DNA from: a virus
Taxonomy: Duplodnaviria > Heunggongvirae > Uroviricota > Caudoviricetes
Length of the DNA: 64,000 nt
Strand: one strand, 5' to 3'
Virus record (IMG/VR): IMGVR_UViG_3300012016_000001
Span: 1-64,000 of that record
Shown here: one piece after another, positions 1 to 64,000 of the stretch
Position numbering within the stretch: position 1 is the first letter of the stretch
How the letters are laid out: every line of letters begins with the position of its first letter
Position numbers and translations under genes: made by a program
Notes under the pieces: model-generated
Databases searched by the model: none
Seen by the model: the letters and a program-made list of their open reading frames with translations, nothing else
What the model was told of the DNA's origin: nothing

Positions 1-809
1 CAGATGTTAAAAGTTTGTATCCAAAAACTTATCAAAGAGAATTGGTTAATAAACAATTTAATCAACTCATTGATGTAGCTAAACAGGATATGAATCGTCA
101 AACTGGCTTTATAGTGGCTCTTGATGTTTCAGGGTCAATGACCTCTAAAGCTCCAGGTACAGGACGTTCTGCTTATTCTGTTGGGCGTGCTATGGCATTG
201 TACTTCTCTGAATTATTAAAAGGTAAGTTTGCACATACATTCTTAGCTTTTAGTAATACAGTTGTGATAGATAGATTTGAAGGTAAAACTCCTTTAGAGA
301 AATATTACAATGGATATAGAAAGTATGATGCTTGTAACACTAACTTCTTCCAGATTGCTCAGTTGTTTGTGCAACTAAAGAATAGAGGATACAAAGAAGA
401 AGATTTTCCAACAGGTATCGTATGTATATCTGATGGAGAATTTGATAGACCTGGAGGAGACTGGAATAGTACTGGTGATTCTGATTGGAGATATAGAGGA
501 AAAGAAACCAGAGAGACAGTCTTTGAATCTTTTAAGAATCATTTAAAGAAAAATGGCTTCTCCGAAGAGTATGTTGATAACTTAAAAATGGTTCTTTGGG
601 ATGTTCCAAGCTATTACTATAGTTCTAGTCCAGATGTAAAGTTTGAAGCTCTTGCAGACACTCCAAACATTTTCCACATGAGTGGATATGACCCTGCAGG
701 TATTGCTTTCTTAACAGGAACATCACAAGTACAAGTAATTCCAAAAACTCCAGAGGAGTTATTTGAGGCTGCTATGCAGCAAGAGTTAATCCAATTGCTA
801 AACATTTGA
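1..809 (+). CDS. von Willebrand factor A (vWA) domain protein; 5' end truncated by the window edge (frame is open back to nt 1)
   Basis: MIDAS-like motif VALDVSGSMTSK (DxSxS) after a hydrophobic beta-strand. The ORF track starts at a TTG at 15, but the frame continues upstream to the window start. Confidence 0.55.
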   Translation, partial: DVKSLYPKTYQRELVNKQFNQLIDVAKQDMNRQTGFIVALDVSGSMTSKAPGTGRSAYSVGRAMALYFSELLKGKFAHTFLAFSNTVVIDRFEGKTPLEKYYNGYRKYDACNTNFFQIAQLFVQLKNRGYKEEDFPTGIVCISDGEFDRPGGDWNSTGDSDWRYRGKETRETVFESFKNHLKKNGFSEEYVDNLKMVLWDVPSYYYSSSPDVKFEALADTPNIFHMSGYDPAGIAFLTGTSQVQVIPKTPEELFEAAMQQELIQLLNI

Positions 810-854
810 ACCTTTTTACCCCTCCTGCTGTGAAGTCCGAGGGTTTTTACACTT

Positions 855-1259
855 ATGAATCCAGAGAAAATTCCTGTAGAGTTCTTGTTGAAGATGAGTA
901 GGCAAGAATGTGGCGCTTTGAAATCTTACATTCAAGAACTTGAGGATACTATCAAGGAAAAGGATGAAATAATTTTAAAGCAGGAGAAAAAAATTAAGAA
1001 ATTACAGAAAATAAGGCGTCTAAATTCTGTTGTACAACAAGTTGATACTCAAATAAGTAACATTCTTAGCACAAAGAACAGAATAGATGAAGCTCCTGAA
1101 TACAAAAGAGGTAAACGTAAAATTCAACTATATAATAGAATGGCTAAATGTTACAATGTTTGGTATTCGGGCTGTAAGATTCTTATCCCTCTCATGGATG
1201 AACTCGTGCATCCTAAAAAATACGAGAATCCTGAGCCGTCCTCTGAGACTACCACTTAA
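855..1259 (+). CDS. hypothetical protein, coiled-coil / Lys-rich
   Basis: 134-aa ORF with the heptad-rich segment EDTIKEKDEIILKQEKKIKKLQK. Same strand and spacing as neighbours. Confidence 0.4.
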   Translation: MNPEKIPVEFLLKMSRQECGALKSYIQELEDTIKEKDEIILKQEKKIKKLQKIRRLNSVVQQVDTQISNILSTKNRIDEAPEYKRGKRKIQLYNRMAKCYNVWYSGCKILIPLMDELVHPKKYENPEPSSETTT

Positions 1260-1279
1260 CTGGAGCTTAGGAACAAGTT

Positions 1280-1567
1280 ATGCTAGTTTTTGTTACCACT
1301 TCCGCTGAAGATCGATTTGTGATCTTCTTAAAGACTAATGTATGTCAAGTAGTATATAATAAAAGAGAACTTCGGTTTGAATCTACTATAGACAAGTTAG
1401 TTACAATGAAAGATTTCTTGCTTAACTTTGGAGTAAATCAAATAGAATTACGAGAATATTCTTCTCCAGGTAAAGGAGCGATTATTATTAAAGATGATGT
1501 ATATATACAACTAGATGATAAAGATACTATTAGAGGTCTAACTGTTCCAGTGTTTACTATTATATGA
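1280..1567 (+). CDS. hypothetical protein
   Basis: 95-aa ORF. Its stop overlaps the next start (ATGA at 1564), typical operon coupling. Confidence 0.35.
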   Translation: MLVFVTTSAEDRFVIFLKTNVCQVVYNKRELRFESTIDKLVTMKDFLLNFGVNQIELREYSSPGKGAIIIKDDVYIQLDDKDTIRGLTVPVFTII

Positions 1568-2565
1568 AACCTTCAGAATTAATAAAATCTTTAAGTCCTA
1601 ATGGTTATATAGATACTGGGTTAATGTATTCTAGTGGTGAACCATATGCTGTAGATATATGTAATCTTTATAAAGCTGGTGTTCCTATTGATATTTTAGA
1701 TACTCTTAAAGAATACAAGATGTATGATTTATTCTCCGTAGAAAATAATATGTCCTTACTAAAAAAAATAGAACACCCAAGTCAAATTACTGGAGGATTT
1801 GCAATATCTCCAAAATTGGCTGATACAATAACAAGTTTTTATGGTAGGGATAAATTATTAGAAACAGGAAGAGCAGTAAATCAACATGGGTATTATTCTG
1901 AAGAGGAATTAACAAGTTCAGTATTCTTAAAACATGCTTTAGAAAGGTCTTCAGATTATCTACCTTTTACATTGATTAGTAGTTTAGTTAGAACTAATAA
2001 GAATTGTGAAAGAAGTTTAGAAGCTGCTAAAAAGGCATATACCCTTTATAAAGGGAATGTGGACTTGTCCTATTTAAATAGGGAGCATCCATGTGGTACT
2101 GTATTCTTTATGAGAGATAATCTTATATCTTTAGATGCTTTTAGTATTATTGTTAGTATATATGGAAGAGTTGTTAAAGAGAAAATACAACTAAATATCG
2201 ATACTCTTCCAGATATAAATGATGCTTATAAAAAGTACAGGACAGAAAAAGCACCTATTCCTTCAAACTATATAAAGGAATCAGGTAGAAGTATTAATAG
2301 TTTATTTAATGTCTATTCAGAAAATGACTTAGAACCAACTGACTGGGAAATTGTTGATACTACATCTGGTTATCCAATGTATATAGCAAAGAATGGTGAC
2401 AAAACTGTTGCTACTATTGTAGGCAAGACTAATGAAGAAATATTAGAAGATATAAATAAGAAAATTGAAAGGAATAACGAGTTATATGGTGTTAATTTAA
2501 ATCCTGTGTTACTCTCAACTATAGGAGATTTTTTCTTGCCTACTGTCTTTACAGTTCACTGTTAA
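1564..2565 (+). CDS. hypothetical protein
   Basis: 333-aa ORF with no recognisable motif. It ends just before the tRNA island. Confidence 0.5.
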   Translation: MKPSELIKSLSPNGYIDTGLMYSSGEPYAVDICNLYKAGVPIDILDTLKEYKMYDLFSVENNMSLLKKIEHPSQITGGFAISPKLADTITSFYGRDKLLETGRAVNQHGYYSEEELTSSVFLKHALERSSDYLPFTLISSLVRTNKNCERSLEAAKKAYTLYKGNVDLSYLNREHPCGTVFFMRDNLISLDAFSIIVSIYGRVVKEKIQLNIDTLPDINDAYKKYRTEKAPIPSNYIKESGRSINSLFNVYSENDLEPTDWEIVDTTSGYPMYIAKNGDKTVATIVGKTNEEILEDINKKIERNNELYGVNLNPVLLSTIGDFFLPTVFTVHC

Positions 2566-2635
2566 AGACTGTTAAAGTATTTGATACCAACACATAGAAA
2601 TTATATATTTACAACACCGACTTGGCAAGGAAAAT

Positions 2636-2711
2636 TAAAGAGGTCTTACAGCAACTTGAAATCTAACTTATGCTTAATTTAGGAAGAAAGGAGTAGTTTT
2701 TCAGACCTCTG
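2636..2711 (+). repeat. clamp repeat unit (5' arm AAAGAGGTCT + ACAGCAA box + variable core + complementary 3' arm AGACCTCT)
   Basis: Member of a family of at least 10 copies. The 5' arm is purine-rich (AAGGAG-like), is followed after 1-5 nt by ACAGCAA, and the 3' arm is its reverse complement. Confidence 0.6.
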
Positions 2712-2738
2712 CTTAATTGAATCTAGCAATAGGTTCAT

Positions 2739-2813
2739 GGGTGGTTAGCTCAGCTGGCTGGTAGCAAATGACTGTTAATCATTAGGCCGTGGGTTCGAGT
2801 CCCACACCGCCCT
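2739..2813 (+). tRNA. tRNA-Asn (anticodon GTT)
   Basis: Cloverleaf by eye: acceptor GGGTGGT/ACCGCCC (one G.U), anticodon stem AATGA/TCATT with loop CTGTTAA, T-arm GTGGG-TTCGAGT-CCCAC. Confidence 0.85.
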
Positions 2814-2976
2814 CTTAAAGGTGTGCTGCGTCCTTATGGACTACTCAGCAAATTTATTTCCTACGATCATAAATTTGTAAAATTAACACGAATGAAGGGT
2901 AAATGGATCAATCGAGGCAGGAGGCACACCTGTTAAATCAAAATCTGTATTAGAAAGTGAAGTTTACCCTTCTAAT

Positions 2977-3050
2977 GCTCCTTTAGCTCAGTTGGATAGA
3001 GCAATAGCCTTCTAAGCTATGGGTCGTTGGTTCGAATCCAACAGGGAGTA
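2977..3050 (+). tRNA. tRNA-Arg (anticodon TCT)
   Basis: Acceptor GCTCCTT/AGGGAGT (with G.U pairs), D-arm GCTC-AGTTGGATA-GAGC, anticodon stem ATAGC/GCTAT with loop CTTCTAA, T-arm GTTGG-TTCGAAT-CCAAC. Confidence 0.8.
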
Positions 3051-3357
3051 CTAGTATGAAAGAAAAATTAAGACAATGGTTCTATTCAATTAATGTCAAT
3101 AAGTATAGACATTATTTTGAGGAATGGTATTCCAATTTAACTCCTCAACAATTAAGATGGTATGAAAAAATATTCTAGATTAGACGAATTAAAGTAAAAA
3201 ATAAGTGAAAATGAAGAAATTTTTAGTACTCATGTTTGCCTTACTAATGGCTATTAGTTTTTAGAGTTGCACCAACTGTAGTGGTAATCCCAGTCTAAAC
3301 AGTCCTGTTAAAACTGAACTTGTAGTGGATCAAGCTATTAGCTTAGATAACTAGTAC

Positions 3358-3834
3358 ATGTTCATGAATTATGGTGAGAACTATCGTTGGTTTGAAACTT
3401 GCGTTCTTATGGACGATTTCCTAGATGAGGAAACTGATGGAAGTGTTAATATGGTTGTTAATATCTATCAGGTTGCAAAAGGTGATGATAAATCTTTCGA
3501 TGTTAAAGTATTCAAGTTTCAACACTTAAAAGATGGAACTGTTTTGAAAGATTCTGTTGCTGGTTTTTGGATAGAAGATAATCCTTTGAATGATTCAACT
3601 ATAAAGATTGATTACAAGGAAGCCTTTAATCTTGTTCAAAAGGTAAATCTACCTAAACCACATACTAGAAATGCTATTCTAAGGAATCCTCTTGGTCCTC
3701 TAGACACTAATCCACAGTGGGTGTTCGGAAATATCCGTGAACAAATATGGGTGGATGCAACCACAGGAGAAATTAGAAAATCAAATCCAGCATTTCCTGA
3801 TGAATTAAAAATGCCTCTTGGTGAATGGCCCTGA
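3358..3834 (+). CDS. hypothetical protein
   Basis: 158-aa ORF embedded between tRNA genes. No motif recognised. Confidence 0.45.
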   Translation: MFMNYGENYRWFETCVLMDDFLDEETDGSVNMVVNIYQVAKGDDKSFDVKVFKFQHLKDGTVLKDSVAGFWIEDNPLNDSTIKIDYKEAFNLVQKVNLPKPHTRNAILRNPLGPLDTNPQWVFGNIREQIWVDATTGEIRKSNPAFPDELKMPLGEWP

Positions 3835-3919
3835 TTTCACTCTTTGAGCTAGTTGGGAAACTAGCATGTAAAACCGATATTTTTCATAAATTATTAGGAG
3901 CTACGAGTTAGCTCCATTT

Positions 3920-3993
3920 GGGGGTAGTGGTGTAAATGGCTAACACATAATCCTTGCAAGATTAAATTTAGGGTTCGAGTCCCTCTACTTCCA
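3920..3993 (+). tRNA. tRNA-Ala (anticodon TGC)
   Basis: Acceptor GGGGGTA/TACTTCC with a G3:U70 wobble (the Ala identity element). Anticodon stem TAATC/GATTA with loop CTTGCAA, T-loop TTCGAGT. Confidence 0.65.
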
Positions 3994-3997
3994 CATA

Positions 3998-4065
3998 CAG
4001 AAGACACACAGCAAGTGCTTTATAATAAAAAATTTTAGGGAAATTTAATAATTATAAGTCTTCTG
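3998..4065 (+). repeat. clamp repeat unit (CAGAAGAC ... ACAGCAA ... GTCTTCTG)
   Basis: Same architecture, directly after tRNA-Ala. Confidence 0.6.
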
Positions 4066-4070
4066 ATTTT

Positions 4071-4146
4071 GGCTTGTTGAGCCCACTGGAGTGGGAACTT
4101 GACTGTCACTCAAGTAAAACAAAGGGATCGATACCCTTGCAGGCCG
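4071..4146 (+). tRNA. candidate divergent tRNA-Asp (anticodon GTC) with atypical D-arm (5-bp stem, 4-nt loop) and T-loop ATCGATA
   Basis: Acceptor GGCTTGT/GCAGGCC (two G.U pairs), anticodon arm CTTGA-CTGTCAC-TCAAG, T-arm AAGGG-ATCGATA-CCCTT. Total 76 nt, noncanonical. Confidence 0.35.
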
Positions 4147-4203
4147 CTAAATCAAAACTAATGAGTCTCTAAAGTATTTTTAAACAATTAAAGTGTAACC
4201 TGT

Positions 4204-4461
4204 ATGATTAACTCGATTCCTATAATGGACCAGAAGATTATTGATAAGTATTTTCCTGGCCAAGCAGTCAAGTCAATCATGCGTACACCGTTAAAGTCTG
4301 TGAGAGGCTATTCACTTGAAGGAAACAAAGGATTGCTTATAAGCACTCCGAAACTTAAACACCTTCTTGCTCTTTATGCTTCTCAGATAGCGTTACAAAC
4401 AAAATGGAATACTTCCCTTAATAAGGAAGGAGACCATTTGATTTGTCTCTTGTACCCTTAA
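4204..4461 (+). CDS. hypothetical small protein (85 aa) inside the tRNA island
   Basis: ORF only. It lies between tRNA genes, so coding status is uncertain. Confidence 0.2.
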   Translation: MINSIPIMDQKIIDKYFPGQAVKSIMRTPLKSVRGYSLEGNKGLLISTPKLKHLLALYASQIALQTKWNTSLNKEGDHLICLLYP

Positions 4462-4473
4462 ATGGGTAATACT

Positions 4474-4543
4474 GGTCCTTAGTTTAGTGGTAAAACGATG
4501 GTCTCCAAAACCATTGTCATCTGTTCGATTCAGATAGGGCCTG
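4474..4543 (+). tRNA. tRNA-Trp (anticodon CCA)
   Basis: Anticodon stem ATGGT/ACCAT with loop CTCCAAA, T-arm ATCTG-TTCGATT-CAGAT, acceptor GGTCCTT/AGGGCCT with one mismatch. Confidence 0.7.
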
Positions 4544-4576
4544 CAATCACTAAAGGGAAAAGAAACTGTAGTTTAT

Positions 4577-4647
4577 GGGCAATTGTCCGAGCGATTAGGT
4601 GGCGGACTGCAAATCCGTCTAGACAGGTTTGACTCCTGTATTGCCTT
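4577..4647 (+). tRNA. tRNA-Cys (anticodon GCA)
   Basis: The anticodon arm and variable region CGGACTGCAAATCCGTCTAG closely resemble bacterial tRNA-Cys. Acceptor GGGCAAT/ATTGCCT, T-arm ACAGG-TTTGACT-CCTGT. Confidence 0.75.
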
Positions 4648-4686
4648 CATCAAATGATGTTGATTTTTTGCATATTAATGACTTTA

Positions 4687-4712
4687 GTGTCTGGTTCGTG
4701 AGAATAGGACAC
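4687..4712 (+). promoter_or_regulatory. conserved tRNA-leader hairpin (loop TGGTTCGTGAGAATAG)
   Basis: Stem GTGTC/GACAC enclosing the conserved loop, 9 nt upstream of the tRNA-Met 5' end. Member of a 6-copy family. Confidence 0.5.
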
Positions 4713-4721
4713 TTTTTACAT

Positions 4722-4793
4722 CGCAGGGTAGAGCAGTGGTAGCTCGCAAGTTTCATAAGCTTGAAGTCGTTAGTTCGAATCTAACCCCTGCAA
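4722..4793 (+). tRNA. tRNA-Met (anticodon CAT), C1:A72 mismatch
   Basis: D-arm GAGC-AGTGGTA-GCTC, anticodon stem CAAGT/GCTTG with loop TTCATAA, T-arm GTTAG-TTCGAAT-CTAAC. The unpaired 1:72 position recalls initiator-like tRNA. Confidence 0.7.
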
Positions 4794-4799
4794 CAAATT

Positions 4800-4883
4800 G
4801 GGAGTTTATTCCGTAAGTGGTAGCGGGGCTGACTGTAAATCAGCTTGCTTTTGCATCGGGGTGTTCGACTCACTCAGCTCCCA
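4800..4883 (+). tRNA. tRNA-Tyr (anticodon GTA), long variable arm
   Basis: Anticodon loop GACTGTAAATC typical of Tyr. Acceptor GGGAGTT/AGCTCCC, variable arm of about 13 nt, T-loop TTCGACT. Confidence 0.8.
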
Positions 4884-4887
4884 CTTT

Positions 4888-4959
4888 GGCCTTATAGTTC
4901 TAATGGTAAAACACCGCACTTGTAATGCGGATTTCTCAGTTCGATTCTGGGTAGGGCCT
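4888..4959 (+). tRNA. tRNA-Thr (anticodon TGT)
   Basis: Acceptor GGCCTTA/TAGGGCC, anticodon stem CGCA/TGCG with loop CTTGTAA, T-loop TTCGATT. It starts 5 nt after tRNA-Tyr. Confidence 0.8.
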
Positions 4960-5027
4960 CTATGCATCGGCTTAGGACTGTTGCGTTACGCTTCCTCATG
5001 GTGATACCTTTAAGGTAGAGGAAGAAA

Positions 5028-5086
5028 GGAGTACACACAGCAATGTTTTTATACAGTTATGATATTGCAGAGTTGTTTTGTACTCC
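5028..5086 (+). repeat. clamp repeat unit (GGAGTACA ... ACAGCAA ... TGTACTCC)
   Basis: Same architecture. It is followed by the terminator-like hairpin at 5091. Confidence 0.6.
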
Positions 5087-5090
5087 GTAT

Positions 5091-5116
5091 GAGGTTGGCT
5101 TTGTCCAACCTCTTTT
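5091..5116 (+). terminator. intrinsic-terminator-like hairpin (8-bp stem GAGGTTGG/CCAACCTC followed by TTTTG)
   Basis: Perfect inverted repeat followed by a T-run, immediately upstream of the aberrant tRNA-Lys candidate. Confidence 0.45.
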
Positions 5117-5205
5117 GCCCTCATCGTATATCGGTCAGTGCTGGAAACAGACGATTACCCCTGCCTTTTAAGCAGGTAAGCATGGTTCGACTCCATGTGG
5201 GGGCA
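5117..5205 (+). tRNA. aberrant tRNA-Lys candidate (anticodon TTT) with ~16 extra nt in the D region (89 nt)
   Basis: Acceptor GCCCTCA/TGGGGGC (one G.U), anticodon arm CCTGC-CTTTTAA-GCAGG, T-arm CATGG-TTCGACT-CCATG. The D region is too long to fold canonically. Confidence 0.4.
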
Positions 5206-5244
5206 CTATAAAAATCAAGACAATAAAAGTAGTTTTTAAGAAAT

Positions 5245-5376
5245 AAAGAAGTCTTACAGCAATAACAATTAATCTAAGTTTACCAAAAAGCGCTGAACTT
5301 GTAGTTCAATGGTAGAATACCTTTTTATTAAAAAGGAGATGACGGTTCGAATCCGTGTGGCAAAAAAGACTTCTTT
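5245..5376 (+). repeat. clamp repeat unit (AAAGAAGTCTT ACAGCAA ... AAGACTTCTTT) enclosing a tRNA-like element
   Basis: 10-11 bp complementary arms 120 nt apart. The ACAGCAA box sits right after the 5' arm. The enclosed 5292-5365 sequence is tRNA-like. Confidence 0.55.
5292..5365 (+). other. tRNA-like element with canonical D-arm and T-arm but unresolved acceptor; carries a 7-bp hairpin where the anticodon arm should be (loop TTATTAA if read as a 5-bp stem)
   Basis: D-arm GTAGTTCAATGGTAGAAT, T-arm ACGG-TTCGAAT-CCGT, internal hairpin CCTTTTT-ATT-AAAAAGG. No complementary acceptor strands were found. The element is nested inside a clamp repeat unit (5245-5376). Confidence 0.25.
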
Positions 5377-5379
5377 TAT

Positions 5380-5452
5380 AGAGCTATCCTCTAATAGGTT
5401 AGGAGACGTGACTGATAATCACGCAATCCCAGTTCAAGTCTGGGTAGCTCTA
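5380..5452 (+). tRNA. tRNA-Ile (anticodon GAT)
   Basis: Perfect acceptor AGAGCTA/TAGCTCT, anticodon stem CGTGA/TCACG with loop CTGATAA, T-arm CCCAG-TTCAAGT-CTGGG. Confidence 0.8.
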
Positions 5453-5601
5453 CAATCGTCCAAACAAAAAGTAATACAAACAAACATTTATCAAACTAAA
5501 CATTCAGCAAAACACAATAAGAATATTTCTGCTTAGGCAGAAGTGTTTTTAGTGTAAACTCCTGGAGTACGTGTACTCTGGGAGGGTTTTGTTTTGGACT
5601 C

Positions 5602-5631
5602 AGCCTCATCTAGTTGCAAATAGGTGAGGCT
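5602..5631 (+). promoter_or_regulatory. conserved tRNA-leader hairpin variant (loop TCTAGTTGCAAATAGG)
   Basis: Stem AGCCTCA/TGAGGCT ending 4 nt upstream of tRNA-Phe. Confidence 0.45.
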
Positions 5632-5634
5632 TTA

Positions 5635-5709
5635 GGGGCAGTAGCGCAGGTGGTCAGTTCGCGCCAGTCTGAAAAACTGGAGATCGTGGTTCAACTCCAC
5701 GCTGCCCCA
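5635..5709 (+). tRNA. tRNA-Phe (anticodon GAA)
   Basis: Perfect acceptor GGGGCAG/CTGCCCC, anticodon stem CCAGT/ACTGG with loop CTGAAAA, T-arm CGTGG-TTCAACT-CCACG. Confidence 0.85.
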
Positions 5710-5728
5710 CAGAATAGTATATTACTAT

Positions 5729-5799
5729 AAAGAGGGCTCACAGCAAATTCATTCTAATTTTTTTCGCCATTATAAGTTTGATTAGCTAAAGCCCTCTTA
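5729..5799 (+). repeat. clamp repeat unit (TATAAAGAGGGCT C ACAGCAA ... AGCCCTCTT); first of 4 tandem units
   Basis: 5' arm AAGAGGGCT with its reverse complement AGCCCTCTT 50 nt downstream. ACAGCAA at 5740-5746. Confidence 0.65.
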
Positions 5800-5805
5800 A
5801 ATATA

Positions 5806-5869
5806 CAGGGTACAGACAGCAAACTTTATTTTAGGTTCGAACTTTTAACTCGATGTGTCTAGTACCCTG
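5806..5869 (+). repeat. clamp repeat unit (CAGGGTAC AG ACAGCAA ... GTACCCTG)
   Basis: Second tandem unit. Its core contains GGTTCGAAC, which resembles a T-loop. Confidence 0.6.
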
Positions 5870-5874
5870 CCTAT

Positions 5875-5947
5875 AAAGGAGTCCTACAGCAAATTTGTCT
5901 TACATTCCGAATTGTCATTTCAGAAGAAAAAGAAAATGGACTCCTTT
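5875..5947 (+). repeat. clamp repeat unit (TATAAAGGAGTCC T ACAGCAA ... GGACTCCTTT)
   Basis: Third tandem unit, with 10-bp arms. Confidence 0.65.
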
Positions 5948-5979
5948 TTAAATGAATAACCAATTATAAAATATATTAA

Positions 5980-6053
5980 GGAGGGCATGCAGCAAAAAGT
6001 TTGTAAATAGCGTGTCTGTGTAACATACTTAACAGTGCCCTCCGTTTTTATGA
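5980..6053 (+). repeat. clamp repeat unit (TTAAGGAGGGCA TGCAGCAA ... TGCCCTCC)
   Basis: Fourth tandem unit. Its core contains GTAAATAG, resembling the tRNA-leader hairpin loop. It lies immediately upstream of the ORF at 6082. Confidence 0.6.
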
Positions 6054-6081
6054 AAATGTTTTAACTATTTAAATAGTAACT

Positions 6082-6876
6082 ATGCAAAAATTAAATGTTT
6101 TATTAGCTCTTAGAGAGAAGTTAGCTAATCGTTATGCCCAAATGAACGGTGACTATACTTCATTCTTTAAGAACAAGCAAGGAGCGTTTCAAGGTACGCT
6201 CAAGACACACTCTCCTTTAGATGGGTATGCAGTAGATTCTACTAAAGTAGCTAATGTGAGAGTTATTACCACAGTCAATGAAAAAATGGATTGGTGGTTG
6301 AAAGAAGCTCTAGACTATTTTAACACAGCTTTGGCTATTGAAGCATCTAATGGGCAAGGTGCTCCTACAGTTGAACTAGAATTCGATGGAAGAACTTACG
6401 GTCCTTTCCCAGCTACTGTGTTATTAAGGCTTCGTGGCATTATAGAGAACGATAAGTTCGCTACAATGCTTGGTAATATTCCTGTTAGAGAGGAGACCAA
6501 AGTTTGGTTGCCTATTGATCAGGATGAAGATTACAAGAGAAGAGGTAATATCTTCCAAACAGAAAGACAAGAAGGTGAGACTCGTACTACAGAAACACAT
6601 GATGAAATCTTGAAAGATCCTAACTTAGATCCAGCTCATCTTCCTTCTAATTACCGTGCTCAAGTAACTCAAGTTAAGAGAACAGTTAAGACTGGAGATT
6701 ATACTACTCAGTCATTTACTGGTGAATGGACACATCAGCAACGTGCTAATCTTTTAAAAAGAAGAAGTGCATTGCTCGATGCTATCAATGTTGCCTTACA
6801 AAAAGTCAATGACCGTGAGGCAATTGAGTGTAAAGTAGATGATCTATTCAGACATCTCATTTATGGACAAAATTAA
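6082..6876 (+). CDS. hypothetical protein (264 aa) within the tRNA island
   Basis: Long ORF with balanced composition. It is preceded by four tandem clamp repeats. No motif recognised. Confidence 0.5.
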   Translation: MQKLNVLLALREKLANRYAQMNGDYTSFFKNKQGAFQGTLKTHSPLDGYAVDSTKVANVRVITTVNEKMDWWLKEALDYFNTALAIEASNGQGAPTVELEFDGRTYGPFPATVLLRLRGIIENDKFATMLGNIPVREETKVWLPIDQDEDYKRRGNIFQTERQEGETRTTETHDEILKDPNLDPAHLPSNYRAQVTQVKRTVKTGDYTTQSFTGEWTHQQRANLLKRRSALLDAINVALQKVNDREAIECKVDDLFRHLIYGQN

Positions 6877-7010
6877 ACTTTAAATATTGACCCTAGCTTT
6901 AGCTTCACACTTTAGCTTTACAGAATCCTAGATAGTAAGCATCAATGTTGTGGTCAAAAGCTTTAGCGAAGTTGATTACAGTGTATTACTTACCTTGACG
7001 ACTATTATCG

Positions 7011-7045
7011 CTCGGTAATCGCGGGTTCAAATCCCGTCCCGCCCT
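7011..7045 (+). other. orphan tRNA 3' half (anticodon-stem 3' strand CTCGG, variable TAATC, T-arm GCGGG-TTCAAAT-CCCGT, acceptor CCCGCCC)
   Basis: Canonical T-arm and acceptor 3' strand, but no matching 5' half upstream. The complementary 5' half lies 71 nt downstream. Confidence 0.5.
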
Positions 7046-7086
7046 CAAACAGAGTTCTTCTGAACTCTGCCCTTTCATGTTACTTT

Positions 7087-7112
7087 AGTCATTGCTTGTG
7101 AAAGTAGTGACT
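7087..7112 (+). promoter_or_regulatory. conserved tRNA-leader hairpin variant (loop TTGCTTGTGAAAGTAG)
   Basis: Stem AGTCA/TGACT, 4 nt upstream of the tRNA 5' half. Confidence 0.45.
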
Positions 7113-7116
7113 ATAT

Positions 7117-7154
7117 GGGCGGGTCGTCTAGTGGTTAAGACTCCGGGTTTTTAA
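7117..7154 (+). other. orphan tRNA 5' half (acceptor GGGCGGG, D-arm GTC-TAGTGGTTAA-GAC, anticodon-stem 5' strand CCGGG, loop TTTTTAA: Lys-TTT-like)
   Basis: Perfectly complementary to the acceptor and anticodon-stem strands of the 3' half at 7011-7045, but located downstream of it, i.e. a permuted order. Confidence 0.5.
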
Positions 7155-7228
7155 GCATCAGCATTATAGGGTAAAATGTAATACGCAAAAGTTCATGGAT
7201 TAGTAAGACGGATTTGTCGCTAATCCTA

Positions 7229-7301
7229 GGGAGAGTAGCTCAGTGGTTAAAGCAATAGTCGCTAAAACTATCGATCGAGGGTTCGAATCCCTCCTCTCCT
7301 G
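7229..7301 (+). tRNA. putative amber-suppressor tRNA (anticodon CTA, reads UAG); G at position 33
   Basis: Acceptor GGGAGAG/CTCTCCT (G1.U72), perfect 5-bp anticodon stem ATAGT/ACTAT with the 7-nt loop CGCTAAA (anticodon at 7262-7264), T-arm GAGGG-TTCGAATCCCTC. Confidence 0.6.
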
Positions 7302-14873: not shown

Positions 14874-15048
14874 TTGTTATGATTACAATAATTAAAAATT
14901 ATATTCAATGTGATGAGTGTAATACACACTTATCTTATGATAATAAAGATACTTATATTTCTTACAATTGGAATCATACACATCAGGTCTTATATGTAGA
15001 CTGTCCGAAATGTGGTAATACAATTGCAATAAAACGAATTGAATAACT

Positions 15049-15396
15049 ATGGCAACAATTAAGAAAGAAGAATATCCAATAAAAAATAATGGATTTTATT
15101 GTTTAGGTAAATACTATGACTGTAAATTTGCAATTAAGCGGGATATTAAAATGATTCTGCAAGAAGCCAAAGCGTCTCATAAAGATACTTTTGATGAACT
15201 TTATGACAGGAGTACATTAAAGGCAAATAAAATTCAAATATTTGTAGATGAAGATGATGTTCCTATTTATGGAATGATTGTATATCTTATAGACTATAGC
15301 AACGGAAAAAATAGTAGGTATGCTTGTGGTGGATATTACCCATTTTGGGATGATAAACTTTTTCCGCATCCATATCAAGAAAGCATTTGTTGGTAA
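15049..15396 (+). CDS. hypothetical protein
   Basis: 115-aa ORF. Confidence 0.45.
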   Translation: MATIKKEEYPIKNNGFYCLGKYYDCKFAIKRDIKMILQEAKASHKDTFDELYDRSTLKANKIQIFVDEDDVPIYGMIVYLIDYSNGKNSRYACGGYYPFWDDKLFPHPYQESICW

Positions 15397-15411
15397 TAAA
15401 ATAGAATAATT

Positions 15412-15843
15412 ATGACAACAATTAAATCATATACAGATATAGAGCAAAGCTGTAAATTAGCAAAATTTCTGCCAATAGAAAGTGCAGATATGAAAATATT
15501 ACCTTTTACAGAGGAAGAGTATAGAGTGGTATTAATTAAAGATATCGCTGTATGTAATAGAGAGGATGAAATTCCATGTTGGTCACTCGCTGCATTACTA
15601 AATTTATTGCCAAGTGAGTTTACAGAAAAAGGTAAATATTCTACAACCACATATAAAATTAATATACGTAAATATAAGTTTACTGATGAAGTAGATTTAC
15701 ATCAAATTGCTTATGGTAGTTATAAATGGTATGAAGATGGCGGCTATACATGGAAAGATATGATAAACACTGGCGAAAAAGAAAATTTAATTGATGCTGC
15801 ATTTCAAATGATTTGTTGGTTAAAAGAAAATAATAAGTTATGA
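15412..15843 (+). CDS. hypothetical protein, paralog family B member 1
   Basis: SYTDIEQS.KLA..LPIESADM and PCWSLAALLNLLP are shared with ORF 15840. Confidence 0.5.
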   Translation: MTTIKSYTDIEQSCKLAKFLPIESADMKILPFTEEEYRVVLIKDIAVCNREDEIPCWSLAALLNLLPSEFTEKGKYSTTTYKINIRKYKFTDEVDLHQIAYGSYKWYEDGGYTWKDMINTGEKENLIDAAFQMICWLKENNKL

Positions 15844-16184
15844 AAAGTTATACAGACATAGAACAATCAAAGAAACTTGCAGAAATTTTACCAATTGAAA
15901 GTGCAGACATGTACTACCGTAACAATGGAATAGATGCAAAACTTATGTGGGAACACAATACTCCAGAGGTGAAATATCCTTGTTGGAGTCTTGCTGTACT
16001 ACTTAGTATTTTACCAGATTCAATATATAACAATACAAATGAGTTTAGTCAGCTGGAATTTTCAAAAAGAAGTGTTGCCTATCACGATATGAATGATGGA
16101 ATTAAAGTTGGTTCAATTAAAGACAATTTAGTTGATGCATGCTATGAAATGATTATCAAGCTACATAAATTAAATTTATTGTGA
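15840..16184 (+). CDS. hypothetical protein, paralog family B member 2
   Basis: MKSYTDIEQSKKLAEILPIESADMY ... PCWSLAVLLSILP. Confidence 0.5.
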   Translation: MKSYTDIEQSKKLAEILPIESADMYYRNNGIDAKLMWEHNTPEVKYPCWSLAVLLSILPDSIYNNTNEFSQLEFSKRSVAYHDMNDGIKVGSIKDNLVDACYEMIIKLHKLNLL

Positions 16185-17311
16185 TTATGGAAGAACTTAC
16201 TATAGAACAGAAAGCAAAAGCCTATGATGAGGCTTTAGAAAGGGCAAGAAAAGAACTACATATATGTGGTTCCATTGATTGTGATGCAACAAGACAAATA
16301 TTCAGATTTTTCCCCGAACTCAAAGAGAGCGAGGATGAGAAGATAAGAAAGTCATTACTTGAATATCTACATACGCTTCCAAATCATTATGCTCATAATG
16401 GTGTTTGTGCCCCTGAATGGATTGCTTGGCTTGAAGAGCAAGTTCCAGTTCATCTAAGTCATGATGATGAAATCATGATTAGGCAACTCACTGAGTATTT
16501 TACAACAGGTAAAGGATTGCAAAATACTAATGACACTGTTGTAGAATGGCTTACAGATATTAAAAGGAAACTTGAAAAGCAAGGCAAGCAGAAATCTATT
16601 GATGACTTAACTCAACAAGAGGCTATGGATATTGCTGTTGGCAAATGCTTTGAACAAGGTGAACAGAAAACTACAGACAAGGTCGAACCAAAGTTTAAGG
16701 TTCGTGATTGGGTAGTAGATAAGAATGGAATAGTTAAACAAATCTTATCTTATAAGGATGGTGTATATAGGCACACAGACGGCTATTCTGCAACAATATT
16801 TGAAGATGAGTGGAGAATGTGGGACATTATCCAAGACGCAAAAGATGGGGATATACTTGTTACTATGGATGATGAACGTCCATTTATATATAAAGGTTGT
16901 CTTGATTCTAACCATCCAGATTCACCTGTTGCATATTGCGGAATTAACAGTGAAGGACATTTTCAAATAGGTGGAGATAAGTTTGCCACTTGGTGGACAG
17001 ATAGAAAAGTTCAACCAGCAACTAAAGAACAGTGTGATACTCTACTTAAAGCAATGGCTAATGCAGGATATACATTTGACTTTGAAAAGAAAGAGTTGAA
17101 GAAGATTGAACAAAGTTCTACTTGGAGTAAAGAAGATAAACAATACTTCAATTTTCTTGAAAAACTATTAGAAAATCTACAAGTAAAATCAACAGAAAAT
17201 GAGATTAAAAAAGGAACTGTTAATAATAGCGAATATTATTATAAAGTCATACAATGGCTAAAATCTATCAAAGATAGATATACTTGGAAGTCTGACAAGA
17301 CTTTAAAATAA
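16181..17311 (+). CDS. hypothetical protein
   Basis: 376-aa ORF. No motif recognised. Confidence 0.55.
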   Translation: MIMEELTIEQKAKAYDEALERARKELHICGSIDCDATRQIFRFFPELKESEDEKIRKSLLEYLHTLPNHYAHNGVCAPEWIAWLEEQVPVHLSHDDEIMIRQLTEYFTTGKGLQNTNDTVVEWLTDIKRKLEKQGKQKSIDDLTQQEAMDIAVGKCFEQGEQKTTDKVEPKFKVRDWVVDKNGIVKQILSYKDGVYRHTDGYSATIFEDEWRMWDIIQDAKDGDILVTMDDERPFIYKGCLDSNHPDSPVAYCGINSEGHFQIGGDKFATWWTDRKVQPATKEQCDTLLKAMANAGYTFDFEKKELKKIEQSSTWSKEDKQYFNFLEKLLENLQVKSTENEIKKGTVNNSEYYYKVIQWLKSIKDRYTWKSDKTLK

Positions 17312-17312
17312 C

Positions 17313-17537
17313 ATGCCAAAACAATTAACTTTTTTCCCAGAACTAGCTTTGAAACTAGTAACAGATTTAGATGAACTTGCAACTAAGTATTCTTCTAACA
17401 TTCCTATTCCACCTGAAATAGAAGATATAGCTGCTTGGAAAAAGAACACAGAGGAGCATTTTAAAGATGGTGCTAAGATGGTTCTTGCAGATGTTATAGA
17501 TTTGTTAAAAAAGTACACTAATTTACACGAAGTATGA
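17313..17537 (+). CDS. hypothetical small protein
   Basis: 74-aa ORF. Confidence 0.35.
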   Translation: MPKQLTFFPELALKLVTDLDELATKYSSNIPIPPEIEDIAAWKKNTEEHFKDGAKMVLADVIDLLKKYTNLHEV

Positions 17538-17643
17538 AGTACAAGAAAATGGAGGCTTATTTAGAAGGTAAGCAAGCATGGTTTGATAAATTACCACAGA
17601 GTGTCAAGAACGGATTGAAAAGACCTGGTTCAGTAAAAACAAG

Positions 17644-18072
17644 ATGATAAACAGAGTTAAGAATACTATTACCCCTGGATTTACAAAGGAGAATCGAAGC
17701 TCTTTTACATATTGGTTTGCCCACTGGTGTGCTTTCCAAATGACTGCTCTTAATCTTAAAAAATGGAAACCTAAGTATCTCTTTCATGATTGGGAAAAGC
17801 CTTGGATGCGATTATTCTGTAGTTATTCTACGGTACAGAAATGGCATCGATATCATAGAAGGCATCATCCAGAATATGGATTAAAAAATGGATGGGATAA
17901 AGTAGATTGGGACGAAATGATTATAGATTGGGAATCTTGTCATTATACAAAAATAGCGCAACCCTTAAATGTTATAGAAACTTTGAATTCTTTATATTGG
18001 GATAAGCCATATTTTTATATAATGCAAGATAATATTCTACCACGAGTAAAGAAACTAATAATTAATAATTAA
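17644..18072 (+). CDS. hypothetical protein
   Basis: 142-aa Trp/His-rich ORF. Confidence 0.4.
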   Translation: MINRVKNTITPGFTKENRSSFTYWFAHWCAFQMTALNLKKWKPKYLFHDWEKPWMRLFCSYSTVQKWHRYHRRHHPEYGLKNGWDKVDWDEMIIDWESCHYTKIAQPLNVIETLNSLYWDKPYFYIMQDNILPRVKKLIINN

Positions 18073-18074
18073 AT

Positions 18075-18275
18075 ATGAAATTAACTTGGACAAACGCTGT
18101 CTATTTACTAATATGGTTTGTATTAGTTATATTAGGTTTAGATTTAGCACTAGGATGGTTAAACCTTCCTAGTACTTTGGCTAACATCGGAGGATTATTC
18201 CTAATTTTCTCTATAGTTTTTATCTCTGTTAAAACAAAATTATTTACAAATTTTAAAAACCTATTTAAAAAATGA
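18075..18275 (+). CDS. small membrane protein (2 predicted TM helices)
   Basis: Hydrophobic segments AVYLLIWFVLVILGL and IGGLFLIFSIVFISV. Confidence 0.4.
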   Translation: MKLTWTNAVYLLIWFVLVILGLDLALGWLNLPSTLANIGGLFLIFSIVFISVKTKLFTNFKNLFKK

Positions 18276-19057
18276 AGAAAATTTTAATTGGTGTAGTCAT
18301 GGCCTTAATGGCCTTAACTAGTTTAACTAGTTGTGAGCGTGTTGACGCTGGTTGTGAAGGTATCAAGGTATCTCTTTATGGAGATGATCGTGGTATCGGT
18401 GATGTAAATCTGTGTACTGGATGGGTATTCTATAACCCTTGGACAACTCAGATTTACGAGTATCCTACTTATGTCCAGACCGTTGATTATGAACCGTTTC
18501 AAATCAATGCGAAGGATGGATCTAAATTTACAATTGATCCGAATATTAACATTAAAATTGAGGATGGTAAGAGTCCACAAGTCTTCAAAAAGTATCGAAA
18601 AGAGTTAGTTGATGTCATTAATGGGCCTGTACTCAAGTACATTAAAGATGCTTGCCGTATTGAAATCAATAAATTCACTACTGATGAAATTGTATCTAAT
18701 AGAGAATCAGTTGAGAATGCTATTGAAAGAAGATTGGCTGCATCTTTAGTTAAGGAAGGTTTCATTCTTGACCAGTTTACTTCAGGACTGCAATATCCAG
18801 AAACTATCGTTGAGGCTATTAATGCAAAGAACAAAGCTGTACAAGAAGCACAAAAGGCTGAAAACGAAGTAAAGGTTGCAGAAGCTGAAGCTCGTAAGTT
18901 GGTTGTAGCAGCTCAAGCAGAAAAAGAAGCTAATGAACTGAGACAGCAAGCTCTAACTCCGGAGATATTGCAAAAGATGTGGATTGAAAAATGGGATGGC
19001 AACTTACCTACTACTTTAGCAGGTCAGAGTTCTGTTCTATATATTCCCACAAAGTAA
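18272..19057 (+). CDS. SPFH/Band-7 (HflK/C-prohibitin-like) domain lipoprotein
   Basis: Lipoprotein signal MKKILIGVVMALMALTSLTSC. The C-terminal Ala/Glu-rich helix QEAQKAENEVKVAEAEARKLVVAAQAEKEANELRQQALTPEILQKMWIEKWDG is typical of the SPFH family. Confidence 0.65.
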   Translation: MKKILIGVVMALMALTSLTSCERVDAGCEGIKVSLYGDDRGIGDVNLCTGWVFYNPWTTQIYEYPTYVQTVDYEPFQINAKDGSKFTIDPNINIKIEDGKSPQVFKKYRKELVDVINGPVLKYIKDACRIEINKFTTDEIVSNRESVENAIERRLAASLVKEGFILDQFTSGLQYPETIVEAINAKNKAVQEAQKAENEVKVAEAEARKLVVAAQAEKEANELRQQALTPEILQKMWIEKWDGNLPTTLAGQSSVLYIPTK

Positions 19058-19080
19058 CTATTTAAAAAGGAAAATTAGGA

Positions 19081-19314
19081 ATGATAATTAGTTTGGTTAT
19101 TTCAATCATATTGCTTCATATAGCAAATAATACCAAGATAGATGGACAACCACTTCCTTATTGGGCTATGGTTTGCATGGTAGCAATTAGCTTAGCCTCT
19201 TGGCAATCAGCTATTGTAATGCTCTTTATTGCAATTGTAACCCTTTATAAAGGTATTAAAACCGGAGAGATTAGTACTTTAGAATGGATTGAAGACCTTG
19301 TAAATGATCGATGA
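19081..19314 (+). CDS. small membrane protein
   Basis: Two hydrophobic helices (IISLVISIILLHIA and AMVCMVAISLASWQSAIVMLFIAIV). Confidence 0.4.
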   Translation: MIISLVISIILLHIANNTKIDGQPLPYWAMVCMVAISLASWQSAIVMLFIAIVTLYKGIKTGEISTLEWIEDLVNDR

Positions 19315-19726
19315 TTTTGTTATTCTATCTAGTACCGAAATAGTAAGGTACAAAAATAAACCTTGGTTCAATACAGAAGTTTTCAAACTAACTAGCTTTT
19401 GTGGATACGAGAGTTATATAGTTCCAAAATCAAGACTGGAAGAAAAAGATCCAGAACTTATTGATGAGCTTATTGAAGATTTCGATTGGAACAAGGTAAA
19501 AAGAATAATGGAAGAGTTAAATTGGACATGGTGGGGTAGTGATAATCCTCCTACTATTGAAGAAATGCAAGAGATGGTTCGTAGTTTATATTCTAGTATA
19601 AAAAATAGAGTAGAAAATAACGAATATTGTTTTTGCTCTTCAGGAGGATTTAATCTTACTTTTAATCCAGATAATGAACTTTCTTTAGTTTTTGAAGCTG
19701 TAACAGGCGCAGTCTATAAAGAGTAA
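19304..19726 (+). CDS. hypothetical protein
   Basis: 140-aa ORF. Confidence 0.45.
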   Translation: MIDDFVILSSTEIVRYKNKPWFNTEVFKLTSFCGYESYIVPKSRLEEKDPELIDELIEDFDWNKVKRIMEELNWTWWGSDNPPTIEEMQEMVRSLYSSIKNRVENNEYCFCSSGGFNLTFNPDNELSLVFEAVTGAVYKE

Positions 19727-19727
19727 T

Positions 19728-20204
19728 ATGAGCCTCTCGAAAAGACAGGAGTATAAAAGATTGAAGACTAGTCTTGATAGACTATTTGTATTTCTTCACA
19801 AAAACTATAATATTAATTATGGTGGATGTTGCTGGCTGTCATATTGTTTAGCAAATAATTTAGAAAGATTAGGCATTAATTACGATCTTATTTTATATAC
19901 AGACGAGGATTATACAGAAAAAGATGCTTACTACAACATTAAAGATAGAGTTGAAAATGAATTTCCTACTGGGGATGAAACAACTAATCACTATACTCTT
20001 AGGGTAAGAGGTATGGGAATCCTTAACAAGGACCCAGGTGAACCCTTTATTGTTGTACATGGTATTGATTCTGAAGACCTTAAATGGATATATGATAATG
20101 GAGATTGGAATAAATGCTACAACCCAAAGATTAATTATGAAATTAAAAACTTAGTAGACATAACCTTCAGAATTTATGAAGAAGAAACCAGAGAAATTGC
20201 TTGA
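19728..20204 (+). CDS. hypothetical protein
   Basis: 158-aa ORF. Confidence 0.45.
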   Translation: MSLSKRQEYKRLKTSLDRLFVFLHKNYNINYGGCCWLSYCLANNLERLGINYDLILYTDEDYTEKDAYYNIKDRVENEFPTGDETTNHYTLRVRGMGILNKDPGEPFIVVHGIDSEDLKWIYDNGDWNKCYNPKINYEIKNLVDITFRIYEEETREIA

Positions 20205-20412
20205 CATGCAATGTAAGCGTTGTGGGAAAGTGACCCACCACTACCTCTCTAAAAATGGAGAGATTGGCGAGTACAAATGTGTACGTTGTCAAACAACTAA
20301 TAAAACAATTAAAGTGAAGCCTGAACGTAAAGTTGTCTTTGAAATGGATGCTGAATTTGAGGCTGAACTTAACGCTGGACAAGCTAATGTCAATAATCCC
20401 AGTTCAATCTAA
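20176..20412 (+). CDS. zinc-ribbon small protein
   Basis: CKRCGK ... (19 aa) ... CVRCQ, two CxxC pairs. Confidence 0.4.
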   Translation: MKKKPEKLLDMQCKRCGKVTHHYLSKNGEIGEYKCVRCQTTNKTIKVKPERKVVFEMDAEFEAELNAGQANVNNPSSI

Positions 20413-20423
20413 ATTTACAAAGT

Positions 20424-20909
20424 ATGATTAACAACTCGAATTCTCCTGCTCCTAAAGTAGTTCGGGCAGATGATGAAGATCGTTGGATTGATATCCACGA
20501 TCACGACCTGATGGTATCCCTAGGTATACAACAGCCTTTTTATGAAGGACGTGACCCTTCTGTATGGAGTAAGACTCCAGATGAAAAGGAAAAACTCAGA
20601 GTCTTAAAAGACCGTTGTACTACTATATTACCACGTCCTTGGCCCTATATAGAGCCAAGAGTACCCTTCTATGGTAAGCTTATTGTTCGTATTCGTCCTA
20701 GCAATAAGTTTAAATTCTTCGATAAGCACAAGAACGAACAGAAGAAGACCTACTTCTCTCATAAGCACGTGTGCATATCAGACATTCCTAACATACTGGC
20801 TCAATACTATGTATGGAAGGACAAAGCCCGTCAGACGTTGGTAATATCGTATACTTGGAATGGCAAAACCTACTCCTACAACGAGTTACCTAACTCCAGA
20901 TGGAAGTAG
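20424..20909 (+). CDS. hypothetical protein
   Basis: 161-aa ORF. Confidence 0.45.
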   Translation: MINNSNSPAPKVVRADDEDRWIDIHDHDLMVSLGIQQPFYEGRDPSVWSKTPDEKEKLRVLKDRCTTILPRPWPYIEPRVPFYGKLIVRIRPSNKFKFFDKHKNEQKKTYFSHKHVCISDIPNILAQYYVWKDKARQTLVISYTWNGKTYSYNELPNSRWK

Positions 20910-21136
20910 AATTTATCCAGCTTCATTCTTTCTTTATGAAGTAGTAACATACAAATTTTTTAATGAAAAGCAGATTAAAGGTAGAGTGGAGTTGGTCAAT
21001 TCTAAATTCTTTAAATCTTCCAAGCCCCTAAAACTAGGGTATAAGATTAAAAGAGAAAAAGATTACTCATTGGAAATGTCTATAGTTTGGGTAGGCGCAC
21101 CAATGGAATATATCAGAGATAATGATTTAAAAATTT

Positions 21137-21748
21137 ATGATCCAAAGAAAAATGAAAAAGGACGTCGTAATGTATCAAAAAGGAGTCATCACTGACTTCA
21201 AGGGTGTAGAACATCCATTTATTGTTTGTGCTCTTAGCACTAGTTCATTTAACGAAGACCCCGACTATGATGTCGCACTGACAGTCTATGATGAGGAGTT
21301 GGCAGATTACTGTGCAGATGCTCCTCTTCCTCGTGCTGTGTTCCTTGGAGTTGCAGTGTGTAATCCTGGATCTGATACGAAGGCTGGAGATGAATGGGAT
21401 GAAGAAAAAGGTAAGATGATTGCTCTTGCAAAGGCTAAGGGATTTAAGTTTCTCAAGCCAGAGAAAGCTGCAGCTATCTTCGCCACTCGTCCTGGACTTA
21501 TCAGTGAAATTCTTGTGTCCGCTCTCCTTACTAAGGAGGTCGAACATATAAAGGATTCCCCAGAAAGTGTGATTCCTGGTTACAATCAAATGAAGGCGCG
21601 TTGGGAGCAACAACAAGCTGCTAAGAAGTATCTGAGTGAAACCCCAGAACCACTCTTAGAGCTTGGAGATAAACTCTCTTCCCTCAAAGGAGACGAGGTT
21701 GAGAGAGTAATCAACGTTGCTCTAATTAAGTCTAATGAACAGCAATAA
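21137..21748 (+). CDS. hypothetical protein
   Basis: 203-aa ORF. The overlapping 20860-21195 ORF is a possible alternative. Confidence 0.5.
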   Translation: MIQRKMKKDVVMYQKGVITDFKGVEHPFIVCALSTSSFNEDPDYDVALTVYDEELADYCADAPLPRAVFLGVAVCNPGSDTKAGDEWDEEKGKMIALAKAKGFKFLKPEKAAAIFATRPGLISEILVSALLTKEVEHIKDSPESVIPGYNQMKARWEQQQAAKKYLSETPEPLLELGDKLSSLKGDEVERVINVALIKSNEQQ

Positions 21749-21939
21749 GTTCGTTATAGGCACTTTCATATGTAGTTTCATAGTCTTAGGATGCCTATAT
21801 TATTGGGTAGTCAACTTTTCTCCATGTGTAGTAACTCCAGAGGATATACTACTGAGGAAGGTTGACTCCCTCACTATTAAAGTAGACTCTATAAATAGAG
21901 CTAATGATAGTATAAAAGTAATTATAGACACTACTGAAA

Positions 21940-22365
21940 TTGAAATTCAACATACATATGAAAAGTATATCGAAATTCGTGATCGCATTACTTATCAGTC
22001 TGTCTATTCCGATTGTATGTTCTTCTCAAATTACTTATCCCAGGATAGTCAACGATTCATTGATACTATTAACTTCCAGACAGTTGAAGCATACTAATCT
22101 TATATTTGCTGAACATGAAATGCTGTTAAAAAAAGTTGACCTATTAGAAAGTCAAAATCGGCAATTTAGGGTTCTTATGTTCAACTATGAACAACAAGAT
22201 TCTTTAAAAAATAATCTTATTGAAGTTAATAAAGAGTTATACGAAAGTACCATTTATAAGTTAAATGAAAACCTAAAAAAAGAAACTCGTAAGAGAAAAC
22301 TTAGTCAATTAGGTTTATATGGAACTATTGTGGCTGCTTTAGCAACTCTTTTAATTATTAAATGA
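21940..22365 (+). CDS. hypothetical secreted/membrane coiled-coil protein
   Basis: N-terminal signal-like KFVIALLISLSIPIVCSS, a coiled-coil middle region and a C-terminal TM segment. The overlapping frame 21735-22097 is the alternative. Confidence 0.35.
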   Translation: MKFNIHMKSISKFVIALLISLSIPIVCSSQITYPRIVNDSLILLTSRQLKHTNLIFAEHEMLLKKVDLLESQNRQFRVLMFNYEQQDSLKNNLIEVNKELYESTIYKLNENLKKETRKRKLSQLGLYGTIVAALATLLIIK

Positions 22366-22513
22366 AATATACTCGATTAGATAGGGATTCTGAAGGAGTA
22401 CATTATAAGTATCTCGATAGGTCTTGTAAGCAATGCATACGCTATCCATGTTTTGAAGGTATAGAGAATTGTAAGTCTGACTTTGCCAAATACGGTTGTA
22501 AAGATTATAAGGA

Positions 22514-22819
22514 ATGACTACTATTCTTGCTATATTAGAGGACAAGCTCGACGAAGGTATGGGCTATACCACCTATATATTTAGAAATCTAGAAGAAAAT
22601 AAATGGAATCTAAAATATAAGATGGTAACACGATGCCCTAACTGGGACCATCGTGCAATTAATATAGGCGAGGAAGGGTTTTTAACTTATCAGGACTGCA
22701 AGGCAGGTGAGACTACTTGGTATGATGGAAAAGATTTCCATTATTATAAAACCACTATGTCTCAATTCATGAAATTTATTGCTAGACCTAAACAAGTTAG
22801 TACAGATTACGTAATGTGA
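22514..22819 (+). CDS. hypothetical protein
   Basis: 101-aa ORF. Confidence 0.4.
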   Translation: MTTILAILEDKLDEGMGYTTYIFRNLEENKWNLKYKMVTRCPNWDHRAINIGEEGFLTYQDCKAGETTWYDGKDFHYYKTTMSQFMKFIARPKQVSTDYVM

Positions 22820-22882
22820 GTAAGGACTCACTTAAAAAATAAAGATTATGAAAAATTAAAAAATTGAAAATGTAAGAATTTA

Positions 22883-23773
22883 ATGGGAATTTTAGGTGAC
22901 AAATTGACAGCAGCTAAGGAAGCAAAAAGTAATAACATCAATACTTTCGTTTGGAAAGGTCCTAAGAAAGAGGTTGATGGTAAAGTAGTACAGGAAGAGG
23001 TGATGTTGAAAGACGCCACCGAGGCACAACTGAGAGAGTTCTATGCCCACTGTATGTCAATGTTACATAGCCAAGACAAGGTTAATCCCGGAAGATATAC
23101 ACTTCTTGGTATTATTAAAGAACAAAGAGATTGTTGTAATGCTGAACTTTTCGTGAGATGGCTTGAGAACAAGTATAAGAAAGATAATCCTGTGCGTAAG
23201 GAGTATCATAGATATTTGTATCTTCAGGATTTGCGCACTATCCTTAATAACAATAGGGAACAGTTTGATCTTAGCCATCTAGACCAGTATGCTATTGAGA
23301 CAGTTACGCAGGGAGCTCCAATGGAGTTTCGTGATGTAACTATAGCTAAGGCACAAAGTGCTTGTCTGGACACTCTTGGAGAGTTTAATAAGAAGCATCT
23401 TTCTCTTAACTTTATTACCAAGTTAGGATTGTGGTTTACTCCCGCTGAAATCAAAGACCTTACGGAAAAAGATGAAAACGGAAAGACCAAGGATAGATTA
23501 GCAGTTATTCGTGAACGTCACGGGTTGAAGGCTAGTATTAAGCTTTATATCAATCCAAAGGGACTCAACTATACAGAACTTCGTGCTATGCTTAATTTAA
23601 AGAGCAAGAGTCGTAAGTATTCTGACCTCACTACAGACCAGCTTGTTACTTTACGTGACAAGGTGTTGTTCCGTTTTGAGGAAGAGGTTGATTTCCACAT
23701 CCAGCAATGGGAAGAGCGTATCGAACAGCTCAAGAAAGTTGCTGAAATGAAAGGAATAAATTTGGATGAATAG
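22883..23773 (+). CDS. hypothetical protein
   Basis: 296-aa ORF. No motif recognised. Confidence 0.5.
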   Translation: MGILGDKLTAAKEAKSNNINTFVWKGPKKEVDGKVVQEEVMLKDATEAQLREFYAHCMSMLHSQDKVNPGRYTLLGIIKEQRDCCNAELFVRWLENKYKKDNPVRKEYHRYLYLQDLRTILNNNREQFDLSHLDQYAIETVTQGAPMEFRDVTIAKAQSACLDTLGEFNKKHLSLNFITKLGLWFTPAEIKDLTEKDENGKTKDRLAVIRERHGLKASIKLYINPKGLNYTELRAMLNLKSKSRKYSDLTTDQLVTLRDKVLFRFEEEVDFHIQQWEERIEQLKKVAEMKGINLDE

Positions 23774-23842
23774 AGTTCAGCTGGGAGAGGTTCTTTTGAA
23801 TCTCTCCCTTAATCTGCCCCTTGAGACGTTAGTATATTTGCT

Positions 23843-25132
23843 ATGCGGAGTGGGACAGATGATTTGTTTGTAATAGCTGATAGAACAGCACGACAAGAAG
23901 AATGTAGAAGAAAATGGATACAACATAAATGTGTTGGAACTATAGTTGCAGCAACTGGCTTTGGTAAAACCAGAGTTGGAATGAACTGCATAGAAACTAT
24001 AGTAAAGCATTATCCTAACTTCCGTTGTTTAGTAGTAGTTCCTACAGACACACTACAGAAACAATGGAAGAGTCAACTAGATGAAAAAGGTTTAGGTCTT
24101 AACTGTGATGTATTAGTAATAAACACAGCTGTAAAAGAGAAAAGGCAATATCATTTAGTTGTTCTGGATGAAGTACATAGATATGCTAGTGATGTATTTT
24201 CTCAAATATTTAAGCAAGTGGGATTTAAATACATTTTAGGTTTAACTGCAACCTTTGAAAGACTAGATGGAAAGGAAATATTACTATCCAAACATTGTCC
24301 TGTAATAGATTCTATTACTTTGCAGGATGCTATAATGAATGGATGGGTATCTCCTTTTACAGAGTATGAGGTGCTTTTACAAGTAGATAATATAGAAGAA
24401 TATGAACTCCTTAATAAGGAATTCACTGAACACTTTGAATTCTTCAATTTTGATTTTAATTTAGCTATGCTCATGGTTGGTAAAGATGGATGGAAGAATC
24501 GACAGGCGTATCGTGATAAAATATGCCCTAAAGATGCTTCAGCCTCAGACAAAAAATTCCTTTTGTCTAATATAACATATCACGCAATGGGATTTATGAG
24601 GACCATACAAGCCAGAAAGAAATTTATAAATGAGCATCCTAAAAAGATTGAAATTGCTAATAAGATTATTGAAGCAAGAATGGATAAGAAAATAGTTACT
24701 TTTTCAAAGAAAGTATCTATGGCTGAACAGATAAAATATGGTGAAGTATATACAGGAAAAACTTCTAAGAAAAGGAGTGCTACAGTACTTGAAGACTTCA
24801 ACCAATATGCTACAGGAGTACTCAATACTTGTGAAAAAGTAAATGAAGGACTTGATGTACATGGTTTATCTGTCGCTATCATCCTAGGACTAGATTCGGC
24901 ACACCTTAAGGCTATTCAAAGAGTAGGAAGAGTAATTAGACATGAAGCCGGAAAGAAAGCGGAAATATTTAATCTTATCATTGACAAGACTGTTGAAACA
25001 AAGTGGTTTAGTACTTCCCATCCCGAAGGGAGTTATAAAGTCATAGATGAACAAGGACTAGAAAAAGTGTTAAGAGGAGAAGATCCTGGAGAATATGTCA
25101 GACCAGCAACTAAATTCGTATTTAGGTTCTAA
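23843..25132 (+). CDS. superfamily-2 (DEAD/DEAH-like) helicase
   Basis: Walker A VAATGFGKT, motif II VVLDEVH, motif III LGLTAT, motif VI QRVGRVIRH. Confidence 0.75.
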   Translation: MRSGTDDLFVIADRTARQEECRRKWIQHKCVGTIVAATGFGKTRVGMNCIETIVKHYPNFRCLVVVPTDTLQKQWKSQLDEKGLGLNCDVLVINTAVKEKRQYHLVVLDEVHRYASDVFSQIFKQVGFKYILGLTATFERLDGKEILLSKHCPVIDSITLQDAIMNGWVSPFTEYEVLLQVDNIEEYELLNKEFTEHFEFFNFDFNLAMLMVGKDGWKNRQAYRDKICPKDASASDKKFLLSNITYHAMGFMRTIQARKKFINEHPKKIEIANKIIEARMDKKIVTFSKKVSMAEQIKYGEVYTGKTSKKRSATVLEDFNQYATGVLNTCEKVNEGLDVHGLSVAIILGLDSAHLKAIQRVGRVIRHEAGKKAEIFNLIIDKTVETKWFSTSHPEGSYKVIDEQGLEKVLRGEDPGEYVRPATKFVFRF

Positions 25133-25534
25133 TTTTTGGAAAATAGTTTCAGAAGTCTCTATCATGTTAGCCATAGGAGGCAAATGGTTTTGGAGAGTAG
25201 AACCTAGAGATGGTGCATTAGAATTTTCAGATAAATATTTTATAAGTGCAGCAGATGCAGAACAAGATTTAATAACTTTTCTAAAAAATAAGGTAGTATG
25301 AAAGGTTCGGAAATGGTGGAATTGCTTATTCTTGAGCAAATAGTATCAACATATCAAAGTGCACAATTTAAGGGTTTATATGACAAAATGTATGATATGG
25401 AAAAGTTATTAGCTAGATACAATGAGCTATCCATGCTCTTTATGAAACCCTATGTAAAGAATTCCGACTCGGGAGAGTAATACATCTTTTACAGTAAGAG
25501 ATTAGAACTTCAAAAATCTTAATCTTGAACTGTT

Positions 25535-26152
25535 TTGAATAAATATAACTTAAACATTGATGAGGAGATAGCTATGCTAGAGAAGTATCAGCTAACTCCT
25601 AATGAACTTTTTGTAGTTAGATTGATACTGGTTACCAAAGAAGGTTATCCAGAAAATTATCTCTTTAAGTTTCTTCAAATTAATGATTGTAAGGAAGGTT
25701 TTAGACCAACTTTAGTATCTCTTCAGAACAAAGGAGTAATTCTAAAGAGTTATAAGATTCCTGATAAAGGACAATCTTTTGACCCAGCTGCTATACCTTT
25801 TAGTAAGAACTTTGAAACTGCTTTATATAGGTCAGCTTTTGATATGGGTCAAGAACTCTACGAAGCATATCCAATGTTTGCAGAGATACAAGGTGCTACA
25901 GTTTCTATAAGAGGAATATCTAAAAAGTTTAATACTCTTGAAGATGCTTTTCGTTATTATGGAAAACAAATTAGATGGAATCAAGATACGCACAAGCATA
26001 TTCTTGAACTTCTAGATTGGGCACAAAACAATACTTCTTTCATTAACTTCTCTCTTGCTACATTTTTAGTAGATAGGAAATGGGAAGAGATAGAAGCTTT
26101 GAAGAATGGAGATATTACCAATGTAAACTATAACTCTATGCGCTCCATATGA
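25535..26152 (+). CDS. hypothetical protein
   Basis: 205-aa ORF. Its stop overlaps the helicase exon-1 start (ATGA). Confidence 0.5.
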   Translation: MNKYNLNIDEEIAMLEKYQLTPNELFVVRLILVTKEGYPENYLFKFLQINDCKEGFRPTLVSLQNKGVILKSYKIPDKGQSFDPAAIPFSKNFETALYRSAFDMGQELYEAYPMFAEIQGATVSIRGISKKFNTLEDAFRYYGKQIRWNQDTHKHILELLDWAQNNTSFINFSLATFLVDRKWEEIEALKNGDITNVNYNSMRSI

Positions 26153-26307
26153 TTACCGAATCAGTATTGGAGTTGATTAAAAGAGGACGTGAAGGGCATA
26201 ACCAAGGTATATCTATAGGTATGCCTAAGTTAGAAAGCATAATAGATGGACTTACTAGGTCTACCTATTATCTACTCTTTGGAGGCACTGGTAGTGGTAA
26301 ACGTTAA
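26149..26307 (+). CDS. DnaB-family helicase, exon 1 (N-terminal part through Walker A GGTGSGK; in-frame stop follows if unspliced; splice model ends at 26298)
   Basis: MPKLESIIDGLTRSTYYLLFGGTGSGK matches the DnaB C-terminal-domain H1/Walker A region, which is normally followed by T-[A/T]-F-A-L. That continuation is found at 27552. Confidence 0.6.
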   Translation: MITESVLELIKRGREGHNQGISIGMPKLESIIDGLTRSTYYLLFGGTGSGKR

Positions 26308-27551
26308 AATTTCTTAAGGACTGGTTTTGATGATTCATATTTTCTATATTAGTTATAATAAAATTATAACAATATGGAAATTAATGAAAAAATTGAAACT
26401 GGAGTCAAAATGTACCTGAATGGTGATGGCACATTAACACAATTACAGAGTATACTTGGAATTAGTAAAGATTTAATAGTAGCTAGATTAAAGGAATTAG
26501 GATATACAATTAAAAGAGGCTATAAACTATCTACAGTAATAGGGTTAAAGGCTGCTACTGAAGAATATTTAGCTAATTATAATAATAATCCTAGTTTGAC
26601 TCAAATAGCTGCTAAACATGGAATAAAAAGACAAACTCTTTCTTCACACGTTAAAGAATTAGGTTATGAAGTTATTAATCATCAAGATAGATTGAAATTT
26701 GATAACACTATATTTGATAGCATTGATACAGAAGAAAAGGCTTATTGGTTAGGATTTATATTTGCAGATGGATATGTAAGTGATAATAATGATTTTGAAG
26801 TATCTTTAAGTATTAAAGATTTTACTCACTTAAATTTATTGCATTTATTTATGAAGACTGAAAAGCCTGTCGGATTTAATGAGACTAGATGTAGACTATG
26901 TGTGAGAGATACTCACTTAGTAAATACTCTTAAGTCTTATGGTTGTATACCAAGAAAATCCTTAGTCTTAGAATTTCCAGAAGAAAAAATCTTTAAAGAT
27001 ATTAAACTTATAAGACATTTTATAAGAGGATTTGTTGATGGGGATGGATGCATTACTTACATCAATAAGGAACATACAAAGCCTCAACTCTCTATTTTAG
27101 GAACAGAGCAATTTCTAAATAAACTTCAGGAGTATTTACCTATTGATTTTATACATCAATTAGGATATAATAATAAATCTAAGAGTTTAGTAACTAGAGT
27201 TTTATCCTTTAATGGAAGTACTGCTTACAATGTTTGTAAGTTTCTATATCAAAATTCTAAAGTGTACCTAGATAGAAAATATGAGAAATTTTTAGAAATT
27301 TGCCGTTCAGAGGAGGAATCTTCTGAATTATTACTGGGCAAAAACGGTGAAGGCTGTGATGCTCCCGCCGTGGTAAATTCAGAAATTGCGAAAGGTTCTG
27401 AATCACCGTACAGCGTAGAGAGTGAATAAATATAATCTCTCCAAGAGTGCCTGGCACCCCAACTGAAATAAGTGGGTGAAAACGTACGCGGGACTTAAGC
27501 AAATAAGAAGCTTAAGAAACTAAGATAAAAAGCTTAGTGGTAACAAAATCG
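26299..27551 (+). mobile_element. putative group I intron (1253 nt) carrying a LAGLIDADG homing endonuclease gene, inserted in the helicase Walker A codons
   Basis: The upstream exon ends in T (26298) and the intervening sequence ends in G (27551). Joining GGT-AGT-GGT | AAG-ACT-ACC restores GSGKTT. The endonuclease ORF is flanked by about 75 nt and about 120 nt of non-coding sequence. Confidence 0.55.
26374..27429 (+). CDS. LAGLIDADG homing endonuclease (double-motif) with N-terminal HTH repeats
   Basis: Two LAGLIDADG motifs: LGFIFADGYVS and IRGFVDGDGCI. It has its own start and is flanked by split helicase exons. Confidence 0.85.
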   Translation: MEINEKIETGVKMYLNGDGTLTQLQSILGISKDLIVARLKELGYTIKRGYKLSTVIGLKAATEEYLANYNNNPSLTQIAAKHGIKRQTLSSHVKELGYEVINHQDRLKFDNTIFDSIDTEEKAYWLGFIFADGYVSDNNDFEVSLSIKDFTHLNLLHLFMKTEKPVGFNETRCRLCVRDTHLVNTLKSYGCIPRKSLVLEFPEEKIFKDIKLIRHFIRGFVDGDGCITYINKEHTKPQLSILGTEQFLNKLQEYLPIDFIHQLGYNNKSKSLVTRVLSFNGSTAYNVCKFLYQNSKVYLDRKYEKFLEICRSEEESSELLLGKNGEGCDAPAVVNSEIAKGSESPYSVESE

Positions 27552-28490
27552 AAGACTACCTTTGCCTTATATTCCTTTATATATAGGCCTTTAGTCGAAA
27601 ATTTAGACAATGACGACTTTCGAGTCATATACTATTCATTAGAGATGTCTGCTGATATGTTGTTCTTAAAACTATTATGCATGCATATATGGGATGAATA
27701 TCATATTGAAGTATCTCCTAAAGAATTAATGTCTAGAAAGAAAAACTATATTCTTGATGAAGACCTATATAAAATAGTGCTAGAATGTCAACCTTGGCTA
27801 ACTAAAGTAGAACAGAAAATTACTGTCTATGATAGAGCATTAAATGCACAAGTTCTCTATGCTAATTTACATAGTGAATTAGAAAAAGAAGGAGAATTTA
27901 TCAATACTGATAAGCGTATCCTTTTTAAAGCAAAGAATCCAGATAAAATCATTCTTGTATGTATGGACCATATTGGTCTAGTTCGTCCAGGACAAGGATC
28001 TACTCTTAAAAATGAGATAGATTTATGTAGTAAGTATCTCTTAACCTTTAGAAACATATGTGGTATTAGTCCACTTGTTCTAATGCAAATCAATAGAGAT
28101 TCTACTTCTACTGATAGACGAAAACTAGATATGATTGACCTCAAGTTGAGTGATATCAAAGATAGTGGTAATCCATCTCAGGATGCTGAAGTTATTCTAG
28201 GTATTCTTTCTCCACATAGAGAGCAACTAAATAAGTACAGAAAATATGATATTACTCAACTAGAGGACAAGTTTAGAAGTATTTCTATTCTTAAATCTAG
28301 GTATGGTGAATCTGAAATACAAATTGGAAGTGCATTTTATGGTAAGGCTGGATTATTTAAGGAATTACCAAAGGGTGAGCAGATAACTTGTTATGACCCT
28401 TATATGGACGTTAGTTATATGTTGTCAGATGAAATTACACAAAATGAAAGAATAGATGAAAACGTAGTCAATTTTAATTTTACGATGTAA
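27552..28490 (+). CDS. DnaB-family helicase, exon 2
   Basis: KTTFALYSFIY ... YYSLEMSADML (DnaB H1a SLEMS motif), followed by Walker B-like and arginine-finger regions. The track ORF begins at a GTG at 27537, five codons into the putative intron. Confidence 0.7.
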   Translation, partial: KTTFALYSFIYRPLVENLDNDDFRVIYYSLEMSADMLFLKLLCMHIWDEYHIEVSPKELMSRKKNYILDEDLYKIVLECQPWLTKVEQKITVYDRALNAQVLYANLHSELEKEGEFINTDKRILFKAKNPDKIILVCMDHIGLVRPGQGSTLKNEIDLCSKYLLTFRNICGISPLVLMQINRDSTSTDRRKLDMIDLKLSDIKDSGNPSQDAEVILGILSPHREQLNKYRKYDITQLEDKFRSISILKSRYGESEIQIGSAFYGKAGLFKELPKGEQITCYDPYMDVSYMLSDEITQNERIDENVVNFNFTM

Positions 28491-29189
28491 ATGGCTGAAT
28501 TAATCGCTATTGTTGGTGAATCTGGAAGTGGTAAGACCACTTCAATTAGAAATTTAAATCCAGAAGAGACATTTATTATTTCTACTACAGGTAAAAGACC
28601 TGGTATTAAAGGTGCTAAGAAAAAGTATCCAGATTTTAAGGTAGATAAAGAAACTAAGCAAATGAGTGGCAACTTTTATACTTCTTCAAACATCGACTCT
28701 ATAAAGCAGATGATGAAGATAGTTAATTTAAGAATGCCTAATGTTAAAGTTCTTATTATAGATGATTTTCAGTATTTGCAAGCGTTTGAGGCAATGGCTC
28801 GTGTAGACGAGAAAGGCTATGGTAAGTTTACTGACATGGCTAAACATGCTTATGAAGCGCTTAAGACTGGTATGGATATGAGAGATGACTTGTTCATTGT
28901 AGTATCCACTCATAGTGAAAATACTGGAGATAATCTAAATCCTTACTATAAGATTAAGACACAGGGCAAGATGTTGGATTCTGTGATTACTCTTGAGGGT
29001 CTTTTTACTTATGTATTCTTTACTAGAGTAGTTAATGATGATTCTGCTGGAGTTCAGTATAAATTTCTAACTAACTCAGATGGAACCTGCACAGCTAAAT
29101 CCCCGATGGGACTATTTGAAGATCTACTTATTGACAATGATTTAGATTATGTTATTAAGAAAATCACTGAATATAACGAAGGAGAATGA
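28491..29189 (+). CDS. Sak4-like / AAA_24 family recombination ATPase
   Basis: N-terminal Walker A IAIVGESGSGKTT and Walker B-like LIIDDFQ. The size and layout are typical of phage Sak4 ATPases. Confidence 0.65.
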   Translation: MAELIAIVGESGSGKTTSIRNLNPEETFIISTTGKRPGIKGAKKKYPDFKVDKETKQMSGNFYTSSNIDSIKQMMKIVNLRMPNVKVLIIDDFQYLQAFEAMARVDEKGYGKFTDMAKHAYEALKTGMDMRDDLFIVVSTHSENTGDNLNPYYKIKTQGKMLDSVITLEGLFTYVFFTRVVNDDSAGVQYKFLTNSDGTCTAKSPMGLFEDLLIDNDLDYVIKKITEYNEGE

Positions 29190-29773
29190 TTCAGACATTC
29201 AAGGTGCTCTTTACATATGAGCAAGACGATGAGACCGGTGAAGTGAAGGTAGTAAATAGAGAGGTTGTCAATGACGACCTTCCTAAGGCTAAGAAGACAA
29301 GTAGTAAAACTACTAAGAAAACAGATGAAGACCCAGAACCAAAGGTTACTCTTGAAGATAATAAATATAGTCTGAATGCTGCTGCACTTACTTTGTTAGG
29401 TGTAGAAGCTGATGATCGTATTGATATTAAATTCGAAAAGAGAGAAAAGGGCAGAGTTCCTGTAATAGGGAATAATGTTTACTTTGGAACCCAGGGAGGT
29501 AATAGATTAACTAAATCTGGAACTGTAAGTTATAGAGGTAAAAATCATGACTTGCTAGAAGAATATGGCACAGTATTCACTCTCAAGGCAACTGATAAAG
29601 AAGGTATCTTTGAGATGATTGGTGACAAACCTATTCCAGAAGAAAAGAAAGATGAAAATGTTAAGATTGAAGATGAAGAGGTAGAGGAAATCGGAAGACC
29701 AGAAGATTTAATCGGACTGGTTGATGGTGATGCTACTGAAGCAAATGCAGAAGATCTTGATTTCAATTTCTAA
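29186..29773 (+). CDS. hypothetical acidic protein
   Basis: 195-aa ORF with a highly acidic C-terminus (EDEEVEEIGRPEDL...DLDFNF). Confidence 0.45.
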   Translation: MIQTFKVLFTYEQDDETGEVKVVNREVVNDDLPKAKKTSSKTTKKTDEDPEPKVTLEDNKYSLNAAALTLLGVEADDRIDIKFEKREKGRVPVIGNNVYFGTQGGNRLTKSGTVSYRGKNHDLLEEYGTVFTLKATDKEGIFEMIGDKPIPEEKKDENVKIEDEEVEEIGRPEDLIGLVDGDATEANAEDLDFNF

Positions 29774-29791
29774 TTCAAATTTGGTTAAATT

Positions 29792-30523
29792 ATGGCAAAT
29801 GGATTTGTTTTTGGTCCGATAGACAAAGTACAAGCAACAGCTGGTGGTAATCGTCGTTTACGTCCTTGGGATACATATGAAGTTAAGTTTGTAGATGTAA
29901 AGTATGATACTATTAAAGGTAAGAAAGATGAGACTAAGACCTATGAAATGCTGATAGTAAGGTTTGAAAGTGAAGATGGTTACTATGAAGAGCGTATCTT
30001 CAATCCTGGAGAAAAGGGAAATGAAAGATTTGAGAACACGAATAAGGAAGGTCATAAGTACTATTCCGCATCTCCAATGGAGAGACTTCGTATTTTCATT
30101 GCTCAGATGTTGACCGTCCTCAATCCTGATGGAATGAAAAAGATGGTAAAGTTAGCTCCGAAAATCGGCAGCTTTAAGCAATTATGTGAAGTATTTGCTA
30201 AGCTGATGGAGCCAGCTAAGGGTAAAACCACACATCTAAAGTTGGTGGGTCGTACCAATTCTCAGACCAATCGGGTAGAACCTTGTCTTCCAAAATTTGC
30301 TGGTGTCAGCAAGAATGGAGACTTGTTTACTGCAGATAACTTTATAGGAGATAAACTTTTCTTCTCTCCGTATGAGGAAGAGCAGAAGCAGAAGTATTTA
30401 GCTGCTAAGCCTACCAATATGGATGCTGTAGAACCTCCGGTGGAAGCAAGTGTTGACGAACTACCTGCAACAGAAGCTCCCAAAGAGGAAATAGACGACT
30501 TTGAAGGTCTACTAAACAATTGA
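29792..30523 (+). CDS. putative ssDNA-binding / annealing protein
   Basis: Sits within the replication-recombination block directly after the Sak4-like ATPase. The acidic C-terminal tail EEIDDFEGLLNN resembles SSB tails. Weak evidence. Confidence 0.3.
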   Translation: MANGFVFGPIDKVQATAGGNRRLRPWDTYEVKFVDVKYDTIKGKKDETKTYEMLIVRFESEDGYYEERIFNPGEKGNERFENTNKEGHKYYSASPMERLRIFIAQMLTVLNPDGMKKMVKLAPKIGSFKQLCEVFAKLMEPAKGKTTHLKLVGRTNSQTNRVEPCLPKFAGVSKNGDLFTADNFIGDKLFFSPYEEEQKQKYLAAKPTNMDAVEPPVEASVDELPATEAPKEEIDDFEGLLNN

Positions 30524-30534
30524 TTACGTTTCCT

Positions 30535-30563
30535 GCAGAGGGCCTAGTGCCCTCTGCTTTTAT
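30535..30563 (+). terminator. rho-independent terminator (GCAGAGGGC-CTAGT-GCCCTCTGC followed by TTTTAT)
   Basis: Perfect 9-bp GC-rich stem followed by a T-run after the 29792-30523 gene. Confidence 0.7.
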
Positions 30564-30605
30564 ATTAAAGAAAAAAGTCTTATATTTGGGTGTCAATAAG
30601 AATTT

Positions 30606-31631
30606 ATGAGTATGGATTTTAGTTTTTATCTTGAACCTAAAATTACTAAAGACTTTCTTCTTTCTTATAATAAAGAAGAAGTTTACATGTCCTTCTACTT
30701 AGGTATTCCTATTAAAAAGGGATTATTTTGTTCTCCGTTAAGAAAGGATAATACTCCAACTTGTTCTTTCTATAGGAATAAACAAGGTGATTTAATCTTT
30801 AAGGATTTTAATGGTTCTTTTTATGGTAACTTTATTTCAGTAGTAATGTACAAGTACAGCATTGGTTATAATGAGGCTTTAAGAACTATAGCCAATGATT
30901 TTAGCCTTATACATACTCCTGGATATGTAAAGCATAAGGGAATTGTTCGTGATAATATTCCGACTTTTGAAACTCCAGAAACTGCACTCATTCAAGTAGA
31001 AATACAAGAATTTCTTGATTCTGAACTTGAGTGGTGGGCAAGTTATGGAATTACTTCTAAGTTGTTGAAGAAGTATCATGTATACTCTTGTAAGAATATC
31101 TTTTTAAATGGGAATTACTTTATGGCCTCAACCAAATCATGTCCTGCGTATGGTTATTATGGAGGCAAAGAAGACAATGTAGAACTTTGGAGAATATACT
31201 TTCCAAAGAAAAAACAGTATAGATTCCTCACTAATTGGAAAGCTAAACAAGTACAAGGTTATCAGCAATTACCTAAAGAAGGAAAGTTATTAGTAATTAC
31301 AAAATCAATGAAAGATGTAATGTGTCTTGCAGGACTAGGCATTAAAGCTATTGCCCCAAATAGTGAAAATTTATTTATACCAGATAAAATGTTAGAAGAA
31401 TTAAAACAGCGTTTTTCATATATAGCCGTACTATATGATAACGATCTTCCAGGCATTAGTAATATGAATAAGATTAAAAAACAACACCCTGAACTTAAAT
31501 ATCTATGGATTCCTCGTAAGTATGGGGCTAAAGATATTTCTGATTTTAGAAAGAAGTACGGTGAGAAAGTTACTAAACAATTTATTAAAGAAACTATTAT
31601 TAAGGTATGGAAGAGCTCTTTGAAACTGTAG
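30606..31631 (+). CDS. DNA primase (DnaG-like, TOPRIM domain)
   Basis: Zn-binding-like N-terminus CSPLRKDNTPTCSF. TOPRIM region LLVITKSMKDVMCLAGLGIKAIAP ... YIAVLYDNDLPG (DxD). Confidence 0.7.
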   Translation: MSMDFSFYLEPKITKDFLLSYNKEEVYMSFYLGIPIKKGLFCSPLRKDNTPTCSFYRNKQGDLIFKDFNGSFYGNFISVVMYKYSIGYNEALRTIANDFSLIHTPGYVKHKGIVRDNIPTFETPETALIQVEIQEFLDSELEWWASYGITSKLLKKYHVYSCKNIFLNGNYFMASTKSCPAYGYYGGKEDNVELWRIYFPKKKQYRFLTNWKAKQVQGYQQLPKEGKLLVITKSMKDVMCLAGLGIKAIAPNSENLFIPDKMLEELKQRFSYIAVLYDNDLPGISNMNKIKKQHPELKYLWIPRKYGAKDISDFRKKYGEKVTKQFIKETIIKVWKSSLKL

Positions 31632-31849
31632 AGTTAATGAATAGTTCTAGCTATAAAGACAGATTTATAGCTGAATACTGGCAGAATAAGATAAGGTATG
31701 ATAAATTGCAGAATATGGTAAATAATTGGGACAGCTTAAAGTTTAAGCCTACGTGTCCGTTATCTATTTATCTATTGCAGTTAGAATATATGGAAAAGTA
31801 TATTGCTATACTTGAAATGAGAGCAGTTGCAGAAGGCATTGTATTATGA
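31607..31849 (+). CDS. hypothetical small protein
   Basis: 80-aa ORF. Confidence 0.35.
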   Translation: MEELFETVELMNSSSYKDRFIAEYWQNKIRYDKLQNMVNNWDSLKFKPTCPLSIYLLQLEYMEKYIAILEMRAVAEGIVL

Positions 31850-31860
31850 AAAAGTAGGAA

Positions 31861-32397
31861 ATGAATACTTCCTGTAGAGCTACATTTAAAAATGGCACTA
31901 CTAAAGACTTCGCTTCCATTGAAGAAGCGGCACAGGAAACAGGACTCACTGTTGCGTCAATCAAAATCAGATGTAACAAACCTGGATGTGGAGGAAAAGA
32001 CAAAACCACATTCGAATGGTTAGATGAACACACTAAACGTTCCTATCAAGCAAAGAAATCTAGAAGTAAAGGAGCTTCTTGGGAACGTGAAGTTATAAAT
32101 AGGTTAAAAGAAATAGGATTTACTGGTTGTGTAACCTCCAGAGGAGAATCTAAAAAGGTTGATAATAACAAAATTGACATAATAGATACTGAAGGAAAGT
32201 TACCAATTAATATACAATGTAAACAGTATCAAAATACTCCTTCTTATTTTACTATAAGAGATGCTTGTACTGATAAGTCAAAACCTTTTGTAGTCATGTG
32301 GAAGAAATCACCTGAAGGTGGTGAAAATAGTAAAGGAGCTATTGCTATGGTAGATGCAGATTATTTCTATTATCTTTTATCCCTAACAAATAAATGA
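31861..32397 (+). CDS. Hjc-like Holliday-junction resolvase (PD-(D/E)xK nuclease)
   Basis: KGASWEREVINRLKEIGF ... SRGESKKVD ... IDIID ... IQCKQ matches the archaeal Hjc-type catalytic core (E ... D ... E/QxK). Confidence 0.5.
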   Translation: MNTSCRATFKNGTTKDFASIEEAAQETGLTVASIKIRCNKPGCGGKDKTTFEWLDEHTKRSYQAKKSRSKGASWEREVINRLKEIGFTGCVTSRGESKKVDNNKIDIIDTEGKLPINIQCKQYQNTPSYFTIRDACTDKSKPFVVMWKKSPEGGENSKGAIAMVDADYFYYLLSLTNK

Positions 32398-32609
32398 GTA
32401 ACTATGTTTATGCTGTAGCTTATGACGATAACGTCATGAGAAGTATCTCTGCAAGTTCTATAAGAAATGCAGAAGACAAAATTATAGATAGGTTTAGAGA
32501 CGATTACGAGATTGAAAAAGAATTTAATAATTATCGTGAATTTAAGGATTACATGTGGGATAACTATGAAGTATTAGTTTCTAACCCACAAGATATTGAA
32601 GCCCTATGA
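32394..32609 (+). CDS. hypothetical small protein
   Basis: 71-aa ORF. Confidence 0.35.
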   Translation: MSNYVYAVAYDDNVMRSISASSIRNAEDKIIDRFRDDYEIEKEFNNYREFKDYMWDNYEVLVSNPQDIEAL

Positions 32610-33124
32610 GAATTGGATTAGATTTAGATGGAACTATAGATGATTTCATGAATCCTTATTTAAAAAGGTTTGGATATCCTAAAAAGAGTGATTCTGAAAT
32701 AACACATAATGTACAACGTATACTTTCTAAAGATAAGAATTTCTGGTTATCTCTTCCAGTACTTAGGACTATAGATTTTATTCCAGAACTATATTGTACC
32801 AAACGAGTGAATCCAAAACAATGGACTCGTAAATGGTTAATATCTAATGGTTTTCCAAATCGTCCTATATATCAAATGTATTATCAACATGGCAATAAAG
32901 CAACTATGATTAAAGGACGGGTGGATGTATTCGTGGATGATTCTATATCTAACTTTATAAAGTTAAATTTATCTGGAGTTCCATGTCTACTGATAGACCA
33001 GCCTGATAATCAAGAATGGGGGCCTATAGGTAGAATCTTTACCCTTAATAAAGAAGAAATAATAGATGCATACAATTTACTTATAGATACTGGAATGTTC
33101 GATAACTTTAAGAACCTGTTATGA
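32606..33124 (+). CDS. HAD-family 5'(3')-deoxyribonucleotidase-like phosphatase
   Basis: HAD motif I IGLDLDGTIDDF near the N-terminus. Its size is consistent with NT5C-type nucleotidases. Confidence 0.55.
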   Translation: MRIGLDLDGTIDDFMNPYLKRFGYPKKSDSEITHNVQRILSKDKNFWLSLPVLRTIDFIPELYCTKRVNPKQWTRKWLISNGFPNRPIYQMYYQHGNKATMIKGRVDVFVDDSISNFIKLNLSGVPCLLIDQPDNQEWGPIGRIFTLNKEEIIDAYNLLIDTGMFDNFKNLL

Positions 33125-34194
33125 TAGACGTATATAGTGCAGTCAAATTAAAGCCCCTAACTGATTCCATCATTATAAAGGATATTTCTGATGCAGAATA
33201 TTTCTCCAAATCTTATAGCGATTATATCAGTAATTCTAGATTAAAACTTATCAATCCAGATGAAAAAGGCACTCCAAAGAAATTCTTTGAAGGATTAAAT
33301 AATAATAAGATATATTCTGATGCTCTTATATTCGGTAGCGCTGTACATGAACTTACATTACAGCCTACCGAATTTGTTTTATCTGATATAGATAGACCTA
33401 CAGCAAAAGCTGGATTCATGGCTGACTATATATATGACAACTACATAGGACCCTGCGGAGATAATGTGGGAGAAGTAATAGCAGCTCTTGAGGATTCTGT
33501 ATTTATAGAGGCTTCTGATGAAGTTGACTATTATAAAGGAAAAATGAATGAAGATAAGATTAGTGCACTAAGAGAAAAATGTGAACTATATTGGGTTAAT
33601 AGAGCACTTTTTGAAGAAGACTATACGGGCCCAACTCCAATATATCTCCCATCTAAAATGAGAGAGCAGTTAAATTCTGTTCTCGAATCCTTTAATAAAA
33701 ACAAGAGATTTAAAGAATTATTACATCCTACTGGTCTATTAGAAGATCCTATATCTATGAATGAGACCACTATCTTAATGGACATGGAATATACAGTAAC
33801 ACTACCTGAAGGTCAACAGGAAGGAATACTACATCTAAAGTCCAAGTTAGATAATTTTACTATAGACAATGAAAATAACACTATTACTGTAAATGATGTT
33901 AAGACTACTGGAAAGTATATTACTGAGTTTGCTAGTAGTGCTTTTAATTTCTTTCATTATTATAGAGAGTTAGGAATGTATACTTGGTTGCTTAGACATG
34001 CAGCTGCTAAATATTATAACATATTTAACCCTATTATTAAGAGTAATTGCTTAGTAATAGAAACTTTCCCAGGATATTTTACTAAGACTTATGAACTTAC
34101 TAAAATGGACTTGGCAAGAGGTATGCAAGAATTTGGTTGGTTGTTACGTCAAGTAGCTTATTTCAAGGCTAAATATGACTTACAAGGAGCTTGA
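33121..34194 (+). CDS. hypothetical protein
   Basis: 357-aa ORF. Confidence 0.5.
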   Translation: MIDVYSAVKLKPLTDSIIIKDISDAEYFSKSYSDYISNSRLKLINPDEKGTPKKFFEGLNNNKIYSDALIFGSAVHELTLQPTEFVLSDIDRPTAKAGFMADYIYDNYIGPCGDNVGEVIAALEDSVFIEASDEVDYYKGKMNEDKISALREKCELYWVNRALFEEDYTGPTPIYLPSKMREQLNSVLESFNKNKRFKELLHPTGLLEDPISMNETTILMDMEYTVTLPEGQQEGILHLKSKLDNFTIDNENNTITVNDVKTTGKYITEFASSAFNFFHYYRELGMYTWLLRHAAAKYYNIFNPIIKSNCLVIETFPGYFTKTYELTKMDLARGMQEFGWLLRQVAYFKAKYDLQGA

Positions 34195-34501
34195 AGCAAT
34201 TTATAATAAATATTTTAGCTTAGGAAACTTAAATATTAATATAAACAATAAGTTTGCACTTATATCTTTGATATGTTATATAACTACTTCGATGCAAAAA
34301 AAGAAACCTGATGTTACTTATTATCAAGTAGTATATAAGATATGCGATACACTCGGATTTGAGGAAGACTTTATAAAAGGATTAGCAATAATGTGTGAAA
34401 ATTTTGGATATGGTTGTAAAGACTTTCCTACATTCAATATTGCTCCAAAAGATATGGTTCAAACTTGTCGTGACATATTAAAAACTTATATGCCATTTTG
34501 A
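34175..34501 (+). CDS. hypothetical protein
   Basis: 108-aa ORF. Confidence 0.4.
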   Translation: MTYKELEAIYNKYFSLGNLNININNKFALISLICYITTSMQKKKPDVTYYQVVYKICDTLGFEEDFIKGLAIMCENFGYGCKDFPTFNIAPKDMVQTCRDILKTYMPF

Positions 34502-34724
34502 CCGAAAACGAATTGTTAAAAATTGTAAAATTTTGGCAATTCATTTGAGATTAGAACTAGAAGTTAGTAGATTTGTTTCACCAACCTTCGGGAAGGAGAA
34601 AGTTCAAAGATGAACTTAATTTTAGATTAATTAACATTCATTTAGTTGTCCGTTAGGATGAGCAAATGTATATTTGTTTAGATGAAGATGATTAATACGA
34701 ATTAATGTTAAAACTAATTGAATT

Positions 34725-35273
34725 ATGGAAACAAAAGTAATTAATTTCAAGAAACTAGAAGTTACAGGTGCTACAAAAGAAGAGGCTATAGCAAAGGCTC
34801 CATTCCAGATTATAGGTGATGCTACTCAGGCTTTCAAGAATTGGAAGAAGAAACAGACTGATGGTATTACAGATGCAATGATTAAGGCTTTCTGTCTTGA
34901 GTATATCGAGAAGAAGTCTAAGAGTGCCGCTGGTATTGGATATTCGATTACCGTCGAAGCTGCTGTTGCTGACACTCGCGAGCGTCCTTACAAGATCAAT
35001 GATGTCAAGAATGAGAAGGGTAAGAGAAAGTACGTTACTACATATGAGCTTGTTGATGATGTGACAGGTGAGGTAGTAGGTATGACTCAAGAGACAAAGG
35101 CTGTTGCTAAAGAGCAGGCAAAGGAACTTTACAAGAAAGGCTTTAAGCATAATATTACTTGTAAGTACACCAAGCAAGTTCTAGATGGCGAACCCATTGC
35201 ATTCACTGCCGAGTATACTCCCTCAAAGAGTTCTAAGGTAGGTACATATATGGTCTTTGGCGTCGAGGCCTAA
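34725..35273 (+). CDS. hypothetical protein, probably highly expressed
   Basis: 182-aa ORF preceded by a 220-nt AT-rich intergenic region and followed by the strongest terminator in the window. Confidence 0.5.
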   Translation: METKVINFKKLEVTGATKEEAIAKAPFQIIGDATQAFKNWKKKQTDGITDAMIKAFCLEYIEKKSKSAAGIGYSITVEAAVADTRERPYKINDVKNEKGKRKYVTTYELVDDVTGEVVGMTQETKAVAKEQAKELYKKGFKHNITCKYTKQVLDGEPIAFTAEYTPSKSSKVGTYMVFGVEA

Positions 35274-35297
35274 TAACTTCTAACATATAAGTTTTGT

Positions 35298-35338
35298 TGG
35301 GAGTCTGCTTTAACGAGCGGGCTCCCATTTTTTTTTTC
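35298..35338 (+). terminator. rho-independent terminator (TGGGAGTC...GGGCTCCCA stem followed by T9)
   Basis: 8-bp GC-rich stem followed by a run of 9-10 T residues. Confidence 0.75.
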
Positions 35339-35348
35339 TATTCCAACA

Positions 35349-35930
35349 GTGGAAACTGTCTCAATGAAAGTAAGCAATTTTATTCATGTTAATGGTCTAG
35401 AGATACTAGACCAAATATTTGACGAAGAACATAACGATTTTGAACTGGAAGAGGTAATTGAAGATGTATATAAGATGATGACTTATAAAGCTAGTAATAT
35501 GCAAATTATGACCGTCAAAAAAGGTTTCTATAAATCTAGAGAAAAGACTGATGGTTATATGAATTTTGGAGATAATTTTTATGGACTGCAAGAAGTCAAA
35601 AGAAAAGTAACCAATACTAAGAACCAATATAAAAAGCAATTATTACAATCTCTTAGGTATTTATGGTTATATAGGAATGACCCTTCTATAAAGGTATTTA
35701 TACTAAATTCTGAGAAATTTTATGTATATGTACTTAGAGAGGATATAGAGGATTTAATAAATGCTCTTGCTCCTTTATTTGCTAAGTCTACTAAGTCAGC
35801 TTGTAGAACTTGGGATGATATAGATTTAAGAGTTACAATTCAGAAATGGAATGTCCCTTTTCATTCTGTATTATTAAGGGATTTATCTTTAGATACTACA
35901 CTAAAAGAAATTTGTAAACAAATAGCATGA
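35349..35930 (+). CDS. hypothetical protein
   Basis: 193-aa ORF. Confidence 0.45.
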   Translation: METVSMKVSNFIHVNGLEILDQIFDEEHNDFELEEVIEDVYKMMTYKASNMQIMTVKKGFYKSREKTDGYMNFGDNFYGLQEVKRKVTNTKNQYKKQLLQSLRYLWLYRNDPSIKVFILNSEKFYVYVLREDIEDLINALAPLFAKSTKSACRTWDDIDLRVTIQKWNVPFHSVLLRDLSLDTTLKEICKQIA

Positions 35931-36637
35931 TTACTAGAGATGAAGTACTGATTAGAGCAAGTATGGATTGCTTAAAAGATCTTTATAAGTTAGCACAACC
36001 ATCCGTAGATTGGGATGACTTTATGCAAGAGAATAAAGAATATGCTATAAAGTATAAAGAGTGGGATGATTGGAAAATTAAGAAAGTACCTCATCCAGAA
36101 TGGGAAGGCAAGTCTATGATAGAAATTCTTGGACCTCGTCCTTATGAGTTTCATTACCTTCCCAAAGATATAATGAAAGAAATAACAGACTCTTATGTTA
36201 GAGCTTATAGAATAGATACACAACAAGAACTTCTTAATACAATAGAAATCTTGAAAAGTTATTGTAAAGATACTATCATAGATAAATATATAGATGAACA
36301 TATTGATGAAAGTGGAAATTGGCATCCTGGATATAGAGGTTATGAACATCCTGATAATTTAGAAAAAGAACTATATCAAGTGCTTAAAGAATATTTTGAT
36401 GATTCTGAAACCGATACAAATGTTGTTGCTAAAGAATTACAAGATAAATTCTTTGGATTTCTTGATATGGCAGGGAAGTTTTATAGTTGGAATAGAGACT
36501 TGAATGCCTTTAATACTACTGTTTACTTAGGTCCAAGTCCAAGTTCTAACAAACAAGCTGTTATAGATAATTGGAAGAAATATAGAAATAAAGATATTAC
36601 TATAGATGACTCTATTTATGAAAATGAAGAGGAATAA
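35927..36637 (+). CDS. hypothetical protein
   Basis: 236-aa ORF. Confidence 0.5.
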   Translation: MITRDEVLIRASMDCLKDLYKLAQPSVDWDDFMQENKEYAIKYKEWDDWKIKKVPHPEWEGKSMIEILGPRPYEFHYLPKDIMKEITDSYVRAYRIDTQQELLNTIEILKSYCKDTIIDKYIDEHIDESGNWHPGYRGYEHPDNLEKELYQVLKEYFDDSETDTNVVAKELQDKFFGFLDMAGKFYSWNRDLNAFNTTVYLGPSPSSNKQAVIDNWKKYRNKDITIDDSIYENEEE

Positions 36638-37416
36638 TGGAAGTAACTATTGAACAACTATTACAGGGAAAAGGAACCCTTATTAAGAACAAGGAGTATT
36701 GGCCTACTGAGGCTTATGTATCTCCCTTTATAAAGAGATTACAACCTATAATAAAGAAATTTGAAATAAAGGTGGAAACTCCATCTCAAATTACTCTTAC
36801 TCAGGATGGTCAAATAAATACTAAAGATATAACCTATAATAGAGTTTGGATTCAAGGTGTACTTCCAGATGAATATCAAATTGATAACCATGATGATGTA
36901 ATTGGTATGGTTTATGGTCTTGATGTTCGTAAACCTGTCGTTAAGTTTTATAGAGGAGGACTTAACAGGGCTTGTACCAACTTATGTGTATTTAATCCAG
37001 ATTCGTTAGTAGTTAGAGAACTTAAAAATGAAGAAGCAATAGACTTTAGACCTGTAGATGCCCTTATTAAGCAAGCTAATGAACTAAAGGTATTTTTACA
37101 GAAATTACATAGTACAACATTCTCTAGAGATCCTCAGAACCTTAACGAGCACCTGGGTCTATGGATGAGAAGGTCTTGGTCTATGGAATATAATAATGGA
37201 GTATCTAAAGCGTCTCTTGCATCTAGTGTAGTAGAAGGAGCATTTAAACTTTTGTTTGAGAAAGAAGACTCTGATTACTTTGTTTCTCCAAATGAAAATA
37301 CTAATATGTTTAATGTTTATAATGCTTTTACTCAACTTATATCTAATGACAGAGACAAGGATATAATGAATAAAGTAGAGAAGACTTTATTACTTAAAAG
37401 CATTCTGGATGTATGA
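36637..37416 (+). CDS. hypothetical protein
   Basis: 259-aa ORF. Confidence 0.5.
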   Translation: MEVTIEQLLQGKGTLIKNKEYWPTEAYVSPFIKRLQPIIKKFEIKVETPSQITLTQDGQINTKDITYNRVWIQGVLPDEYQIDNHDDVIGMVYGLDVRKPVVKFYRGGLNRACTNLCVFNPDSLVVRELKNEEAIDFRPVDALIKQANELKVFLQKLHSTTFSRDPQNLNEHLGLWMRRSWSMEYNNGVSKASLASSVVEGAFKLLFEKEDSDYFVSPNENTNMFNVYNAFTQLISNDRDKDIMNKVEKTLLLKSILDV

Positions 37417-37733
37417 TTAACTTTCTTATTCTTTACTTTTGCAATTTAGTCTTAGATTATCCCTTACAAGGTACTTTCTTAGCTGAGTATAAATGTAAAA
37501 ACAATTATATTTTGTTTGTACATTGTGCCATATGGGCATTAGGACTATCCATAGTTCTTATTCCACTTGGATTATTTGCTTGGTGGAAAGTGGTAATGTT
37601 ATTAGTAGGTCATTATGTTATTGACTATTGGAAATGTAGAGGACTTTATAAAAAATGGAATATAAAAGATTGGACATCATTGTATATTGATCAAGCATTA
37701 CACGTAGGACAACTCCTATTGTGTTTATTTTGA
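37413..37733 (+). CDS. small integral membrane protein
   Basis: Three hydrophobic segments in 106 aa. Confidence 0.45.
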   Translation: MINFLILYFCNLVLDYPLQGTFLAEYKCKNNYILFVHCAIWALGLSIVLIPLGLFAWWKVVMLLVGHYVIDYWKCRGLYKKWNIKDWTSLYIDQALHVGQLLLCLF

Positions 37734-37773
37734 TCTTGAGAATTACATAATTATTTATTATATTTAATATCTT

Positions 37774-39573
37774 GTGTTAAATATGGAAATAATGAAAGTA
37801 ATTAAACGTGATGGAAAATTGGAGGAATTTGATGCCTCTAAAATAAAGGCAGCTATTAGGGCTGCCTTTAAAAGTGCAGATGAAGAATTTGACGAAGAAT
37901 TAATAGATGATATATTCAATGATCTTCCTTTATGGGATGAAATGACTATTGATTCTATAGAAGATCAAATAATTGAAGTTCTGAATGACTTTAACTATGA
38001 AAATGTAGCTAGAGAGTATCTATTCTATAAATGGGAACACCAGAAAGCTCGTAATTTAGCAGAGAGCAAGAGGTCCTTTATAGAAAGATATAAAGAAGCT
38101 ACTAATACTGCAAATGCTACTATAGATGACAATAGTAATGTCGGGAATAAGAATATAGGTATACTTAATGCAGAAGGCCACAAGACTGAGAATATTTTAG
38201 TTAGTAGGGCAATGATAAAGAGTAAACTTAAAAGCTTGTTTCTTGACTTTGATGCTAAACAGTATGTAAGAGACTTGAAAAGTCATATAATTTATAAGCA
38301 TGACGAGTCTAGTTTTATGGGTGCTATTGCTCCTTACTGCTGTTCTATATCTATGTATCCTTTCCTCATAGGAGGAATAAAGGGTATAGGTGGTCTTTCT
38401 GCAGCTCCTAAGAATCTTGATAGTTATTGTGGAATGTATGTTAATCTTATATTTGCAATAGCTGGGCAGTTTGCTGGAGCAGTTGCTACTCCTGAATTTT
38501 TATTGTATTTTGACTATTTTGCACGTAAACAATGGGGAGATTTATATTATCAAAAACCTAATGTTCAGACTACCAGTGATTATGTACTACGTAAAATGAC
38601 AATACAAAAGGAAATACATCAATATTTTCAACAAGTTATTTATAGTATTAATCAACCAGCAGCTGCAAGAGGTATGCAATCTGCATTTGTGAACTTTGCA
38701 TATTTTGATAAACCATTTTTTGAAGCAATGTTTGGAAATTTTGTATTTCCAGATATGTCTACTCCTAAGTGGGAATCTCTAAATTGGTTACAAAAAGAGT
38801 TTATGCGATGGTTTAATTCAGAAAGATGTAAATGTATTCTAACTTTCCCTGTAGAATCTTTTGCTCTTATTTATAAAGATGGTAAGTTCTTAGATGAGGA
38901 AAATGCAAAGTTTGTTGCAGAAGAATACTCTAATGGTCATAGCTTTTTTACATATATTTCTGATACTGCTGATAGTTTGTCTTCTTGTTGCCGCCTCAAA
39001 AACAAAGTGGATACAAAAGAATTTAACTTTACCAATGGAAACATGGGTGTGGAGACGGGCTCAAAGAGTGTTATAACTCTTAATTTAAATAGGATTATAC
39101 AAGATTGGTGTAAGTTTATAGGAGGAGTTCCGAAAGTGGGAAATCAATATGACAGTTTACGTCTTTATTTAAGAAATATTCTTCAAAGAGTATATAAATA
39201 TCATATAGCATATAATGAATGCTTATGGGATATGTATGATGCTGGATTACTTCCAGTTTATTCCAATGGATTTATATCTCTTAACAAGCAATATCTAACT
39301 ATCGGACTTAATGGACTTAACCAGGCAGCAGAATTCTTAGGCATTGAGTGTAATGTAAATCAAGAATATCAAGACTTCTGCCAAGCTGTATTCTCTATCA
39401 TAAAGGAAGCTAATTCTGAAGCTAATGGAAAATACTTTGGACACAAAGTTACATTTAATACTGAATGTGTCCCTAGACTCAGTGGGGACGTTAAACCTCT
39501 ATTGATTGACTTGGAAGCCCCTAGAGGGCAACAGGGCGCAAGCAGAAGCGTTTGTAAGTTTCGTGCAGCGTGA
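37774..39573 (+). CDS. nrdD: anaerobic ribonucleoside-triphosphate reductase NrdD (class III), exon 1 (the ORF runs on into the intron until a stop)
   Basis: N-terminal ATP-cone VIKRDGKLEEFDASKIKAAIRAAF, NrdD core and the FNTEC motif. The ORF lacks the C-terminal Zn-ribbon and glycyl-radical motifs, which are found in the ORF at 40502. Confidence 0.85.
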   Translation: MLNMEIMKVIKRDGKLEEFDASKIKAAIRAAFKSADEEFDEELIDDIFNDLPLWDEMTIDSIEDQIIEVLNDFNYENVAREYLFYKWEHQKARNLAESKRSFIERYKEATNTANATIDDNSNVGNKNIGILNAEGHKTENILVSRAMIKSKLKSLFLDFDAKQYVRDLKSHIIYKHDESSFMGAIAPYCCSISMYPFLIGGIKGIGGLSAAPKNLDSYCGMYVNLIFAIAGQFAGAVATPEFLLYFDYFARKQWGDLYYQKPNVQTTSDYVLRKMTIQKEIHQYFQQVIYSINQPAAARGMQSAFVNFAYFDKPFFEAMFGNFVFPDMSTPKWESLNWLQKEFMRWFNSERCKCILTFPVESFALIYKDGKFLDEENAKFVAEEYSNGHSFFTYISDTADSLSSCCRLKNKVDTKEFNFTNGNMGVETGSKSVITLNLNRIIQDWCKFIGGVPKVGNQYDSLRLYLRNILQRVYKYHIAYNECLWDMYDAGLLPVYSNGFISLNKQYLTIGLNGLNQAAEFLGIECNVNQEYQDFCQAVFSIIKEANSEANGKYFGHKVTFNTECVPRLSGDVKPLLIDLEAPRGQQGASRSVCKFRAA

Positions 39574-40501
39574 ACGACTAAGTATAGAGGCTCCTTAAGT
39601 TACTGCAGTGATGCAGTTCTTTTGGGAGATGCGATAGTCTGAACTCTATGGTAACATAGAGAGGAAATTTGAAGAAATTTCCCATCCAAACTTGTTTTCT
39701 CATAAAACACTTATTAAGTTTGTTCTATGTAATAAATGAAAATGTTATTTAAAATTTTTATGAAAATGGAACAAGAAGTACGTAAGTGTTGTATTTGTGG
39801 AGCGTCAGTAGGAAATGGAACTGACAAAGTTTACAAATTTTCAGATGGAAATATGTATTGCAAGAAGCACTATCTTCAGATGTATAGACATGGACATATA
39901 ATAGAAAGAACTATATATGATCCAAATGAATATATAGAATATGAAGATTATGCAGAATGTATATGTTATGATAAATCTGGAAATGAGAAAGGAAGAGTAA
40001 AAATAGATCTAGATAAAGTTTCTTTAATAAAAAAGCATAAAGTGTACATAAGAAAACAAAATGACAAAATTTATGCAGCGATTTCCATTGATAATAAAAA
40101 GGTAATGCTCCATAGATATTTAATGGAAATAATTAATGAAGAATATTCTATTAATAAAGTTGTTGATCATATAAATGGAGATTCTTTAGATAATAGGATT
40201 TCTAATTTAAGAATTTGTACACATAAACAAAATATGCAAAATATAAGAAAGAAAAATAAAATAGTAGGAGTATCTAAAAGTCCTAATAAAAATAATAGAT
40301 GGATTGCAAGAATAATGCATAATTATAAAACTATTAATTTAGGATATTTTGATACTTATGCAGAGGCCACTTTAGCTCGTATACAAAAAGAAAAGGAAAT
40401 CTGTGGAGAGTATGGGCCTAACAAGGATTTATTTTACGTTTTGGATCTCCCTTCTCCATTGGAAGAATTACAAAAATTTGTTCCAGAAGGGGTGTAACAG
40501 A
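39574..40501 (+). mobile_element. intervening sequence in nrdD (putative group I intron) encoding an HNH-AP2 homing endonuclease; exact splice sites not determined
   Basis: NrdD is split into two ORFs with an endonuclease gene between them. The non-coding flank 39574-39735 contains stable hairpins such as GGAAATTT-GAAG-AAATTTCC. This parallels the T4 nrdD group I intron. Confidence 0.5.
39736..40497 (+). CDS. HNH homing endonuclease with AP2 DNA-binding domain
   Basis: HNH motif HRYLMEII ... VDHINGDSLDNRISNLRICTHKQN. AP2-like motif GVSKSPNKNNRWIARIMHNYKTINLGYFDTYAEATLARIQ. Confidence 0.85.
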   Translation: MKMLFKIFMKMEQEVRKCCICGASVGNGTDKVYKFSDGNMYCKKHYLQMYRHGHIIERTIYDPNEYIEYEDYAECICYDKSGNEKGRVKIDLDKVSLIKKHKVYIRKQNDKIYAAISIDNKKVMLHRYLMEIINEEYSINKVVDHINGDSLDNRISNLRICTHKQNMQNIRKKNKIVGVSKSPNKNNRWIARIMHNYKTINLGYFDTYAEATLARIQKEKEICGEYGPNKDLFYVLDLPSPLEELQKFVPEGV

Positions 40502-40978
40502 ATGGCTGAAAGTTTAGCTGCTAAGAATTATAATTGGGATAAAGAAGATGGATATTGGGTACCTGAAGATACTAATCTATACGCATCTTATATATTTAAG
40601 CCTAATGATAAGTCTGTAAGTATTCTAGATAAAATTACATTACATGGTTCTAATTATATAGGAGATTATTTAGACGGAGGAAGTGCTGCACATATTAATC
40701 TAGCAGACCATCCTTCTTTCTTCCAAGCCTGGAAAATTCTAAATTTTGCAGCAGAACAAGGATGTCAGTATTTTACTTTTAATGTTCCTAATTCTGAGTG
40801 TCAAGATTGTGGATGGATAGGTAAAAAACCAGTAAAAGTATGTCCTAGATGTGGTTCTACGCATATAGATTACTATGATAGAATTATTGGTTATTTAACT
40901 AAAATACGTAATTGGGCAGATTGCCGTAAAATTGAACAAAAAACTAGAGTTTATGAAAAATTCGAAGATAGAGCCTGA
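40502..40978 (+). CDS. nrdD: NrdD exon 2 (C-terminal Zn ribbon and glycyl-radical domain)
   Basis: CQDCGW ... CPRCGS zinc ribbon and the glycyl-radical motif RIIGYLTKI. The open frame extends upstream to 40403, so the true splice acceptor lies within 40403-40560. Confidence 0.75.
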   Translation: MAESLAAKNYNWDKEDGYWVPEDTNLYASYIFKPNDKSVSILDKITLHGSNYIGDYLDGGSAAHINLADHPSFFQAWKILNFAAEQGCQYFTFNVPNSECQDCGWIGKKPVKVCPRCGSTHIDYYDRIIGYLTKIRNWADCRKIEQKTRVYEKFEDRA

Positions 40979-41070
40979 AGGAAAAACTCCTCCAGGCTTT
41001 TTTATTGGATGTCCAGAACAAGAGTTCTATTTAGAGATGAATAAAAGTAAAGCTAATAAAATAGAAGAAT

Positions 41071-41337
41071 ATGTTAACAGCTAAAGAAGCTAAGGATATA
41101 TCTGAAAATCCTATTTCTTGGTTAGAATCTCATATATTAAAAGAAGCTAGAAAAGGAAGAACTTCATTAGTTCTAGATTTTTCAATACCTCCGGAATATG
41201 AGAGTCTGCTAGGGAAACTAGGTTATACTGTTACACAAATTCAAGAAGATATATTTGGAGAAACTCCCTATGGATACACAGATGAAGTGATTAGTTGTAA
41301 ATTTAAAACAATTATACAATGGACGGATCCGAAGTAA
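41071..41337 (+). CDS. hypothetical small protein
   Basis: 88-aa ORF. Confidence 0.35.
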   Translation: MLTAKEAKDISENPISWLESHILKEARKGRTSLVLDFSIPPEYESLLGKLGYTVTQIQEDIFGETPYGYTDEVISCKFKTIIQWTDPK

Positions 41338-41660
41338 AGAGAAGAAGAAAGGAACTTGAACAATACTTTGAATCTCTTTATGATAAAGACAAAATCTTTA
41401 TAATAGAGAAAGCTAAAGAGTATTCCAACGGAAATAAAGAAATTGCTCAAGCATATCTAGATGGATATAAAGAGTCCATTAGAAATCCTCATACTCGTAT
41501 AATACGTTTAATAGTAATGTATACTCTTGACTATATTCCTTACTATAGAAAGATTCCTACTATTAAACATATAACTACTTGTATAAGAGATATATTTAGA
41601 AACAAACTGTACCCTAAGGAATCATTTAACGAAACAAATGAAGATTCTGATAATTCCTGA
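41319..41660 (+). CDS. hypothetical protein
   Basis: 113-aa ORF. Confidence 0.35.
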   Translation: MDGSEVKRRRKELEQYFESLYDKDKIFIIEKAKEYSNGNKEIAQAYLDGYKESIRNPHTRIIRLIVMYTLDYIPYYRKIPTIKHITTCIRDIFRNKLYPKESFNETNEDSDNS

Positions 41661-42375
41661 TGTACATGGCCGGAGATTCTGGAGAGAACCATGTGAAGAC
41701 ATGTCCCAATGGGATAAAGTAATATTCTTAGGAGATTATGTTGATCCTTATGAAGGAGAAGCTACTAAAAAAGATACTGTAGAAGAGCTTAAATCTATTA
41801 TAGCTCTTAAAGAGATATATAAGGATAAAGTAATATTACTCTGGGGAAATCATGACTTATTTTATTGGTGTAAACCGTACAGGGAAATGCTTGAGTACTG
41901 GTCCAGGCATGACTATAACAGACACGACGAGATACAAACCATTTTTAACCAAGCAAACAGCCTCTTTCAGTTTGCCTATTCGGAAGGTGACATATTATTT
42001 ACTCATGCAGGAGTAAACAATTCTTTTGCACGTTTCTTGGTAGATGATTGTGGATATGACTGTATAAATGCAAAGCATATTAATGATTACTTTGGTAAGG
42101 AAGAAAATCAAAAAGAACTTGCTAAAGTATCTATGTATAGGTGGGGACCAGATAGATATGGAAGTATAGTATGGAGTGATATTCGTGAAATTTATGGGCA
42201 AACCCCTTGTCTAGATTTAGAAGGTATATTCCAAATATTTGGGCATACATATGCAAAAACTTATATTATGACTAAATATTTCGCTATGCTTGACATGGGA
42301 AGAGAGTGGTTTCAACTGTTAGATGGAGTATTATTAGATAAGGATAATAATTTACTAAAAATTACAAAACTATGA
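41638..42375 (+). CDS. calcineurin-like metallophosphoesterase (Ser/Thr phosphatase family)
   Basis: Motifs IIPDVHG, FLGDYVD, WGNHD and FGHTY match the metallophosphatase signature. Confidence 0.75.
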   Translation: MKILIIPDVHGRRFWREPCEDMSQWDKVIFLGDYVDPYEGEATKKDTVEELKSIIALKEIYKDKVILLWGNHDLFYWCKPYREMLEYWSRHDYNRHDEIQTIFNQANSLFQFAYSEGDILFTHAGVNNSFARFLVDDCGYDCINAKHINDYFGKEENQKELAKVSMYRWGPDRYGSIVWSDIREIYGQTPCLDLEGIFQIFGHTYAKTYIMTKYFAMLDMGREWFQLLDGVLLDKDNNLLKITKL

Positions 42376-42743
42376 TTACTGGTATTGAAAATCTTCCACG
42401 TACAAAACAGAAGGCTGTTTTAGAATTTATTTCTTCAGAATTTGATCTTGATGAGGCTATAAAAATAGATGAAGAAGATGATGATATTATCTTAATTAAT
42501 GATAACAGATATTTTGTTATTCATCCTTATGAAGAAAATGAGTTAATAGATGATGTTAACGATAATAGATTTGAAGCTGCTTTTGAAAATCTATCTGAAG
42601 AACAAAGAAGTTATGTAGACAAAGATAAATGGATAGAGGACAAAGGTTTACAAGATTTTATAGACTACCTTAAATATGAACTAGATGAAATGCCATCTAA
42701 AGATTACTTAGTATTTGGTGGTTATCATTTCTATGAACTTTAA
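42372..42743 (+). CDS. hypothetical acidic protein
   Basis: 123-aa ORF, strongly acidic (DEEDDDIIL ...). Confidence 0.4.
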   Translation: MITGIENLPRTKQKAVLEFISSEFDLDEAIKIDEEDDDIILINDNRYFVIHPYEENELIDDVNDNRFEAAFENLSEEQRSYVDKDKWIEDKGLQDFIDYLKYELDEMPSKDYLVFGGYHFYEL

Positions 42744-43204
42744 TGAAGTTTACTGAATATGAAGTCGTTTTAAGGGAAATTCCTGACGAAATAACTTTAG
42801 CTATTAACATAAGTAATTGTCCTTTCCATTGTGAGGGTTGTCATAGCCCTCACTTATGGGAGGATGTAGGAATGAAACTAACTGCCCCTCTTTTATATCA
42901 AATGATTAAGAGGAATAATGGTATTACTTGTGTATCATTTATGGGAGGCCCATTTAAAGAAGTTAGTGTATGGTCGGACTGGATTCACAAAGTGTTTCCT
43001 GATTTAAAAACTGCATGGTATACTGGAGATTCTACTCTTCCCATATTTGAAAATTCATTAGATTATATAAAAGTAGGAAAATATATAAAAGACTTAGGTC
43101 CACTTAATAGTCCTACTACTAATCAAAGACTATATAAGATAGTTAAACTAGAAAGTGGATTTAAAGGAGTTATGAATATTACTCCACGTTTATGGAAAAA
43201 TTAG
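42743..43204 (+). CDS. nrdG: anaerobic RNR activating protein NrdG (radical SAM)
   Basis: NCPFHCEGCHSPHLW (Cx3Cx2C with a GCH.P context, as in T4 and E. coli NrdG). About 150 aa, located 1.8 kb downstream of nrdD. Confidence 0.7.
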   Translation: MKFTEYEVVLREIPDEITLAINISNCPFHCEGCHSPHLWEDVGMKLTAPLLYQMIKRNNGITCVSFMGGPFKEVSVWSDWIHKVFPDLKTAWYTGDSTLPIFENSLDYIKVGKYIKDLGPLNSPTTNQRLYKIVKLESGFKGVMNITPRLWKN

Positions 43205-43524
43205 AAATGCGATTAATTAAGCCTCTATATGTAAGTTCAAGATATGGATGGCATGAATTCATTCCATTTACAAATAGATGGGATGGACTTGGCGAAGAAA
43301 AACTTCGTCCTGACCAGCAAGAATTTATGATTCCAGAATCTTATTATAGGATAATAGGAGAAGATTTCACTGCTCCTGAATCTTTAGACTTAGACGGAGG
43401 CCCATTTATATCTATAGGAAGTATAATAGAAGATATATTTTATTCAAAAGATAATAGATACAGAATAGATAAATTTGATTGCCGTGGTAAATATCCAATA
43501 CTTATATGCAGCAAATTGCAGTAA
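43192..43524 (+). CDS. hypothetical protein
   Basis: 110-aa ORF. Confidence 0.4.
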   Translation: MEKLEMRLIKPLYVSSRYGWHEFIPFTNRWDGLGEEKLRPDQQEFMIPESYYRIIGEDFTAPESLDLDGGPFISIGSIIEDIFYSKDNRYRIDKFDCRGKYPILICSKLQ

Positions 43525-43641
43525 TTGACTATACATTAGGATGTATAGATATATATACTATTCCAAGGGAAGAAGATCCTCAAGAATGGTTAGACAAGAA
43601 TAATAAATGGAATCCTAGTAGTTGTGAATGGATAGGACACG

Positions 43642-45072
43642 ATGGTATTTTACCTATTACTATTCATGCTTGATTTTACTAAATTAACTGAAGAACTTAA
43701 GAAACCTAAAAGAGAATTTGAGCTTGGAGAAGAACAACTCCAGGCTCTTTCCCTTATTAAGGACTTTATAAAGAATAGTAAAGATATTGCTTTTTCCTTA
43801 TGTGGTTCTGCAGGAACTGGAAAAACAACGTTGGAAAAAGAAATAATAGATTTTCTAAATGATGAATGGATTGATTATTCATTATGCGCTCCAACACATA
43901 AAGCTGCATTAGTTATGCGTCAAACTACAAAAGAAGATGCTATTACTTTGCATAAGTTATTAGCATTATCTCCTAATGTTGAAATACTTGATTTAGACTT
44001 TAGAGAGTTACAATTTAAAACTTCTAGAGTAGTTAATGCTATAATTCCAAAAAGTGTAGTTATATGTGATGAAGCTTCAATGATTAATGATGATTTATTC
44101 GATCTTCTTATTCAAAAATGTTCAGATAAGAAAGCTAAGATTATATTTTTAAGTGATAGTAAGCAACTTAACCCTGTTAAAAGTAGAAAGTGTTCAAAAG
44201 TATATGATTTACCTAACCAGTTTGAGTTGACTCATATATATAGGCAAGCCCAGGAAAGTGCCCTTACACCGCTTCTAGCAAGGCTCAGAGAGCATAAACT
44301 AGGTCACCTGGACAGTAAGCAAGGTGAGGCAGGAAACCTCATTGTAACCTCTAATATGAAGGAATTTTTAGAGGCAGCTAAAGTGCAATTTTTGGAAGCA
44401 ATTGATACACGAAATATATTGCAAACTAAAATTGCTGCCTATACTAATACGAGAGTATCTCTCTTTAATCAAGCTATTCGTAACTTTTTATGGAATGATG
44501 AAGAGCCCTATCATAAGGGTGAATTTTTAACTTCTTACGAAAATGCTGATTTTGAAGGTACAATGTTCTATAACTCAATGGATTACGTAGTTGCAAATGA
44601 ACCTGAAGAAGTTACTACTGAACTTCCTCACTTCTATGCAAAGGTAAAAGGTTATCTTTTAGATTTATGGGATGCCTATGATAAATACACAAAAGAGTGT
44701 TTTATTCTATCTAAAGATAATCCAGAAATTGTTTTTGAACAATTAGCATCTATCCTTGAAGCGATAAGATTCAAAGCAATTGAATCCAAACAAACTAGTT
44801 CCTTTAAAGCCTCTTTATATTGGAAACAATATTATGAATTACTTCATAGTTTTGTGACTCCTATACCATTGGTTTATGAAGGGAGAGTTGTTAGAAAGAA
44901 GTCTTTTGATTACGGTTATGCTTCTACTTCACATAAGTTACAAGGTTCCACTTATAATACGATATTCGTAGATTTAAGGAATATTAATACTTGTACTGAT
45001 GAAGCTGTTAAAAAACAATTACAATATGTAGCTTTATCTAGGACTAGAACTGATGCTTATGTATTACAATGA
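43642..45072 (+). CDS. Dda/RecD-like superfamily-1 DNA helicase
   Basis: Motif I LCGSAGTGKTT, motif II VICDEASMIN, C-terminal motif TSHKLQGST (as in TVHKSQGSE of RecD/Dda). Confidence 0.75.
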   Translation: MVFYLLLFMLDFTKLTEELKKPKREFELGEEQLQALSLIKDFIKNSKDIAFSLCGSAGTGKTTLEKEIIDFLNDEWIDYSLCAPTHKAALVMRQTTKEDAITLHKLLALSPNVEILDLDFRELQFKTSRVVNAIIPKSVVICDEASMINDDLFDLLIQKCSDKKAKIIFLSDSKQLNPVKSRKCSKVYDLPNQFELTHIYRQAQESALTPLLARLREHKLGHLDSKQGEAGNLIVTSNMKEFLEAAKVQFLEAIDTRNILQTKIAAYTNTRVSLFNQAIRNFLWNDEEPYHKGEFLTSYENADFEGTMFYNSMDYVVANEPEEVTTELPHFYAKVKGYLLDLWDAYDKYTKECFILSKDNPEIVFEQLASILEAIRFKAIESKQTSSFKASLYWKQYYELLHSFVTPIPLVYEGRVVRKKSFDYGYASTSHKLQGSTYNTIFVDLRNINTCTDEAVKKQLQYVALSRTRTDAYVLQ

Positions 45073-45204
45073 TAGCTACTATTAATGTAAGTGAAGACAT
45101 ATTAAAAAGATTTAAAGGTTTTGAAATTCACTCATACTATGATAACTTTAGTATACCTATAGCTTATATAGAAGAAGCTGGACAGATAAAATTCATAATT
45201 TACA

Positions 45205-45495
45205 ATGCCGATTATGATAGAATTAGTGCTTGTATCAAAAAACTTAGAGGATGAACAGAAAGTCTTGTCTAGAGAATCTCCTAGCGGGTATTATTTTTCT
45301 TTTCTTGATCTTGGCTCTAAGTTATGCAGGACTGATGCTTTTGCATTAAAAAGTGAGTGGGGAGCAAGAGAAGACCCGTTTGCCTTAGTAAAAGATAAAG
45401 ATAAAGTACTTAGATGTTTTTATAGCGAAAAAGGTAATAATGTAATAGATGAGGCTTTAGAATTTATAAAATGTTTACAGGAAAGTTATGATTGA
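45205..45495 (+). CDS. hypothetical small protein
   Basis: 96-aa ORF. The overlapping 45069-45254 ORF is an alternative. Confidence 0.3.
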
Positions 45496-45919
45496 AGTTC
45501 TTGTTAAAAAAGATGACTCTATTGAGTATCCAAAGTATGAAACTCCTCAAAGTGCTGGAGCTGATCTTAGAAGTAAAATAGATACAATCGTACCTGCTAA
45601 TGGCAGAGTATTAATTCCAACTGGACTATTTATTACTTTGCCAAATGGTTATGAAGCACAAGTAAGACCTCGTAGTGGCTTAGCTCTTAAAAAAGGAATT
45701 ACAGTACTTAATACTCCAGGTACTATAGATGCTGATTATAGAGGAGAAGTAGGAGTTATTCTATTTAATACTACAAATAAAGATTTCCCTGTAGCAAAAG
45801 GAGATAGAATTGCTCAATTAGTCCTTAATAAGGTAGAACAGATTAAATGGATTGAAGTGAACGAACTGGATAAAACAGAACGTGGAGATGGTGGTTTTGG
45901 TTCAACTAAAATTAAGTAA
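45488..45919 (+). CDS. dut: dUTP pyrophosphatase (dUTPase)
   Basis: All five dUTPase motifs are present: [31 protein letters not shown] and [10 protein letters not shown]. Confidence 0.95.
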
Positions 45920-45921
45920 TT

Positions 45922-46278
45922 ATGAAAAAGTTTCAAGAATTAATTTCGGATAATACAAGTGCCTCACTAAAGCGTCGTGCTGCTCAAATTTCAACAAGTG
46001 CTGAAATTGCACAACAAAACTTAGTCAATGCTTTAAAGCAAGAAAAAACTAATGTAGAATTAAAGATTGCTAGTCTTACTGATTTAGCTCCAGATTCAAC
46101 TGAGTCATTACGTCCAGGTTCAAAGGACTGGGATGCAGTAACTTGGGTAAAGAATCTACAAAATGCCAAACAAGAACTTTATCAAATTGAGATTCAACTT
46201 AAGCTTGCCCAAGAAACATTTGACGAATATTTTACTGATAAAGAATGGATGGTATATCTTGTCAAGAAGAACTCATAA
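45922..46278 (+). CDS. hypothetical protein
   Basis: 118-aa ORF. Confidence 0.4.
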   Translation: MKKFQELISDNTSASLKRRAAQISTSAEIAQQNLVNALKQEKTNVELKIASLTDLAPDSTESLRPGSKDWDAVTWVKNLQNAKQELYQIEIQLKLAQETFDEYFTDKEWMVYLVKKNS

Positions 46279-46709
46279 CTGAACGTTATGATTATCTTAA
46301 AAAGAATATGACTCCAGACTCCCATCTTTCTATATTCAGTATAGCAAACTGGAAAGACCCATGGGGGTTTGGAAGAGATAATGTAGTAAAAGCTGATGAC
46401 TTATACGCTGAAGTATTACTTTCACTTGGATACGTATCTAATCTTAATGAATGTAATACTTTAAGTGAAGACGAAGATAGTGGTCTTATATTTATTACAT
46501 TAAAATCAAAAGATCAATTTGGAATAGTATATATAGTTGATAGTTATTCAGATCTTCCAGAGTATATTGAGGATTTGTTTAATCACGTTGCTGTTCAAGT
46601 TCCTAATAAAGTTCCAGTTCAACTTAAACAAGTATCTAAACCTAATAAACCAGATAATCTTGTTATTAACAGAATGAAATTATTCAATAATGACTTACCA
46701 ACTCTTTAG
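46245..46709 (+). CDS. hypothetical protein
   Basis: 154-aa ORF. Confidence 0.4.
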   Translation: MDGISCQEELITERYDYLKKNMTPDSHLSIFSIANWKDPWGFGRDNVVKADDLYAEVLLSLGYVSNLNECNTLSEDEDSGLIFITLKSKDQFGIVYIVDSYSDLPEYIEDLFNHVAVQVPNKVPVQLKQVSKPNKPDNLVINRMKLFNNDLPTL

Positions 46710-46989
46710 TAAGGGTATTAAAAAATACCAAGATTTCAATGAAATCTTGGATAAATTGGATGACTTAGGTCTTCATTTAGTTGAATCTAATCTGATAGAA
46801 GATGCATATTCAATATTTGATATTTGGATAGAAAGTATTCTTAATGAAGAAGGTCAAGATTTAATCTATTGGTGGTTATTTGAAGATGTAGAAAAGATTA
46901 TATATGAAGATGGAAAGTCTGATATTAATGTTGAAAAACTAGAAGACTTATATACATATATGCACTCTTTAAATATGTTTAAGTTATAA
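46690..46989 (+). CDS. hypothetical acidic protein
   Basis: 99-aa ORF. Confidence 0.4.
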   Translation: MTYQLFSKGIKKYQDFNEILDKLDDLGLHLVESNLIEDAYSIFDIWIESILNEEGQDLIYWWLFEDVEKIIYEDGKSDINVEKLEDLYTYMHSLNMFKL

Positions 46990-47002
46990 CAATGGGAGAA
47001 AA

Positions 47003-47503
47003 TTGAATATGCTAGACATTGATAACATACATGTTGATTTAGATATAGTATTATCTAAAAAGACTACATTAAAGCAGTTACTTAATCCAACTGAGTTAGC
47101 TTCTTTAAAGTCTAAAGCTATTAAAAACCACTATGATGATGCAGCCATAATGGAAGCAGCTCATAGGCTTATTAAAGAGAACATTGCAGATTACTTAGAT
47201 AATTCTGATTTTCTTGATGCTAATGTAATATTAGAAACAGACCCTTATATAATTAAGGCTATGGAACTAATGCAAGCTAGTCAACGAGACGCTGGAATAT
47301 TACTTGTAGAAAAAGAGTATAAATATCCGGGATGTTGGGTAAATGATATAGCTAATGCATTAAGAGAACTTAAATGTAGTAGTGATATGTATAACACATT
47401 GGTATGGGATGCTTATTATGTACATAATTATACTAATAATGAAAATATCCCGGGATGGAAAAACCTTCAAGATGTGTTAGAAGATTACTATGACACACTA
47501 TGA
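47003..47503 (+). CDS. hypothetical protein
   Basis: 166-aa ORF. Confidence 0.45.
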   Translation: MNMLDIDNIHVDLDIVLSKKTTLKQLLNPTELASLKSKAIKNHYDDAAIMEAAHRLIKENIADYLDNSDFLDANVILETDPYIIKAMELMQASQRDAGILLVEKEYKYPGCWVNDIANALRELKCSSDMYNTLVWDAYYVHNYTNNENIPGWKNLQDVLEDYYDTL

Positions 47504-48708
47504 CATTAGTTACTAGAGACAGTAAAGGTAAAATCAGAGTCGTTGATATATGGACGAATCACGACTCTGATTCCTCTACTATATGTAGAGAGACTTACCA
47601 ATATCTAGGAAAACATACAAGACAACCTGATATTGTAATAGAAGCTGGAAAAGCTGGGCGTGATATTGCAGCACAATGTGAATTACAATTTATGTCTCAG
47701 TTAAAAAGTTATAAAGATAAAGGTTATAAAGAATTAGAAAAAGACATATCTAAGTATACAGAAAAAGAACTAAATGAAATAGTTGGAGATACTATTACTA
47801 ATCAGCATGGTGTACAAAAACCCATGTTAGCTAAGCAAGCTGACAAAGTGTCTCAAAAGGCTATTGATAAAGTTCCTTACTGGTACGCGAGCAGAAAAAT
47901 AGATGGAGTACGCTGTTCTTTCTATTTAGATGGGGATACTATAAGAACATCTAGTAGAGGAGGAGAGGACTACGATTGTGCTTGTATGCACTTTATAAAT
48001 AATGAAAAATTAAAGAAATTCTATGAAAGGCATCCTGGAATAGTCTTAGATGGTGAACTATATAAACACGGACGGAGCCTTCAACAAATCTCAGGCGCTG
48101 CAAGACTTGAAAAGAATGCTGTAGACTGTGACTGGCTAGAATATTATATTTATGACATCGTAGACACTAACAGAACGTTTGAAGAAAGACTTAAAGTGTT
48201 GGCTGCAATTAAATATGAACTTGGACTCGGATTCAATCCAGAAAGAGAATGGAAAGAAGGAGAACTACAGTTCCAAATGGTTCCACAACAAAAGGTGTCT
48301 GGCTTCAAGAATATAAATATACTTCACGATATTTATGTATCAGAAGGATGGGAAGGAGTCGTTATCAGAGACCCATCTAAAGTGTATAGACCTAATGGGC
48401 GTACCAATGATATGATAAAATTTAAGAAGTATAAAGATGCAGAATTTTTAGTTATAGATTATGAACTAGGTCTTAGAGGTACTGAAGATATGACCTTTAC
48501 TTGTACTACTCCTGCTGGACTAGAGTTTAAGGCTAAGCCTTGGGGAGATAGAGCTATTAAAGAGGAATATGTAAAGAACTTTAAAACTAAGTATCAATAT
48601 AAGTTAGCAAAGATTAAGTTTTTCTATTATTCTAACGGAAATAATGAAAAGACTGGAGTTCCACTTCAACCATCACTTATATGTTTCCGTGATAAATCTG
48701 ATATGTAA
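47500..48708 (+). CDS. ATP-dependent DNA ligase
   Basis: Adenylation motif I SRKIDGVR (KxDG), followed by nucleotidyltransferase motifs and an OB-fold region. Confidence 0.85.
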   Translation: MTLVTRDSKGKIRVVDIWTNHDSDSSTICRETYQYLGKHTRQPDIVIEAGKAGRDIAAQCELQFMSQLKSYKDKGYKELEKDISKYTEKELNEIVGDTITNQHGVQKPMLAKQADKVSQKAIDKVPYWYASRKIDGVRCSFYLDGDTIRTSSRGGEDYDCACMHFINNEKLKKFYERHPGIVLDGELYKHGRSLQQISGAARLEKNAVDCDWLEYYIYDIVDTNRTFEERLKVLAAIKYELGLGFNPEREWKEGELQFQMVPQQKVSGFKNINILHDIYVSEGWEGVVIRDPSKVYRPNGRTNDMIKFKKYKDAEFLVIDYELGLRGTEDMTFTCTTPAGLEFKAKPWGDRAIKEEYVKNFKTKYQYKLAKIKFFYYSNGNNEKTGVPLQPSLICFRDKSDM

Positions 48709-48886
48709 TGTTTATAACTATTAGTGATTTTGATGGAAATGTTATAAAGTTAAATAAATCTTTAATAAATAGATTGTTTCCTAATGCCTGTGTAGATATT
48801 AATAGTTATGAAAAAGCTATGGAAACTCTAGGTATTGAATCTTTTGATAAGGTTATAGACGGAAAAATAAAATTACATATTAGAAA

Positions 48887-49162
48887 ATGATTCCTTCTAA
48901 GTTTAAAATTGGAGCACAGTGGTTTACTGTAGAATTTGTAGATGAATTAGATGAAGAATATGGAGAATTTAGCTATACTCCTCCTATTATAAAGATAGCG
49001 AAAACATTAGACGGAGAGGAAATTCCTCAAAACCAGCTAGAAGCAACTTTCTGGCATGAATTTTTTCATGCTTTTCAGTACATGTTTAATTGTGAGACCG
49101 ATGAAACACAAGCTCAATGTTTTTCTAACTTTATGATGGAGTTTTTAGAAACTAGACAATGA
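48887..49162 (+). CDS. hypothetical small protein
   Basis: 91-aa ORF. A 60-aa ORF at 48708-48890 precedes it. Confidence 0.35.
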   Translation: MIPSKFKIGAQWFTVEFVDELDEEYGEFSYTPPIIKIAKTLDGEEIPQNQLEATFWHEFFHAFQYMFNCETDETQAQCFSNFMMEFLETRQ

Positions 49163-50553
49163 AATTACAAGTAAGTAAAAATGCAAACGTAAACTACCTT
49201 TCTAAGGTAATAGAAATAAAAGAATTTGTTAAGCATCCAGATCCCAAAGTTGAAAGAATTAAGTGTGCCGTAGTAGATGGATTTATAATTACAATAGGAA
49301 TAGATAGTCAGCCTGGTAAATATGTCTATTTTCCTGTGTTATCACAGATAAATCCTAATCTATTACAATATCTTAATTTATATAGGAATGCTGAAAAGAA
49401 TAAAGACCCAGAGAAAACTGGATATTTTGAAGATAAAGGAATAGTAAAAGCAATCAACTTAAGAGGTGTAAAATCGGAAGGTTTCCTACTTCCCTTAGTA
49501 GACTTACAAAACTTTATTATAGACCAAGTTAATGTTGATTTAGGAGATGTAGAGGCTAATGTTGAATTTGATGAAGTAGAACATGAAGGTAAAACGTTCT
49601 GGATATCGAAAAAGTACGTCGTCCCTGTTAGAGGTGAAGGAACTCAATCACAAGGTGGAAAAGTACGCAAGCAAAAGAAAGGACTCGATAAAATTATTGA
49701 CTCCCAATTTAGATTCCATTATGACACAGTTATTCTTAAGAAATGTCCTTACGTAATTCAACCCGATGACCTTATACACATTAGCAGCAAGTGGCACGGC
49801 ACTTCTGGTATATCTGCTTACGTGCTATGTCATAAGAAACTTAACTGGAAAGAACGCATCGCTAGATGGTTAACTGGAGAATCATTTGATACTTATGACT
49901 ATATATATGCTTCTCGTACTGTAATTAAAAATAAATATTACAATGAGGGAGTAACGTCAGGTTATTATGATTGCGATGTATGGAAATACGCAGATGAATA
50001 TATTAGACCTTTTCTAGATAAAGGAATGACTGCCTATTATGAAATAGTCGGCTATCTTCCTAATGGAAAAATGATACAAAAAGATTATGATTATGGATGT
50101 GTTCCTCCTGTAAAAATAATTGACCCAAATACAGGTAAAGAGGTAGTTCAATATAAACAAGGAAAACAATTTAAGGTATATGTTTATAGAATAACTCTTA
50201 CTAATGTAGATGGTAAAGTACACGAATTTTCTGCACATGAAGTACAAATATGGTGTAAACAGAGGAGCATTATGCCAGTTCTAGAATACTATTATGGTTA
50301 TGCCAGGGATTTATATCCAGATGCTGTCGGAGATAATTGGTCTGTTAATTTCATGGATAATCTTGCCAATGATAAGAATTTTCATATGGAGCAGAATTCG
50401 CCTGAGTGCATTAATAAAGTTCCTCATGAAGGATTAGTCATTAAGAAAGAATCTATGAAATCAGAGGCTTGGAAAGTTAAGTGTTTTAAATTCTTAGGTA
50501 AAGAACAAGACGCTGCTCTTGCTGGAGAGACTAATATTGAGGACAATGCGTGA
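49159..50553 (+). CDS. putative RNA ligase (Rnl2-like nucleotidyltransferase motif I KxHGT) with N-terminal extension
   Basis: ISSKWHGTSG resembles the T4 Rnl2 lysine-adenylate motif EKIHGTN. The gene lies between the DNA ligase and Pnkp. Confidence 0.4.
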   Translation: MKLQVSKNANVNYLSKVIEIKEFVKHPDPKVERIKCAVVDGFIITIGIDSQPGKYVYFPVLSQINPNLLQYLNLYRNAEKNKDPEKTGYFEDKGIVKAINLRGVKSEGFLLPLVDLQNFIIDQVNVDLGDVEANVEFDEVEHEGKTFWISKKYVVPVRGEGTQSQGGKVRKQKKGLDKIIDSQFRFHYDTVILKKCPYVIQPDDLIHISSKWHGTSGISAYVLCHKKLNWKERIARWLTGESFDTYDYIYASRTVIKNKYYNEGVTSGYYDCDVWKYADEYIRPFLDKGMTAYYEIVGYLPNGKMIQKDYDYGCVPPVKIIDPNTGKEVVQYKQGKQFKVYVYRITLTNVDGKVHEFSAHEVQIWCKQRSIMPVLEYYYGYARDLYPDAVGDNWSVNFMDNLANDKNFHMEQNSPECINKVPHEGLVIKKESMKSEAWKVKCFKFLGKEQDAALAGETNIEDNA

Positions 50554-51395
50554 AACAAATAACGATTAAACAAAGTATTACCAATAGAGATAGGGATTCT
50601 GTTAATCTTTATCTCAAGGATATTGGTAAAGTAAAGCTCTTATCTGCTGAACAAGAAAAAGAAATAGCTCGTAAGGCTAAGGCAGGAGATAAGAGAGCAA
50701 GAGATAGACTTATTGCAGCTAATACTAGATTTGTTATTACAGTAGCTAAACAATATCAAGGACAAGGTCTAGATTTAGAAGATTTAATAAGTGAAGGTAA
50801 TATAGGTCTTATTAAGGCAGCTGATAAATTTGACCCAGATAAAGGATATAAATTTATTTCCTATGCTGTATGGTGGATAAGACAATCTATATTACAAGCA
50901 TTATCAGATAAATCTAGAACTATAAGATTACCTTTAAATCAAGTGGCTATGCTTAATAAAGTAAGAAAAGCTATTTCTGAATTTGCAGGTAAAAATGAAA
51001 GAGACCCTTCAATGAAGGAACTTTCTGAAATTACTGGTATAAATGAATCTAAAATTACTAGTATTCTTAATATGTCAGTACATATGTTATCTGTAGATTC
51101 TCCATTTAAAGATGAAGAAGAAGGTACTCTTATTGATATTATCCCAAATAATAATAGTCCAAAAGCTGATGCAGCACTTATAAAAGCATCTAAAGAGCAT
51201 GACCTTGTTAAGATATTATCTATACTTGGTCCACGTTCTCATGATATAATTCGTATGTACTTTGGACTGGGGGTTAGAGAAATGACTCTAGATGAAATAG
51301 GAAATAAATTTGGAGTTACTAGTGAAAGAATAAGACAGTTAAAGGAAAAAGCGTTAGATGCTATTAAACCAAATGTTCAAAAATATCTAAAGTGA
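50550..51395 (+). CDS. RNA polymerase sigma-70 family sigma factor
   Basis: Region 2 DLISEGNIGLIKAADKFDPDKGYKFISYAVWWIRQSI and region 4 HTH LDEIGNKFGVTSERIRQL. Confidence 0.9.
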   Translation: MKQITIKQSITNRDRDSVNLYLKDIGKVKLLSAEQEKEIARKAKAGDKRARDRLIAANTRFVITVAKQYQGQGLDLEDLISEGNIGLIKAADKFDPDKGYKFISYAVWWIRQSILQALSDKSRTIRLPLNQVAMLNKVRKAISEFAGKNERDPSMKELSEITGINESKITSILNMSVHMLSVDSPFKDEEEGTLIDIIPNNNSPKADAALIKASKEHDLVKILSILGPRSHDIIRMYFGLGVREMTLDEIGNKFGVTSERIRQLKEKALDAIKPNVQKYLK

Positions 51396-51575
51396 GATTC
51401 TTAGTCGAATTTGAAGAAAATATAACTACTCGTAGAATGGTAAGAGCTATAATAGAAGCTGATTCAGAGAAGGATATCAAAGATGAGATATTTGAAGGTA
51501 ACTATGAAGTAGATGATTGTTTTGATTGTTATGATACAGATTGGGAATTCATAAATATAAATAGTATTAAACCTT

Positions 51576-51914
51576 ATGATAAAAACGTGGAAAGTTAAAA
51601 TTTATTGTCCTTACGGAGAGGAAGTTTTTGTTGCTTATGCAGAAGAAAACCCAATAGATAATGAATTAATTTCTTGGGATGAACTGAGGGAGATATATCA
51701 AGAATTATGGGATAGTTATGGATATATAGTAACAGACCATACTGATGCAGATCCAGATGAAGAAGCTTATGAAGAAGAGTGTGAACAACTGTATGAAGAC
51801 TTTATGTGTGATACAGGAGCATCTGCAGAAGAAATGCCTATAGAGAAGATTAAATTATATACATCTAATGGTTCTGACCCAGAAATAATTTACGACGAAC
51901 GAAATGAAAAGTAA
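51576..51914 (+). CDS. hypothetical acidic protein
   Basis: 112-aa ORF. A 68-aa ORF at 51392-51598 precedes it. Confidence 0.35.
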   Translation: MIKTWKVKIYCPYGEEVFVAYAEENPIDNELISWDELREIYQELWDSYGYIVTDHTDADPDEEAYEEECEQLYEDFMCDTGASAEEMPIEKIKLYTSNGSDPEIIYDERNEK

Positions 51915-52584
51915 TTTTATCCATGTTTGCTTTATTATTGATGAAAGTTCATCAATGTACAACTCTGTAAGTGACGTAAAAGGAGGATTCAAGAAGATTA
52001 TAGATGAACAAAAAGCTAATAAAGAAGGTTCTTGTGCTATCTCTATATTTAGATTTGCAACAACTCCAAAAGAGGCTGACTTTATAATGAAAGATGTTAA
52101 CGAAATAGAAGGAAATATAGAATATAATCCTTCTGGTTGTACAGCAATGTATGATGGAATAGGAGTAGCTATAGATGAAATTGGAGAACGTTTAGCCACT
52201 ATGCCTGAAGATGAACGTCCTGAAAAGAACCTTATAGTTATTATGACTGATGGAGAAGAGAACTCTTCCCATATTTATCAACCTTCTAAAGTACATGAGA
52301 TGATTAAGCACCAAGAGCAAAAGTATAATTGGACATTCCTTTATATAGGCACTGATATTACTAATGCTAATGATGCTGATAGAGTAGGAATTGGACGTAA
52401 ATTTGCCACTACAAGAAATAAGATGTATAAAGGTTATAATACTATAAGTAGTATGACTTCTTGTTATAGAGCTACTAAGGGAATGGCAGAAAACAGATAT
52501 GCTGTTATGGACATGTATCTTGATGCTGCAGTTACTGATAGTAATGCGGAATATAAAGCTGATACTGGAATTGAAATAAAATGA
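51904..52584 (+). CDS. vWA domain protein
   Basis: MIDAS-like motif CFIIDESSSM (DxSxS), followed by a Thr and Asp typical of vWA. Confidence 0.55.
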   Translation: MKSNFIHVCFIIDESSSMYNSVSDVKGGFKKIIDEQKANKEGSCAISIFRFATTPKEADFIMKDVNEIEGNIEYNPSGCTAMYDGIGVAIDEIGERLATMPEDERPEKNLIVIMTDGEENSSHIYQPSKVHEMIKHQEQKYNWTFLYIGTDITNANDADRVGIGRKFATTRNKMYKGYNTISSMTSCYRATKGMAENRYAVMDMYLDAAVTDSNAEYKADTGIEIK

Positions 52585-52749
52585 CCTACAGAGTTCATTG
52601 TCACGAGCTAGTCTGGATGAACACTATATATGAAGTAGAAGCAGATTCTCCAGAAGATATAGAAGATATAATACTCTCAGGAGAGGCAAACGAAGTTCAA
52701 GCAGATTTTGATTGTTTAGATCAATGTGATATAGAAAGTATAATACCTA

Positions 52750-53649
52750 TTGATGAATAAAATTATATTATGTCAAGGCATTCAAGGCTCAGGTAAATCT
52801 ACCTGGGCCAAAGCCTGGGCTAAGGAAAACCCAGAGCATAGAGTAAGACTCAATTATGATGACCTACGTAACATGTTAGGAGTTTATTGGGTACCATCTA
52901 GGGAAGATATGCTTAAAGCTATAGAAGAAGCCTTTCTTACTAAGGCTGCAACAAAGAATTGGGATATTGTTATAGATAATATGAACTTGAATCCAAAAAC
53001 TATTGCTAAATATGAGGAATGGGCAGCAGTTAATGGTTATCAACTTGAAAAGGTTCTATTTGATACTCCAGTAGAAGAATGTATAAGAAGAGATGCTATG
53101 CGCCCTAATCCTATTGGTGAAGTAGTTATCAAACGTACTTGGAATACCTATAGAAACTATATAATACAAGAGAGTATTAAAAAGATGAAAGAAAGAGAAC
53201 TTAAACAAGATCCTAATCTTCCACACTGTATTCTTGTAGATATGGATGCTACTCTCTTTTTAAATACTAGTGGGCGTCCTTTTTATGGAGATAATTTGGA
53301 ACCTACTGATATATTAAAAGATGAACCTATTCCAGGTACTATAGCCTTAGTAAAGGCTTATCAAGCTAGTGGTAATCTAGTATTTGGATTAAGTGGGCGC
53401 GAAGATATACAAGGTATTCGTTTGAACACTGAAAAACAATGTGCTAACCAAGGAATATATCTTGATAAATTATTCTTACGTCCAAAAGGTTCTCGTAAAA
53501 AGGGAGACGAGCAAAAGAAAGAACTATTTGAAAAATACATTAAAGGGCAGTTTTATGTAGACTTTGTTCTTGAGGATTCTTCTAAAGTAGTTAAAATGTA
53601 TAGAGATTTAGGACTTACTGTTCTACAACCAAATGAAGGAAAGTTCTAA
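52750..53649 (+). CDS. pnk: polynucleotide kinase / 3'-phosphatase (T4 Pnk-like bifunctional)
   Basis: N-terminal kinase P-loop LCQGIQGSGKST and a C-terminal HAD phosphatase motif ILVDMDATLF (DxDxT). Confidence 0.85.
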   Translation: MMNKIILCQGIQGSGKSTWAKAWAKENPEHRVRLNYDDLRNMLGVYWVPSREDMLKAIEEAFLTKAATKNWDIVIDNMNLNPKTIAKYEEWAAVNGYQLEKVLFDTPVEECIRRDAMRPNPIGEVVIKRTWNTYRNYIIQESIKKMKERELKQDPNLPHCILVDMDATLFLNTSGRPFYGDNLEPTDILKDEPIPGTIALVKAYQASGNLVFGLSGREDIQGIRLNTEKQCANQGIYLDKLFLRPKGSRKKGDEQKKELFEKYIKGQFYVDFVLEDSSKVVKMYRDLGLTVLQPNEGKF

Positions 53650-53782
53650 ACCAATCTATCATGAATAAGATCTATCAAGGATTTATAAATAAAGGATACA
53701 ATAAGGCTCTTAAAGAACTTTTAGAGATTGCTGAGGATATTGATGATACCTATATGATAGAAATTATAAAAAATAAGTTAAA

Positions 53783-54370
53783 ATGGTAGTTATTAAATCA
53801 CAAAGTCAGGTATTCGATAACGGAGCACTTGATATGGCAATGAACCTTTTACACGTACAACAAGGTGAATGGAGTAATTGTCCAAAAGAAAATCTATTTC
53901 TAGACTTTAGAGGAAATCTCTATAAAGATGAAAAAGATAAGTGGAAAATTACGGGATTTGAACTTGATGAAGAGTTTGTAGAAAGAGACTATAAAACTAA
54001 TGAAGTTAAAGGTCCAGCCCACGAATTAGATATGTTTCCAATTGAGAAACTTATTAAATGGGACTTAGACGGTTATATAAAATATCCTCTTATCAATATA
54101 AAATCTATCAAATTCTATTCAGATACATGTAAGAGTTGGAGAGAAAATATTCCTTGTATTACTATAGAAATTGAATCTGATAATGATGAAGCTATAAGAG
54201 AAATCTTTACAATGCTAGCAGGTCTTGCTAATGGTGGTCACTGCTGTGGAGGATATATTAGAGTTAATAAAGATCAAATGTTACATGGTGGGCATGTAGC
54301 TAACTTTGGACTAGATGGAGACGGTTCAGATAGAATATATTATGTCGATGATAAAGAAATGCCCTTATGA
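53783..54370 (+). CDS. hypothetical protein
   Basis: 195-aa ORF. Confidence 0.45.
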   Translation: MVVIKSQSQVFDNGALDMAMNLLHVQQGEWSNCPKENLFLDFRGNLYKDEKDKWKITGFELDEEFVERDYKTNEVKGPAHELDMFPIEKLIKWDLDGYIKYPLINIKSIKFYSDTCKSWRENIPCITIEIESDNDEAIREIFTMLAGLANGGHCCGGYIRVNKDQMLHGGHVANFGLDGDGSDRIYYVDDKEMPL

Positions 54371-54636
54371 AAAATACAGTAACCATTGAACAAGTAAAAG
54401 AAAATATGCAAGATGTAATAGTACGTACTTTAGATGACTTTGGTAAGCCTTGTACTTATGTAACAGTACGTATGAAGAATGGATTTACACTACGTGAATC
54501 TACTACTTGTGTAGATCCAGCTAACTATAACGAAGAAATCGGAAAAGAAATTTGTTTAAGAAAAATTGAAGATAAGATTTGGTTTTTACTTGGATACCAA
54601 CTTCAAGAAGACTTATACCGTAGTGGAGTACTATGA
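54367..54636 (+). CDS. hypothetical protein
   Basis: 89-aa ORF. Confidence 0.4.
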   Translation: MKNTVTIEQVKENMQDVIVRTLDDFGKPCTYVTVRMKNGFTLRESTTCVDPANYNEEIGKEICLRKIEDKIWFLLGYQLQEDLYRSGVL

Positions 54637-54738
54637 AAATGAGAAATTGCTTCGGATGTGGTTATCATAGAATAGAAAAAGATGAGAATGGAATACCATA
54701 TCATTACTGTCACGATAGAGATTGTAGAGTAAACCCAC

Positions 54739-55134
54739 ATGAGCCTGAATGTAATTACGACTAAAGGAAACTTATTGAAGAAGATGACTAAAGAAGAATT
54801 TTTATCTAAACGTACACCAGTATTTGTAGACCCAGAGATTGGGACTATAACACTGGTTAATAATTCTAATTTGAAAGATAAAGATTTTGCAGAAATATTT
54901 TCAAATATAAAAATTAGTTGGCTAGACACAACAAGAGGATACCTACTAGATGATTTTCTGATGTTGTATATAAACGATTATGAAATTCCACGTTTTCATA
55001 TAGGTTGTTGTACTTACTTTTTCAATATGTTTCCTAATATAAACTGGTTAGGATTAGGGTGCAATAAAGGTAAACCTGGAGAAATATGGATACCAAAATT
55101 AATAGTTAGTAAAGGTGATATATGTAGTCTCTAA
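54739..55134 (+). CDS. hypothetical protein
   Basis: 131-aa ORF. Confidence 0.4.
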   Translation: MSLNVITTKGNLLKKMTKEEFLSKRTPVFVDPEIGTITLVNNSNLKDKDFAEIFSNIKISWLDTTRGYLLDDFLMLYINDYEIPRFHIGCCTYFFNMFPNINWLGLGCNKGKPGEIWIPKLIVSKGDICSL

Positions 55135-57388
55135 TCAAACATCTTTCTATTCTAGATTTTCTAGAATTTCTATAAAAGAATCTTTAGATATTATAAAACA
55201 ATGGGAAAGTATTCAATATGACTCTGAGACTCTTGGTAAGGATGCTCACTGTGGTAAACCTCTTTCTGCGCAATTTGGTTCTCCTAAAAAGGATATTCAA
55301 ATTGTAGTTGATTGGACAACAGTAGATGCTCGTAATTATAAGGAAGTTTTAGAAAGTAAACTAATTGTAGGTCAGAATTTAAAGTTTGATTTACAATGGT
55401 TATATAACTATAGTATTACTCCCTTAAGAGTATATGATACTATGATTGCTGAGCAACTCATTTATTTAGGATTTCCTCCTGCAGGTAAACCAGGAGGAAT
55501 ATCCTATGCTTTGAATGAAATTGCGATGCGTTATCTTGGTAAGTATATTGATAAAACTGTTAGAGGTCAGATTCAGTGGAGAGGATTAGATGATGACGTA
55601 ATAGAATATGCAGCAAACGATGTAGTAGACCTAGTAGATATAGCTAAAAAGCAAATAGAGATATGTAAAGAACGTAAATGTATGCGAGCTCTTCAAATTG
55701 AAATGTCTTTTGTTCCTGTTATAGCTTACTTAGAGTGGTGTGGAATTAAATTAGACGTTACTAAATGGAAAGCTAAGATGCAAAAAGACGAAAATAATAG
55801 ACTTAATAGACTTGAAAAATTAAATCAATTCCTTGTTAAATGGTATCAAGATAATAATGGAAAAGATAATATGGTTAGTGTTCCGTATATAGTATCTTCC
55901 TTTATAAAGGAGAATATACAAGAACCTCCACCTAATGCTAAACCTACTTCTCGCCCATATAAAAAGGAGGGAAATGAAGACGATCTTTTCCAGAATTATT
56001 CTATTCCATTCTATATTACAAATAAAAGTGGAAAGATAATCCCATTTATAAAAATAGATTTACAAGGTGATTTATTTCTAGGTTTTAATACCGGTCCACA
56101 ATGTGTACTTAATTGGGATAGTTCTGACCAAGTTATTTATTTCTGTCAACTACTAGGATTTAATACTAAAGTAGAAGATAAAGTTACTGGTGAAGATAAA
56201 GATTCTGTAGTGGAAAAGGCTCTAAAAGTCCAAAAAGGAATAAATGATGAATTTTTAAATCTATATTTTGATTATAAAGAAGCATCTAAAGTGTGTAGTA
56301 CTTATGGTCAAACATATCTAAATGCAATTAATCCTAATACAGGAAGAATTCATACTAACTTTAAGCAATTAGGAGCTTCATCAGGAAGAATGGCATGTGG
56401 AAGTAAACAAGCTAATGATGATTTAGCTAAACTTAAACACGAAGAACTTTCTAAACTACCTTCTAAATTAAGAAAATGTGGTTATCCACAATTACAAAAT
56501 CTTCCAGCTGACCATGATACTAGAGGGGCATTTGTACCTGAAAAAGGAAATCTAATGTGTTCTTGTGATTATTCTGCTCTAGAAAGTAGACTTGGTGCAG
56601 ATATATATCAAGAACAATCTATGATAGATGAATATCTATATGGTACTGGAGATATTCATTCTTTAACAGCTAAACATTGTTTTCCTAAAGAACTAGAAGG
56701 TATTGAAATTAAAGATATTAAGAAACTTAGACCTGATTTGAGAAGTAGAGCTAAGCCAGTAGAATTTTCTCAACAATTTGGAGGAAGTGCAAAAGCTATT
56801 CAAAGTGCTTTAGGTTGTACTGCAGCAGAGGCAAAAGAAATAGCAGAAGCATATAACAGTGGTTTTGCTGGTATAGCACGCTTCAAAGATATAGGGTTTA
56901 AGAAAGTATGTAGAGATGGTTATGTTCTTATATGTAAATATACTGGACATAGAACTTATATGCCAGATTGGCCAGAGTGGAGAAAGGCTATGGATGATGA
57001 AGAATTTTGGGATGAATATGATGCTGCTAAAGACACTTTACCATATAAAGAGTTTAGTAAAACAGCAGTCTATCATAAAGCTTCTGAATTAAGAAAAACT
57101 TCTTCTAAATGGTCTAGACTAGCTCTTAATTCTCCTACTCAAGGTACTGGCATTATCATTTTAAAAGATGCTATGTCTAACTTCTTTAAATGGATAATTG
57201 ATAATAAGTTATTCAATATAGTTAAAATATGTGATTTAGTACATGATGAAGCTGTAATCGAATATCCAAAATCTATGCCAGAAGTAGCTAACATTCTCAA
57301 GGATATAATGGAAAAGTCCGCAGAAAAATTCTGTAAGGCTTTACCTATTCCTGCTGCTCCAGAAGTTGGAATGTGCTGGTTGCATTAA
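55115..57388 (+). CDS. DNA polymerase I family (Pol A) with 3'-5' exonuclease domain
   Basis: Pol A motif A CDYSALESRL, motif B RSRAKPVEFSQQFGGSA, motif C LVHDEAVIE. N-terminal exonuclease-like region. Confidence 0.9.
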   Translation: MIYVVSNQTSFYSRFSRISIKESLDIIKQWESIQYDSETLGKDAHCGKPLSAQFGSPKKDIQIVVDWTTVDARNYKEVLESKLIVGQNLKFDLQWLYNYSITPLRVYDTMIAEQLIYLGFPPAGKPGGISYALNEIAMRYLGKYIDKTVRGQIQWRGLDDDVIEYAANDVVDLVDIAKKQIEICKERKCMRALQIEMSFVPVIAYLEWCGIKLDVTKWKAKMQKDENNRLNRLEKLNQFLVKWYQDNNGKDNMVSVPYIVSSFIKENIQEPPPNAKPTSRPYKKEGNEDDLFQNYSIPFYITNKSGKIIPFIKIDLQGDLFLGFNTGPQCVLNWDSSDQVIYFCQLLGFNTKVEDKVTGEDKDSVVEKALKVQKGINDEFLNLYFDYKEASKVCSTYGQTYLNAINPNTGRIHTNFKQLGASSGRMACGSKQANDDLAKLKHEELSKLPSKLRKCGYPQLQNLPADHDTRGAFVPEKGNLMCSCDYSALESRLGADIYQEQSMIDEYLYGTGDIHSLTAKHCFPKELEGIEIKDIKKLRPDLRSRAKPVEFSQQFGGSAKAIQSALGCTAAEAKEIAEAYNSGFAGIARFKDIGFKKVCRDGYVLICKYTGHRTYMPDWPEWRKAMDDEEFWDEYDAAKDTLPYKEFSKTAVYHKASELRKTSSKWSRLALNSPTQGTGIIILKDAMSNFFKWIIDNKLFNIVKICDLVHDEAVIEYPKSMPEVANILKDIMEKSAEKFCKALPIPAAPEVGMCWLH

Positions 57389-57418
57389 CTTGTTTTAACA
57401 CATTAAACTTTAAATATT

Positions 57419-58009
57419 ATGAACAAAAGATGTAGATTACTTTTAACAGCTAAGTGTCCTAACAACTGTCCATTATGTTGCAATAAGCAATTCAATTTGG
57501 AAAAGGACGTTCCCGTCATTGATAGATGGGATTACGATGAATTTATCCTTACGGGTGGAGAACCTTTACAATTCCCTATTTCAGTTATTGAAACTATTCA
57601 TAACATTAGTGCTGTAACTGATTATATGGGAATTAACCCTAAGTTTTATCTGTATACGTCAATTTGTAATCCTATAGTATGGAATGAATTACTTTCATAT
57701 TTAAATGGGATTACTTATACGACTCATACTAGGGCTAATGCTAAAGAACTGATTCAATTGATTGGAGTATTTAAGAATCTTAATGCCGGTTATGATGAAG
57801 TTCTTCCAAACCTCTGTAACATTCAAAATAAGTCTGTATGGTTAAATCTATTCCCAGAAGCCAAAGACTTAATTGATACAGAATTAGCTATGACCTCATA
57901 TAGTTGGGATGACATATCCAGGTATTTTCGTATTAAACCAATGGAATGGCTAGAAAACTGTCCAGTTCCTGAAGGTGAAGACTTTAGAAGAATTAATAAT
58001 CTTTGGTAA
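57419..58009 (+). CDS. radical SAM protein (QueE / 7-carboxy-7-deazaguanine-synthase-like)
   Basis: CPNNCPLCC (Cx3Cx2C) and ILTGGEPL resemble QueE and small radical SAM activases. Confidence 0.45.
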   Translation: MNKRCRLLLTAKCPNNCPLCCNKQFNLEKDVPVIDRWDYDEFILTGGEPLQFPISVIETIHNISAVTDYMGINPKFYLYTSICNPIVWNELLSYLNGITYTTHTRANAKELIQLIGVFKNLNAGYDEVLPNLCNIQNKSVWLNLFPEAKDLIDTELAMTSYSWDDISRYFRIKPMEWLENCPVPEGEDFRRINNLW

Positions 58010-58492
58010 AATATGTGGATAGCACGTGATTATGATGGTAGTCTTTACATGGGTAAAGATAAACCTACCAGAGGTACTAGAAAAATGTGGCTGTGGAAGG
58101 ATCAACCTTCCCAGTCTATTCTAATGGAAGGTTTTCCTTTTGAAGATCTTCCTAACTTTATAAAAGAGTTAGAATGGAAAGATGCTCCTATCCAAGTTAA
58201 ATTTGAAATCAAGAAAAAATGACAGTACAAGTCATCATTAGTAAAGATATTGAAGATACTTCTGTAGAAGAAATATCTGAATACTTGGATCTGAGATATT
58301 TAATTACACATGGTTGGATTATAGATAATATTAGTTCTATATGATAAATATAATTTTAACTATCATTGGGATACTACTAATCATTAATTTAGTATCGTTT
58401 GCTTGGGCTATATATAAAGCCCCATATATGGAAGATTATGAAGATTATCTTATTAGGACAGAATCTAATTATTTAGGACAACGGATTAAAGA

Positions 58493-59458
58493 ATGAATTT
58501 TATTGAACCTTCTGTTGAAATTATCCAGCAAGAGCCTGGAATTGATGGAATGATGAAGATTATTGAATTAGCAGGTAGAACTGCTTATAAGTCAGAAGAT
58601 CATATAACAGAAGATTCAGCAATAAAATTCGTTAAGATGTTAAAGCAAAGAGACCATGGTGCTGCTTTAGAACATGGTACTTGTTATCTTGCTATTCCAA
58701 GAGATAAATGGAAAGAAATTGTAGATGATTTTAAAACTCCATATAAGTGGAATGGATTTGATCATAGAAACTCAGATTTCGTTTATCTAACTACTAATTA
58801 TAGAGTATTAGTAGAGAATAATCATGAACAATTACTAGATTTTATAGTAACTCCAACTGAAGATGAATTCCAATGGAATGATGGTGTGTATCAGCATTTT
58901 CATAGGAGAATTACTGTAAAGTTTATATGTGATAGAGGAGTAAGCCATGAATTTGTTAGACATCGTGTATTTAGTTTCCTACAAGAAAGTACTAGATACT
59001 GTAATTATAGTAAAGATAAGTTTGGAGGAGTGACATATGTTATTCCTAGATGGATACATGATTTGCAACAAGAAGAGGCTAAATATGTAGATTCTCTTAC
59101 TGGAGTACCAAGAGATCATGTATTAAATGAGGAAGGAATTGCTCTCGTAATGACTCTAGCAGTATTAGATAGAACAGGTGCTGACTTTGTAAATGCATTA
59201 GAACAAGCAGAACGTTCTTATCTAAATATGTTAGGAGGATATGACGGGTATAAGTTAACTCCTCAACAAGCTCGCCAGGTCCTTCCTAATGCTCTTAAAA
59301 CTGAACTAATAATGACAGGTACTATAGAACAATGGGAAGGATTTTTCAAGCTAAGATGCGCACCTAATGCACATCCTGATGCTAGATATTTAGCTATGCA
59401 ACTACGTACTATGTTTGAAGAAAATGGTTATATTAAAAAATTACCTGAACAAGATTAA
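58493..59458 (+). CDS. thyX: flavin-dependent thymidylate synthase ThyX
   Basis: ThyX signature RHRVFSFLQESTRY (RHRx7-8S). Confidence 0.9.
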   Translation: MNFIEPSVEIIQQEPGIDGMMKIIELAGRTAYKSEDHITEDSAIKFVKMLKQRDHGAALEHGTCYLAIPRDKWKEIVDDFKTPYKWNGFDHRNSDFVYLTTNYRVLVENNHEQLLDFIVTPTEDEFQWNDGVYQHFHRRITVKFICDRGVSHEFVRHRVFSFLQESTRYCNYSKDKFGGVTYVIPRWIHDLQQEEAKYVDSLTGVPRDHVLNEEGIALVMTLAVLDRTGADFVNALEQAERSYLNMLGGYDGYKLTPQQARQVLPNALKTELIMTGTIEQWEGFFKLRCAPNAHPDARYLAMQLRTMFEENGYIKKLPEQD

Positions 59459-59919
59459 ATGGTGGTGGAGAAATCATAAGTGGATAGACAAAAGAAAATT
59501 TTACGTATTGCCTAAGGAGTATGACGTATTTTGGTTAAATTCTTGGCAGAAGGAAAAAGCAAAAAGTTTTAAAAAAGAACATAAATCCAACTTCTACCAG
59601 TATAGATTTACTCCTGGACCAATAGGTGTAGGCTGTAGTATTTGGTGTGAAGATTGTGACCCTTATGATATAACTGATTATGATATATGGTAAATGAAGA
59701 AAAACAACAAAAAGTAGAAGCAATGCAGGAACTTCTTGAAAATGAAGATATTAAAAGAATGTGGCTGAAAATGCACACTCCTTGGATACATACAGATAAA
59801 AAGGTAGGACGTAATGAAATATGTCCCTTCTGTGATTCAGGAAAGAAGTATAAGCATTGTGAATGCTATAAGAAGAAAGATGTAGCTAAATTCAGATTAG
59901 ATACAAAACATACAAAAGG

Positions 59920-60537
59920 ATGGAACTAATAAAGAAATATGAGAATGGGGACAACCTGTTCTTTACATCTGATACCCACTTCTATCATGCCAACATTATA
60001 AAGTTTTGTGGTCGTCCATTTGAAGACGTAGAAGAAATGAATAAAACTTTAATAGACAACTGGAACAAAACTGTTGGAAAGAATGATATTGTTTATCATC
60101 TTGGAGACTTTTGCTTTGCAGGTTCAGCTGCATGGTACTCTTTACTTAGTCAATTAAATGGAAGAATTCACTTAATAGTTGGAAATCATGATGAAAAGAA
60201 TCTTAGGCAGGGTTATTCCCAAATGTTTGAGTCAACATCCTATCAGCAGCGCTTACTTATTGAAGGTTATAATGTGTACCTTAATCATTATCCTTATCTG
60301 TGTTATCCAGGGTATAAGCCCTATACAATGCAGCTTTTTGGTCATATTCATAGTAGCCACAATAAGTTTGATGGAATGGACGCTCAAATTGCGAAAGCTC
60401 AGTTACAACCATCTCAATATGATGTGGGAGTAGATTGGAATAACTTTACTCCCATTAGTTGGGAAGAGATAAAACAAAAGATTATTAAACAAAAAGAAGA
60501 AAATGTTAATATGTACGGTAAATCCAAAAAATTATGA
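59920..60537 (+). CDS. metallophosphoesterase
   Basis: Motifs SDTHFYH, HLGDFCF and GNHDEKN match the calcineurin-like phosphoesterase signature. Directly upstream of the NAD cluster. Confidence 0.6.
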   Translation: MELIKKYENGDNLFFTSDTHFYHANIIKFCGRPFEDVEEMNKTLIDNWNKTVGKNDIVYHLGDFCFAGSAAWYSLLSQLNGRIHLIVGNHDEKNLRQGYSQMFESTSYQQRLLIEGYNVYLNHYPYLCYPGYKPYTMQLFGHIHSSHNKFDGMDAQIAKAQLQPSQYDVGVDWNNFTPISWEEIKQKIIKQKEENVNMYGKSKKL

Positions 60538-61103
60538 ACAAAACTCTAATTATCGTAGACCCACAGTATGACTTTATAGAAGGTGGAAAACTTCCAGTAG
60601 AAGGAGGTAAACAAGCGTTAGACAATGTTGTTGATTACCTTAATTCTGGAGAGGTATCTTTAGTCATCATCACACAAGATTGTCATAATGGAATGCATTG
60701 CTCATTTAAAGAGCAAGGAGGACCATGGCCAGAACATTGTGTTGAAGGAACTCATGGAGCAGAAATTTATAAACCTATATTAGATGCTATAGAGAAAAAC
60801 CATATTATGGTCTATTATCTACAGAAAGGACATTACTTAGAAGAGTATTCTGCTTTTCGTAGACAAACAGAAGGATATGCTCACTGGAAAGAGTATTCTA
60901 CAGAAGATGATAGAGAACCTTATATTCAGTTCCATGAAGATGAAATAGTTCAAATTTGTGGATTAGCTGGAGATGTTTGTGTTATGAGGACTGCTATAAT
61001 CCTTAAAGATATCAAACCCGTAATCATTGAAGATTTAACTGCTTCTTTAAATGCTGATAACTTTAGGAAACTTGCAGACATAAATGGAATTACAATAGTA
61101 TGA
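60534..61103 (+). CDS. pncA: nicotinamidase / isochorismatase-family hydrolase (PncA-like)
   Basis: LIIVDPQYDFIEGGKL, catalytic Cys context ITQDCHNGMHCSF, EHCVEGTHGAEI. Confidence 0.75.
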   Translation: MNKTLIIVDPQYDFIEGGKLPVEGGKQALDNVVDYLNSGEVSLVIITQDCHNGMHCSFKEQGGPWPEHCVEGTHGAEIYKPILDAIEKNHIMVYYLQKGHYLEEYSAFRRQTEGYAHWKEYSTEDDREPYIQFHEDEIVQICGLAGDVCVMRTAIILKDIKPVIIEDLTASLNADNFRKLADINGITIV

Positions 61104-61915
61104 TTAATAATCCAGTTTTAGGAGCAATCATAGGGGACATAATAGGTGTTCCCTATGAGTTCCTTCGAGTGCCTGGGACTAGTATTCCTAAGAATTTCCC
61201 ATTGTTCAAGAAAGATAGTCATTATTCAGATGATTCTGTAATGACTCTAGCTGTAGCAAGATGGTTATTAGAAAAAGATTTAAGTTCATCTGCCTTAATA
61301 AAGTGCATGCAGGAAGTTGGACAAGCACATCCAAATGCAGGTTATGGTGGAATGTTCAGAAGATGGCTATGGGATGAAAATCCAGTCCCATATAATAGTT
61401 GGGGAAATGGCTCAGCTATGCGTGTCAGTCCAGTTGCCTGTGCTTTTGATACAGAACAAGATGTCTTGAAATATGCAAAAATATCAGCTGATGTGTCACA
61501 TAATCACCCAGAAGGTGTAAAGGGTGCACAAGCTATTGCTTTTGCTATTTGGGCAGCACAAGATTGTTGGGGAAAAGATCCTATTAAATTTGAAGTAAGA
61601 GATTTTACTCAGTATGATTTAAATAGGACTCCTAGAGAAATCATAGATTCTGGATATTCTTTTGAAGTAAGTTGTCAAAAGTCTGTGCCTGAAGCAATAT
61701 GCTGTTTCTTAGATAGTAATTCTTATGAGGAGACTGTAAGAAAGGCTGTCTTACTTAAAGGAGATACAGATACTCAAGCTTGTATGGCTGGAGCTATAGC
61801 TGCAGCTTATTGGGGAATTCCAGAAGATATTGCAAGAAAAGGTATTGACTTACTTCCTGGAGACCTATTTGATATTTTGTATGATTTTAGTGACGAATTT
61901 AATTTACCATTATGA
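61100..61915 (+). CDS. ADP-ribosylglycohydrolase family protein
   Basis: GAIIGDIIGVPYE, HYSDDSVMTLA and GNGSAMRVSPV are ARH/DraG family signatures. Confidence 0.85.
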   Translation: MINNPVLGAIIGDIIGVPYEFLRVPGTSIPKNFPLFKKDSHYSDDSVMTLAVARWLLEKDLSSSALIKCMQEVGQAHPNAGYGGMFRRWLWDENPVPYNSWGNGSAMRVSPVACAFDTEQDVLKYAKISADVSHNHPEGVKGAQAIAFAIWAAQDCWGKDPIKFEVRDFTQYDLNRTPREIIDSGYSFEVSCQKSVPEAICCFLDSNSYEETVRKAVLLKGDTDTQACMAGAIAAAYWGIPEDIARKGIDLLPGDLFDILYDFSDEFNLPL

Positions 61916-63093
61916 TTTTAAGTATTTTAGACACTGATTTGTATAAGTTTACGACATCGTATGCTTATCAAAAGTTATACCCTAAAGCAATGGGTACGTT
62001 TGAGTATGTAGACAGAAATAACAACGTCTATGAGGATTCTTTTTTAATAGCCTTGAAAGAACAAATTAATATCCTAGAGACTATTAAATTAACACCTTCT
62101 GAATTCTTCAGTATACTTAATAATAAGTGGTTATCTAGATTTATTCCAACTTCTTATTGGGAATGGTTAAAGCAATTTAACTTTGAACCTAATAAGATTA
62201 AAGTCTGGCTTGATGAAAATAAACATTTACATATTACAGTTACTGATTACTTATATAAGGTGACTCTATATGAAGTTCCGTTACTTTATACAGTATCTGA
62301 ATGCTACTATAAGTACTATAATAAGTTAGCTAATTATGATTTGATGTTTGATAATTTAAAACAGAAAATCACTTTTGCTAATGAAGAAAATCTAATATTT
62401 TCTGAATTTGGCACTAGAAGAAGGTATTCTTCTAATATACATGAACAAGTTATTAAATATCTAAAAGATCATTCTAAAACTTGTGTAGGAACTTCTAATG
62501 TTTACTTTGCATTAAAATATGATATGATGCCCTGTGGTACTTTTCCACATGAATGGGTAATGTTCCATGGTGCAGTATGGGGATTTCAACAAGCTAATGA
62601 ACTTGCTATGAGAGACTGGGTAAGATGCTATGATGGAGATTTAGGAACTGTACTTGTAGATACATACACTACTAAATTTTTCTTAAAGCAATTCTCACGT
62701 AAGTATAGTAAGTTGTTTGATGGTCCTCGTATTGACTCTGGAGATGAAAGAGAGCTTGGAGATTTATTCATAGAGCATTATAAAGCTCTTAATATAAATC
62801 CACTTACTAAAACTTTAGTAATGAGTAATGCTCTTACATTTCCTAAGTTTAAAGAGATTAGAGATTATTTTGCTGGACGTATTAATGTTGTCGCTGGAAT
62901 AGGCACTAATCTTACCAATGACTGTGGAGTTGTACCACTCAATGAAGTTATGAAACTTATAGAATGCCAAGAATATGAAGGAGCACCTAAACTCCCTTGT
63001 ATTAAACGTTCTGATGATAAAGGTAAACGTCTGGGCAATGCTGTACAACATGATATCTTAGACCATATTTTATTAAATGCCTCGCAAGTCTAA
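61912..63093 (+). CDS. pncB: nicotinate phosphoribosyltransferase (PncB, NAPRTase)
   Basis: FSEFGTRRRYS, the NAPRTase signature FxxFGTRR. Length 393 aa. Confidence 0.85.
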   Translation: MILSILDTDLYKFTTSYAYQKLYPKAMGTFEYVDRNNNVYEDSFLIALKEQINILETIKLTPSEFFSILNNKWLSRFIPTSYWEWLKQFNFEPNKIKVWLDENKHLHITVTDYLYKVTLYEVPLLYTVSECYYKYYNKLANYDLMFDNLKQKITFANEENLIFSEFGTRRRYSSNIHEQVIKYLKDHSKTCVGTSNVYFALKYDMMPCGTFPHEWVMFHGAVWGFQQANELAMRDWVRCYDGDLGTVLVDTYTTKFFLKQFSRKYSKLFDGPRIDSGDERELGDLFIEHYKALNINPLTKTLVMSNALTFPKFKEIRDYFAGRINVVAGIGTNLTNDCGVVPLNEVMKLIECQEYEGAPKLPCIKRSDDKGKRLGNAVQHDILDHILLNASQV

Positions 63094-63358
63094 TAAAAAG
63101 GAAAAGGTGGTTATGCCTACTAGACCAGTAGGTGTACCACCCAAGCCTAAAGAAAAGTTGACTCCTGGACAAGTCTTGTATTGTTGGTATCCTCCAACTA
63201 ATGAATTCTATAAGAGGGTATATTTAAGAGATTATAAGGGAGAAGATGAAATCTTATGCGCAGATCCAGATACTAAGCAGCAATGGATTTTAAATCAATC
63301 TCATTTACATAGTACAATTTTAACTGAAAAAGAGTATGTGGAACAAATGGATAAATGA
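63077..63358 (+). CDS. hypothetical small protein
   Basis: 93-aa ORF between pncB and nadE. It overlaps the nadE start. Confidence 0.35.
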   Translation: MPRKSNKKEKVVMPTRPVGVPPKPKEKLTPGQVLYCWYPPTNEFYKRVYLRDYKGEDEILCADPDTKQQWILNQSHLHSTILTEKEYVEQMDK

Positions 63359-64000
63359 ATCTGTAGAGTGCCTTAAATGGTATATAGAAAGAAACAAACT
63401 TAAGAGTGTAGTTCTAGGATTAAGTGGAGGTATTGATAGTACTGTATCTGCAGTAATTTGTCATCTAGCTACTAAAGATAATCCTAACTGTACGTTTATC
63501 GGTAGAAGTCTCCCAATTAAAAATGAAGGAGATGATACATCGATAGCTAAAAAGCTTGGACAAGTTCTTTGTAACGATTTTGCAGAAGTGAATTTGTATG
63601 ATTCTTATAAGTTCTTTAGAGATTCATTCTATAAAGAGGAAGAGGAATCAAAGGCTACTCCAATTTCAGATGGAAACATAATGGCTCGTATCCGTATGAT
63701 ATATCTTTATCAACTTGCTTCCCTTTATAAAGGAATGGTTATAGATACGGATAATTTAAGTGAACATCTTTTAGGTTTCTATACACTTCATGGAGATGTT
63801 GGTGACTATAACATAGGAATCAGATACCTCTATAAGCATGAAATATGGGAACTTGCAAAAGAACTGACTAGTTGGGTTCCAAATGCAAAGAAGTTCATAG
63901 AGGAATCTATGGCTCTTGATCCTACAGATGGTAATGTTGGTGGTACAGATATGGACCAGATTGCTCCTGGAATGACATATGCTGATGTTGATTACGTACT
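63336..64000 (+). CDS. nadE: NH3-dependent NAD+ synthetase NadE (3' end truncated by window)
   Basis: PP-loop motif VLGLSGGIDSTV, with a reading frame from the ATG at 63336 that is open to the window end. Not in the ORF track because it is truncated. Confidence 0.85.
   Translation, partial: MWNKWINESVECLKWYIERNKLKSVVLGLSGGIDSTVSAVICHLATKDNPNCTFIGRSLPIKNEGDDTSIAKKLGQVLCNDFAEVNLYDSYKFFRDSFYKEEEESKATPISDGNIMARIRMIYLYQLASLYKGMVIDTDNLSEHLLGFYTLHGDVGDYNIGIRYLYKHEIWELAKELTSWVPNAKKFIEESMALDPTDGNVGGTDMDQIAPGMTYADVDYV

Follow-up and report, generated by a model that had tools for sequence, protein, structure and literature searches.

Stop-codon recoding in gut phages is established; the decoding RNA is often unclear. 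In the Zeta group of crAss-like phages, in which TAG is read as Gln (code 15), phage-encoded amber suppressor tRNAs are found, and the emergence of a suppressor through one point mutation of the anticodon has been described (Yutin et al., 2021; PMC7886860). The TAG to Gln recoding of crAss-like phages has been validated by metaproteomics (PMC9523058). In surveys of Zeta crAss-like phages, having a suppressor tRNA and being recoded match poorly. YrlA-type Y RNAs are known to lie beside Ro60 in bacteria and phages (Chen et al., 2014; PMC4201824). The locus analysed here is a test case for the decoding question, as two very different CUA-bearing RNAs stand side by side in one recoded genome: family A, a canonical cloverleaf with a Trp body and the nearly forbidden G33, and family B, with U33 in an aberrant anticodon arm. 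The Escherichia coli amber suppressor supU (su7) is a tRNA-Trp with a C35 to U change, which is charged largely with Gln. Furthermore, tRNAs of T5 and of mycobacteriophages have been reported to carry anticodon-loop substitutions that evade host anticodon nucleases.

The window, the whole stretch of 64,000 nucleotides analysed, is part of a 193,962-bp contig of a crAss-like gut phage belonging to the 'Zeta' type with large genomes; its DNA polymerase, of family A, shares 50.9% identity with its counterpart in Kolpuevirus 'frurule'. As in Zeta phages, a large (145-192 kb) crAss-like genome is combined with a big tRNA array. The 23 tRNA and tmRNA genes at 2.7-12.5 kb include the family A tRNA (7229-7301, plus strand, 73 nt), which was called by ARAGORN at 7229-7302 (plus strand) with the anticodon cta at position 34 and matched by Rfam RF00005 end to end over 7229-7301 (model positions 1-71; 60.2 bits; gathering score, 29; E = 3e-11). 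The cloverleaf is complete and that of a tRNA, with a 7-bp acceptor stem GGGAGAG/CTCTCCT including a G1·U72 pair, the discriminator G73, a D arm carrying G18 and G19 with a normal, GG-containing D loop (AGTGGTTAAA), a perfect anticodon stem ATAGT/ACTAT (5/5 pairs), a variable loop of 5 nt, and a T arm whose loop is TTCGAAT. The perfect 7-nt anticodon loop CGCTAAA (7260-7266) contains G33 (7261), CTA (7262-7264), A at position 37 and also A38, so that, of the features of a canonical decoding tRNA, the purine at position 37 is present and U33 is replaced by G. ARAGORN and Rfam thus agree with the sequence-only reading of a 73-nt tRNA in the arm register, in the loop, in the anticodon CTA and in the unusual G at position 33. 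In RNAfold, the acceptor stem and T arm were found (-24.0 kcal/mol, z = -3.1), with neither a D arm nor an anticodon hairpin; support for the complete cloverleaf comes from ARAGORN and Rfam. The family A sequence is identical in L002, a second assembly of the same phage. Searches gave no megablast match for the 3-kb region around the tRNA in GenBank phages, no blastn match for the module of the Y RNA and families A and B, and no exact match for the family A anticodon and T arms in IMG/VR. These results show that 7229-7301 is a genuine tRNA gene with a CUA anticodon, encoded by a Zeta-type crAss-like phage of about 194 kb. No other canonical cloverleaf with CUA was seen in the 81.5 kb of the ~194-kb genome that were examined, the whole tRNA array included.

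ARAGORN labelled the gene 'tRNA-Pyl', a label that derives from the CUA anticodon only. In tRNA-Pyl, the anticodon stem has 6 bp, the variable loop has 3 nt, and the D loop is small and lacks GG. The family A tRNA is a canonical 7/4/5/5 molecule with a 5-nt variable loop and GG in its D loop, no pylS, pylB, pylC or pylD gene was seen in the sequence examined, and TAG aligns with Gln; a true tRNA-Pyl is refuted by this structure and by the TAG-aligned residues, and is practically inconceivable.

The window has 84 ORFs on the plus strand with 80 aa or more, of which 40 end in TGA, 38 in TAA and 6 in TAG, one of the last six being an overlapping and probably spurious ORF, and no real gene within the window is interrupted by TAG. 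The sequence-only reading had taken TAG for a normal stop here, which holds in that no gene is interrupted by it but overstates the use of a codon that ends only 6 of 84 ORFs; it had also placed any recoding in regions beyond the window, and genes with in-frame TAGs do start a few kb outside. Two minus-strand genes at window-equivalent positions 66353-70963 and 70960-73092 contain 30 and 10 in-frame TAGs, respectively, and two plus-strand ORFs upstream of the window, at -4922 to -3600 and -3651 to -2029, contain 10 each when counted in stop-to-stop frames. The glycosyltransferase gene as called there contains nine. A further stop-to-stop frame, at -1792 to -1292, has seven TAGs, yet it is not the gene called at that site (L002 6395-7204), which has none. 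Four ORFs and one uncalled frame, all less than 10 kb from one or the other end of the window, thus have between 7 and 30 in-frame TAGs each, and the copies of the called TAG-rich genes in relatives are not translatable under the standard code.

In the glycosyltransferase alignment, TAG sits on the Q of an invariant RDQ(I/L)S motif and also at a second column, which is Q in 13 of 14 homologues. In the gene for a 1535-aa protein, the positions of the 30 TAGs of the window phage correspond in a relative with 82% identity to 10 TAG, 14 CAA or CAG, and 6 other codons, and the residues aligned with TAG over all pairs are Q in 210 cases, K in 86, E in 74 and W in none. As judged from these alignments, which give Gln and never Trp, TAG is read as glutamine in gene blocks beginning a few kb outside the window, the type of recoding that the sequence-only reading had suggested. 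As in Zeta phages, TAG means Gln only in late-type gene blocks, the standard code suffices to read the replication block, and the standard-code block holds the CUA tRNA gene. The 1535-aa gene has 30 TAGs in the window lineage versus 11-20 in relatives, and one CAG versus 5-10; the inferred TAG gains, 15 in the window lineage versus 7 in the sister lineage, form a weak trend that is not significant (p = 0.13). Neither a release-factor gene nor a GlnRS gene was seen in the 81.5 kb examined. A free-standing protein with a YqeY/GatB-tail domain is encoded just outside the window. Searching for related loci with the 1535-aa protein alone gave no match, and a narrower glycosyltransferase alignment used as the query found only distant, unrelated phages.

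Orthologues of the family A tRNA are present in 19 related phages, always directly after a YrlA-like Y RNA, and 17 of the 21 pairs of the cloverleaf show compensatory changes among 18 orthologues. The anticodon is CCA in 11 of the 19 orthologues, UGA in two (L005 and L228) and AUU in L224; the loops of L004, L158, L165, L226 and L128 have 5, 6 or 9 nt, and CUA occurs in the window lineage only. In L228, the acceptor stem is the same as that of the window tRNA, but the anticodon is UGA. G33 is found in about 12 of the 19 members, and U33 is missing from 16. The anticodon stems covary (ATAGT/ACTAT, ATGAT/ATCAT, TTTGT/ACAGA), the loop NGCCAAA is kept in about 10 lineages despite divergent stems, and G1·U72 and G73 are kept in 13 and 17 of 18 orthologues, respectively. 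The arm ATAGT-C.CCAAA-ACTAT is the same as in many phage tRNA-Trp genes, and canonical phage tRNA-Trp genes likewise have G73 and G1·U72. Family A is thus shown to be a phage tRNA-Trp-like family, characterized by ATAGT-CGCCAAA-ACTAT, G33, G1·U72 and G73, that directly follows a YrlA-like Y RNA, and G33 is an inheritance of the family, not a defect specific to the window copy. The retention of the loop and the acceptor end while the stems changed in a compensatory manner indicates selection on both loop and acceptor end, suggesting that the G33 tRNAs are probably used. The loose pattern CAATAGTCNNNAAAACT returned mostly chance matches together with ordinary tRNA-Trp and tRNA-Ser genes, and was useful only for the Trp-type arm.

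The comparison of family A loops shows at the sequence level that a C35 to U change in the window lineage alone turned CCA into CUA. By analogy, this route would be that of supU/su7, and the gene has the tRNA-Trp body expected of an su7-type suppressor (CCA-type arm, G73 and CCA orthologues). As in su7, a tRNA-Trp(CCA)-type arm has become CUA by C35 to U with G73 retained, and charging with Gln would fit TAG = Gln. Unlike su7, a U33 tRNA that arose in the laboratory by mutation of a cellular gene, the family A parent already had G33, and in contrast to the su7 setting, the phage tRNA-Gln genes here have A73. CUA in family A is not conserved among recoded relatives, as, of three TAG-recoded phages, L004 has a degenerate loop, L162 has CCA and L226 has a loop of 6 nt. 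Family A is therefore not a conserved, dedicated suppressor, and recoding is older than, and independent of, the change to CUA. The sequence-only proposal of an amber suppressor accordingly stands for a real CUA tRNA in a recoded crAss-like phage but not for a dedicated role, the orthologues being mostly CCA.

We tentatively propose, with slightly less than even confidence, that the tRNA at 7229-7301 decodes UAG as a recent, accessory suppressor, and not as the basis of the code change, because recoding is older than C35 to U. The family A tRNA would be transcribed along with the early tRNA array and have its ends released by RNase P and RNase Z; with C35 lost and U35 gained, GlnRS would become the main charging enzyme, as for su7; and the charged tRNA would then pair with UAG in the ribosomal A site in competition with RF1, adding UAG-decoding capacity for TAG-rich late genes. 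The array also encodes a canonical tRNA-Trp(CCA) called by ARAGORN (4473-4544, plus strand; loop CUCCAAA with U33, and G73), which leaves the family A copy free to change its anticodon; in the syntenic arrays of L162 and L165, a canonical Trp tRNA and family A are both present. The suppressor role is favoured by CUA standing in the 7-nt loop of a real tRNA in a recoded genome. So understood, the family A system is of a known kind, the phage amber suppressor, in an unusual variant: unlike the known Zeta suppressors, the window tRNA has G33 and a Trp-like, not Gln-like, acceptor end, its orthologues are mostly CCA with recoded relatives lacking CUA, and its gene lies physically within a Ro60/Y-RNA unit.

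Several points stand against suppression by the family A tRNA. U33 is nearly universal in tRNAs, and weaker binding to the ribosome is expected of G33; for a gene with 30 TAGs, decoding must be efficient. UGA on the acceptor stem shared with L228 would be toxic if this body were charged and decoding. The acceptor end of family A is Trp-like (G73) and phage tRNA-Gln genes have A73; as TAG is never found at Trp positions, charging of family A with Gln is an assumption borrowed from E. coli. The tRNA-Gln(UUG) gene at 12169-12253 (plus strand; ARAGORN), which measures 85 nt and has A1-U72, A73 and an additional variable arm, was the standard for a Gln-type acceptor end in this phage system; in five relatives, the tRNA-Gln genes have A73 as well, together with U1-A72 or A1-U72. 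The gene was singled out for its CUA, and a CUA arising once by chance is not improbable given a labile loop in 19 lineages. Recoded relatives without CUA in family A imply that the clade must have a further UAG decoder, and family A may not be the main TAG decoder of the phage. Should the G33 tRNA work, a natural decoding tRNA can do without U33 and an su7-type suppressor has been born in nature; if it fails, automatic 'Sup-CUA' annotation in recoded phages can mark the wrong gene.

The lability of the anticodon against a conserved cloverleaf suggests that the conserved function of family A may not be decoding, and its surroundings offer another role. A YrlA-like structured RNA at 6888-7228 (plus strand) was recognized from permuted tRNA halves in the sequence, covariation, and the same predicted fold in six phages. 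It consists of a 5' hairpin domain, a T arm (7021-7037), the acceptor 3' strand CCCGCCC (7038-7044), an insert of about 72 nt with hairpins, the acceptor 5' strand GGGCGGG (7117-7123) with a D arm after it, a closing stem of long range, and a 3' hairpin GGATTAG/CTAATCC (7197-7226) that stops 2 nt (TA) short of G1 of family A. The acceptor-like stem covaries among the six phages, being GGGCGGG/CCCGCCC, GGGCGAT/ATCGCCC and GGGGATA/TATCCCC in three, and GGGGCTG/CAGCCCC, GGGGCAT/ATGCCCC and GGCGCGC/GCGCGCC in the other three. The RNA shows the traits of a YrlA-type RNA, namely a T arm, a 7-bp acceptor-like stem-loop and a D arm in this order, a long terminal stem formed by the 5' and 3' segments, and a position downstream of an adjoining Ro60-like gene. 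Unlike YrlA, it is about 345 nt long with a large insert in the acceptor loop, belongs to no Rfam family, and is followed by two tRNA-like genes; neither a Y-RNA nor any other Rfam family matched 6888-7228 even at E <= 10. A group I intron or permuted intron-exon arrangement, considered for the split tRNA halves at 7010-7150, was dropped in favour of the YrlA-like RNA, since a closing stem is formed by the flanks, the elements stand in the order of published YrlA, and no intron model matched.

The C-terminal vWA part (DUF7788) of the Ro60-like protein is encoded at 90-809 (plus strand; Pfam), and its N-terminal DUF2828 part lies at -1166 to 93, upstream of the window and in a different frame; in L128 and L156, the gene is a single ORF of 600-616 aa. 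Unlike in the neighbours of YrlA, the Ro60 assignment rests on DUF2828/DUF7788 together with a match to the Ro60 vWA family in Pfam of 26.1 bits, below the cut-off of 27.7. A gene for a 264-aa DUF7873 protein (6082-6876, plus strand; Pfam PF25283, E = 1.7e-32) precedes the unit of the Y RNA and families A and B in all relatives, with synteny in L003-L005, L128, L156 and L224-L228. The DUF7873 and Ro60-like genes thus define the operon that holds the family A tRNA, and downstream of the Ro60-like gene lies a conserved unit of three RNAs: the YrlA-like Y RNA, family A with its switchable anticodon, and family B. Lak megaphages encode a DUF7873 homologue (46% identity) with no Y-RNA or tRNA unit beside it. 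The operon link provides a lead into phage manipulation of host tRNA metabolism.

Family A may accordingly be a non-decoding, tRNA-shaped RNA of the Ro60/Y-RNA operon in which CUA is incidental, a possibility that we place on the unlikely side. It would serve as an RNase P/Z handle that sets the 3' end of the YrlA-like RNA or as a partner of the Ro60-like protein, with a drifting anticodon loop, and the decoding of UAG would fall to family B or to a tRNA gene in another part of the genome. The YrlA RNAs described so far mimic tRNAs and undergo processing by tRNA enzymes (PMC4201824), family A always abuts the 3' hairpin of the Y RNA, and its cloverleaf is maintained by compensation in 17 of 21 pairs while the loop varies; the loss of U33 in 16 of 19 members and the recoded relatives without CUA are also in keeping with this role. 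A mere handle, however, needs neither NGCCAAA nor G1·U72 and G73, which are kept over divergent stems in about 10 lineages, the window copy retains a perfect 7-nt loop with A37 and A38, and no other canonical CUA tRNA is present in the 81.5 kb examined.

Non-U33 loops are not confined to family A: tRNA-Val(UAC) with CCUACAA and tRNA-Ser(UGA) with CCUGAAA occur elsewhere in the arrays, and the state is kept between phages, so that in this group the state of position 33 is evidently either tolerated or adaptive. Such recurrent, conserved loops would also be expected if the family A tRNAs were nuclease-resistant tRNAs or decoys against host anticodon nucleases, in which G33 blocks cleavage beside the wobble base, the anticodon follows whichever host tRNA is attacked, and CUA has no bearing on stop decoding. 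As in nuclease-evading phage tRNAs, array tRNAs have conserved non-canonical loop positions, and the phage has genes for a tRNA-repair kit, made up of a T4-like Pnkp (52750-53649) together with an ATP-dependent ligase (47500-48708). The window tRNAs differ from them in that, to our knowledge, a substitution at position 33 has not been described as a strategy of nuclease evasion. The link to the Ro60/Y-RNA module fits a decoy in that bacterial modules of this kind sit in RNA-repair operons (PMC7790460). As a CUA anticodon is absent from host tRNAs, however, there is nothing to mimic, and with no nuclease identified the proposal is wholly inferential; we consider it quite improbable.

Family B (7365-7459, plus strand), 64 nt downstream of family A, is a tRNA-like gene matched by the Rfam tRNA model with 33 bits and a 27-nt insertion. 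It has the acceptor stem AGCGGGT/ACCCGCT, A73, normal D and T arms, and a long, irregular anticodon-like arm that in the window copy forms either 6 bp, a bulge and 3 bp or a 16-nt loop. The loop contains the invariant motif TTCTAGG (7417-7423), that is U33, C34 U35 A36 and G37. ARAGORN made no call for family B within the window, while shorter orthologues with loops of 9-11 nt are called tRNA(cta). The motif was found downstream in 19 of 19 related loci, and full-length family B genes with A73 were extracted from 16. Thermodynamic folding was uninformative (z-scores of -1.4 to -2.2).

These features raise the possibility, doubtful but worth weighing, that family B is the main amber suppressor of the clade, a divergent Gln-type tRNA(CUA) often missed by tools, with family A a helper at most. 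Such 'extremely divergent' undetected suppressors have been proposed for recoded Zeta phages by Yutin et al. (PMC7886860). The U33-CUA-G37 motif in all related loci, the A73 shared with phage tRNA-Gln genes, the agreement of U32, U33 and G37 with the tRNA-Gln loop UUUUGGU of relatives, and the ARAGORN calls for short forms are consistent with this role, and family B is the sole CUA-bearing tRNA seen in the arrays of the recoded phages L004, L162 and L226. An array tRNA at 5117-5206, probably Lys(UUU), furthermore has an insertion at the same place as family B. The irregular arm of variable length, however, is hard to fit to a fixed tRNA geometry, and apart from A73, U32, U33 and G37 family B has no overall similarity to tRNA-Gln. 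Family B with the identical motif also occurs in a non-recoded relative (the L128/L215 contig), in which 1277 late-gene codons include no TAG and one gene ends in TAG TAG.

The roles of the two RNAs might also be combined: the G33 tRNAs could be functional and selected for a non-U33 state, for example for nuclease resistance, with switches from CCA to CUA gaining or boosting stop decoding and family B acting as an 'undetectable' Gln suppressor, a combination that we regard as unlikely. Between families A and B, a leader hairpin (7333-7360, plus strand; TAGTATC/GATACTA) was read from the sequence, the stem of which covaries and the loop motif of which, GTCTGTGAAGAT, is kept in L004, L128, L226 and L161. 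A similar hairpin (7088-7114; TAGTCA/TGACTA, loop TTGCTTGTGAAAG) stands before the 5' half of the tRNA-like domain of the Y RNA.

Between 2.7 and 12.5 kb, ARAGORN predicted one tmRNA gene and 22 tRNA genes in the window, among them a plus-strand tRNA gene with the anticodon CTA at 7229..7302, and the Rfam tRNA model matched 7229..7301 over its full length (60.2 bits; gathering score 29; E = 3e-11). The label 'tRNA-Pyl' given by ARAGORN is merely the tool's name for a CUA anticodon. Reading of the sequence gave an acceptor stem GGGAGAG/CTCTCCT with G1·U72 and the discriminator G73, a D loop AGTGGTTAAA, an anticodon stem ATAGT/ACTAT with the loop CGCTAAA (7260-7266), a variable loop CGATC and a T arm GAGGG-TTCGAAT-CCCTC. 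G33 lies at 7261 and the anticodon at 7262-7264. ARAGORN, Rfam and sequence reading thus bear out the tRNA, the CTA anticodon and G33 of an earlier sequence-only reading. No other canonical CUA tRNA turned up in the part of the genome seen (42%, the whole main array included).

Eighteen orthologues of this gene (together with it, family A) were collected from IMG/VR, JGI metagenomes, via the conserved hairpin preceding the gene, and ENA contigs. Every orthologue starts 2-3 nt past the conserved hairpin of an upstream structured RNA and has a second tRNA-like gene downstream. RNAalifold recovered the cloverleaf, with compensatory double changes in 17 of the 21 pairs, and the acceptor end carries G1·U72 in 13/18 and G73 in 17/18. 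Among the loci from related phages, L003/L160, L153/L156, L154, L157, L161, L162, L164 and L225 have the loop CGCCAAA or UGCCAAA (CCA, G33), L158/L159 and L165 a [CU]GCCAAA-type loop cut to 6 nt, L163 CUCCAUA (CCA, U33), L005 and L228 CGUGAAA and CUUGAAA, respectively (anticodon UGA), and L224 UUAUUAA; L004, L226, L126 and L128 have degenerate loops of 5, 6, 7 or 9 nt. Within the family A genes collected, CGCUAAA occurs only in the window and in L002, a second assembly of the same phage. The arm ATAGT-C.CCAAA-ACTAT is the common phage tRNA-Trp arm, and canonical phage tRNA-Trp genes have G73 in common and in some cases G1·U72, whereas phage tRNA-Gln genes have A73 with U1-A72 or A1-U72. Because the orthologues are mostly CCA/G33, with a tRNA-Trp-type arm and a Trp-like acceptor end, the flagged tRNA derives, judging by these relatives, by C35→U from a Trp-like family with G33. 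The window also has a canonical, U33-bearing tRNA-Trp gene (4473-4544), as do the syntenic arrays of L162 and L165.

The sequence-only reading had also expected recoding elsewhere in the genome, and 7-30 in-frame TAGs were indeed found per flanking frame in a scan of 81.5 kb, comprising the window and two 10-kb flanks joined. Of the 84 plus-strand window ORFs (80 aa or longer), 40 stop at TGA, 38 at TAA and six at TAG, and TAG interrupts none of them. On the minus strand of the downstream flank, the ORF scan found 30 in-frame TAGs in a 1535-aa gene (window-equivalent 66353..70963) and 10 in the ORF at 70960..73092 (window-equivalent). Upstream of the window, the plus-strand stop-to-stop frames -4922..-3600 and -3651..-2029 hold 10 each, and a called glycosyltransferase gene among the upstream-flank ORFs has nine; the stop-to-stop frame -1792..-1292 holds seven, yet it is not the gene called there (L002 6395..7204, 0 TAG). 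Five TAG-terminated ORFs in the window are credible (TAG stops at 20907, 23771, 31629, 43202 and 46707), all with an in-frame TAA or TGA 1-13 codons downstream; read-through would add a short tail only. Since 31 of 40 IMG/VR homologues of the 1535-aa gene hold 11-50 in-frame TAGs, recoding is, as far as these sequences indicate, old and widespread in the clade; the other nine have none, and standard-code branches exist too. In L169 (STEW19-1 scaffold_28), a locus of a 176.6-kb relative, a gene called at 3,293 aa or more (1..7491) adjoins a recoded 1552-aa gene; the crAss-like transcription block typically encodes such giant late proteins.

One TAG of the recoded glycosyltransferase falls on the Q of an invariant RDQ(I/L)S motif, in a column that is Q in 15/15 homologues, which include proteins from 270-356-kb bacterial contigs, and a second falls on a column that is Q in 13/14. 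When the 1535-aa gene was aligned codon by codon with its counterparts in six relatives, the 30 window TAGs faced 10 TAG, 14 CAA/CAG and six other codons in an 82%-identical relative, and the residues facing TAG over all pairs are Q (210), K (86), E (74), R (40) and W (0). TAG positions common to the window and the 82% relative number 10, and those common with 47% relatives 2-5. By alignment, TAG is thus glutamine in the recoded genes. Outside the window, a free-standing YqeY/GatB-tail domain protein of 143 aa is encoded at window-equivalent 65292-65723 (13381..13812 of the downstream-flank locus L001), and it is conserved beside the recoded late genes of the relatives L167 and L169. Domains of this type aid tRNA-Gln binding in some GlnRS and GatB proteins, and speculatively the protein could assist Gln charging of a suppressor.

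Three relatives (L004, L162 and L226) are recoded on the same locus despite a non-CUA family A gene. A GIY-YIG endonuclease gene, recognized by a Pfam match, has five in-frame TAGs in L004 and three in L162 at differing positions, three of which face Q in the other phage. In L226, on a 179.5-kb contig, called genes have in-frame TAGs and 0/19 genes end in TAG. The closest orthologues by the neighbouring protein, L228 (90%) and L225 (89%), have UGA and CCA, respectively. Recoding, as these loci read, predates the CUA change in family A. Recoded relatives without a CUA family A gene and shared TAG positions together mean that the clade must have some other UAG decoder, and the CUA tRNA of the window is at most a recent addition.

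The second tRNA-like gene (with its orthologues, family B; 7365-7459 in the window) matches the Rfam tRNA model weakly (33 bits), with 27 nt inserted into the anticodon arm, and ARAGORN misses the window copy. Its TTCTAGG (7417-7423) is found downstream of family A in 19/19 related loci, and full-length copies from 16 of these, in a set ranging over 75-107 nt with one 5'-truncated extract of 72 nt (L157), have covarying acceptor stems and A73. Read as an anticodon loop, TTCTAGG gives U32 U33 C34 U35 A36 G37 G38, in which U32, U33 and G37 are common to the relatives' tRNA-Gln loop UUUUGGU. In its short forms, family B is called tRNA(cta) by ARAGORN, and in the arrays of recoded relatives it is the only CUA tRNA seen. 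Family B could be the clade's principal suppressor, whether family A decodes or not, though we hold this with reservation: its arm is irregular (9-11 nt loops in the short forms; 6 bp, a bulge and 3 bp, or a 16-nt loop, in the window copy), overall similarity to tRNA-Gln was absent when compared, and a non-recoded phage holds family B unchanged (contig 3300045988_034373, with 0 TAG in 1277 codons at L215 and a gene ending TAG TAG at L128).

Directly upstream of family A, at 6888-7228, lies a ~345-nt Y-like RNA whose tRNA-like domain is permuted: first come a T arm and CCCGCCC (7038-7044), the 3' strand of the acceptor, and then, past an insert of ~72 nt, GGGCGGG (7117-7123) as its 5' strand, followed by a D arm and one anticodon-like stem strand. 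The 7-bp acceptor strands covary in six phages, all six share the predicted fold with a long-range closing stem, and no Rfam family matched the RNA. YrlA RNAs, which phages also have, combine a T arm, an acceptor-like stem-loop and a D arm beside Ro60, and RNase P cleaves that of M. smegmatis, whose acceptor stem is 7 bp long (PMC4201824). From its sequence and predicted fold, the Y-like RNA resembles YrlA in arm order and Ro60-like neighbour. The operon order in relatives is a Ro60-like gene (DUF2828 + DUF7788/vWA), DUF7873, the Y-like RNA, family A and family B; in the window, the Ro60-like gene (up to 809) and DUF7873 (6082-6876) are set apart by 12 tRNA genes in a block.

Considering this setting, family A may be a non-decoding, tRNA-shaped member of the Y-RNA unit, a reading we find rather doubtful. 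G33 speaks against decoding, as do the labile anticodon on a maintained shape (a sister copy with UGA included), recoding without a CUA family A gene, and a Trp-type acceptor identity, TAG never aligning with Trp; moreover, the gene was flagged for its CUA, an ascertainment bias. Against these points stand the canonical shape with a 7-nt loop, A37 and CUA within a TAG=Gln genome, the lack of another canonical CUA tRNA in the part of the genome seen, and the loop and acceptor end conserved among CCA members. Other array tRNAs also lack U33, a state kept between phages, and in the window lineage TAG gains are in excess, though not significantly, and CAG is almost lost. The E. coli amber suppressor su7/supU was made by the same C35→U mutation and is charged largely with Gln; like the flagged tRNA, it has a tRNA-Trp-type body, and by analogy it may offer a precedent for Gln charging. 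We tentatively favour, a little short of calling it probable, decoding of UAG by the window tRNA as a recent accessory suppressor; its assignment as the phage's suppressor by the sequence-only reading is unproven. As a kind of system, suppressor tRNAs of crAss-like phages that read TAG as Gln are already known. Unusual here are the family-wide conservation of G33, the Trp-type body converted by C35→U, the location inside a Ro60/Y-RNA unit and the coexistence of an aberrant second CUA-bearing RNA.

The Ro60-like gene is split into ORFs overlapping in different frames, -1166..93 and 90..809 (L002 7271..8530 and 8527..9246), the first with one TAG near its end; L128 and L156 have a single ORF of 600-616 aa, and the split may be explained by a frameshift, a pseudogene or an assembly error. 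Every Prevotella Lak megaphage (MK250015-MK250029) encodes a homologue of the DUF7873 protein (46% identity), with no adjacent Y-RNA or tRNA unit found at these DUF7873 loci; Lak megaphages are also TAG-recoded. Hairpins at 7333-7360, directly 5' of family B, and 7088-7114, directly 5' of the tRNA-like 5' half of the Y-RNA, share the loop motif G(T/C)(T/C)TGTGA(A/G)A, have stems that covary in relatives, and could be a promoter, leader or protein-binding element. An element at 7500-7655 opens with ACAGCAA and contains TAGGG-TTCGAAT-CCCTA, a T arm, at 7548 and next to it the 7-bp hairpin TCCTCCC-TAAT-GGGAGGA, with a long enclosing stem AAGGAGAC...GTCTCCTT; this may be another Y-like (YrlB-like) RNA. 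At ~5730-6047, four hairpins, each 60-70 nt long, stand in tandem; they open with (A)AGGAG-like arms, have conserved ACAGCAAA or GCAGCAAA on the 5' side of the loop, the same motif as in the 7500-7655 element, and look like a small-RNA or regulatory repeat family of a new type.

Non-canonical tRNAs are, by their sequences, common in this phage group. The 90-nt gene at 5117-5206, called tRNA-Val(gac) with A33 by ARAGORN and also present in L165, reads better as tRNA-Lys(UUU), with the stem CCTGC/GCAGG, the loop CTTTTAA and an extra hairpin of ~17 nt between the D and anticodon arms; a Lys tRNA is otherwise missing from the array. tRNA-Val(UAC) at 12415-12489 has C33 (loop CCTACAA), kept in L165, tRNA-Ser(UGA) has C33 in L161 and L165, and tRNA-Gln (12169-12253, 85 nt) and tRNA-Glu (12326-12411, 86 nt) carry extra variable-arm hairpins. 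A tmRNA gene (10705-11064; Rfam 68.4 bits; tag peptide GENNTTPRAKVVSIVYRAAA) lies inside the array. A T4-like polynucleotide kinase-phosphatase (AAA_33 + HAD_PNKP; 52750-53649) and an ATP-dependent ligase with an RNA-ligase signature (47500-48708) form a tRNA-repair kit, suggesting host anticodon nuclease pressure.

Exact-protein look-ups placed the window on the 193,962-bp ENA contig ERZ28656410 WOLF17-1 scaffold_8 (sample label WOLF17-1). All window genes are on the plus strand, G+C is ~33%, and the family A DNA polymerase (55115..57388) has its closest match in the crAss-like Kolpuevirus 'frurule' (50.9%), with other Crassvirales next. With its size of ~194 kb, its many tRNAs and a large block for replication and nucleotide metabolism, the genome fits the 'Zeta' crAss-like group, whose genomes span 145-192 kb and whose branches either keep the standard code or read TAG as Gln or TGA as Trp; in this group the presence of suppressor tRNAs 'is not in perfect agreement' with recoding (PMC7886860). 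A cluster at 60534-64000 and beyond (L001 8623..13388) encodes an isochorismatase (nicotinamidase-like), an ADP-ribosylglycohydrolase, NAPRTase, NAD synthase, a nucleotidyltransferase (CTP_transf_like) and a Nudix protein, and is reminiscent of the pathways by which phages reconstitute NAD+ against NAD-depleting defences.

Follow-up and report, generated by a model that had tools for sequence, protein, structure and literature searches.

The window analysed here, a 64,000-nt stretch of a Caudoviricetes genome (IMG/VR record IMGVR_UViG_3300012016_000001, positions 1 to 64,000), carries the gene for a DnaB-type helicase in two pieces. The upstream piece, ORF 26149-26307, ends ...LLFGGTGSGKR before a TAA codon at 26305-26307, in agreement with the exon and stop codon described in the original prediction, and from 27552 to 28490 the frame continues as KTTFALYSF...YYSLEMS. 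Between the two lies an insertion with an ORF of its own:

26149-26298 (+), helicase exon 1, 50 codons, ending ...GGTGSG with U26298 as its last base (ORF list, junction analysis, contiguous homologs)
26299-27551 (+), very probable group I intron, 1253 nt, beginning AAACG and ending in G27551
26305-26307 (+), in-frame TAA, 7 nt beyond the predicted 5' splice site, which ends translation of unspliced exon 1
26374-27429 (+), homing endonuclease ORF, 351 aa, with its own ATG (ORF list, Pfam, PHROG, homolog alignment)
27552-28490 (+), helicase exon 2, KTTFAL..., 312 codons plus stop (ORF list, Pfam, contiguous homologs)

Excision of the 1253 nt between T26298 and A27552 restores the reading frame and yields a DnaB-type helicase of 362 aa, with Walker A (GGTGSGKTT) complete, that aligns end to end with contiguous homologs; the earlier proposal of a Walker A motif split by about 1.25 kb, to be joined at precisely these two bases, is borne out. 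Since the insertion is 3n+2 nt long, the exons lie in different frames. Shifting the junction by 0, +1 or +2 leaves the same mRNA, predicted to read GGTAGTGGT joined to AAGACTACC, and only at shift 0 does the exon end in U (U26298) and the intron in G (G27551), as had been anticipated. Exon 2 is recognized by Pfam DnaB_C (1.3e-11), and the product of splicing by PHROG 19 'DnaB-like replicative helicase' (3.9e-27); the RecA-like DnaB C-terminal domain, GGTGSGKTT and the YYSLEMS motif are all present, while the DnaB N-terminal domain is absent from the helicase, the protein being the short crAss-like form. A GTG-initiated ORF (27537-28490) also spans exon 2, and an SNF2 and an SF1 helicase are encoded elsewhere in the window.

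Comparison with intron-less homologs, which the original prediction had proposed, found the same protein (91-96% amino acid identity) encoded by one contiguous 1086-nt gene in nine IMG/VR relatives. These read YLLFGGTGSGKTTFALYSF across the junction, and their empty site, ACTGGTAGTGGT followed directly by AAGACTAC, is identical to the exon ends of the window; in two of them (L010 and L011) the empty site reads ACTGGTAGTGGTAAGACTAC. The 1253-nt insertion is therefore a presence/absence polymorphism, and the contiguous gene in nine relatives shows that the split is not a chance impression. At the same helicase site, cr118_1 has an ORF-less insertion of 337 nt, and MT835492 one of 381 nt that retains endonuclease remnants. 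No clear co-conversion tract, sought as altered divergence around the site against the nine empty alleles, was apparent; an exact 24-mer spanning the 5' junction had no match in IMG/VR; a scan of the window with the family profile returned this copy only; and no copy with more than 83% ribozyme or 51% endonuclease identity was found, so that any recent mobility of the window copy is conjectural.

The ORF within the insertion is intact and of the expected class. It begins with HTH-type repeats (about residues 1-110), followed by two LAGLIDADG motifs, YWLGFIFADG (residues 124-133, 26743-26772) and FIRGFVDGDG (residues 216-225, 27019-27048), both invariant in 10 homologs. Its match to Pfam LAGLIDADG_3 (26.8 bits) exceeds the cut-off of 22.5, all 10 homologs match the same family (best 2e-10) and five of them also match LAGLIDADG_1, and the protein aligns with PHROG 4645 over its full length (3e-53). 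The assignment as a LAGLIDADG homing endonuclease is thereby upheld; searches of PDB sequences with the endonuclease and with a profile of the 10 sequences found no relative.

The ribozyme forms a single 253-nt block at the 3' end of the insertion (27299-27551), overlapping the last 131 nt of the endonuclease ORF, rather than being split over 26299-26373 and 27430-27551 as originally supposed. Its predicted elements, together with the P1 strands and loop, are:

26293-26301 (+), P1 5' strand, made of exon AGUGGU and intron AAA, with U26298 paired to G27302
26302-27298 (+), L1, the P1 loop of about 1 kb, consisting of an AT-rich unstructured 72-nt leader and most of the endonuclease ORF
27299-27307 (+), P1 3' strand, internal guide sequence UUU-G-CCGUU
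27308-27325 (+), P2 hairpin CAGAGGA-GGAA-UCUUCUG with a GNRA loop (7/7 pairs covary)
27334-27339 (+), P3 5' strand CUGGGC, partner 27449-27454 (100% paired, 4/6 covary; Rfam local alignment agrees)
27345-27370 (+), P4/P5 hairpin, P4 CGGUG/CGCCG and P5 GGC/GCU with an A-rich J4/5 (covariation alignment)
27372-27407 (+), P6 extended hairpin GGU..AUUCAGAA / UUCUGAAU.ACC (10/11 pairs covary)
27413-27417 (+), P7 5' strand GCGUA, partner 27485-27489, crossing P3 as a pseudoknot (100% paired)
27418-27441 (+), P7.1-type hairpin GAGAG...CUCUC, whose conserved loop UGAAUAAAUAUAAU contains the endonuclease stop codon, 27427-27429 (covariation)
27449-27454 (+), P3 3' strand GCCUGG (covariation alignment)
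27455-27478 (+), P8 hairpin CACCC...GGGUG (covariation alignment)
27485-27489 (+), P7 3' strand UACGC, preceded by an A-rich J8/7 (covariation alignment)
27494-27516 (+), P9 hairpin CUUAAGC...GCUUAAG (covariation alignment)
27520-27537 (+), P9.1 hairpin CUAAG-AUAAAAAG-CUUAG (5/5 pairs covary)

P2-P9.1 stand in canonical order, P3/P7 pseudoknot included, in all nine of the related insertions compared, and each helix is supported. In a plain MAFFT alignment of these nine family members (521 cells, with slid-partner controls and 500 shuffles), 97.5% of the cells were paired, against 33-44% with slid partners; 41 of the 59 pairs showed compensatory change on both sides, and none of the 500 shuffles reached the observed values. 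The conserved core comprises the P3-P8 and P4-P6 domains, in which P3 and P7 cross and are both fully paired, P7 with compensation from G-C to A-U in three of the nine sequences. Between P7 and the 3' strand of P3 a single covarying hairpin (27418-27441) is seen, with no second one, and P9.1 is followed by a conserved tail, GGUAACAAAAUCG, which ends in the terminal G. The 3' tail AACAAAAUCG resembles the end of the td intron. Core G+C is 0.46 compared with about 0.28 in the surroundings, and the core folds with z = -4.6. Among all members, the window copy has the highest score against the family profile (235 bits) and retains all helices and all invariant positions. Two hand-drawn features were dropped on finding that they are not conserved in relatives: a UCCCGC/GCGGGA helix assigned to P3 or to P7, and the classical 'P element' of P4 assigned to loop AUUGCGAAAGG. 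The expectation of structured non-coding sequence on both sides of the ORF is correct for the 3' end, where the structured RNA lies half inside the ORF, and fails for the 5' flank (26299-26373), which has 19% G+C and folds no better than shuffles (z = -1.2).

A guide sequence sought in the first 75 nt of the intron gave no candidate that pairs with the exon. The guide anticipated earlier does exist and pairs with ...AGTGGT, only not in the 5' flank: it lies at 27299-27307, where UUU-GCCGUU pairs with AGUGGU and the adjoining intron AAA and sets a U·G wobble at the end of the exon. Because the guide is 1 kb downstream of the 5' splice site, the endonuclease ORF falls within the P1 loop; in two ORF-less relatives (L012 and L006) L1 is just 58-89 nt. 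P1 is short (6+3 bp, with three G·U pairs), which counts against the intron reading, and by simple scoring the pairing of two decoy sites in the 1-kb loop is no worse than that of the proposed P1. Location of the 5' splice site by pairing score alone was dropped on account of such equally scoring GGT decoys, and a protein-defined test was used instead. When the 5' splice sites of relatives at Walker A were set from the protein alone, the exon at every genuine site ended in GGU facing the guide G. On its intron side, P1 covaries among relatives (AAUA/UAUU, AAUU/AAUU, UUC/GAA, GA/UC, GG/CC, AAA/UUU), and in a family member residing in a polymerase gene the guide GUCGC fits the exon GCGAU, the join restoring PolA motif B. 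The last column is an invariant G in the nine members and G in most of the 85 family members listed.

Rfam did not recognize this RNA. Intron_gpI (RF00028), suggested originally as a check, had no match at E<=10 in 26100-27700 or 27300-27570, or in three relatives (L001-L003), and at both gathering and permissive thresholds, with the G+C-rich core also run, the curated covariance model returned no significant hit. The ORF-less copy of cr118_1 (L006) scored 10.7 bits (E=3.5) against a threshold of 50, and its local alignment places P3, P4, P5 and the 3' strand of P3 as in the present structure. We attribute the failure to limits of the model, since it overlooks the terL of vB_CpeS-1181 too, a gene that is plainly split. 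Lack of a group I core had been named as grounds for rejecting the intron; taken literally through Rfam, this rule would reject it wrongly. The group I reading is supported as a predicted structure by comparison among relatives, and not by Rfam. Since the model is blind to an abundant ribozyme family of gut phages, intron counts based on it will come out too low, and the present alignment and structure could seed a usable covariance model.

P1-P9 covariation across nine relatives, the U·G wobble, the terminal G, the exact rebuilding of Walker A, the empty sites and two invariant LAGLIDADG motifs are what carry the original reading of a group I intron with a LAGLIDADG endonuclease, and the alternatives have to be weighed against them. 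A decayed intron or pseudogene, with a dead ribozyme or long-range P1, an inactive DnaB-type helicase and another helicase covering replication, seems very unlikely to us. Decay would suit a locus where splicing is itself a prediction, where a weak P1 must form across a 1-kb loop, where the endonuclease ORF reads through half of the ribozyme and where SNF2 and SF1 helicases are at hand in the window. It agrees poorly with a ribozyme that outscores all others of its family and has kept every helix and invariant position, with exons free of frameshifts and stops at the high protein identity to uninterrupted relatives given above, and with the many genomes in which other members bear L1 loops of 1 kb within essential genes. 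Some phage genes are split and function as two chains, for example the split nrd genes of T4-like phages, and the ORF starting at GTG 27537 would provide the second of two helicase chains (52 aa and about 317 aa), encoded on either side of a free-standing endonuclease cassette, that would assemble with no RNA splicing. We consider this very improbable: with G and K of GxxGxGK[ST] on opposite sides of the break, neither fragment holds a complete P-loop; two chains leave no role for a conserved 253-nt RNA with 41 covarying pairs; and the ORF-less insertions at the same site cannot be endonuclease cassettes.

Removal of the endonuclease at the protein level, as an intein, is brought to mind by the location and by an endonuclease ORF in frame with exon 1, inteins being common in the P-loops of replicative helicases and frequent in crAss-like phages (PMC7886860). 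Against it, four stop codons (TAA at 26305, then TAG, TAA and TAA) separate exon 1 from the endonuclease ORF, three of them TAA and so not read by the amber-suppressor tRNA(CUA) of the window; the 3n+2 length puts exon 2 in a different frame; and no Hint or intein-splicing domain was found. The earlier dismissal of an intein is well founded, and as far as the sequence can tell this explanation may be taken as already refuted, with next to no probability left to it. The same negligible weight falls to a group II intron or another element such as an IS or MITE, which the structure already refutes. Introns of group II have lately been reported in phages (PMC12350094), but the insertion has no reverse transcriptase or maturase, begins AAACG and ends AUCG instead of showing GUGYG...AY boundaries, matches no group II model in Rfam, and has its helices in group I order with a P3/P7 pseudoknot. 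Neither terminal inverted repeats nor a target-site duplication was seen in the sequence, and the predicted excision is one of RNA, precise to the single base, which argues against an IS or MITE.

We therefore conclude with high confidence that the replicative DnaB-type helicase gene of a crAss-like phage, probably of the Zeta group, is interrupted here by a mobile group I intron. Splicing, catalysis, and the activity and target of the endonuclease are predictions from sequence, and would proceed as follows. The helicase would be transcribed as a precursor, with ribosomes on exon 1 halting at the TAA codon, 7 nt past the splice site. Over the last 253 nt of the intron (27299-27551) the ribozyme would fold into P2-P9.1, and its guide UUU-G-CCGUU would reach about 1 kb back to AGUGGU and the adjoining AAA, forming P1 with the U26298·G27302 wobble. 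Free guanosine would attack after U26298, and the freed exon end would then attack after G27551, joining GGU to AAG and restoring GGTGSGKTT. Translation of the last 43 endonuclease codons, which are at the same time ribozyme sequence running through the 3' strand of P1 to P7.1, would compete with folding. Made from the P1 loop, the 351-aa endonuclease would cleave the Walker A codons of helicase alleles that lack the intron in co-infecting relatives, and repair of the cut allele would copy the intron in (homing); the empty sites in L010, L011 and L013 are candidate substrates.

Members of the ribozyme family are plentiful in crAss-like phages, roughly half of them at the same glycine-lysine junction of Walker A. 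This identical position is used in at least five non-orthologous ATPase genes (DnaB-type, SNF2, AAA ATP_43b-like, AAA_24/Sak4-like and SF1). Only 14 of 53 ribozymes have their nearest neighbour in the same gene class, some pairs from different genes are 90-95% identical, and the closest relatives of the window ribozyme (83% and 79%) sit in SNF2 helicases. Two empty Walker A sites remain in the window, in the SNF2 gene (23843-25132) and the AAA_24 gene (28491-29189). One ribozyme-endonuclease lineage may use the Walker A coding sequence (GGU followed by AAR, glycine-lysine) as a portable landing site, the guide GCCGU pairing with any ...NGGU glycine codon; on this proposal we are evenly divided. 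If true, homing is directed to a motif and not to a gene, which would help to explain the extreme intron load of crAss-like phages, and the reuse of this junction across ATPase genes offers a testable example of ectopic intron spread.

The window intron itself is, on good support, an ordinary instance of a phenomenon already common in crAss-like phages, the most intron-rich phages known, and it fits the textbook picture of a selfish element that sits in an essential gene at its most conserved codons. The same ribozyme family occurs in helicase and ATPase genes of cr6_1 and cr118_1 (Suoliviridae). For annotation, the window helicase and its counterparts in cr6_1, cr118_1 and MT835492 are one gene each; GenBank lists these counterparts as two CDSs or leaves them without annotation, the helicases of cr6_1 and cr118_1 each appearing as two separate CDSs rather than one gene with an intron.

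P-loop inteins of DnaB and other ATPases are likewise selfish, lie in Walker A codons and carry a homing endonuclease, whereas the window element would be removed as RNA, is out of frame and is without a Hint domain. Like the window intron, the fungal mitochondrial IA1 intron Hypomyces cox3-i2 (PMC4964425) has a double-motif LAGLIDADG ORF in the P1 loop; it is organellar and not from a phage, and the likeness noted is one of layout. The subgroup IA introns of phages (T4 td/nrdB/nrdD and Bacillus nrdF, PMC2248736) have in common with it the canonical P1-P9 core, a hairpin of P7.1 type added between P7 and the 3' strand of P3, additional P9 hairpins, an in-frame stop shortly after the 5' splice site, and a homing endonuclease that loops out from the core. 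The window intron differs from these phage introns in having only one P7.x hairpin, its ORF in L1 and not in P6 or P9, a LAGLIDADG endonuclease instead of GIY-YIG or HNH, and a family missed by RF00028. In Clostridium and Clostridioides phages (vB_CpeS-1181 terL; phiCDKH02), the segment from P7 through P7.1 to the 3' strand of P3 is 89-96% identical over about 50 nt, the other parts of the core align with the family profile (1e-30), and the flanking gene is a split terminase. Neither the host genes nor the host phylum is shared with the window, and in those phages the guide, P2, P3 and P4 precede the ORF, with the rest after it, placing the ORF around L5 and not L1.

Another close parallel is the assemblage of Delta and Zeta crAss-like phages in which dense group I introns were published in 2021 (Yutin et al. 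2021, PMC7886860). In other gut phages, metatranscriptomes have confirmed splicing (PMC12880540). The window helicase is a crAss-like DnaB-family replication gene, its closest relatives lie on contigs of 163-193 kb, and the window encodes a suppressor tRNA, all in keeping with that assemblage, where endonuclease-carrying introns interrupt core replication genes just as in the window. No RNA structure is given in the 2021 study; the present analysis adds the DnaB Walker A site, the architecture of the ribozyme and its guide.

Removing 26299-27551 (1253 nt, 3n+2) restores a DnaB-type helicase gene split within Walker A, as the original prediction held. The exon 1 frame starts with ATG at 26149, reads ...LLFGGTGSGKR and ends with TAA at 26305-26307; a separate 351-aa ORF (26374-27429) lies between the exons, and the frame at 27552-28490 reads KTTFALYSF...YYSLEMS. 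The joined product is a 362-aa protein with GGTGSGKTT. Three neighbouring cut positions give an identical mRNA, and only the predicted one leaves an exon-terminal U and an intron-terminal G. Exon 2 matched Pfam DnaB_C (1.3e-11), the spliced protein matched PHROG 19 'DnaB-like replicative helicase' (3.9e-27), and tblastn placed the helicase in the replicative helicase family of crAss-like phages.

Nine IMG/VR relatives, 91-96% identical in protein and in some cases on contigs of 163-193 kb, all encode the helicase in a single contiguous 1086-nt frame with YLLFGGTGSGKTTFALYSF across the junction. This proposed comparison with intron-less homologs shows that close relatives are polymorphic for the presence or absence of the insertion. 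The site DNA from -12 to +6 in three uninterrupted relatives (L010, L011 and L013) equals the window exon ends, with L010 and L011 identical up to +8. More distant helicases (roughly 21-36% protein identity to that of the window) from cr6_1 and cr118_1, both Suoliviridae, and from MT835492 carry an insertion at exactly the glycine-lysine (G|K) junction, GGU closing the exon and G closing the insertion in each.

Insertions at the G|K junction of the DnaB-type helicase gene
Window: 1253 nt; endonuclease ORF intact, 351 aa
cr6_1: about 1 kb; endonuclease ORF present
cr118_1: 337 nt; endonuclease ORF absent; C-terminus remnant …LDRKLEKY…
MT835492: 381 nt; endonuclease ORF absent; C-terminus remnant YLDRKYEKF

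Intact sites, ORF-bearing insertions and remnant-only insertions at one position fit the life cycle expected of a homing intron. In GenBank the cr6_1 and cr118_1 helicase genes are each entered as two CDSs. Exons of intron-bearing helicase/ATPase genes are public as separate CDSs in L001 (cr6_1, NC_055894; 1484-3489), L006 (cr118_1, MT774379; 2176-3499) and the related locus L004 (1367-3326), labeled 'hypothetical protein' or 'DNA helicase' and 'non-ATPase regulatory subunit' or 'ATPase'; failure to recognize the introns caused these misannotations.

The G+C content is 0.46 across 27300-27500 vs about 0.28 in the surroundings. BLAST with this stretch identified related segments in crAss-like phages, a Leptolyngbya phage (in PolA), a Lak megaphage, Clostridium and Clostridioides phages (one in a split terL) and Staphylococcus phages. 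Nine members were aligned with MAFFT from the guide sequence to the terminal G, a structure was drawn by eye from four of them, and pairs were then counted over the alignment: standard pairs occupy 97.5% of 521 cells, compared with 33-44% after shifting the partners by 1-3 columns, and both sides change in 41 of the 59 pairs. None of 500 shuffles reached any of the observed measures. All helices are supported, in the order P2 (GNRA loop), P3, P4/P5, P6, P7, a P7.1-type hairpin, P3', P8, P7', P9 and P9.1, with P3 crossing P7 as the group I pseudoknot. The unaided minimum free energy fold of 27296-27551 gives P2, P6, P7.1, P8, P9 and P9.1 (z = -4.6). The 75-nt 5' flank, originally assigned to the core, has 19% G+C and shows no structure (z = -1.2).

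Rfam Intron_gpI, proposed as a means of finding the core, places neither the window nor the relatives scanned in that family.

Searches with Rfam Intron_gpI
Window 26100-27700: no match at E<=10
Window 27300-27570: no match at E<=10
L001-L003 (cr6_1 and two Clostridium/Clostridioides phage members): no match
ORF-less cr118_1 copy: 10.7 bits, E = 3.5 (threshold 50)

In its local alignment to the cr118_1 copy, Intron_gpI puts P3, P4, P5 and P3' where the present structure has them, and it also missed the obviously split terminase gene of vB_CpeS-1181; for these reasons we treat the failure as a gap in the model.

All crAss-type members have G followed by CCGU or similar directly 5' of P2. In the proposed check for P1 pairing, the window guide UUU-G-CCGUU (27299-27307) can pair with AGUGGU|AAA (26293-26301) to form P1, placing U26298 opposite G27302. 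Since the pairing score by itself did not single out the 5' splice site, sites were set independently as the end of the upstream open frame reading GxxxxG ahead of a K[ST] exon. So defined, every recognizable Walker A site has GGU as its exon end, and covariation links the first intron bases to those 5' of the guide G (AAUA/UAUU, AAUU/AAUU, UUC/GAA, GA/UC, GG/CC, AAA/UUU). The Leptolyngbya phage member has guide GUCGC and exon GCGAU, and joining the exons there recreates PolA motif B. In ORF-less members P1 closes a loop of 58-89 nt; the window loop measures about 1 kb, which puts the endonuclease gene inside it (L1) and, with the guide at 27299-27307, makes 27299-27551 the whole ribozyme. The first 131 nt of the ribozyme double as the final 43 endonuclease codons, most of which lie beyond residue 311, where the PHROG profile match ends; the endonuclease stop codon lies inside the conserved L7.1 loop.

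The internal ORF is the LAGLIDADG homing endonuclease originally proposed, matching LAGLIDADG_3 and, full-length, PHROG 4645 'endonuclease' (3e-53). Both motifs, YWLGFIFADG and FIRGFVDGDG, are invariant among ten homologs, all of which match LAGLIDADG_3 and five LAGLIDADG_1. HTH-type matches cover the N-terminal ~110 residues, and no solved structure was detectable by sequence. The closest of 440 IMG/VR relatives (51% identity) likewise occupies a DnaB-type helicase G|K site. Most of the IMG/VR homologs (L022-L090) contain TAG or TGA codons in frame, from one to nine each, so the intron ORFs follow the same recoded genetic codes as the phages that carry them; the window endonuclease has none.

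A profile built from the nine aligned sequences found 85 members extending to the 3' end among the fetched loci, about half of them preceding K[ST] codons in a sample biased by its collection through endonuclease similarity. The K[ST]-site host genes encode DnaB-type, SNF2, AAA (ATP_43b-like), AAA_24/Sak4-like and SF1 ATPases. The ribozymes do not cluster by host gene: the nearest neighbour is in the same gene class in 14 of 53 cases, and the closest relatives of the window ribozyme (83% and 79%) are SNF2-site introns, DnaB-site ones reaching 75-76%. The pattern of the window is inverted in L012, a relative whose helicase is 93% identical: there the DnaB-type gene is uninterrupted and the SNF2 helicase is split at GATGFG|KTRVG. 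Walker A is intact in the window SNF2 helicase (23843-25132, ATGFGKT) and AAA_24/Sak4-like ATPase (28491-29189, GESGSGKT); the same G|K junctions are filled by this family elsewhere (SNF2 in L012, L032 and MT835492; AAA_24 in L025, L026 and L029), and those of the window are empty sites.

We therefore regard a group I intron with a homing endonuclease as very probably the correct interpretation. An intein, removed at the protein level, is excluded, as originally argued: of the four stops after exon 1, three are TAA and would not be read by the amber-suppressor tRNA(CUA) of the window; the exons lie in different frames, and no Hint domain was found. A group II intron is also excluded by the boundaries, the absence of a reverse transcriptase and the contrary helix order. 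That the window copy is dead and no longer splices is improbable, since it is the top-scoring sequence against the family profile and the helicase exons are intact. Less probable still is a helicase of two polypeptides made without RNA splicing, which would halve the P-loop and explain neither the conserved RNA nor the ORF-less versions.

A second interrupted gene, nrdD, spans 37774-40978.

Features of the split nrdD gene
37774-39573: nrdD part 1, NRDD profile positions 7-414 of 562 plus ATP-cone
39736-40497: HNH_3 endonuclease ORF, downstream of nrdD part 1
40403-40978: nrdD part 2, NRDD positions 415-560

A structured-looking G+C-rich stretch (39570-39690) directly follows nrdD exon 1. Probably a further group I intron splits nrdD, one whose ribozyme belongs to another family: neither the helicase-intron family profile nor Rfam matched it. 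An array of 22 tRNA genes (2739-12489) includes an amber-suppressor tRNA (anticodon CUA, 7229-7302), suggestive of TAG recoding over some of the genome. The array also contains a tmRNA gene at 10705-11066, matched by Rfam with 68 bits and with the predicted tag GENNTTPRAKVVSIVYRAAA; such a gene is uncommon on a phage genome. Within or next to the array, three ORFs (15-809, 6082-6876, 8760-9554) are each exactly 264 aa long; one matches DUF7788/vWA, one DUF7873 and one nothing, which rules out copies of one gene, and the equal lengths appear coincidental. The replication/nucleotide-metabolism block encodes a complete sigma-70 family protein (regions 1.2, 2, 3 and 4; 50550-51395) near PolA (55115-57388, uninterrupted), an SF1 helicase, an ATP-dependent DNA ligase, PNKP, Thy1, an ADP-ribosylglycohydrolase and NAPRTase.

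An endonuclease gene in L1 has precedent in fungal mitochondrial IA introns (PMC4964425). In contrast, Clostridium/Clostridioides members of the same ribozyme family have guide-P2-P3-P4 before the ORF and the remainder after it (L003, 1471-1526 and 2460-2667; L002, 1524-1551, a weak match with E=5.9, and 2453-2642), so that their ORF lies around L5, implying independent ORF acquisition within one ribozyme lineage. Group I introns and inteins, recognized through endonuclease domains, occur at high density in Delta- and Zeta-group crAss-like phages (145-192 kb, suppressor tRNAs; Yutin et al. 2021, PMC7886860), and the genomes of jumbo gut phages carry 18.5 group I introns on average, metatranscriptomes having confirmed that splicing occurs (PMC12880540). 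The window intron is thus a correct, well-supported instance of a known phenomenon, to which the present analysis adds the ribozyme structure, the blindness of Rfam to it, the placement of the ORF in L1 and the repeated occupation of the Walker A G|K junction.

Follow-up and report, generated by a model that had tools for sequence, protein, structure and literature searches.

A probable mobile group I intron with an HNH endonuclease gene in the anaerobic ribonucleotide reductase gene of a tailed phage

An nrdD gene interrupted at a single codon boundary

The class III ribonucleotide reductase gene nrdD, located in the 64,000-nucleotide stretch of Caudoviricetes virus DNA that we analyzed (hereafter, the window), is very probably interrupted by a mobile group I intron at positions 39475-40504. 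This reading draws on the continuity of the exons, a covarying ribozyme structure, membership in a wider RNA family, presence and absence at the same site in related phages and a conserved HNH motif. The gene should be annotated as join(37774..39474, 40505..40978), which gives one 724-aa NrdD and not two fragments.

The exons, the intron with its HNH ORF and the nrdG candidate described below are on the plus strand. Exon 1 (37774-39474, 567 codons) encodes the ATP-cone and positions 7-414 of the Pfam NRDD profile, whereas exon 2 (40505-40978, 157 codons plus stop) encodes profile positions 415-560 together with the zinc ribbon CQDC...CPRC and the glycyl-radical motif RIIGY. The two NRDD matches have E-values of 1e-50 and 4e-27. 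The choice of start codon is uncertain, with GTG 37774, ATG 37783 and ATG 37792 as candidates. Between the exons lies a 1,030-nt insertion, which splits the gene at 39474|40505: profile position 414 falls on exon 1 residue 567 and position 415 on exon 2 residue 1. Because the profile runs on exactly across this point, we are dealing with a clean interruption rather than with two paralogous fragments. Exon 1 is 1701 nt, or 567 codons, long and the intron is thus in phase 0. At the nucleotide level, exon 1 ends in ...AAUGUGUCCCU and exon 2 starts with GCUGAAAGUUUAGC; the restored junction peptide, VTFNTECVP|AESLAAKNYNW (VTFNTECVPAESLAAKNYNW), is identical in three loci uninterrupted at this point (L120, L122 and L171). 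In approximately 85 of the 88 related loci nrdD is continuous at the same point, and it is also unbroken there in Lak-C1 and in the crAss-like phage cr116_1.

The preliminary description of this region had listed a 599-aa ORF corresponding to the NrdD N-terminus, an HNH ORF and a separate ORF with the CQDCGW...CPRCGS and RIIGYL motifs, all of which are present. However, the 599-aa ORF (37774-39573, stop at 39571-39573) runs on into the intron with its final 32 codons, and the downstream ORF (40403-40978) starts with 34 codons of intron sequence. The proposal that an intron with an HNH endonuclease gene interrupts nrdD is borne out, since there is one unique junction at which NrdD becomes continuous again; the exon alignment, which places the boundaries at 39474 and 40505, speaks against independent paralogue fragments. 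Neither exon contains a stop or a frameshift, and an intact homologue shares 82% identity with exon 1. Recoding of TAG or TGA as the cause of the split is irrelevant, because the standard code 11 yields intact exons.

Assignment of the product to class III anaerobic reductases is supported by the NRDD domain, the zinc ribbon, the RxxGY motif and a nearby nrdG candidate. The latter (42743-43204; Pfam Fer4_12, E 3e-5; phrog_626 'anaerobic ribonucleotide reductase small subunit', E 1e-8) lies outside the intron, 1.8 kb downstream of nrdD and past four unrelated ORFs, and is a candidate for the activating enzyme, the functional partner of the anaerobic reductase. The downstream nrdG reported earlier is matched by this ORF, and the anaerobic host deduced from it is a reasonable suggestion.

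Ribozyme anatomy

The 1,030-nt intron ends in G40504 (omega G) and its ribozyme occupies the first ~250 nt. P1 is formed by the exon end GUCCCU (39469-39474) and GGGGAC (39484-39489), with a U39474·G39484 wobble at the 5' splice site. The internal guide sequence UCAGU-GGGGAC (39479-39489), which L180 has unchanged in its intron at the same site, is divided into a P10 part (39479-39483) and a P1 part (39484-39489). P10 adjoins P1 and consists of 5 bp between UCAGU (39479-39483) and exon 2 GCUGA (40505-40509). The catalytic core (39490-39644) is supported by the covariance model R1, covariation and compensatory changes in L180 and L202. It contains P3 (39496-502/39584-590), P4 (39510-13/39532-35), P5 (39517-20/39526-29), P6 (39536-39/39568-71), P7 (39576-80/39635-39), which forms a pseudoknot with P3, and P8 (39591-94/39625-28) with an inner stem (39602-07/39612-17) closed by a GUGA loop. 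P8 is expanded by 27 nt compared with the family consensus, P2 is missing, and only 3 nt separate P7 from P3'. The peripheral 3' domain (39644-39722), deduced from minimum-free-energy folds and homologous hairpins in ORF-less relatives, comprises P9 (39644-50/39655-61, GUAA loop), P9.1 (39663-70/39675-82, GAAG loop) and P9.2 (39687-93/39716-22). Thermodynamic folding by itself finds P1 and P4-P9.2 (z = -3.2).

The 3' end of the intron is the element GUAACAGAAUG (40494-40504), which also terminates the ORF-less members and the introns of L180, L201 and L202. The stop codon of the HNH ORF (UAA, 40495-40497) falls within this element. No covarying partner for it was found among family members, and inspection of the family gave no P9.0-type covariation between J7/9 and the terminal ACAGAAUG. 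Two further pairings were considered and rejected: an alternative P4 (CUUG with CAAG 39539-42), since L180 has CUCG/CGAG yet retains CAAG, and a pairing of the 3' GUAAC with GUUA 39490-93 taken from a mini-intron fold, since the 5' partner varies in the family whereas GUAAC is invariant. Hairpin-rich RNA had been described on both sides of the HNH gene; this holds for the 5' side (39475-39735) but not for the 3' side, where only 7 nt follow the stop codon.

The intron family and its covariation

At least 109 phage contigs in IMG/VR contain the core pattern. The covariance model built here for the family, R1, gives the window intron, itself among the training sequences, 108.7 bits (E 1.8e-21), and all its core helices and invariant core nucleotides are intact. 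In a set of 46 non-redundant members, paired cells amount to 97.8%, versus 38-50% with slid partners. Double changes occur at 15 pairs, including all seven pairs of P3 and all four of P8; one P7 pair changes from A-U to G-C in 12 sequences with zero broken cells. None of 500 shuffles match the observed values. P4 and P6 are weakly tested because they are nearly invariant across members, partly as the search pattern fixed them; a compensatory change in P4 (CUUG/CAGG to CUCG/CGAG) is seen in a single case, L180. In L180 and L202, whose introns occupy the same site, P7 changes from GACUA/UAGUC to GAGUA/UACUC and P5 is also compensated. Of 84 family members, 66 likewise have a P1 of at least 5 bp that ends in U·G, and P10 is weaker in many relatives (2-4 bp).

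The search for group I or II intron cores proposed in the preliminary description came out negative: the Rfam scan gave no match to either in the whole window at the gathering score or over 39300-40800 at E <= 10. RF00028 (Intron_gpI) likewise has no match in two ORF-less relatives. Since RF00028 finds nothing, the group I assignment rests on our own structural reading and covariation. RF00028 is incomplete for several group I subgroups. Judged by its anatomy and covariation, the RNA is a group I intron. We regard as a rather unlikely idea that the ribozyme represents a compact, widely spread group I subclass missed by curated models, lacking P2 and P7.1/7.2 and having P9-P9.1-P9.2 and GUAACAGAAUG.

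ORF-less insertions of this family, ~200 nt long, occur in unrelated genes and interrupt the RNR gene of Roseobacter phage CRP-118 and the coat gene of MW202674. Family members are found in marine Roseobacter podoviruses, Desulfovibrio phages and gut mega- and jumbo phages. Two family sites exist in nrdD, 16 codons apart, the other one being at codon 583/585 in L171 and Lak-B1. The gene is a multi-site insertion hotspot, with up to 7 insertions in Lak-B1, and inteins are present in nrdD of the related phage L202.

The R1 search with filters off found no other copy of the family in the window, which has one member only, and no paralogue of its HNH protein was found elsewhere in the window. A double-motif LAGLIDADG ORF is located at 26374-27429, just upstream of a DnaB_C ORF. 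The intron described here had previously been counted as the second endonuclease-bearing intervening sequence in the window. A putative further one associated with the LAGLIDADG ORF is plausible.

The HNH endonuclease

The HNH homing-endonuclease ORF (39736-40497, 253 aa) sits between P9.2 and the conserved 3' end. The protein matches Pfam HNH_3 (E 8.6e-11; 41.8 bits versus the gathering score of 24.8) and phrog_99 (E 1e-40). From the N-terminus it comprises a Cys4 zinc finger and a beta-rich region; the HNH motif (D144-H145...N166-N169) comes next, followed by an AP2-like domain (~178-223) and helices at the C-terminus. No variation was seen among 62 homologues at residues D144, H145, N147, N157, N166 and N169. 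By fold, the Cys4 zinc finger is GATA-like (Foldseek of the AlphaFold model). Among solved structures, I-HmuI comes closest to the HNH region (PDB 1U3E; profile E 0.0015, Foldseek probability 0.87).

The protein had been described as an HNH-AP2 enzyme. The HNH part of this description stands, whereas the AP2 part is more tentative. Pfam AP2 (PF00847) has no match at E <= 10 in the 253-aa protein or in its isolated C-terminal 90 aa. Two homologues (P0019 and P0023) reach 25 bits, under the gathering score of 33.3. In profile searches against PDB, the AP2-like region matches WRI1 (E 0.009) and TEM1 (E 0.06), and Foldseek matches the region to the AP2 domain of TEM1 with a probability of 1.0 but an E-value of 0.03. 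With the whole AlphaFold model, Foldseek found nothing at E <= 0.001, and the ranked agreement is at the domain level only. These signals are weak but concordant and lend weak support to a predicted AP2 domain.

Distribution and proposed mobility

At least three further phages, L180, L201 and L202, have an intron of the same family, along with an HNH homologue, at exactly this codon boundary. The HNH homologues of L180 and L201 are 55-71% identical to the window protein, and the NrdD exons of L180, L201 and L202 are merely 36-66% identical to those of the window. A near-identical locus was obtained from an independent sample (L200). The intron is thus present in the window, L180, L200, L201 and L202 and absent from ~85 related loci. 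Presence and absence at one site in divergent phages fits homing.

We infer splicing, the activity of the endonuclease and its target from these data, and the following scheme is proposed. Upon transcription, the first ~250 nt of the intron would fold into the ribozyme core, and P1 would present U39474·G39484 such that exogenous guanosine attacks after U39474. Exon 2 would be positioned by P10 (UCAGU with GCUGA) and the terminal G40504, and the exons would be ligated. The spliced mRNA would encode the 724-aa NrdD, with the zinc ribbon and glycyl-radical loop back on the catalytic barrel. Located between P9.2 and the conserved 3' terminus, the HNH gene would occupy a tolerant spot. In a mixed infection, the HNH enzyme would attack nrdD alleles that lack the intron, nicking or cutting them close to GUCCCU|GCUGA, and recombinational repair would then copy the intron into the cut allele, that is, homing.

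Alternative explanations

An alternative view is that a free-standing HNH endonuclease has split nrdD and that two separately translated polypeptides assemble into an active enzyme, with no splicing involved. The nrdA gene of Aeromonas phage Aeh1, split by mobE, is reportedly such a case. Here, exon 1 stays open for 32 further codons, and the last intron triplet, AUG 40502-40504, immediately precedes exon 2 in frame, such that, judging by the sequence, a C-terminal fragment might be translated separately. Yet this AUG belongs to the family-wide RNA consensus and is replaced by UUG in L180, L201 and L202. In the 250 nt in front of the HNH gene, a structured RNA is conserved and shows compensatory changes, and ORF-less ~200-nt insertions in unrelated genes consist of this RNA too. 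Neither would be expected from a plain intergenic spacer; moreover, the exon ends pair with the internal guide sequence in P1 and P10. We therefore consider a split gene quite unlikely. One may speculate that the in-frame AUG or UUG at the end of the intron allows a glycyl-radical C-terminal 'spare part' to be translated from unspliced RNA.

That splicing at this locus is deduced from sequence would also suit a decayed, non-splicing intron, which would make nrdD a pseudogene in the window phage, and the 27-nt expansion of P8 is in line with such decay. Against it, the core helices and invariant nucleotides are intact at the R1 score given above for this training sequence, the exons are undamaged, the HNH ORF is whole with its catalytic residues kept, nrdG is retained and a near-identical copy exists in the second sample, L200; decay is very unlikely. 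Finally, the inteins in nrdD of L202 bring to mind another kind of intervening element. An insertion of 1,030 nt (3n+1) with stops in the exon frame and no intein domains is at odds with an intein. A group II intron is contradicted by the lack of a reverse transcriptase or maturase and of an Rfam group II match, and an assembly chimera by the same architecture having been assembled independently in L180, L200, L201 and L202. Frame and domain analysis effectively refutes these readings, which are extremely improbable. A mobile group I intron is the explanation that we retain.

Implications and comparison with known systems

The intron family is unannotated in the phage records of GenBank, and the RNR gene of CRP-118 and the coat protein gene of MW202674 have each been deposited as two CDS. 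R1, or the pattern GACTTGGAAGCC...CAGGGCGCAAGC, could mend many split-gene annotations in viral metagenomes. The window adds one more homing site in nrdD, located in the conserved motif FNTE.VP|AESLA, and an HNH enzyme with a putative AP2 module. The present view of how elements of this sort function is unchanged.

The parallel with the T4 nrdD (sunY) intron drawn in the preliminary description is sound as an analogy. Both are group I introns of near-equal size (1,033 nt in T4 versus 1,030 nt) in the same gene, and the ~255-aa I-TevII ORF of T4 is also placed 3' of the catalytic core, distant from the 3' splice site. Homology is rejected: the T4 intron is inserted at codon ~180, whereas the window site is equivalent to T4 STP|AEN at about codon 445; R1 finds no match in the T4 locus (L119); and I-TevII is annotated as GIY-YIG, unlike the HNH enzyme of the window. 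T4 introns belong to subgroup IA2, with P7.1/P7.2, unlike the window intron with its 3 nt between P7 and P3' and no P2.

The HNH region likens the window protein to I-HmuI of the Bacillus phage SPO1 DNA polymerase intron, likewise a phage intron-encoded HNH enzyme, from which it differs by the additional N-terminal Cys4 zinc finger and AP2-like domain. As in HNH-AP2 endonucleases, HNH is followed by a ~50-aa three-strand-plus-helix module matching AP2/ERF, but in this case Pfam AP2 is sub-threshold in the homologues and absent in the protein itself. HNH-AP2 homing endonucleases were reportedly proposed by Magnani et al. in 2004 as ancestors of plant AP2/ERF domains. Within the family, the ORF-less members (for example those of CRP-118, MW202674, L171 and Lak-B1) share the core sequence and structure and the terminus of the window intron but have no endonuclease gene and occupy other target sites, whereas L014, L030 and L048, also at other sites, carry an ORF in P8 instead.

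In ecological setting and in phenomenon, the window agrees with gut 'Jug' jumbo phages, in which, as in crAss-like phages, group I introns fragment nrdD (PMC12880540). The gene is split in 95 of 104 Jug genomes by compact introns (~206 nt), often with HNH genes alongside, and metatranscriptome reads confirm splicing (PMC12880540). The GC content differs (33.5% in the window versus 27-30% in Jug phages), and no close phage record was found in GenBank; the window phage is probably of another lineage than Jug. That spliced group I introns break up nrdD in jumbo phages of the gut is already on record. The window intron, though genuine, is unremarkable, and its kind has been described before in T4 and gut jumbo phages.

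Interruption of nrdD and the exon junction

The anaerobic ribonucleotide reductase gene nrdD occupies part of a run of three successive ORFs at 37774–40978, all on the + strand. The first ORF (599 aa, starting at 37774) contains the ATP-cone and covers Pfam NRDD profile positions 7–414, the second (253 aa, 39736–40497) matches Pfam HNH_3, and the last 157 residues of the third (191 aa, ending at 40978) correspond to NRDD positions 415–560, including CQDCGW...CPRCGS and RIIGY. The NRDD alignment stops exactly at residue 567 of the 599-aa ORF (...NTECVP, nt 39474) and picks up again at AESLAAKN (nt 40505). When 37774–39474 and 40505–40978 are joined, a stop-free 724-aa protein results, and the junction is unambiguous because the bases flanking each boundary differ. 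The nrdD genes of L120, L122 and L171, related loci uninterrupted at this point, encode exactly the same 20-residue junction peptide, VTFNTECVPAESLAAKNYNW. FNTE(C/Q/L)VP runs directly into AESLA in ~85 of 88 related loci, as well as in Lak-C1 and crAss-like phage cr116_1. The interruption of nrdD proposed in the preliminary description is thus borne out: the Pfam NRDD alignment places the exon boundaries at 39474/40505, and the profile-contiguous junction matches uninterrupted homologues. Since it restores an NrdD that is continuous in relatives, the alternatives of two paralogous fragments, or of ORFs that no junction can reunite, fail.

Anatomy of the intron and its family

The insertion is 1,030 nt long, i.e., 3n+1, so that in-frame explanations (intein, read-through) are excluded. 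Its two ends pair in the manner of group I splice sites. P1 forms between the exon end GUCCCU and GGGGAC (39484–89), so that the 5′ splice site carries a U·G wobble; in P10, UCAGU (39479–83), adjoining the P1 guide, is paired to GCUGA, the opening five bases of exon 2; the last intron base is G. The remaining helices fall within the ~240 nt that come next: P3 (CCUCUAU/AUAGAGG), P4 (CUUG/CAGG), P5 (GCCC/GGGC), P6 (GCGC/GCGU, plus a variable P6a) and P7 (GACUA/UAGUC), which crosses P3 in the group I pseudoknot, together with P8, P9 (GUAA loop), P9.1 (GAAG loop) and P9.2. Two stretches, GUGAACGACUAAG (R-like) and GAUGCGAUAGUC (S-like), resemble the consensus elements of classical group I introns. 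P1 and P4–P9.2 were recovered by minimum-free-energy folding alone (z = −3.2). Rfam gave no match at the insertion, even at E ≤ 10.

BLAST searches with the intron returned short, strong matches inside split genes of two unrelated phages, where ORF-less copies interrupt a ribonucleotide reductase gene (Roseobacter phage CRP-118, L002:2497–2720, OR420741) and a P22-like coat protein gene (MW202674, L003:~2490–2690). Each of these genes was deposited as two separate CDS without intron annotation. Another copy of the family is present in Desulfovibrio phage 7757. A search pattern from the conserved core, GACTTGGAAGCC N5-30 CAGGGCGCAAGC, matches 109 IMG/VR contigs, most of them carrying ORF-less insertions of roughly 200–260 nt that terminate in ...AAAGUAACAGAAUG. 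In three IMG/VR loci (L014, L030, L048), a long insertion lies in the P8 loop instead of after P9.2 and looks ORF-bearing (Shine-Dalgarno-like AGGAG, then ATG), so the family can accommodate cargo in at least two places.

Among 46 non-redundant members, standard pairs occupy 97.4–97.8% of cells, versus 35–51% with partners slid by 1–3 columns. In 500 shuffles, neither the observed pairing nor the observed covariation score was attained. Changes on both sides are seen in all seven P3 pairs and all four P8 pairs; at the terminal P7 pair, 34 sequences have A-U and 12 have G-C, and the pair is never broken. P4 and P6 are invariant in this set, partly because the search pattern fixed both helices. 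Introns at the same site as ours show compensatory changes in P4 (CUUG/CAGG to CUCG/CGAG), P5 (GCCC/GGGC to UCCC/GGGA) and P7 (GACUA/UAGUC to GAGUA/UACUC). Searched with R1, our covariance model of the family core, the window yields a single copy (108.7 bits, this copy being in the training set). Non-training loci score 97.9 (L200), 102.2 (L201), 68.8 (L202), 95.6 (L171), about 80 (L184, L185, L186 and L189) and 77 bits (Lak-B1).

An unspliced, split nrdD with a free-standing endonuclease gene is conceivable, given that exon 1 stays open for 32 codons of the insertion before a stop and that exon 2 is preceded by an in-frame AUG, but it leaves unexplained the covarying ribozyme fold and the pairing of its guide sequence with the ends of both exons. 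The intact core, exons, HNH ORF and nrdG speak against a dead intron in an nrdD pseudogene. Frame, domain content and independent assemblies exclude an intein, a group II intron and an assembly artefact.

The endonuclease

The endonuclease ORF of the group I intron is placed between P9.2 and the conserved 3′ terminus of the family; its UAA stop codon falls within the conserved GUAAC, and just 7 nt of intron remain after it. The ORF product has matches to Pfam HNH_3 (E 8.6e-11) and phrog_99 (E 1e-40), and D144-H145, N147, N157, N166 and N169 are invariant in its homologues, of which 279 were detected. With a profile of 62 homologues, the HNH region matches I-HmuI (1U3E, E 0.0015), and residues ~158–198 match AP2/ERF domains (WRI1, E 0.009; TEM1, E 0.06). 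AlphaFold gives a confident model (pLDDT 88.8), for which Foldseek ranks the TEM1 AP2 domain and I-HmuI highest, along with GATA-type zinc fingers for the N-terminal Cys4 module; all of these matches have E > 0.001. Pfam AP2 does not match the protein and is sub-threshold in homologues. Because of these results, the HNH half of the earlier HNH-AP2 assignment is solid, while the AP2 domain is probable but weakly supported.

Distribution and predicted homing

Introns of the same family with a homologous HNH gene lie at exactly the same codon boundary in three further loci: L180 (NrdD exons ~65% and HNH 55% identical to the window), L201 (38–50% and 71%) and L202 (exons 36–54%). A near-identical locus, L200, was assembled from another sample. 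By contrast, the closest relatives, L120–L122 (80–82% identity), are without the intron, as is L171 (89%) at this site; the latter has a same-family member 16 codons further downstream, at 583/585. The L202 locus (L202:1–2779, ENA ERZ16268250) encodes an NrdD homologue with Intein_splicing domains (1,285-aa product), so that inteins, the same-site group I intron and the HNH gene occur together in one nrdD.

nrdD is a general insertion hotspot in this phage group. In IMG/VR relatives, the gene is interrupted near residues 190, 583/585 and 625/626, and Lak phages carry 3–7 insertions, at positions other than that in the window. In the Prevotella Lak phages L001 and L113–L116, these follow residues ~259, 304, 360, ~403, ~428, 583 and ~695 (window-protein numbering), with none at 567/568, and are unannotated in GenBank. 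Of these, the 583/585 insertion of Lak-B1 alone is a member of the present intron family. Such a presence/absence pattern is expected if the intron homes into a conserved target and is gained and lost sporadically.

Genomic surroundings

The neighbourhood (DUF3307, nrdD, metallophosphatase, a candidate nrdG at 42743–43204, SF1 helicase, dUTPase) is a nucleotide-metabolism block. Upstream, a 351-aa ORF with two LAGLIDADG motifs (26374–27429; WLGFIFADGYV and IRGFVDGDGCI; Pfam LAGLIDADG_3, E 6e-6) is flanked by an ORF at 25535–26152 and by a DnaB_C helicase ORF (27537–28490) that begins at profile position 32. It probably marks a further interruption that bears an endonuclease gene, here in the replicative helicase gene, and the stretch (26374–28490) may be the other intervening sequence mentioned in the preliminary description; no intron was found there with Rfam or R1.

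The window also has a block of 22 tRNA genes (2739–12489), a tmRNA gene (10705–11066) and an amber suppressor tRNA with anticodon CUA (7229–7302, called ‘Pyl’ by ARAGORN). Of 73 long + strand ORFs, only 5 end in TAG. The CUA tRNA and the rarity of TAG hint that this codon may be recoded in other parts of the genome, as it is in Lak and crAss-like phages. Many 400–530-nt stretches between + strand genes lack an ORF ≥ 120 aa (22365–22883, 25132–25535, 34194–34725, 43204–43642, 45072–45488, 48708–49159, 51395–51904, 58009–58493, 59458–59920) and recall the large intergenic regions described in Lak phages.

Comparison with known introns

The parallel with T4 proposed earlier holds only as an analogy. 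The T4 nrdD intron (1,033 nt, encoding I-TevII) interrupts the same gene, is of similar size and also has its ORF 3′ of the core. However, it lies at T4 codon ~180, whereas the site in the window aligns far downstream, between STP and AEN of the T4 protein; R1 does not match the T4 intron, and its enzyme is GIY-YIG rather than HNH. The two introns are independent invasions of the same gene. For gut ‘Jug’ jumbo phages, a 2026 paper describes 2,513 group I introns about 206 nt in length, many accompanied by HNH genes, and a fragmented nrdD in 95 of 104 genomes, with nrdD splicing confirmed by metatranscriptomics; crAss-like phages share the trait (PMC12880540). The window probably does not derive from a Jug phage, since its GC content is 33.5% versus the 27–30% reported for that group and it has no close counterpart among GenBank phages. 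Its nrdD intron represents the same phenomenon as the published Jug and crAss-like introns, and is of a kind already known.

Follow-up and report, generated by a model that had tools for sequence, protein, structure and literature searches.

A phage operon encoding the four enzyme families of deamidating NAD+ salvage

Several phages rebuild NAD+ as a counter to host defence, with NARP1 and NARP2 (10.1101/2024.02.11.579819) and NARP3 (PMC13464706) as precedents. Gut 'NAD-jumbo' phages of Bacteroidota, such as Kuafu_71, carry clustered pncB-nadD-nadE genes (Li et al. 2024, Microbiome, PMC11662467); the same authors mention phage pncA and propose, without experiment, a counter-defence against NAD+ depletion. 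A viral sequence of 64,000 nucleotides (IMGVR_UViG_3300012016_000001:1-64000, hereafter the window), part of a 193,962 bp contig from a wolf gut metagenome, ends in a group of genes assigned to NAD+ salvage families. This locus raises the question of whether a complete route from nicotinamide to NAD+ is encoded, and what purpose it would serve in the infected cell.

Operon structure and predicted enzymes

The genes between positions 59920 and 64000 are contiguous, translationally coupled and all located on the plus strand, with 4-nt overlaps (ATGA) joining successive genes at 60534, 61100 and 61912. They encode, in this order, a metallophosphoesterase, a PncA-like protein, an ARH3-like ADP-ribosylhydrolase, PncB, a small ORF, and the first 222 codons of NadE (Table 1). 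The five contiguous, co-oriented genes named in the original prediction were all found, and Pfam matches for the named families confirmed their identities, but the small ORF between PncB and NadE had been overlooked. Searches of Pfam, NCBIfam and PHROG gave no match to this ORF, which is kept only in the five closest phage loci (51-56% identity). Beyond the window, the operon continues on the source contig with NadD, a Nudix hydrolase, YqeY and dNMP kinase, followed by a strong terminator (14-bp stem and a run of nine T).

Table 1. Features of the operon; window-equivalent coordinates past 64000 correspond to the source contig coordinate + 51911.
Feature	Position	Strand	Length	Remarks
Metallophosphoesterase	59920..60537	+	205 aa	Pfam Metallophos 7.8e-9
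PncA-like, predicted nicotinamidase	60534..61103	+	189 aa	Pfam Isochorismatase 3.5e-12
Compact ARH3-like ADP-ribosylhydrolase	61100..61915	+	271 aa	Pfam ADP_ribosyl_GH 5.5e-40
PncB, nicotinate phosphoribosyltransferase	61912..63093	+	393 aa	TIGR01514
Small ORF	63113 or 63077 to 63358	+	81 or 93 aa	overlaps NadE start
NadE, NH3-dependent NAD+ synthetase	63336..64000	+	272 aa	first 222 of 272 codons in window; end at 64154 on source contig
NadD-like, predicted adenylyltransferase	64156-64683		175 aa	source contig, 2 nt past NadE stop; TIGR00482
Nudix hydrolase	64631-65299			source contig, beyond window
YqeY	65292-65723			source contig, beyond window
dNMP kinase	65720-66307			source contig, beyond window
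Terminator	66313-66344			source contig, 3' of last operon gene

Catalytic and metal-binding residues are preserved in all operon enzymes. In the PncA-like protein, the triad D9/K98/C149 and the metal ligands D49/H51/H55/H68 are all present and align to PncA from P. horikoshii and M. tuberculosis. The top PDB matches are all nicotinamidases (1ilw, 1.2e-19; 3r2j; 3pl1), and D9, D49, H51, H68 and C149 do not vary even in phage homologues of only 26% identity. The protein is predicted to catalyze the first step, in which nicotinamide, the base freed at any NAD+ cleavage, would be converted to nicotinic acid and NH3. PncB passes the NCBIfam equivalog TIGR01514 (344.8 bits versus a cut-off of 269.55) and matches the Pfam families NAPRTase (PF04095, 1e-44) and NAPRTase_N, the N-terminal domain (2.9e-24). 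Its H213 in the motif GTFPHEW, invariant across eight phage sequences down to 27% identity, is by analogy the predicted phospho-histidine, and the enzyme would couple nicotinic acid with PRPP (+ATP) to give NaMN in the second step.

The original prediction had suggested that NadD may lie just downstream of the window, and a NadD-like gene indeed starts there, directly behind NadE. Its product contains the motif H14xGH17 and matches TIGR00482 (3.9e-31) with 108.6 bits, marginally under the cut-off of 112.45; the NadR adenylyltransferase domain is matched only weakly and in part (1.4e-7; 31 bits versus a cut-off of 341). This putative adenylyltransferase would catalyze the third step, NaMN to NaAD. 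Full-length NadE as encoded on the source contig matches Pfam NAD_synthase (1.4e-38) and exceeds the cut-off of TIGR00552 (123.3 versus 63.65 bits). It is a single-domain N-type ATP pyrophosphatase with the P-loop SGGIDS (SGGxDS motif, residues 30-35) and without a glutaminase domain, and is expected to amidate NaAD to NAD+ with ATP and NH3 in the fourth step. With NadD present on the source contig, the route nicotinamide, nicotinic acid, NaMN, NaAD, NAD+ is complete in four steps; the Preiss-Handler logic of the original prediction was correct, with the PncA, PncB, NadD and NadE families all encoded. Gene families, active sites, pathway completeness and operon structure are established by these analyses, and from them we infer the enzyme activities and the flow of substrates. 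Counting against the salvage reading, the PncA-like protein scores far below the NCBIfam nicotinamidase equivalog cut-off (NF008623, 46.9 versus 174 bits), and NadD falls marginally under its own.

Conservation in phages and comparison with known NAD+ systems

A PncB relative is encoded on 374 IMG/VR contigs. In the best 80 of these phage loci, many of them closely related (52 fall in one PncB cluster at 75% identity), PncB is accompanied by PncA in 73, NadE in 69, NadD in 64 and a Nudix protein in 66 cases. When counted by PncB lineage (12 clusters at 75% identity), PncA is found in nine, NadE in seven, NadD in six and Nudix in eight. In 80 cellular loci, mostly from Bacteroidota genomes, the corresponding numbers near PncB are 5 (PncA), 1 (NadE), 3 (NadD) and 0 (Nudix). 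Clustering of the NAD+ salvage genes is thus phage-specific, and the high phage versus low cellular counts indicate that the cluster was assembled and kept in phages rather than captured as a host operon. Bacterial Preiss-Handler salvage uses the same four families with the same inferred chemistry, but its genes are scattered in the 80 cellular genomes, whereas the phages have them joined in a single operon with translational coupling. The module recurs in related IMG/VR contigs of 100-212 kb, and annotated equivalents exist in the cultured jumbo phages Sinorhizobium phage Phosso and Agrobacterium phage Atu_ph07.

The cluster had been predicted to represent a distinct route. It does differ from NARP1, NARP2 and NARP3, but the claim of a new arrangement was overstated: gut phages were already known to carry clusters of this kind (Li et al. 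2024, PMC11662467). Likened by description, the NAD-jumbo phages of that study and the phage studied here share an animal gut origin and a pncB, nadD and nadE set that is entirely phage-encoded and clustered. A host in the Bacteroidota, as for the Kuafu clade, may also apply to the present phage: its nearest cellular PncB homologues are from Bacteroidales, Bacteroides and Alistipes MAGs (47-54% identity), a crAss001_48-related protein is encoded in the window, and GC is about 33%. At 193,962 bp, the contig, possibly a partial genome, falls slightly short of the 200 kb applied as the cut-off for NAD-jumbo phages; its operon additionally contains PncA, Nudix and, unusually, the ARH3-like hydrolase.

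NARP2 (Nampt and Nmnat; NadV/NatV of Vibrio phage KVP40) also starts from nicotinamide, is associated with a Nudix module, and uses a type II phosphoribosyltransferase followed by a HIGH-motif adenylyltransferase, as which the NadD-like protein is encoded near the phosphoribosyltransferase here; NAD+ is rebuilt in the infected cell, as predicted for the present operon. In contrast to NARP2, the route is deamidating: PncA and the nicotinate-specific PncB (TIGR01514) replace Nampt, and NadE re-amidates, giving four enzymes instead of two, with Nudix as a separate gene. The phosphoribosyltransferase scores above the cut-off of the nicotinate equivalog and is not a Nampt/NadV, which would yield NMN directly; PncA and NadE, needed only for a deamidated route, are encoded alongside.

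NARP1 (Adps and Namat) carries an extra ADP-ribose-processing enzyme, RyDEP or Adpp, in some phages only, and the ARH insertion is similar in this respect. The ARH fold differs from both RyDEP (glycosidase, RyR repeat) and Adpp (phosphatase, macro domain). No PRPP-synthetase-like protein and no second phosphoribosyltransferase family were found by Pfam in window ORFs of at least 60 aa and the downstream genes; unlike in NARP1, PRPS-like Adps and Namat are missing and ADP-ribose is not a direct building block. NARP3 (PnuC transporter and NadR-like protein; PMC13464706) is likewise a phage-encoded NAD+ restoration system, but takes up nicotinamide riboside and relies on a kinase/adenylyltransferase; the Pfam matches in the window and 10 kb downstream included neither PnuC nor NadR homologues. 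The cluster is therefore none of the already described NARP operons.

Possible roles in the infected cell

We consider it likely, with a probability of roughly 0.6, that the phage encodes in this operon a self-contained NAD+ salvage pathway of the deamidating (Preiss-Handler) type, whose driver is most likely host NADase immunity. In this reading, the ARH3-like hydrolase is an optional passenger that would most likely strip ADP-ribose off an O-linked conjugate. The Nudix protein would probably handle the other product of NAD+ cleavage or related dinucleotides, for example by converting ADP-ribose to AMP and ribose-5-phosphate, the latter being used by the host to make PRPP again. The PDB entries that match it best are NudJ and DR_1025, and the comparison showed no particular resemblance to known ADP-ribose pyrophosphatases, which counts against this putative substrate.

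A general auxiliary metabolic module, supplying NAD(P)+ for phage DNA and nucleotide synthesis or compensating for host shut-off with no specific link to immunity, is a possible though less favored explanation. The operon lies between PolA/ThyX and dNMP kinase in an early replication and nucleotide-metabolism module, and NrdD, dUTPase and a dCTP-deaminase-like gene are also encoded in the window. ThyX, which needs NADPH, occurs within 8 kb in 59 of the best 80 phage loci, and Li et al. favor the view that the NAD-dependent enzymes of the phages are supplied with NAD+ independently (PMC11662467). However, the search of the 64-kb window for phage enzymes that consume NAD+ gave none: ART, Sir2, macro and NADAR domains were not found, the DNA ligase encoded there is ATP-dependent, and Bacteroidota, the putative hosts, have a PncB of their own. 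The near-universal presence of PncA in the cluster points to reuse of an NAD+ breakdown product, i.e. to nicotinamide being recycled within the cell, and not to nicotinic acid taken from outside.

Less probable, and in our view doubtful, is an extended reconstitution operon in which ARH, Nudix and perhaps the phosphoesterase strip ADP-ribose conjugates or cleave ADP-ribose-based signals, feeding PRPP and NAD+ synthesis. The predicted all-helical fold of ARH (AlphaFold pLDDT 92.6) is nearest to ARH3 (6g1p, 5zqy; TMq 0.75-0.81) and MJ1187. The Asp-Asp and Asp-x-Asp-Thr binuclear metal site and the catalytic Glu of the ARH/DraG family are present, and the residues concerned (E20, D44/D45, D222/D224/T225) are invariant in 32 homologues. 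Compared with ARH3 (ADPRHL2), the protein is shorter (271 versus about 347 aa), only 23-25% identical, phage-borne and mobile within the genome. The ARH3 class cleaves O-glycosidic ADP-ribose linkages, ribose-ribose bonds included. In favor of such an extension, ARH is precisely inserted as one gene with 4-nt overlaps to PncA and PncB, and in LR756500, an unrelated phage of 462 kb, the genes for Nudix, phosphoesterase, a deoxyribosyltransferase-like protein, PncB, ClpP and ARH lie within 5 kb. Precedents are RyDEP, inserted into NARP1 of one phage and missing from a close relative (PMC13232231), and Adpp, a phosphatase encoded in NARP1 operons.

Against it, ARH accompanies PncB in just 4 of the best 80 IMG/VR phage PncB loci and adjoins it in 5 of 80 ARH loci, being found elsewhere in replication modules or beside NrdD. 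In related phages, orthologues (59-60% identity) adjoin NrdD on its upstream side, approximately 20 kb away, and in the close relative L003 the gene is absent, with the PncA stop directly overlapping the PncB start. ARH is an optional passenger, a recent sub-lineage-specific insertion of one gene into the operon, rather than the core member of the route originally proposed. The phosphoesterase fares no better as a core member. It belongs to the large family phrog_547 ('phosphoesterase', 2.8e-56), generic among phages, and its metal motifs are intact (D18/H20, D63, N89/H90, H123, H142/H144); the best PDB match, Aquifex aq_1665 (1xm7, 1.8e-13), is without known function. Of the best 80 IMG/VR phage loci, 59 have it at most 8 kb from PncB, but these represent only 4 of the 12 PncB lineages, and its distance to PncA is usually 2-4 kb. 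NAD+ metabolism is probably not its specific role.

That bacterial DNA with host NAD+ genes was mis-assembled or mis-binned with phage sequence is highly improbable and already refuted by the phage context: although two database 'phage' PncB matches have bacterial flanks (Acinetobacter 'phage' MD-2021a, and Moraxella phage Mcat17, beyond attR), every gene in the window lies on one strand, base composition is uniform (GC about 33%), phage-type PolA, PNKP, N4 gp49-like and crAss001_48-like proteins, 22 tRNAs and homing endonucleases are encoded, and the synteny is shared with many IMG/VR contigs of 100-200 kb, while the genes are not clustered in cellular loci.

The literature searched yielded no experiment on a deamidating NAD+ route of a phage. 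The higher ATP expenditure and twice the gene number of NARP2 count against an anti-defence reading, as does the position between ThyX and dNMP kinase, which suits a plain metabolic booster equally well. By analogy with the NARP systems, an anti-defence role of the salvage operon is nevertheless plausible. The operon would serve to keep NAD+ levels up during infection, and its most likely selective driver would be host NADase immunity by SIR2, TIR or similar effectors. With this driver, the operon would be the functional counterpart of NARP2, only longer and with four enzymes.

Organization of the NAD+ operon and assignment of its enzymes

All five genes of the original prediction (phosphoesterase, PncA, ADP-ribosylglycohydrolase [ARH], PncB and NadE) are present on the plus strand at 59920-64000, a region that comprises six ORFs. 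The encoded enzymes matched their Pfam families with E-values from 7.8e-9 (weakest) to 1e-44 (strongest). Adjacent genes share 4-nt overlaps, indicating translational coupling. An 80-aa ORF (59687-59929) with a weak C-terminal Cys-rich SEC-C-like motif (E 0.0095) is located immediately 5' of the phosphoesterase gene, a position kept in 36 of 80 related loci. A scan for sigma-70 promoters was uninformative (45 sites versus 49.5 expected).

ORFs of the NAD+ operon within the window
Feature	Position	Strand	Basis
Metallophosphoesterase	59920-60537	+	Pfam
Isochorismatase-fold, PncA-like protein	60534-61103	+	Pfam
ADP-ribosylglycohydrolase (ARH)	61100-61915	+	Pfam
Nicotinate phosphoribosyltransferase (PncB)	61912-63093	+	Pfam
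Small ORF without assigned family	63077/63113-63358	+	
NAD synthetase (NadE)	from 63336, truncated at window end	+	

The source scaffold L001 (193,962 bp, wolf gut metagenome) was identified by exact protein matches; adding 51911 to its coordinates gives those of the window. On L001, NadE continues past the window to a full length of 272 aa, and a NadD-type adenylyltransferase gene (175 aa) starts 2 nt past its stop codon, where the original prediction had placed it. Genes for a Nudix hydrolase (222 aa), a YqeY-like protein and a dNMP kinase follow. Directly 3' of the dNMP kinase gene lies a strong hairpin terminator with a 14-bp stem containing eight GC pairs and a subsequent run of nine Ts (L001 14402-14433, window-equivalent 66313-66344). 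Past it, very long genes (1535 aa and >965 aa) that gave no Pfam match run on the minus strand, converging here with the plus-strand replication/NAD unit. As judged from the gene assignments, the Preiss-Handler pathway is complete on L001.

PncB scored 344.8 bits, above the 269.55 cut-off of the NCBIfam nicotinate phosphoribosyltransferase equivalog TIGR01514, and its H213 in the GTFPHEW motif is kept even in phage homologues with only 27% identity. NadE also exceeded its cut-off (TIGR00552); it was assigned to the NH3-dependent type because the SGGIDS loop is present and no glutaminase domain was found in the full-length protein. NadD contains the HxGH motif and scored slightly below its cut-off (108.6 versus 112.45 bits). 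The PncA-like protein scored poorly with the curated nicotinamidase model (46.9 versus 174 bits); its best solved-structure matches are all nicotinamidases (1ilw, 3r2j, 3pl1). The triad Asp9-Lys98-Cys149 and the metal ligands Asp49, His51, His55 and His68 are in place, with D9, D49, H51, H68 and C149 invariant even in phage homologues as distant as 26% identity. Since PHROGs v4 contains no match to PncB and places the PncA-like protein in phrog_19305, a PHROG of unknown function, standard phage annotation pipelines would under-report the pathway.

The Nudix box of the Nudix hydrolase is intact. Comparison with PDB sequences gave NudJ and DR_1025 as best matches and a weak match to the NadM Nudix domain (E 0.013), and yielded no substrate assignment. 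A proline 16 residues past the Nudix box (P110) is taken by us as a weak hint of an ADP-ribose (ADPR) pyrophosphatase.

Phage context and conservation of the gene cluster

The window is phage DNA. All of its genes lie on one strand and encode PolA, PNKP, DnaB-like and SF1/SF2 helicases, NrdD with an NrdG-like protein, dUTPase and ThyX, together with a sigma factor, N4 gp49-like and crAss001_48-like proteins and homing-endonuclease-like ORFs. The DNA ligase (47500-48708) is ATP-dependent, not NAD-dependent, and the sigma-70-family factor (50550-51395) is full-length with regions 1.2, 2, 3 and 4 all present. Homing-type ORFs are found at 26374-27429 (LAGLIDADG-like) and 39736-40497 (HNH). The DNA polymerase A ORF (55115-57388) comprises 757 aa from a GTG start, versus 648 aa in the public gene call; in the close relative L003, approximately 940 nt (4585-5527) break the match to the polymerase, which suggests an intein or homing element. 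Between 2739 and 12489, 22 tRNA genes and a tmRNA are densely arrayed, the tmRNA (10705-11064) specifying the tag GENNTTPRAKVVSIVYRAAA. One suppressor-type tRNA (anticodon CTA, 7229-7302) would read UAG, hinting at TAG stop recoding in part of the phage genome, as in some gut phages.

When IMG/VR was scanned with an alignment of PncB, 374 viral contigs were retrieved, and the best 80 loci were examined with 8-kb flanks. Because many of these are close relatives, they were collapsed at 75% identity into 12 PncB lineages. For comparison, the scan was also run on prokaryotic genomes, one for each species, and 80 cellular loci were taken from it.

Genes near PncB in phage and cellular loci
Gene	Phage loci	Phage lineages	Cellular loci
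PncA	73/80	9/12	5/80
NadE	69/80	7/12	1/80
NadD	64/80	6/12	3/80
Nudix	66/80	8/12	0/80
Phosphoesterase	59/80	4/12	0/80
ThyX	59/80	4/12	0/80
ARH	4/80	1/12	0/80

The genes cluster in phage but not in cellular loci, which argues for an assembly on the phage side that was kept by selection rather than for a captured host operon. With PncB relatives on 374 IMG/VR contigs, the module is common in gut phages of 100-200 kb. The nearest cellular PncB sequences derive from Bacteroidales, Bacteroides and Alistipes MAGs (47-54%), with Porphyromonas and Flavobacteriia next, and the phage host is probably a member of the Bacteroidota. When the 4-kb region was compared with GenBank phages at the nucleotide level, no match was obtained; relatives were found at the protein level only. 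Among cultured jumbo phages, Sinorhizobium phage Phosso carries annotated NadE, PncB, a MutT-like gene, NMNAT and a PncA-like "hydrolase", and Agrobacterium phage Atu_ph07 a PncA-like gene, an ADPR pyrophosphatase and PncB. In Phosso, a deoxyribosyltransferase gene adjoins the NAD cluster. PncB matches from Acinetobacter phage MD-2021a and Moraxella Mcat17 were discarded because they lie in bacterial flanking sequence, in the latter past attR.

The ARH insertion and the phosphoesterase

The predicted ARH model (pLDDT 92.6) has ARH3 and MJ1187 as nearest solved folds (TMq 0.75-0.81), and 32 homologues all retain the catalytic Glu20 together with the metal ligands Asp44/Asp45 and Asp222/Asp224/Thr225. 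The family is large, numbering no fewer than 7,996 proteins (E≤1e-10) and occurring on 278 IMG/VR contigs. Only five of 80 ARH loci have PncB nearby, four of them from this sub-lineage, and ARH was accordingly rejected as an obligatory pathway step. At the 75 other phage loci the neighbours are replication genes only (HD hydrolase, helicase, ThyX-like gene), and no recurrent NAD+, ART or macro partner was observed; the 64-kb window itself revealed no domain of the ADP-ribosyltransferase, sirtuin, macro or NADAR type. Related phages of this group carry an ARH orthologue (59-60% identity) immediately upstream of NrdD, and on one 183-kb contig this orthologue is approximately 19 kb away from the NAD cluster. 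In L003 no ARH is present between PncA and PncB, the stop codon of the former overlapping the start of the latter. Thus, ARH is a floating accessory gene that was inserted precisely into the operon in this sub-lineage. A loose functional link of ARH to NAD+/ADPR metabolism is still conceivable from gene proximity in an unrelated, distant 462-kb phage (LR756500.1), where a loose island (7554-12654 of locus L008) contains a 303-aa Nudix protein, a phosphoesterase, a nucleoside 2-deoxyribosyltransferase-like gene, PncB, ClpP and ARH, with neither NadE nor NadD detected within 10 kb.

The phosphoesterase was assigned to phrog_547, a large family of generic phage proteins, and its closest structural relative has no known function. 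A core role, e.g. as an ADPR/cADPR phosphohydrolase like ADPRibase-Mn, was rejected on this basis; in addition, its spacing to PncA is variable and it is missing from most of the distant PncB lineages. The parts given to both proteins in the originally predicted pathway were therefore overstated.

Proposed function and relation to known NAD+ reconstitution pathways

In the best-supported reading, the operon would encode a complete deamidating salvage route from nicotinamide via nicotinic acid, NaMN and NaAD to NAD+. Expressed alongside the replication genes, it would keep NAD+ available in the infected cell, while the Nudix enzyme probably processes ADPR or related dinucleotides. PncA is nearly always present and its sole use would be to feed nicotinamide into the route, which points to recycling of an NAD+ breakdown product. 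NAD+ depletion is a frequent end-point of bacterial immunity, and such recycling is compatible with a response to NADase immunity, but also with general NAD+ turnover; for this reason the anti-defence role predicted from the gene content is considered likely, but no more than that.

Three phage NAD+-rebuilding pathways, NARP1, NARP2 and NARP3, have been demonstrated experimentally (10.1101/2024.02.11.579819; PMC13464706). The cluster described here differs from all of them (Adps + Namat, Nampt + Nmnat and PnuC + NadR-like, respectively). PncA, PncB and NadE are not mentioned in the founding paper of NARP1 and NARP2 (10.1101/2024.02.11.579819), and the survey by Iyer et al. 2022 is limited to NadV, NadM and NadR. 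Full salvage or Preiss-Handler pathways were reported for 174 of 668 gut jumbo phages (Li et al. 2024, PMC11662467). The outline of the original prediction is sound and its pathway complete, but its novelty was overstated. The literature searched contained no experimental work on a phage route of the deamidating type. NARP1 operons provide recent precedents for an NAD+ operon that has taken up an ADPR-processing enzyme, namely RyDEP in phage DyoEdafos, missing from its relative ChutneyChips (PMC13232231), and a phosphatase in extended operons.

That the operon is a fourth, deamidating reconstitution pathway with the ARH3-like glycohydrolase as a working partner is improbable, at roughly one chance in eight. 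ARH would then cut O-glycosidic bonds to ADP-ribose that host immunity has formed, candidates being the ribose-ribose bonds of the 2'/3'cADPR Thoeris signal or ADP-ribose on phage macromolecules. The Nudix enzyme would convert the freed ADPR to ribose-5-phosphate as a source of PRPP; cleaved NAD+ would in this way be recycled in both of its halves, and the operon would be an ARH-based counterpart of RyDEP-NARP1.

The deamidating phage route was hitherto known from annotation alone. New here are the tight operon, its assembly by phages instead of copying from a host, and its frequency in 100-200 kb gut phages; the ARH3-like insertion is one modest new feature of this cluster and provides, with L001 and L003, a natural with/without pair for the function of a phage ARH3-like enzyme. 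Phage-specific clustering and the wide distribution sharpen the case for the operon, a clearly delimited candidate for a fourth pathway of NAD+ reconstitution. Since the likely hosts are Bacteroidota, the module may also bear on NAD+ and nicotinic acid metabolism in the gut.
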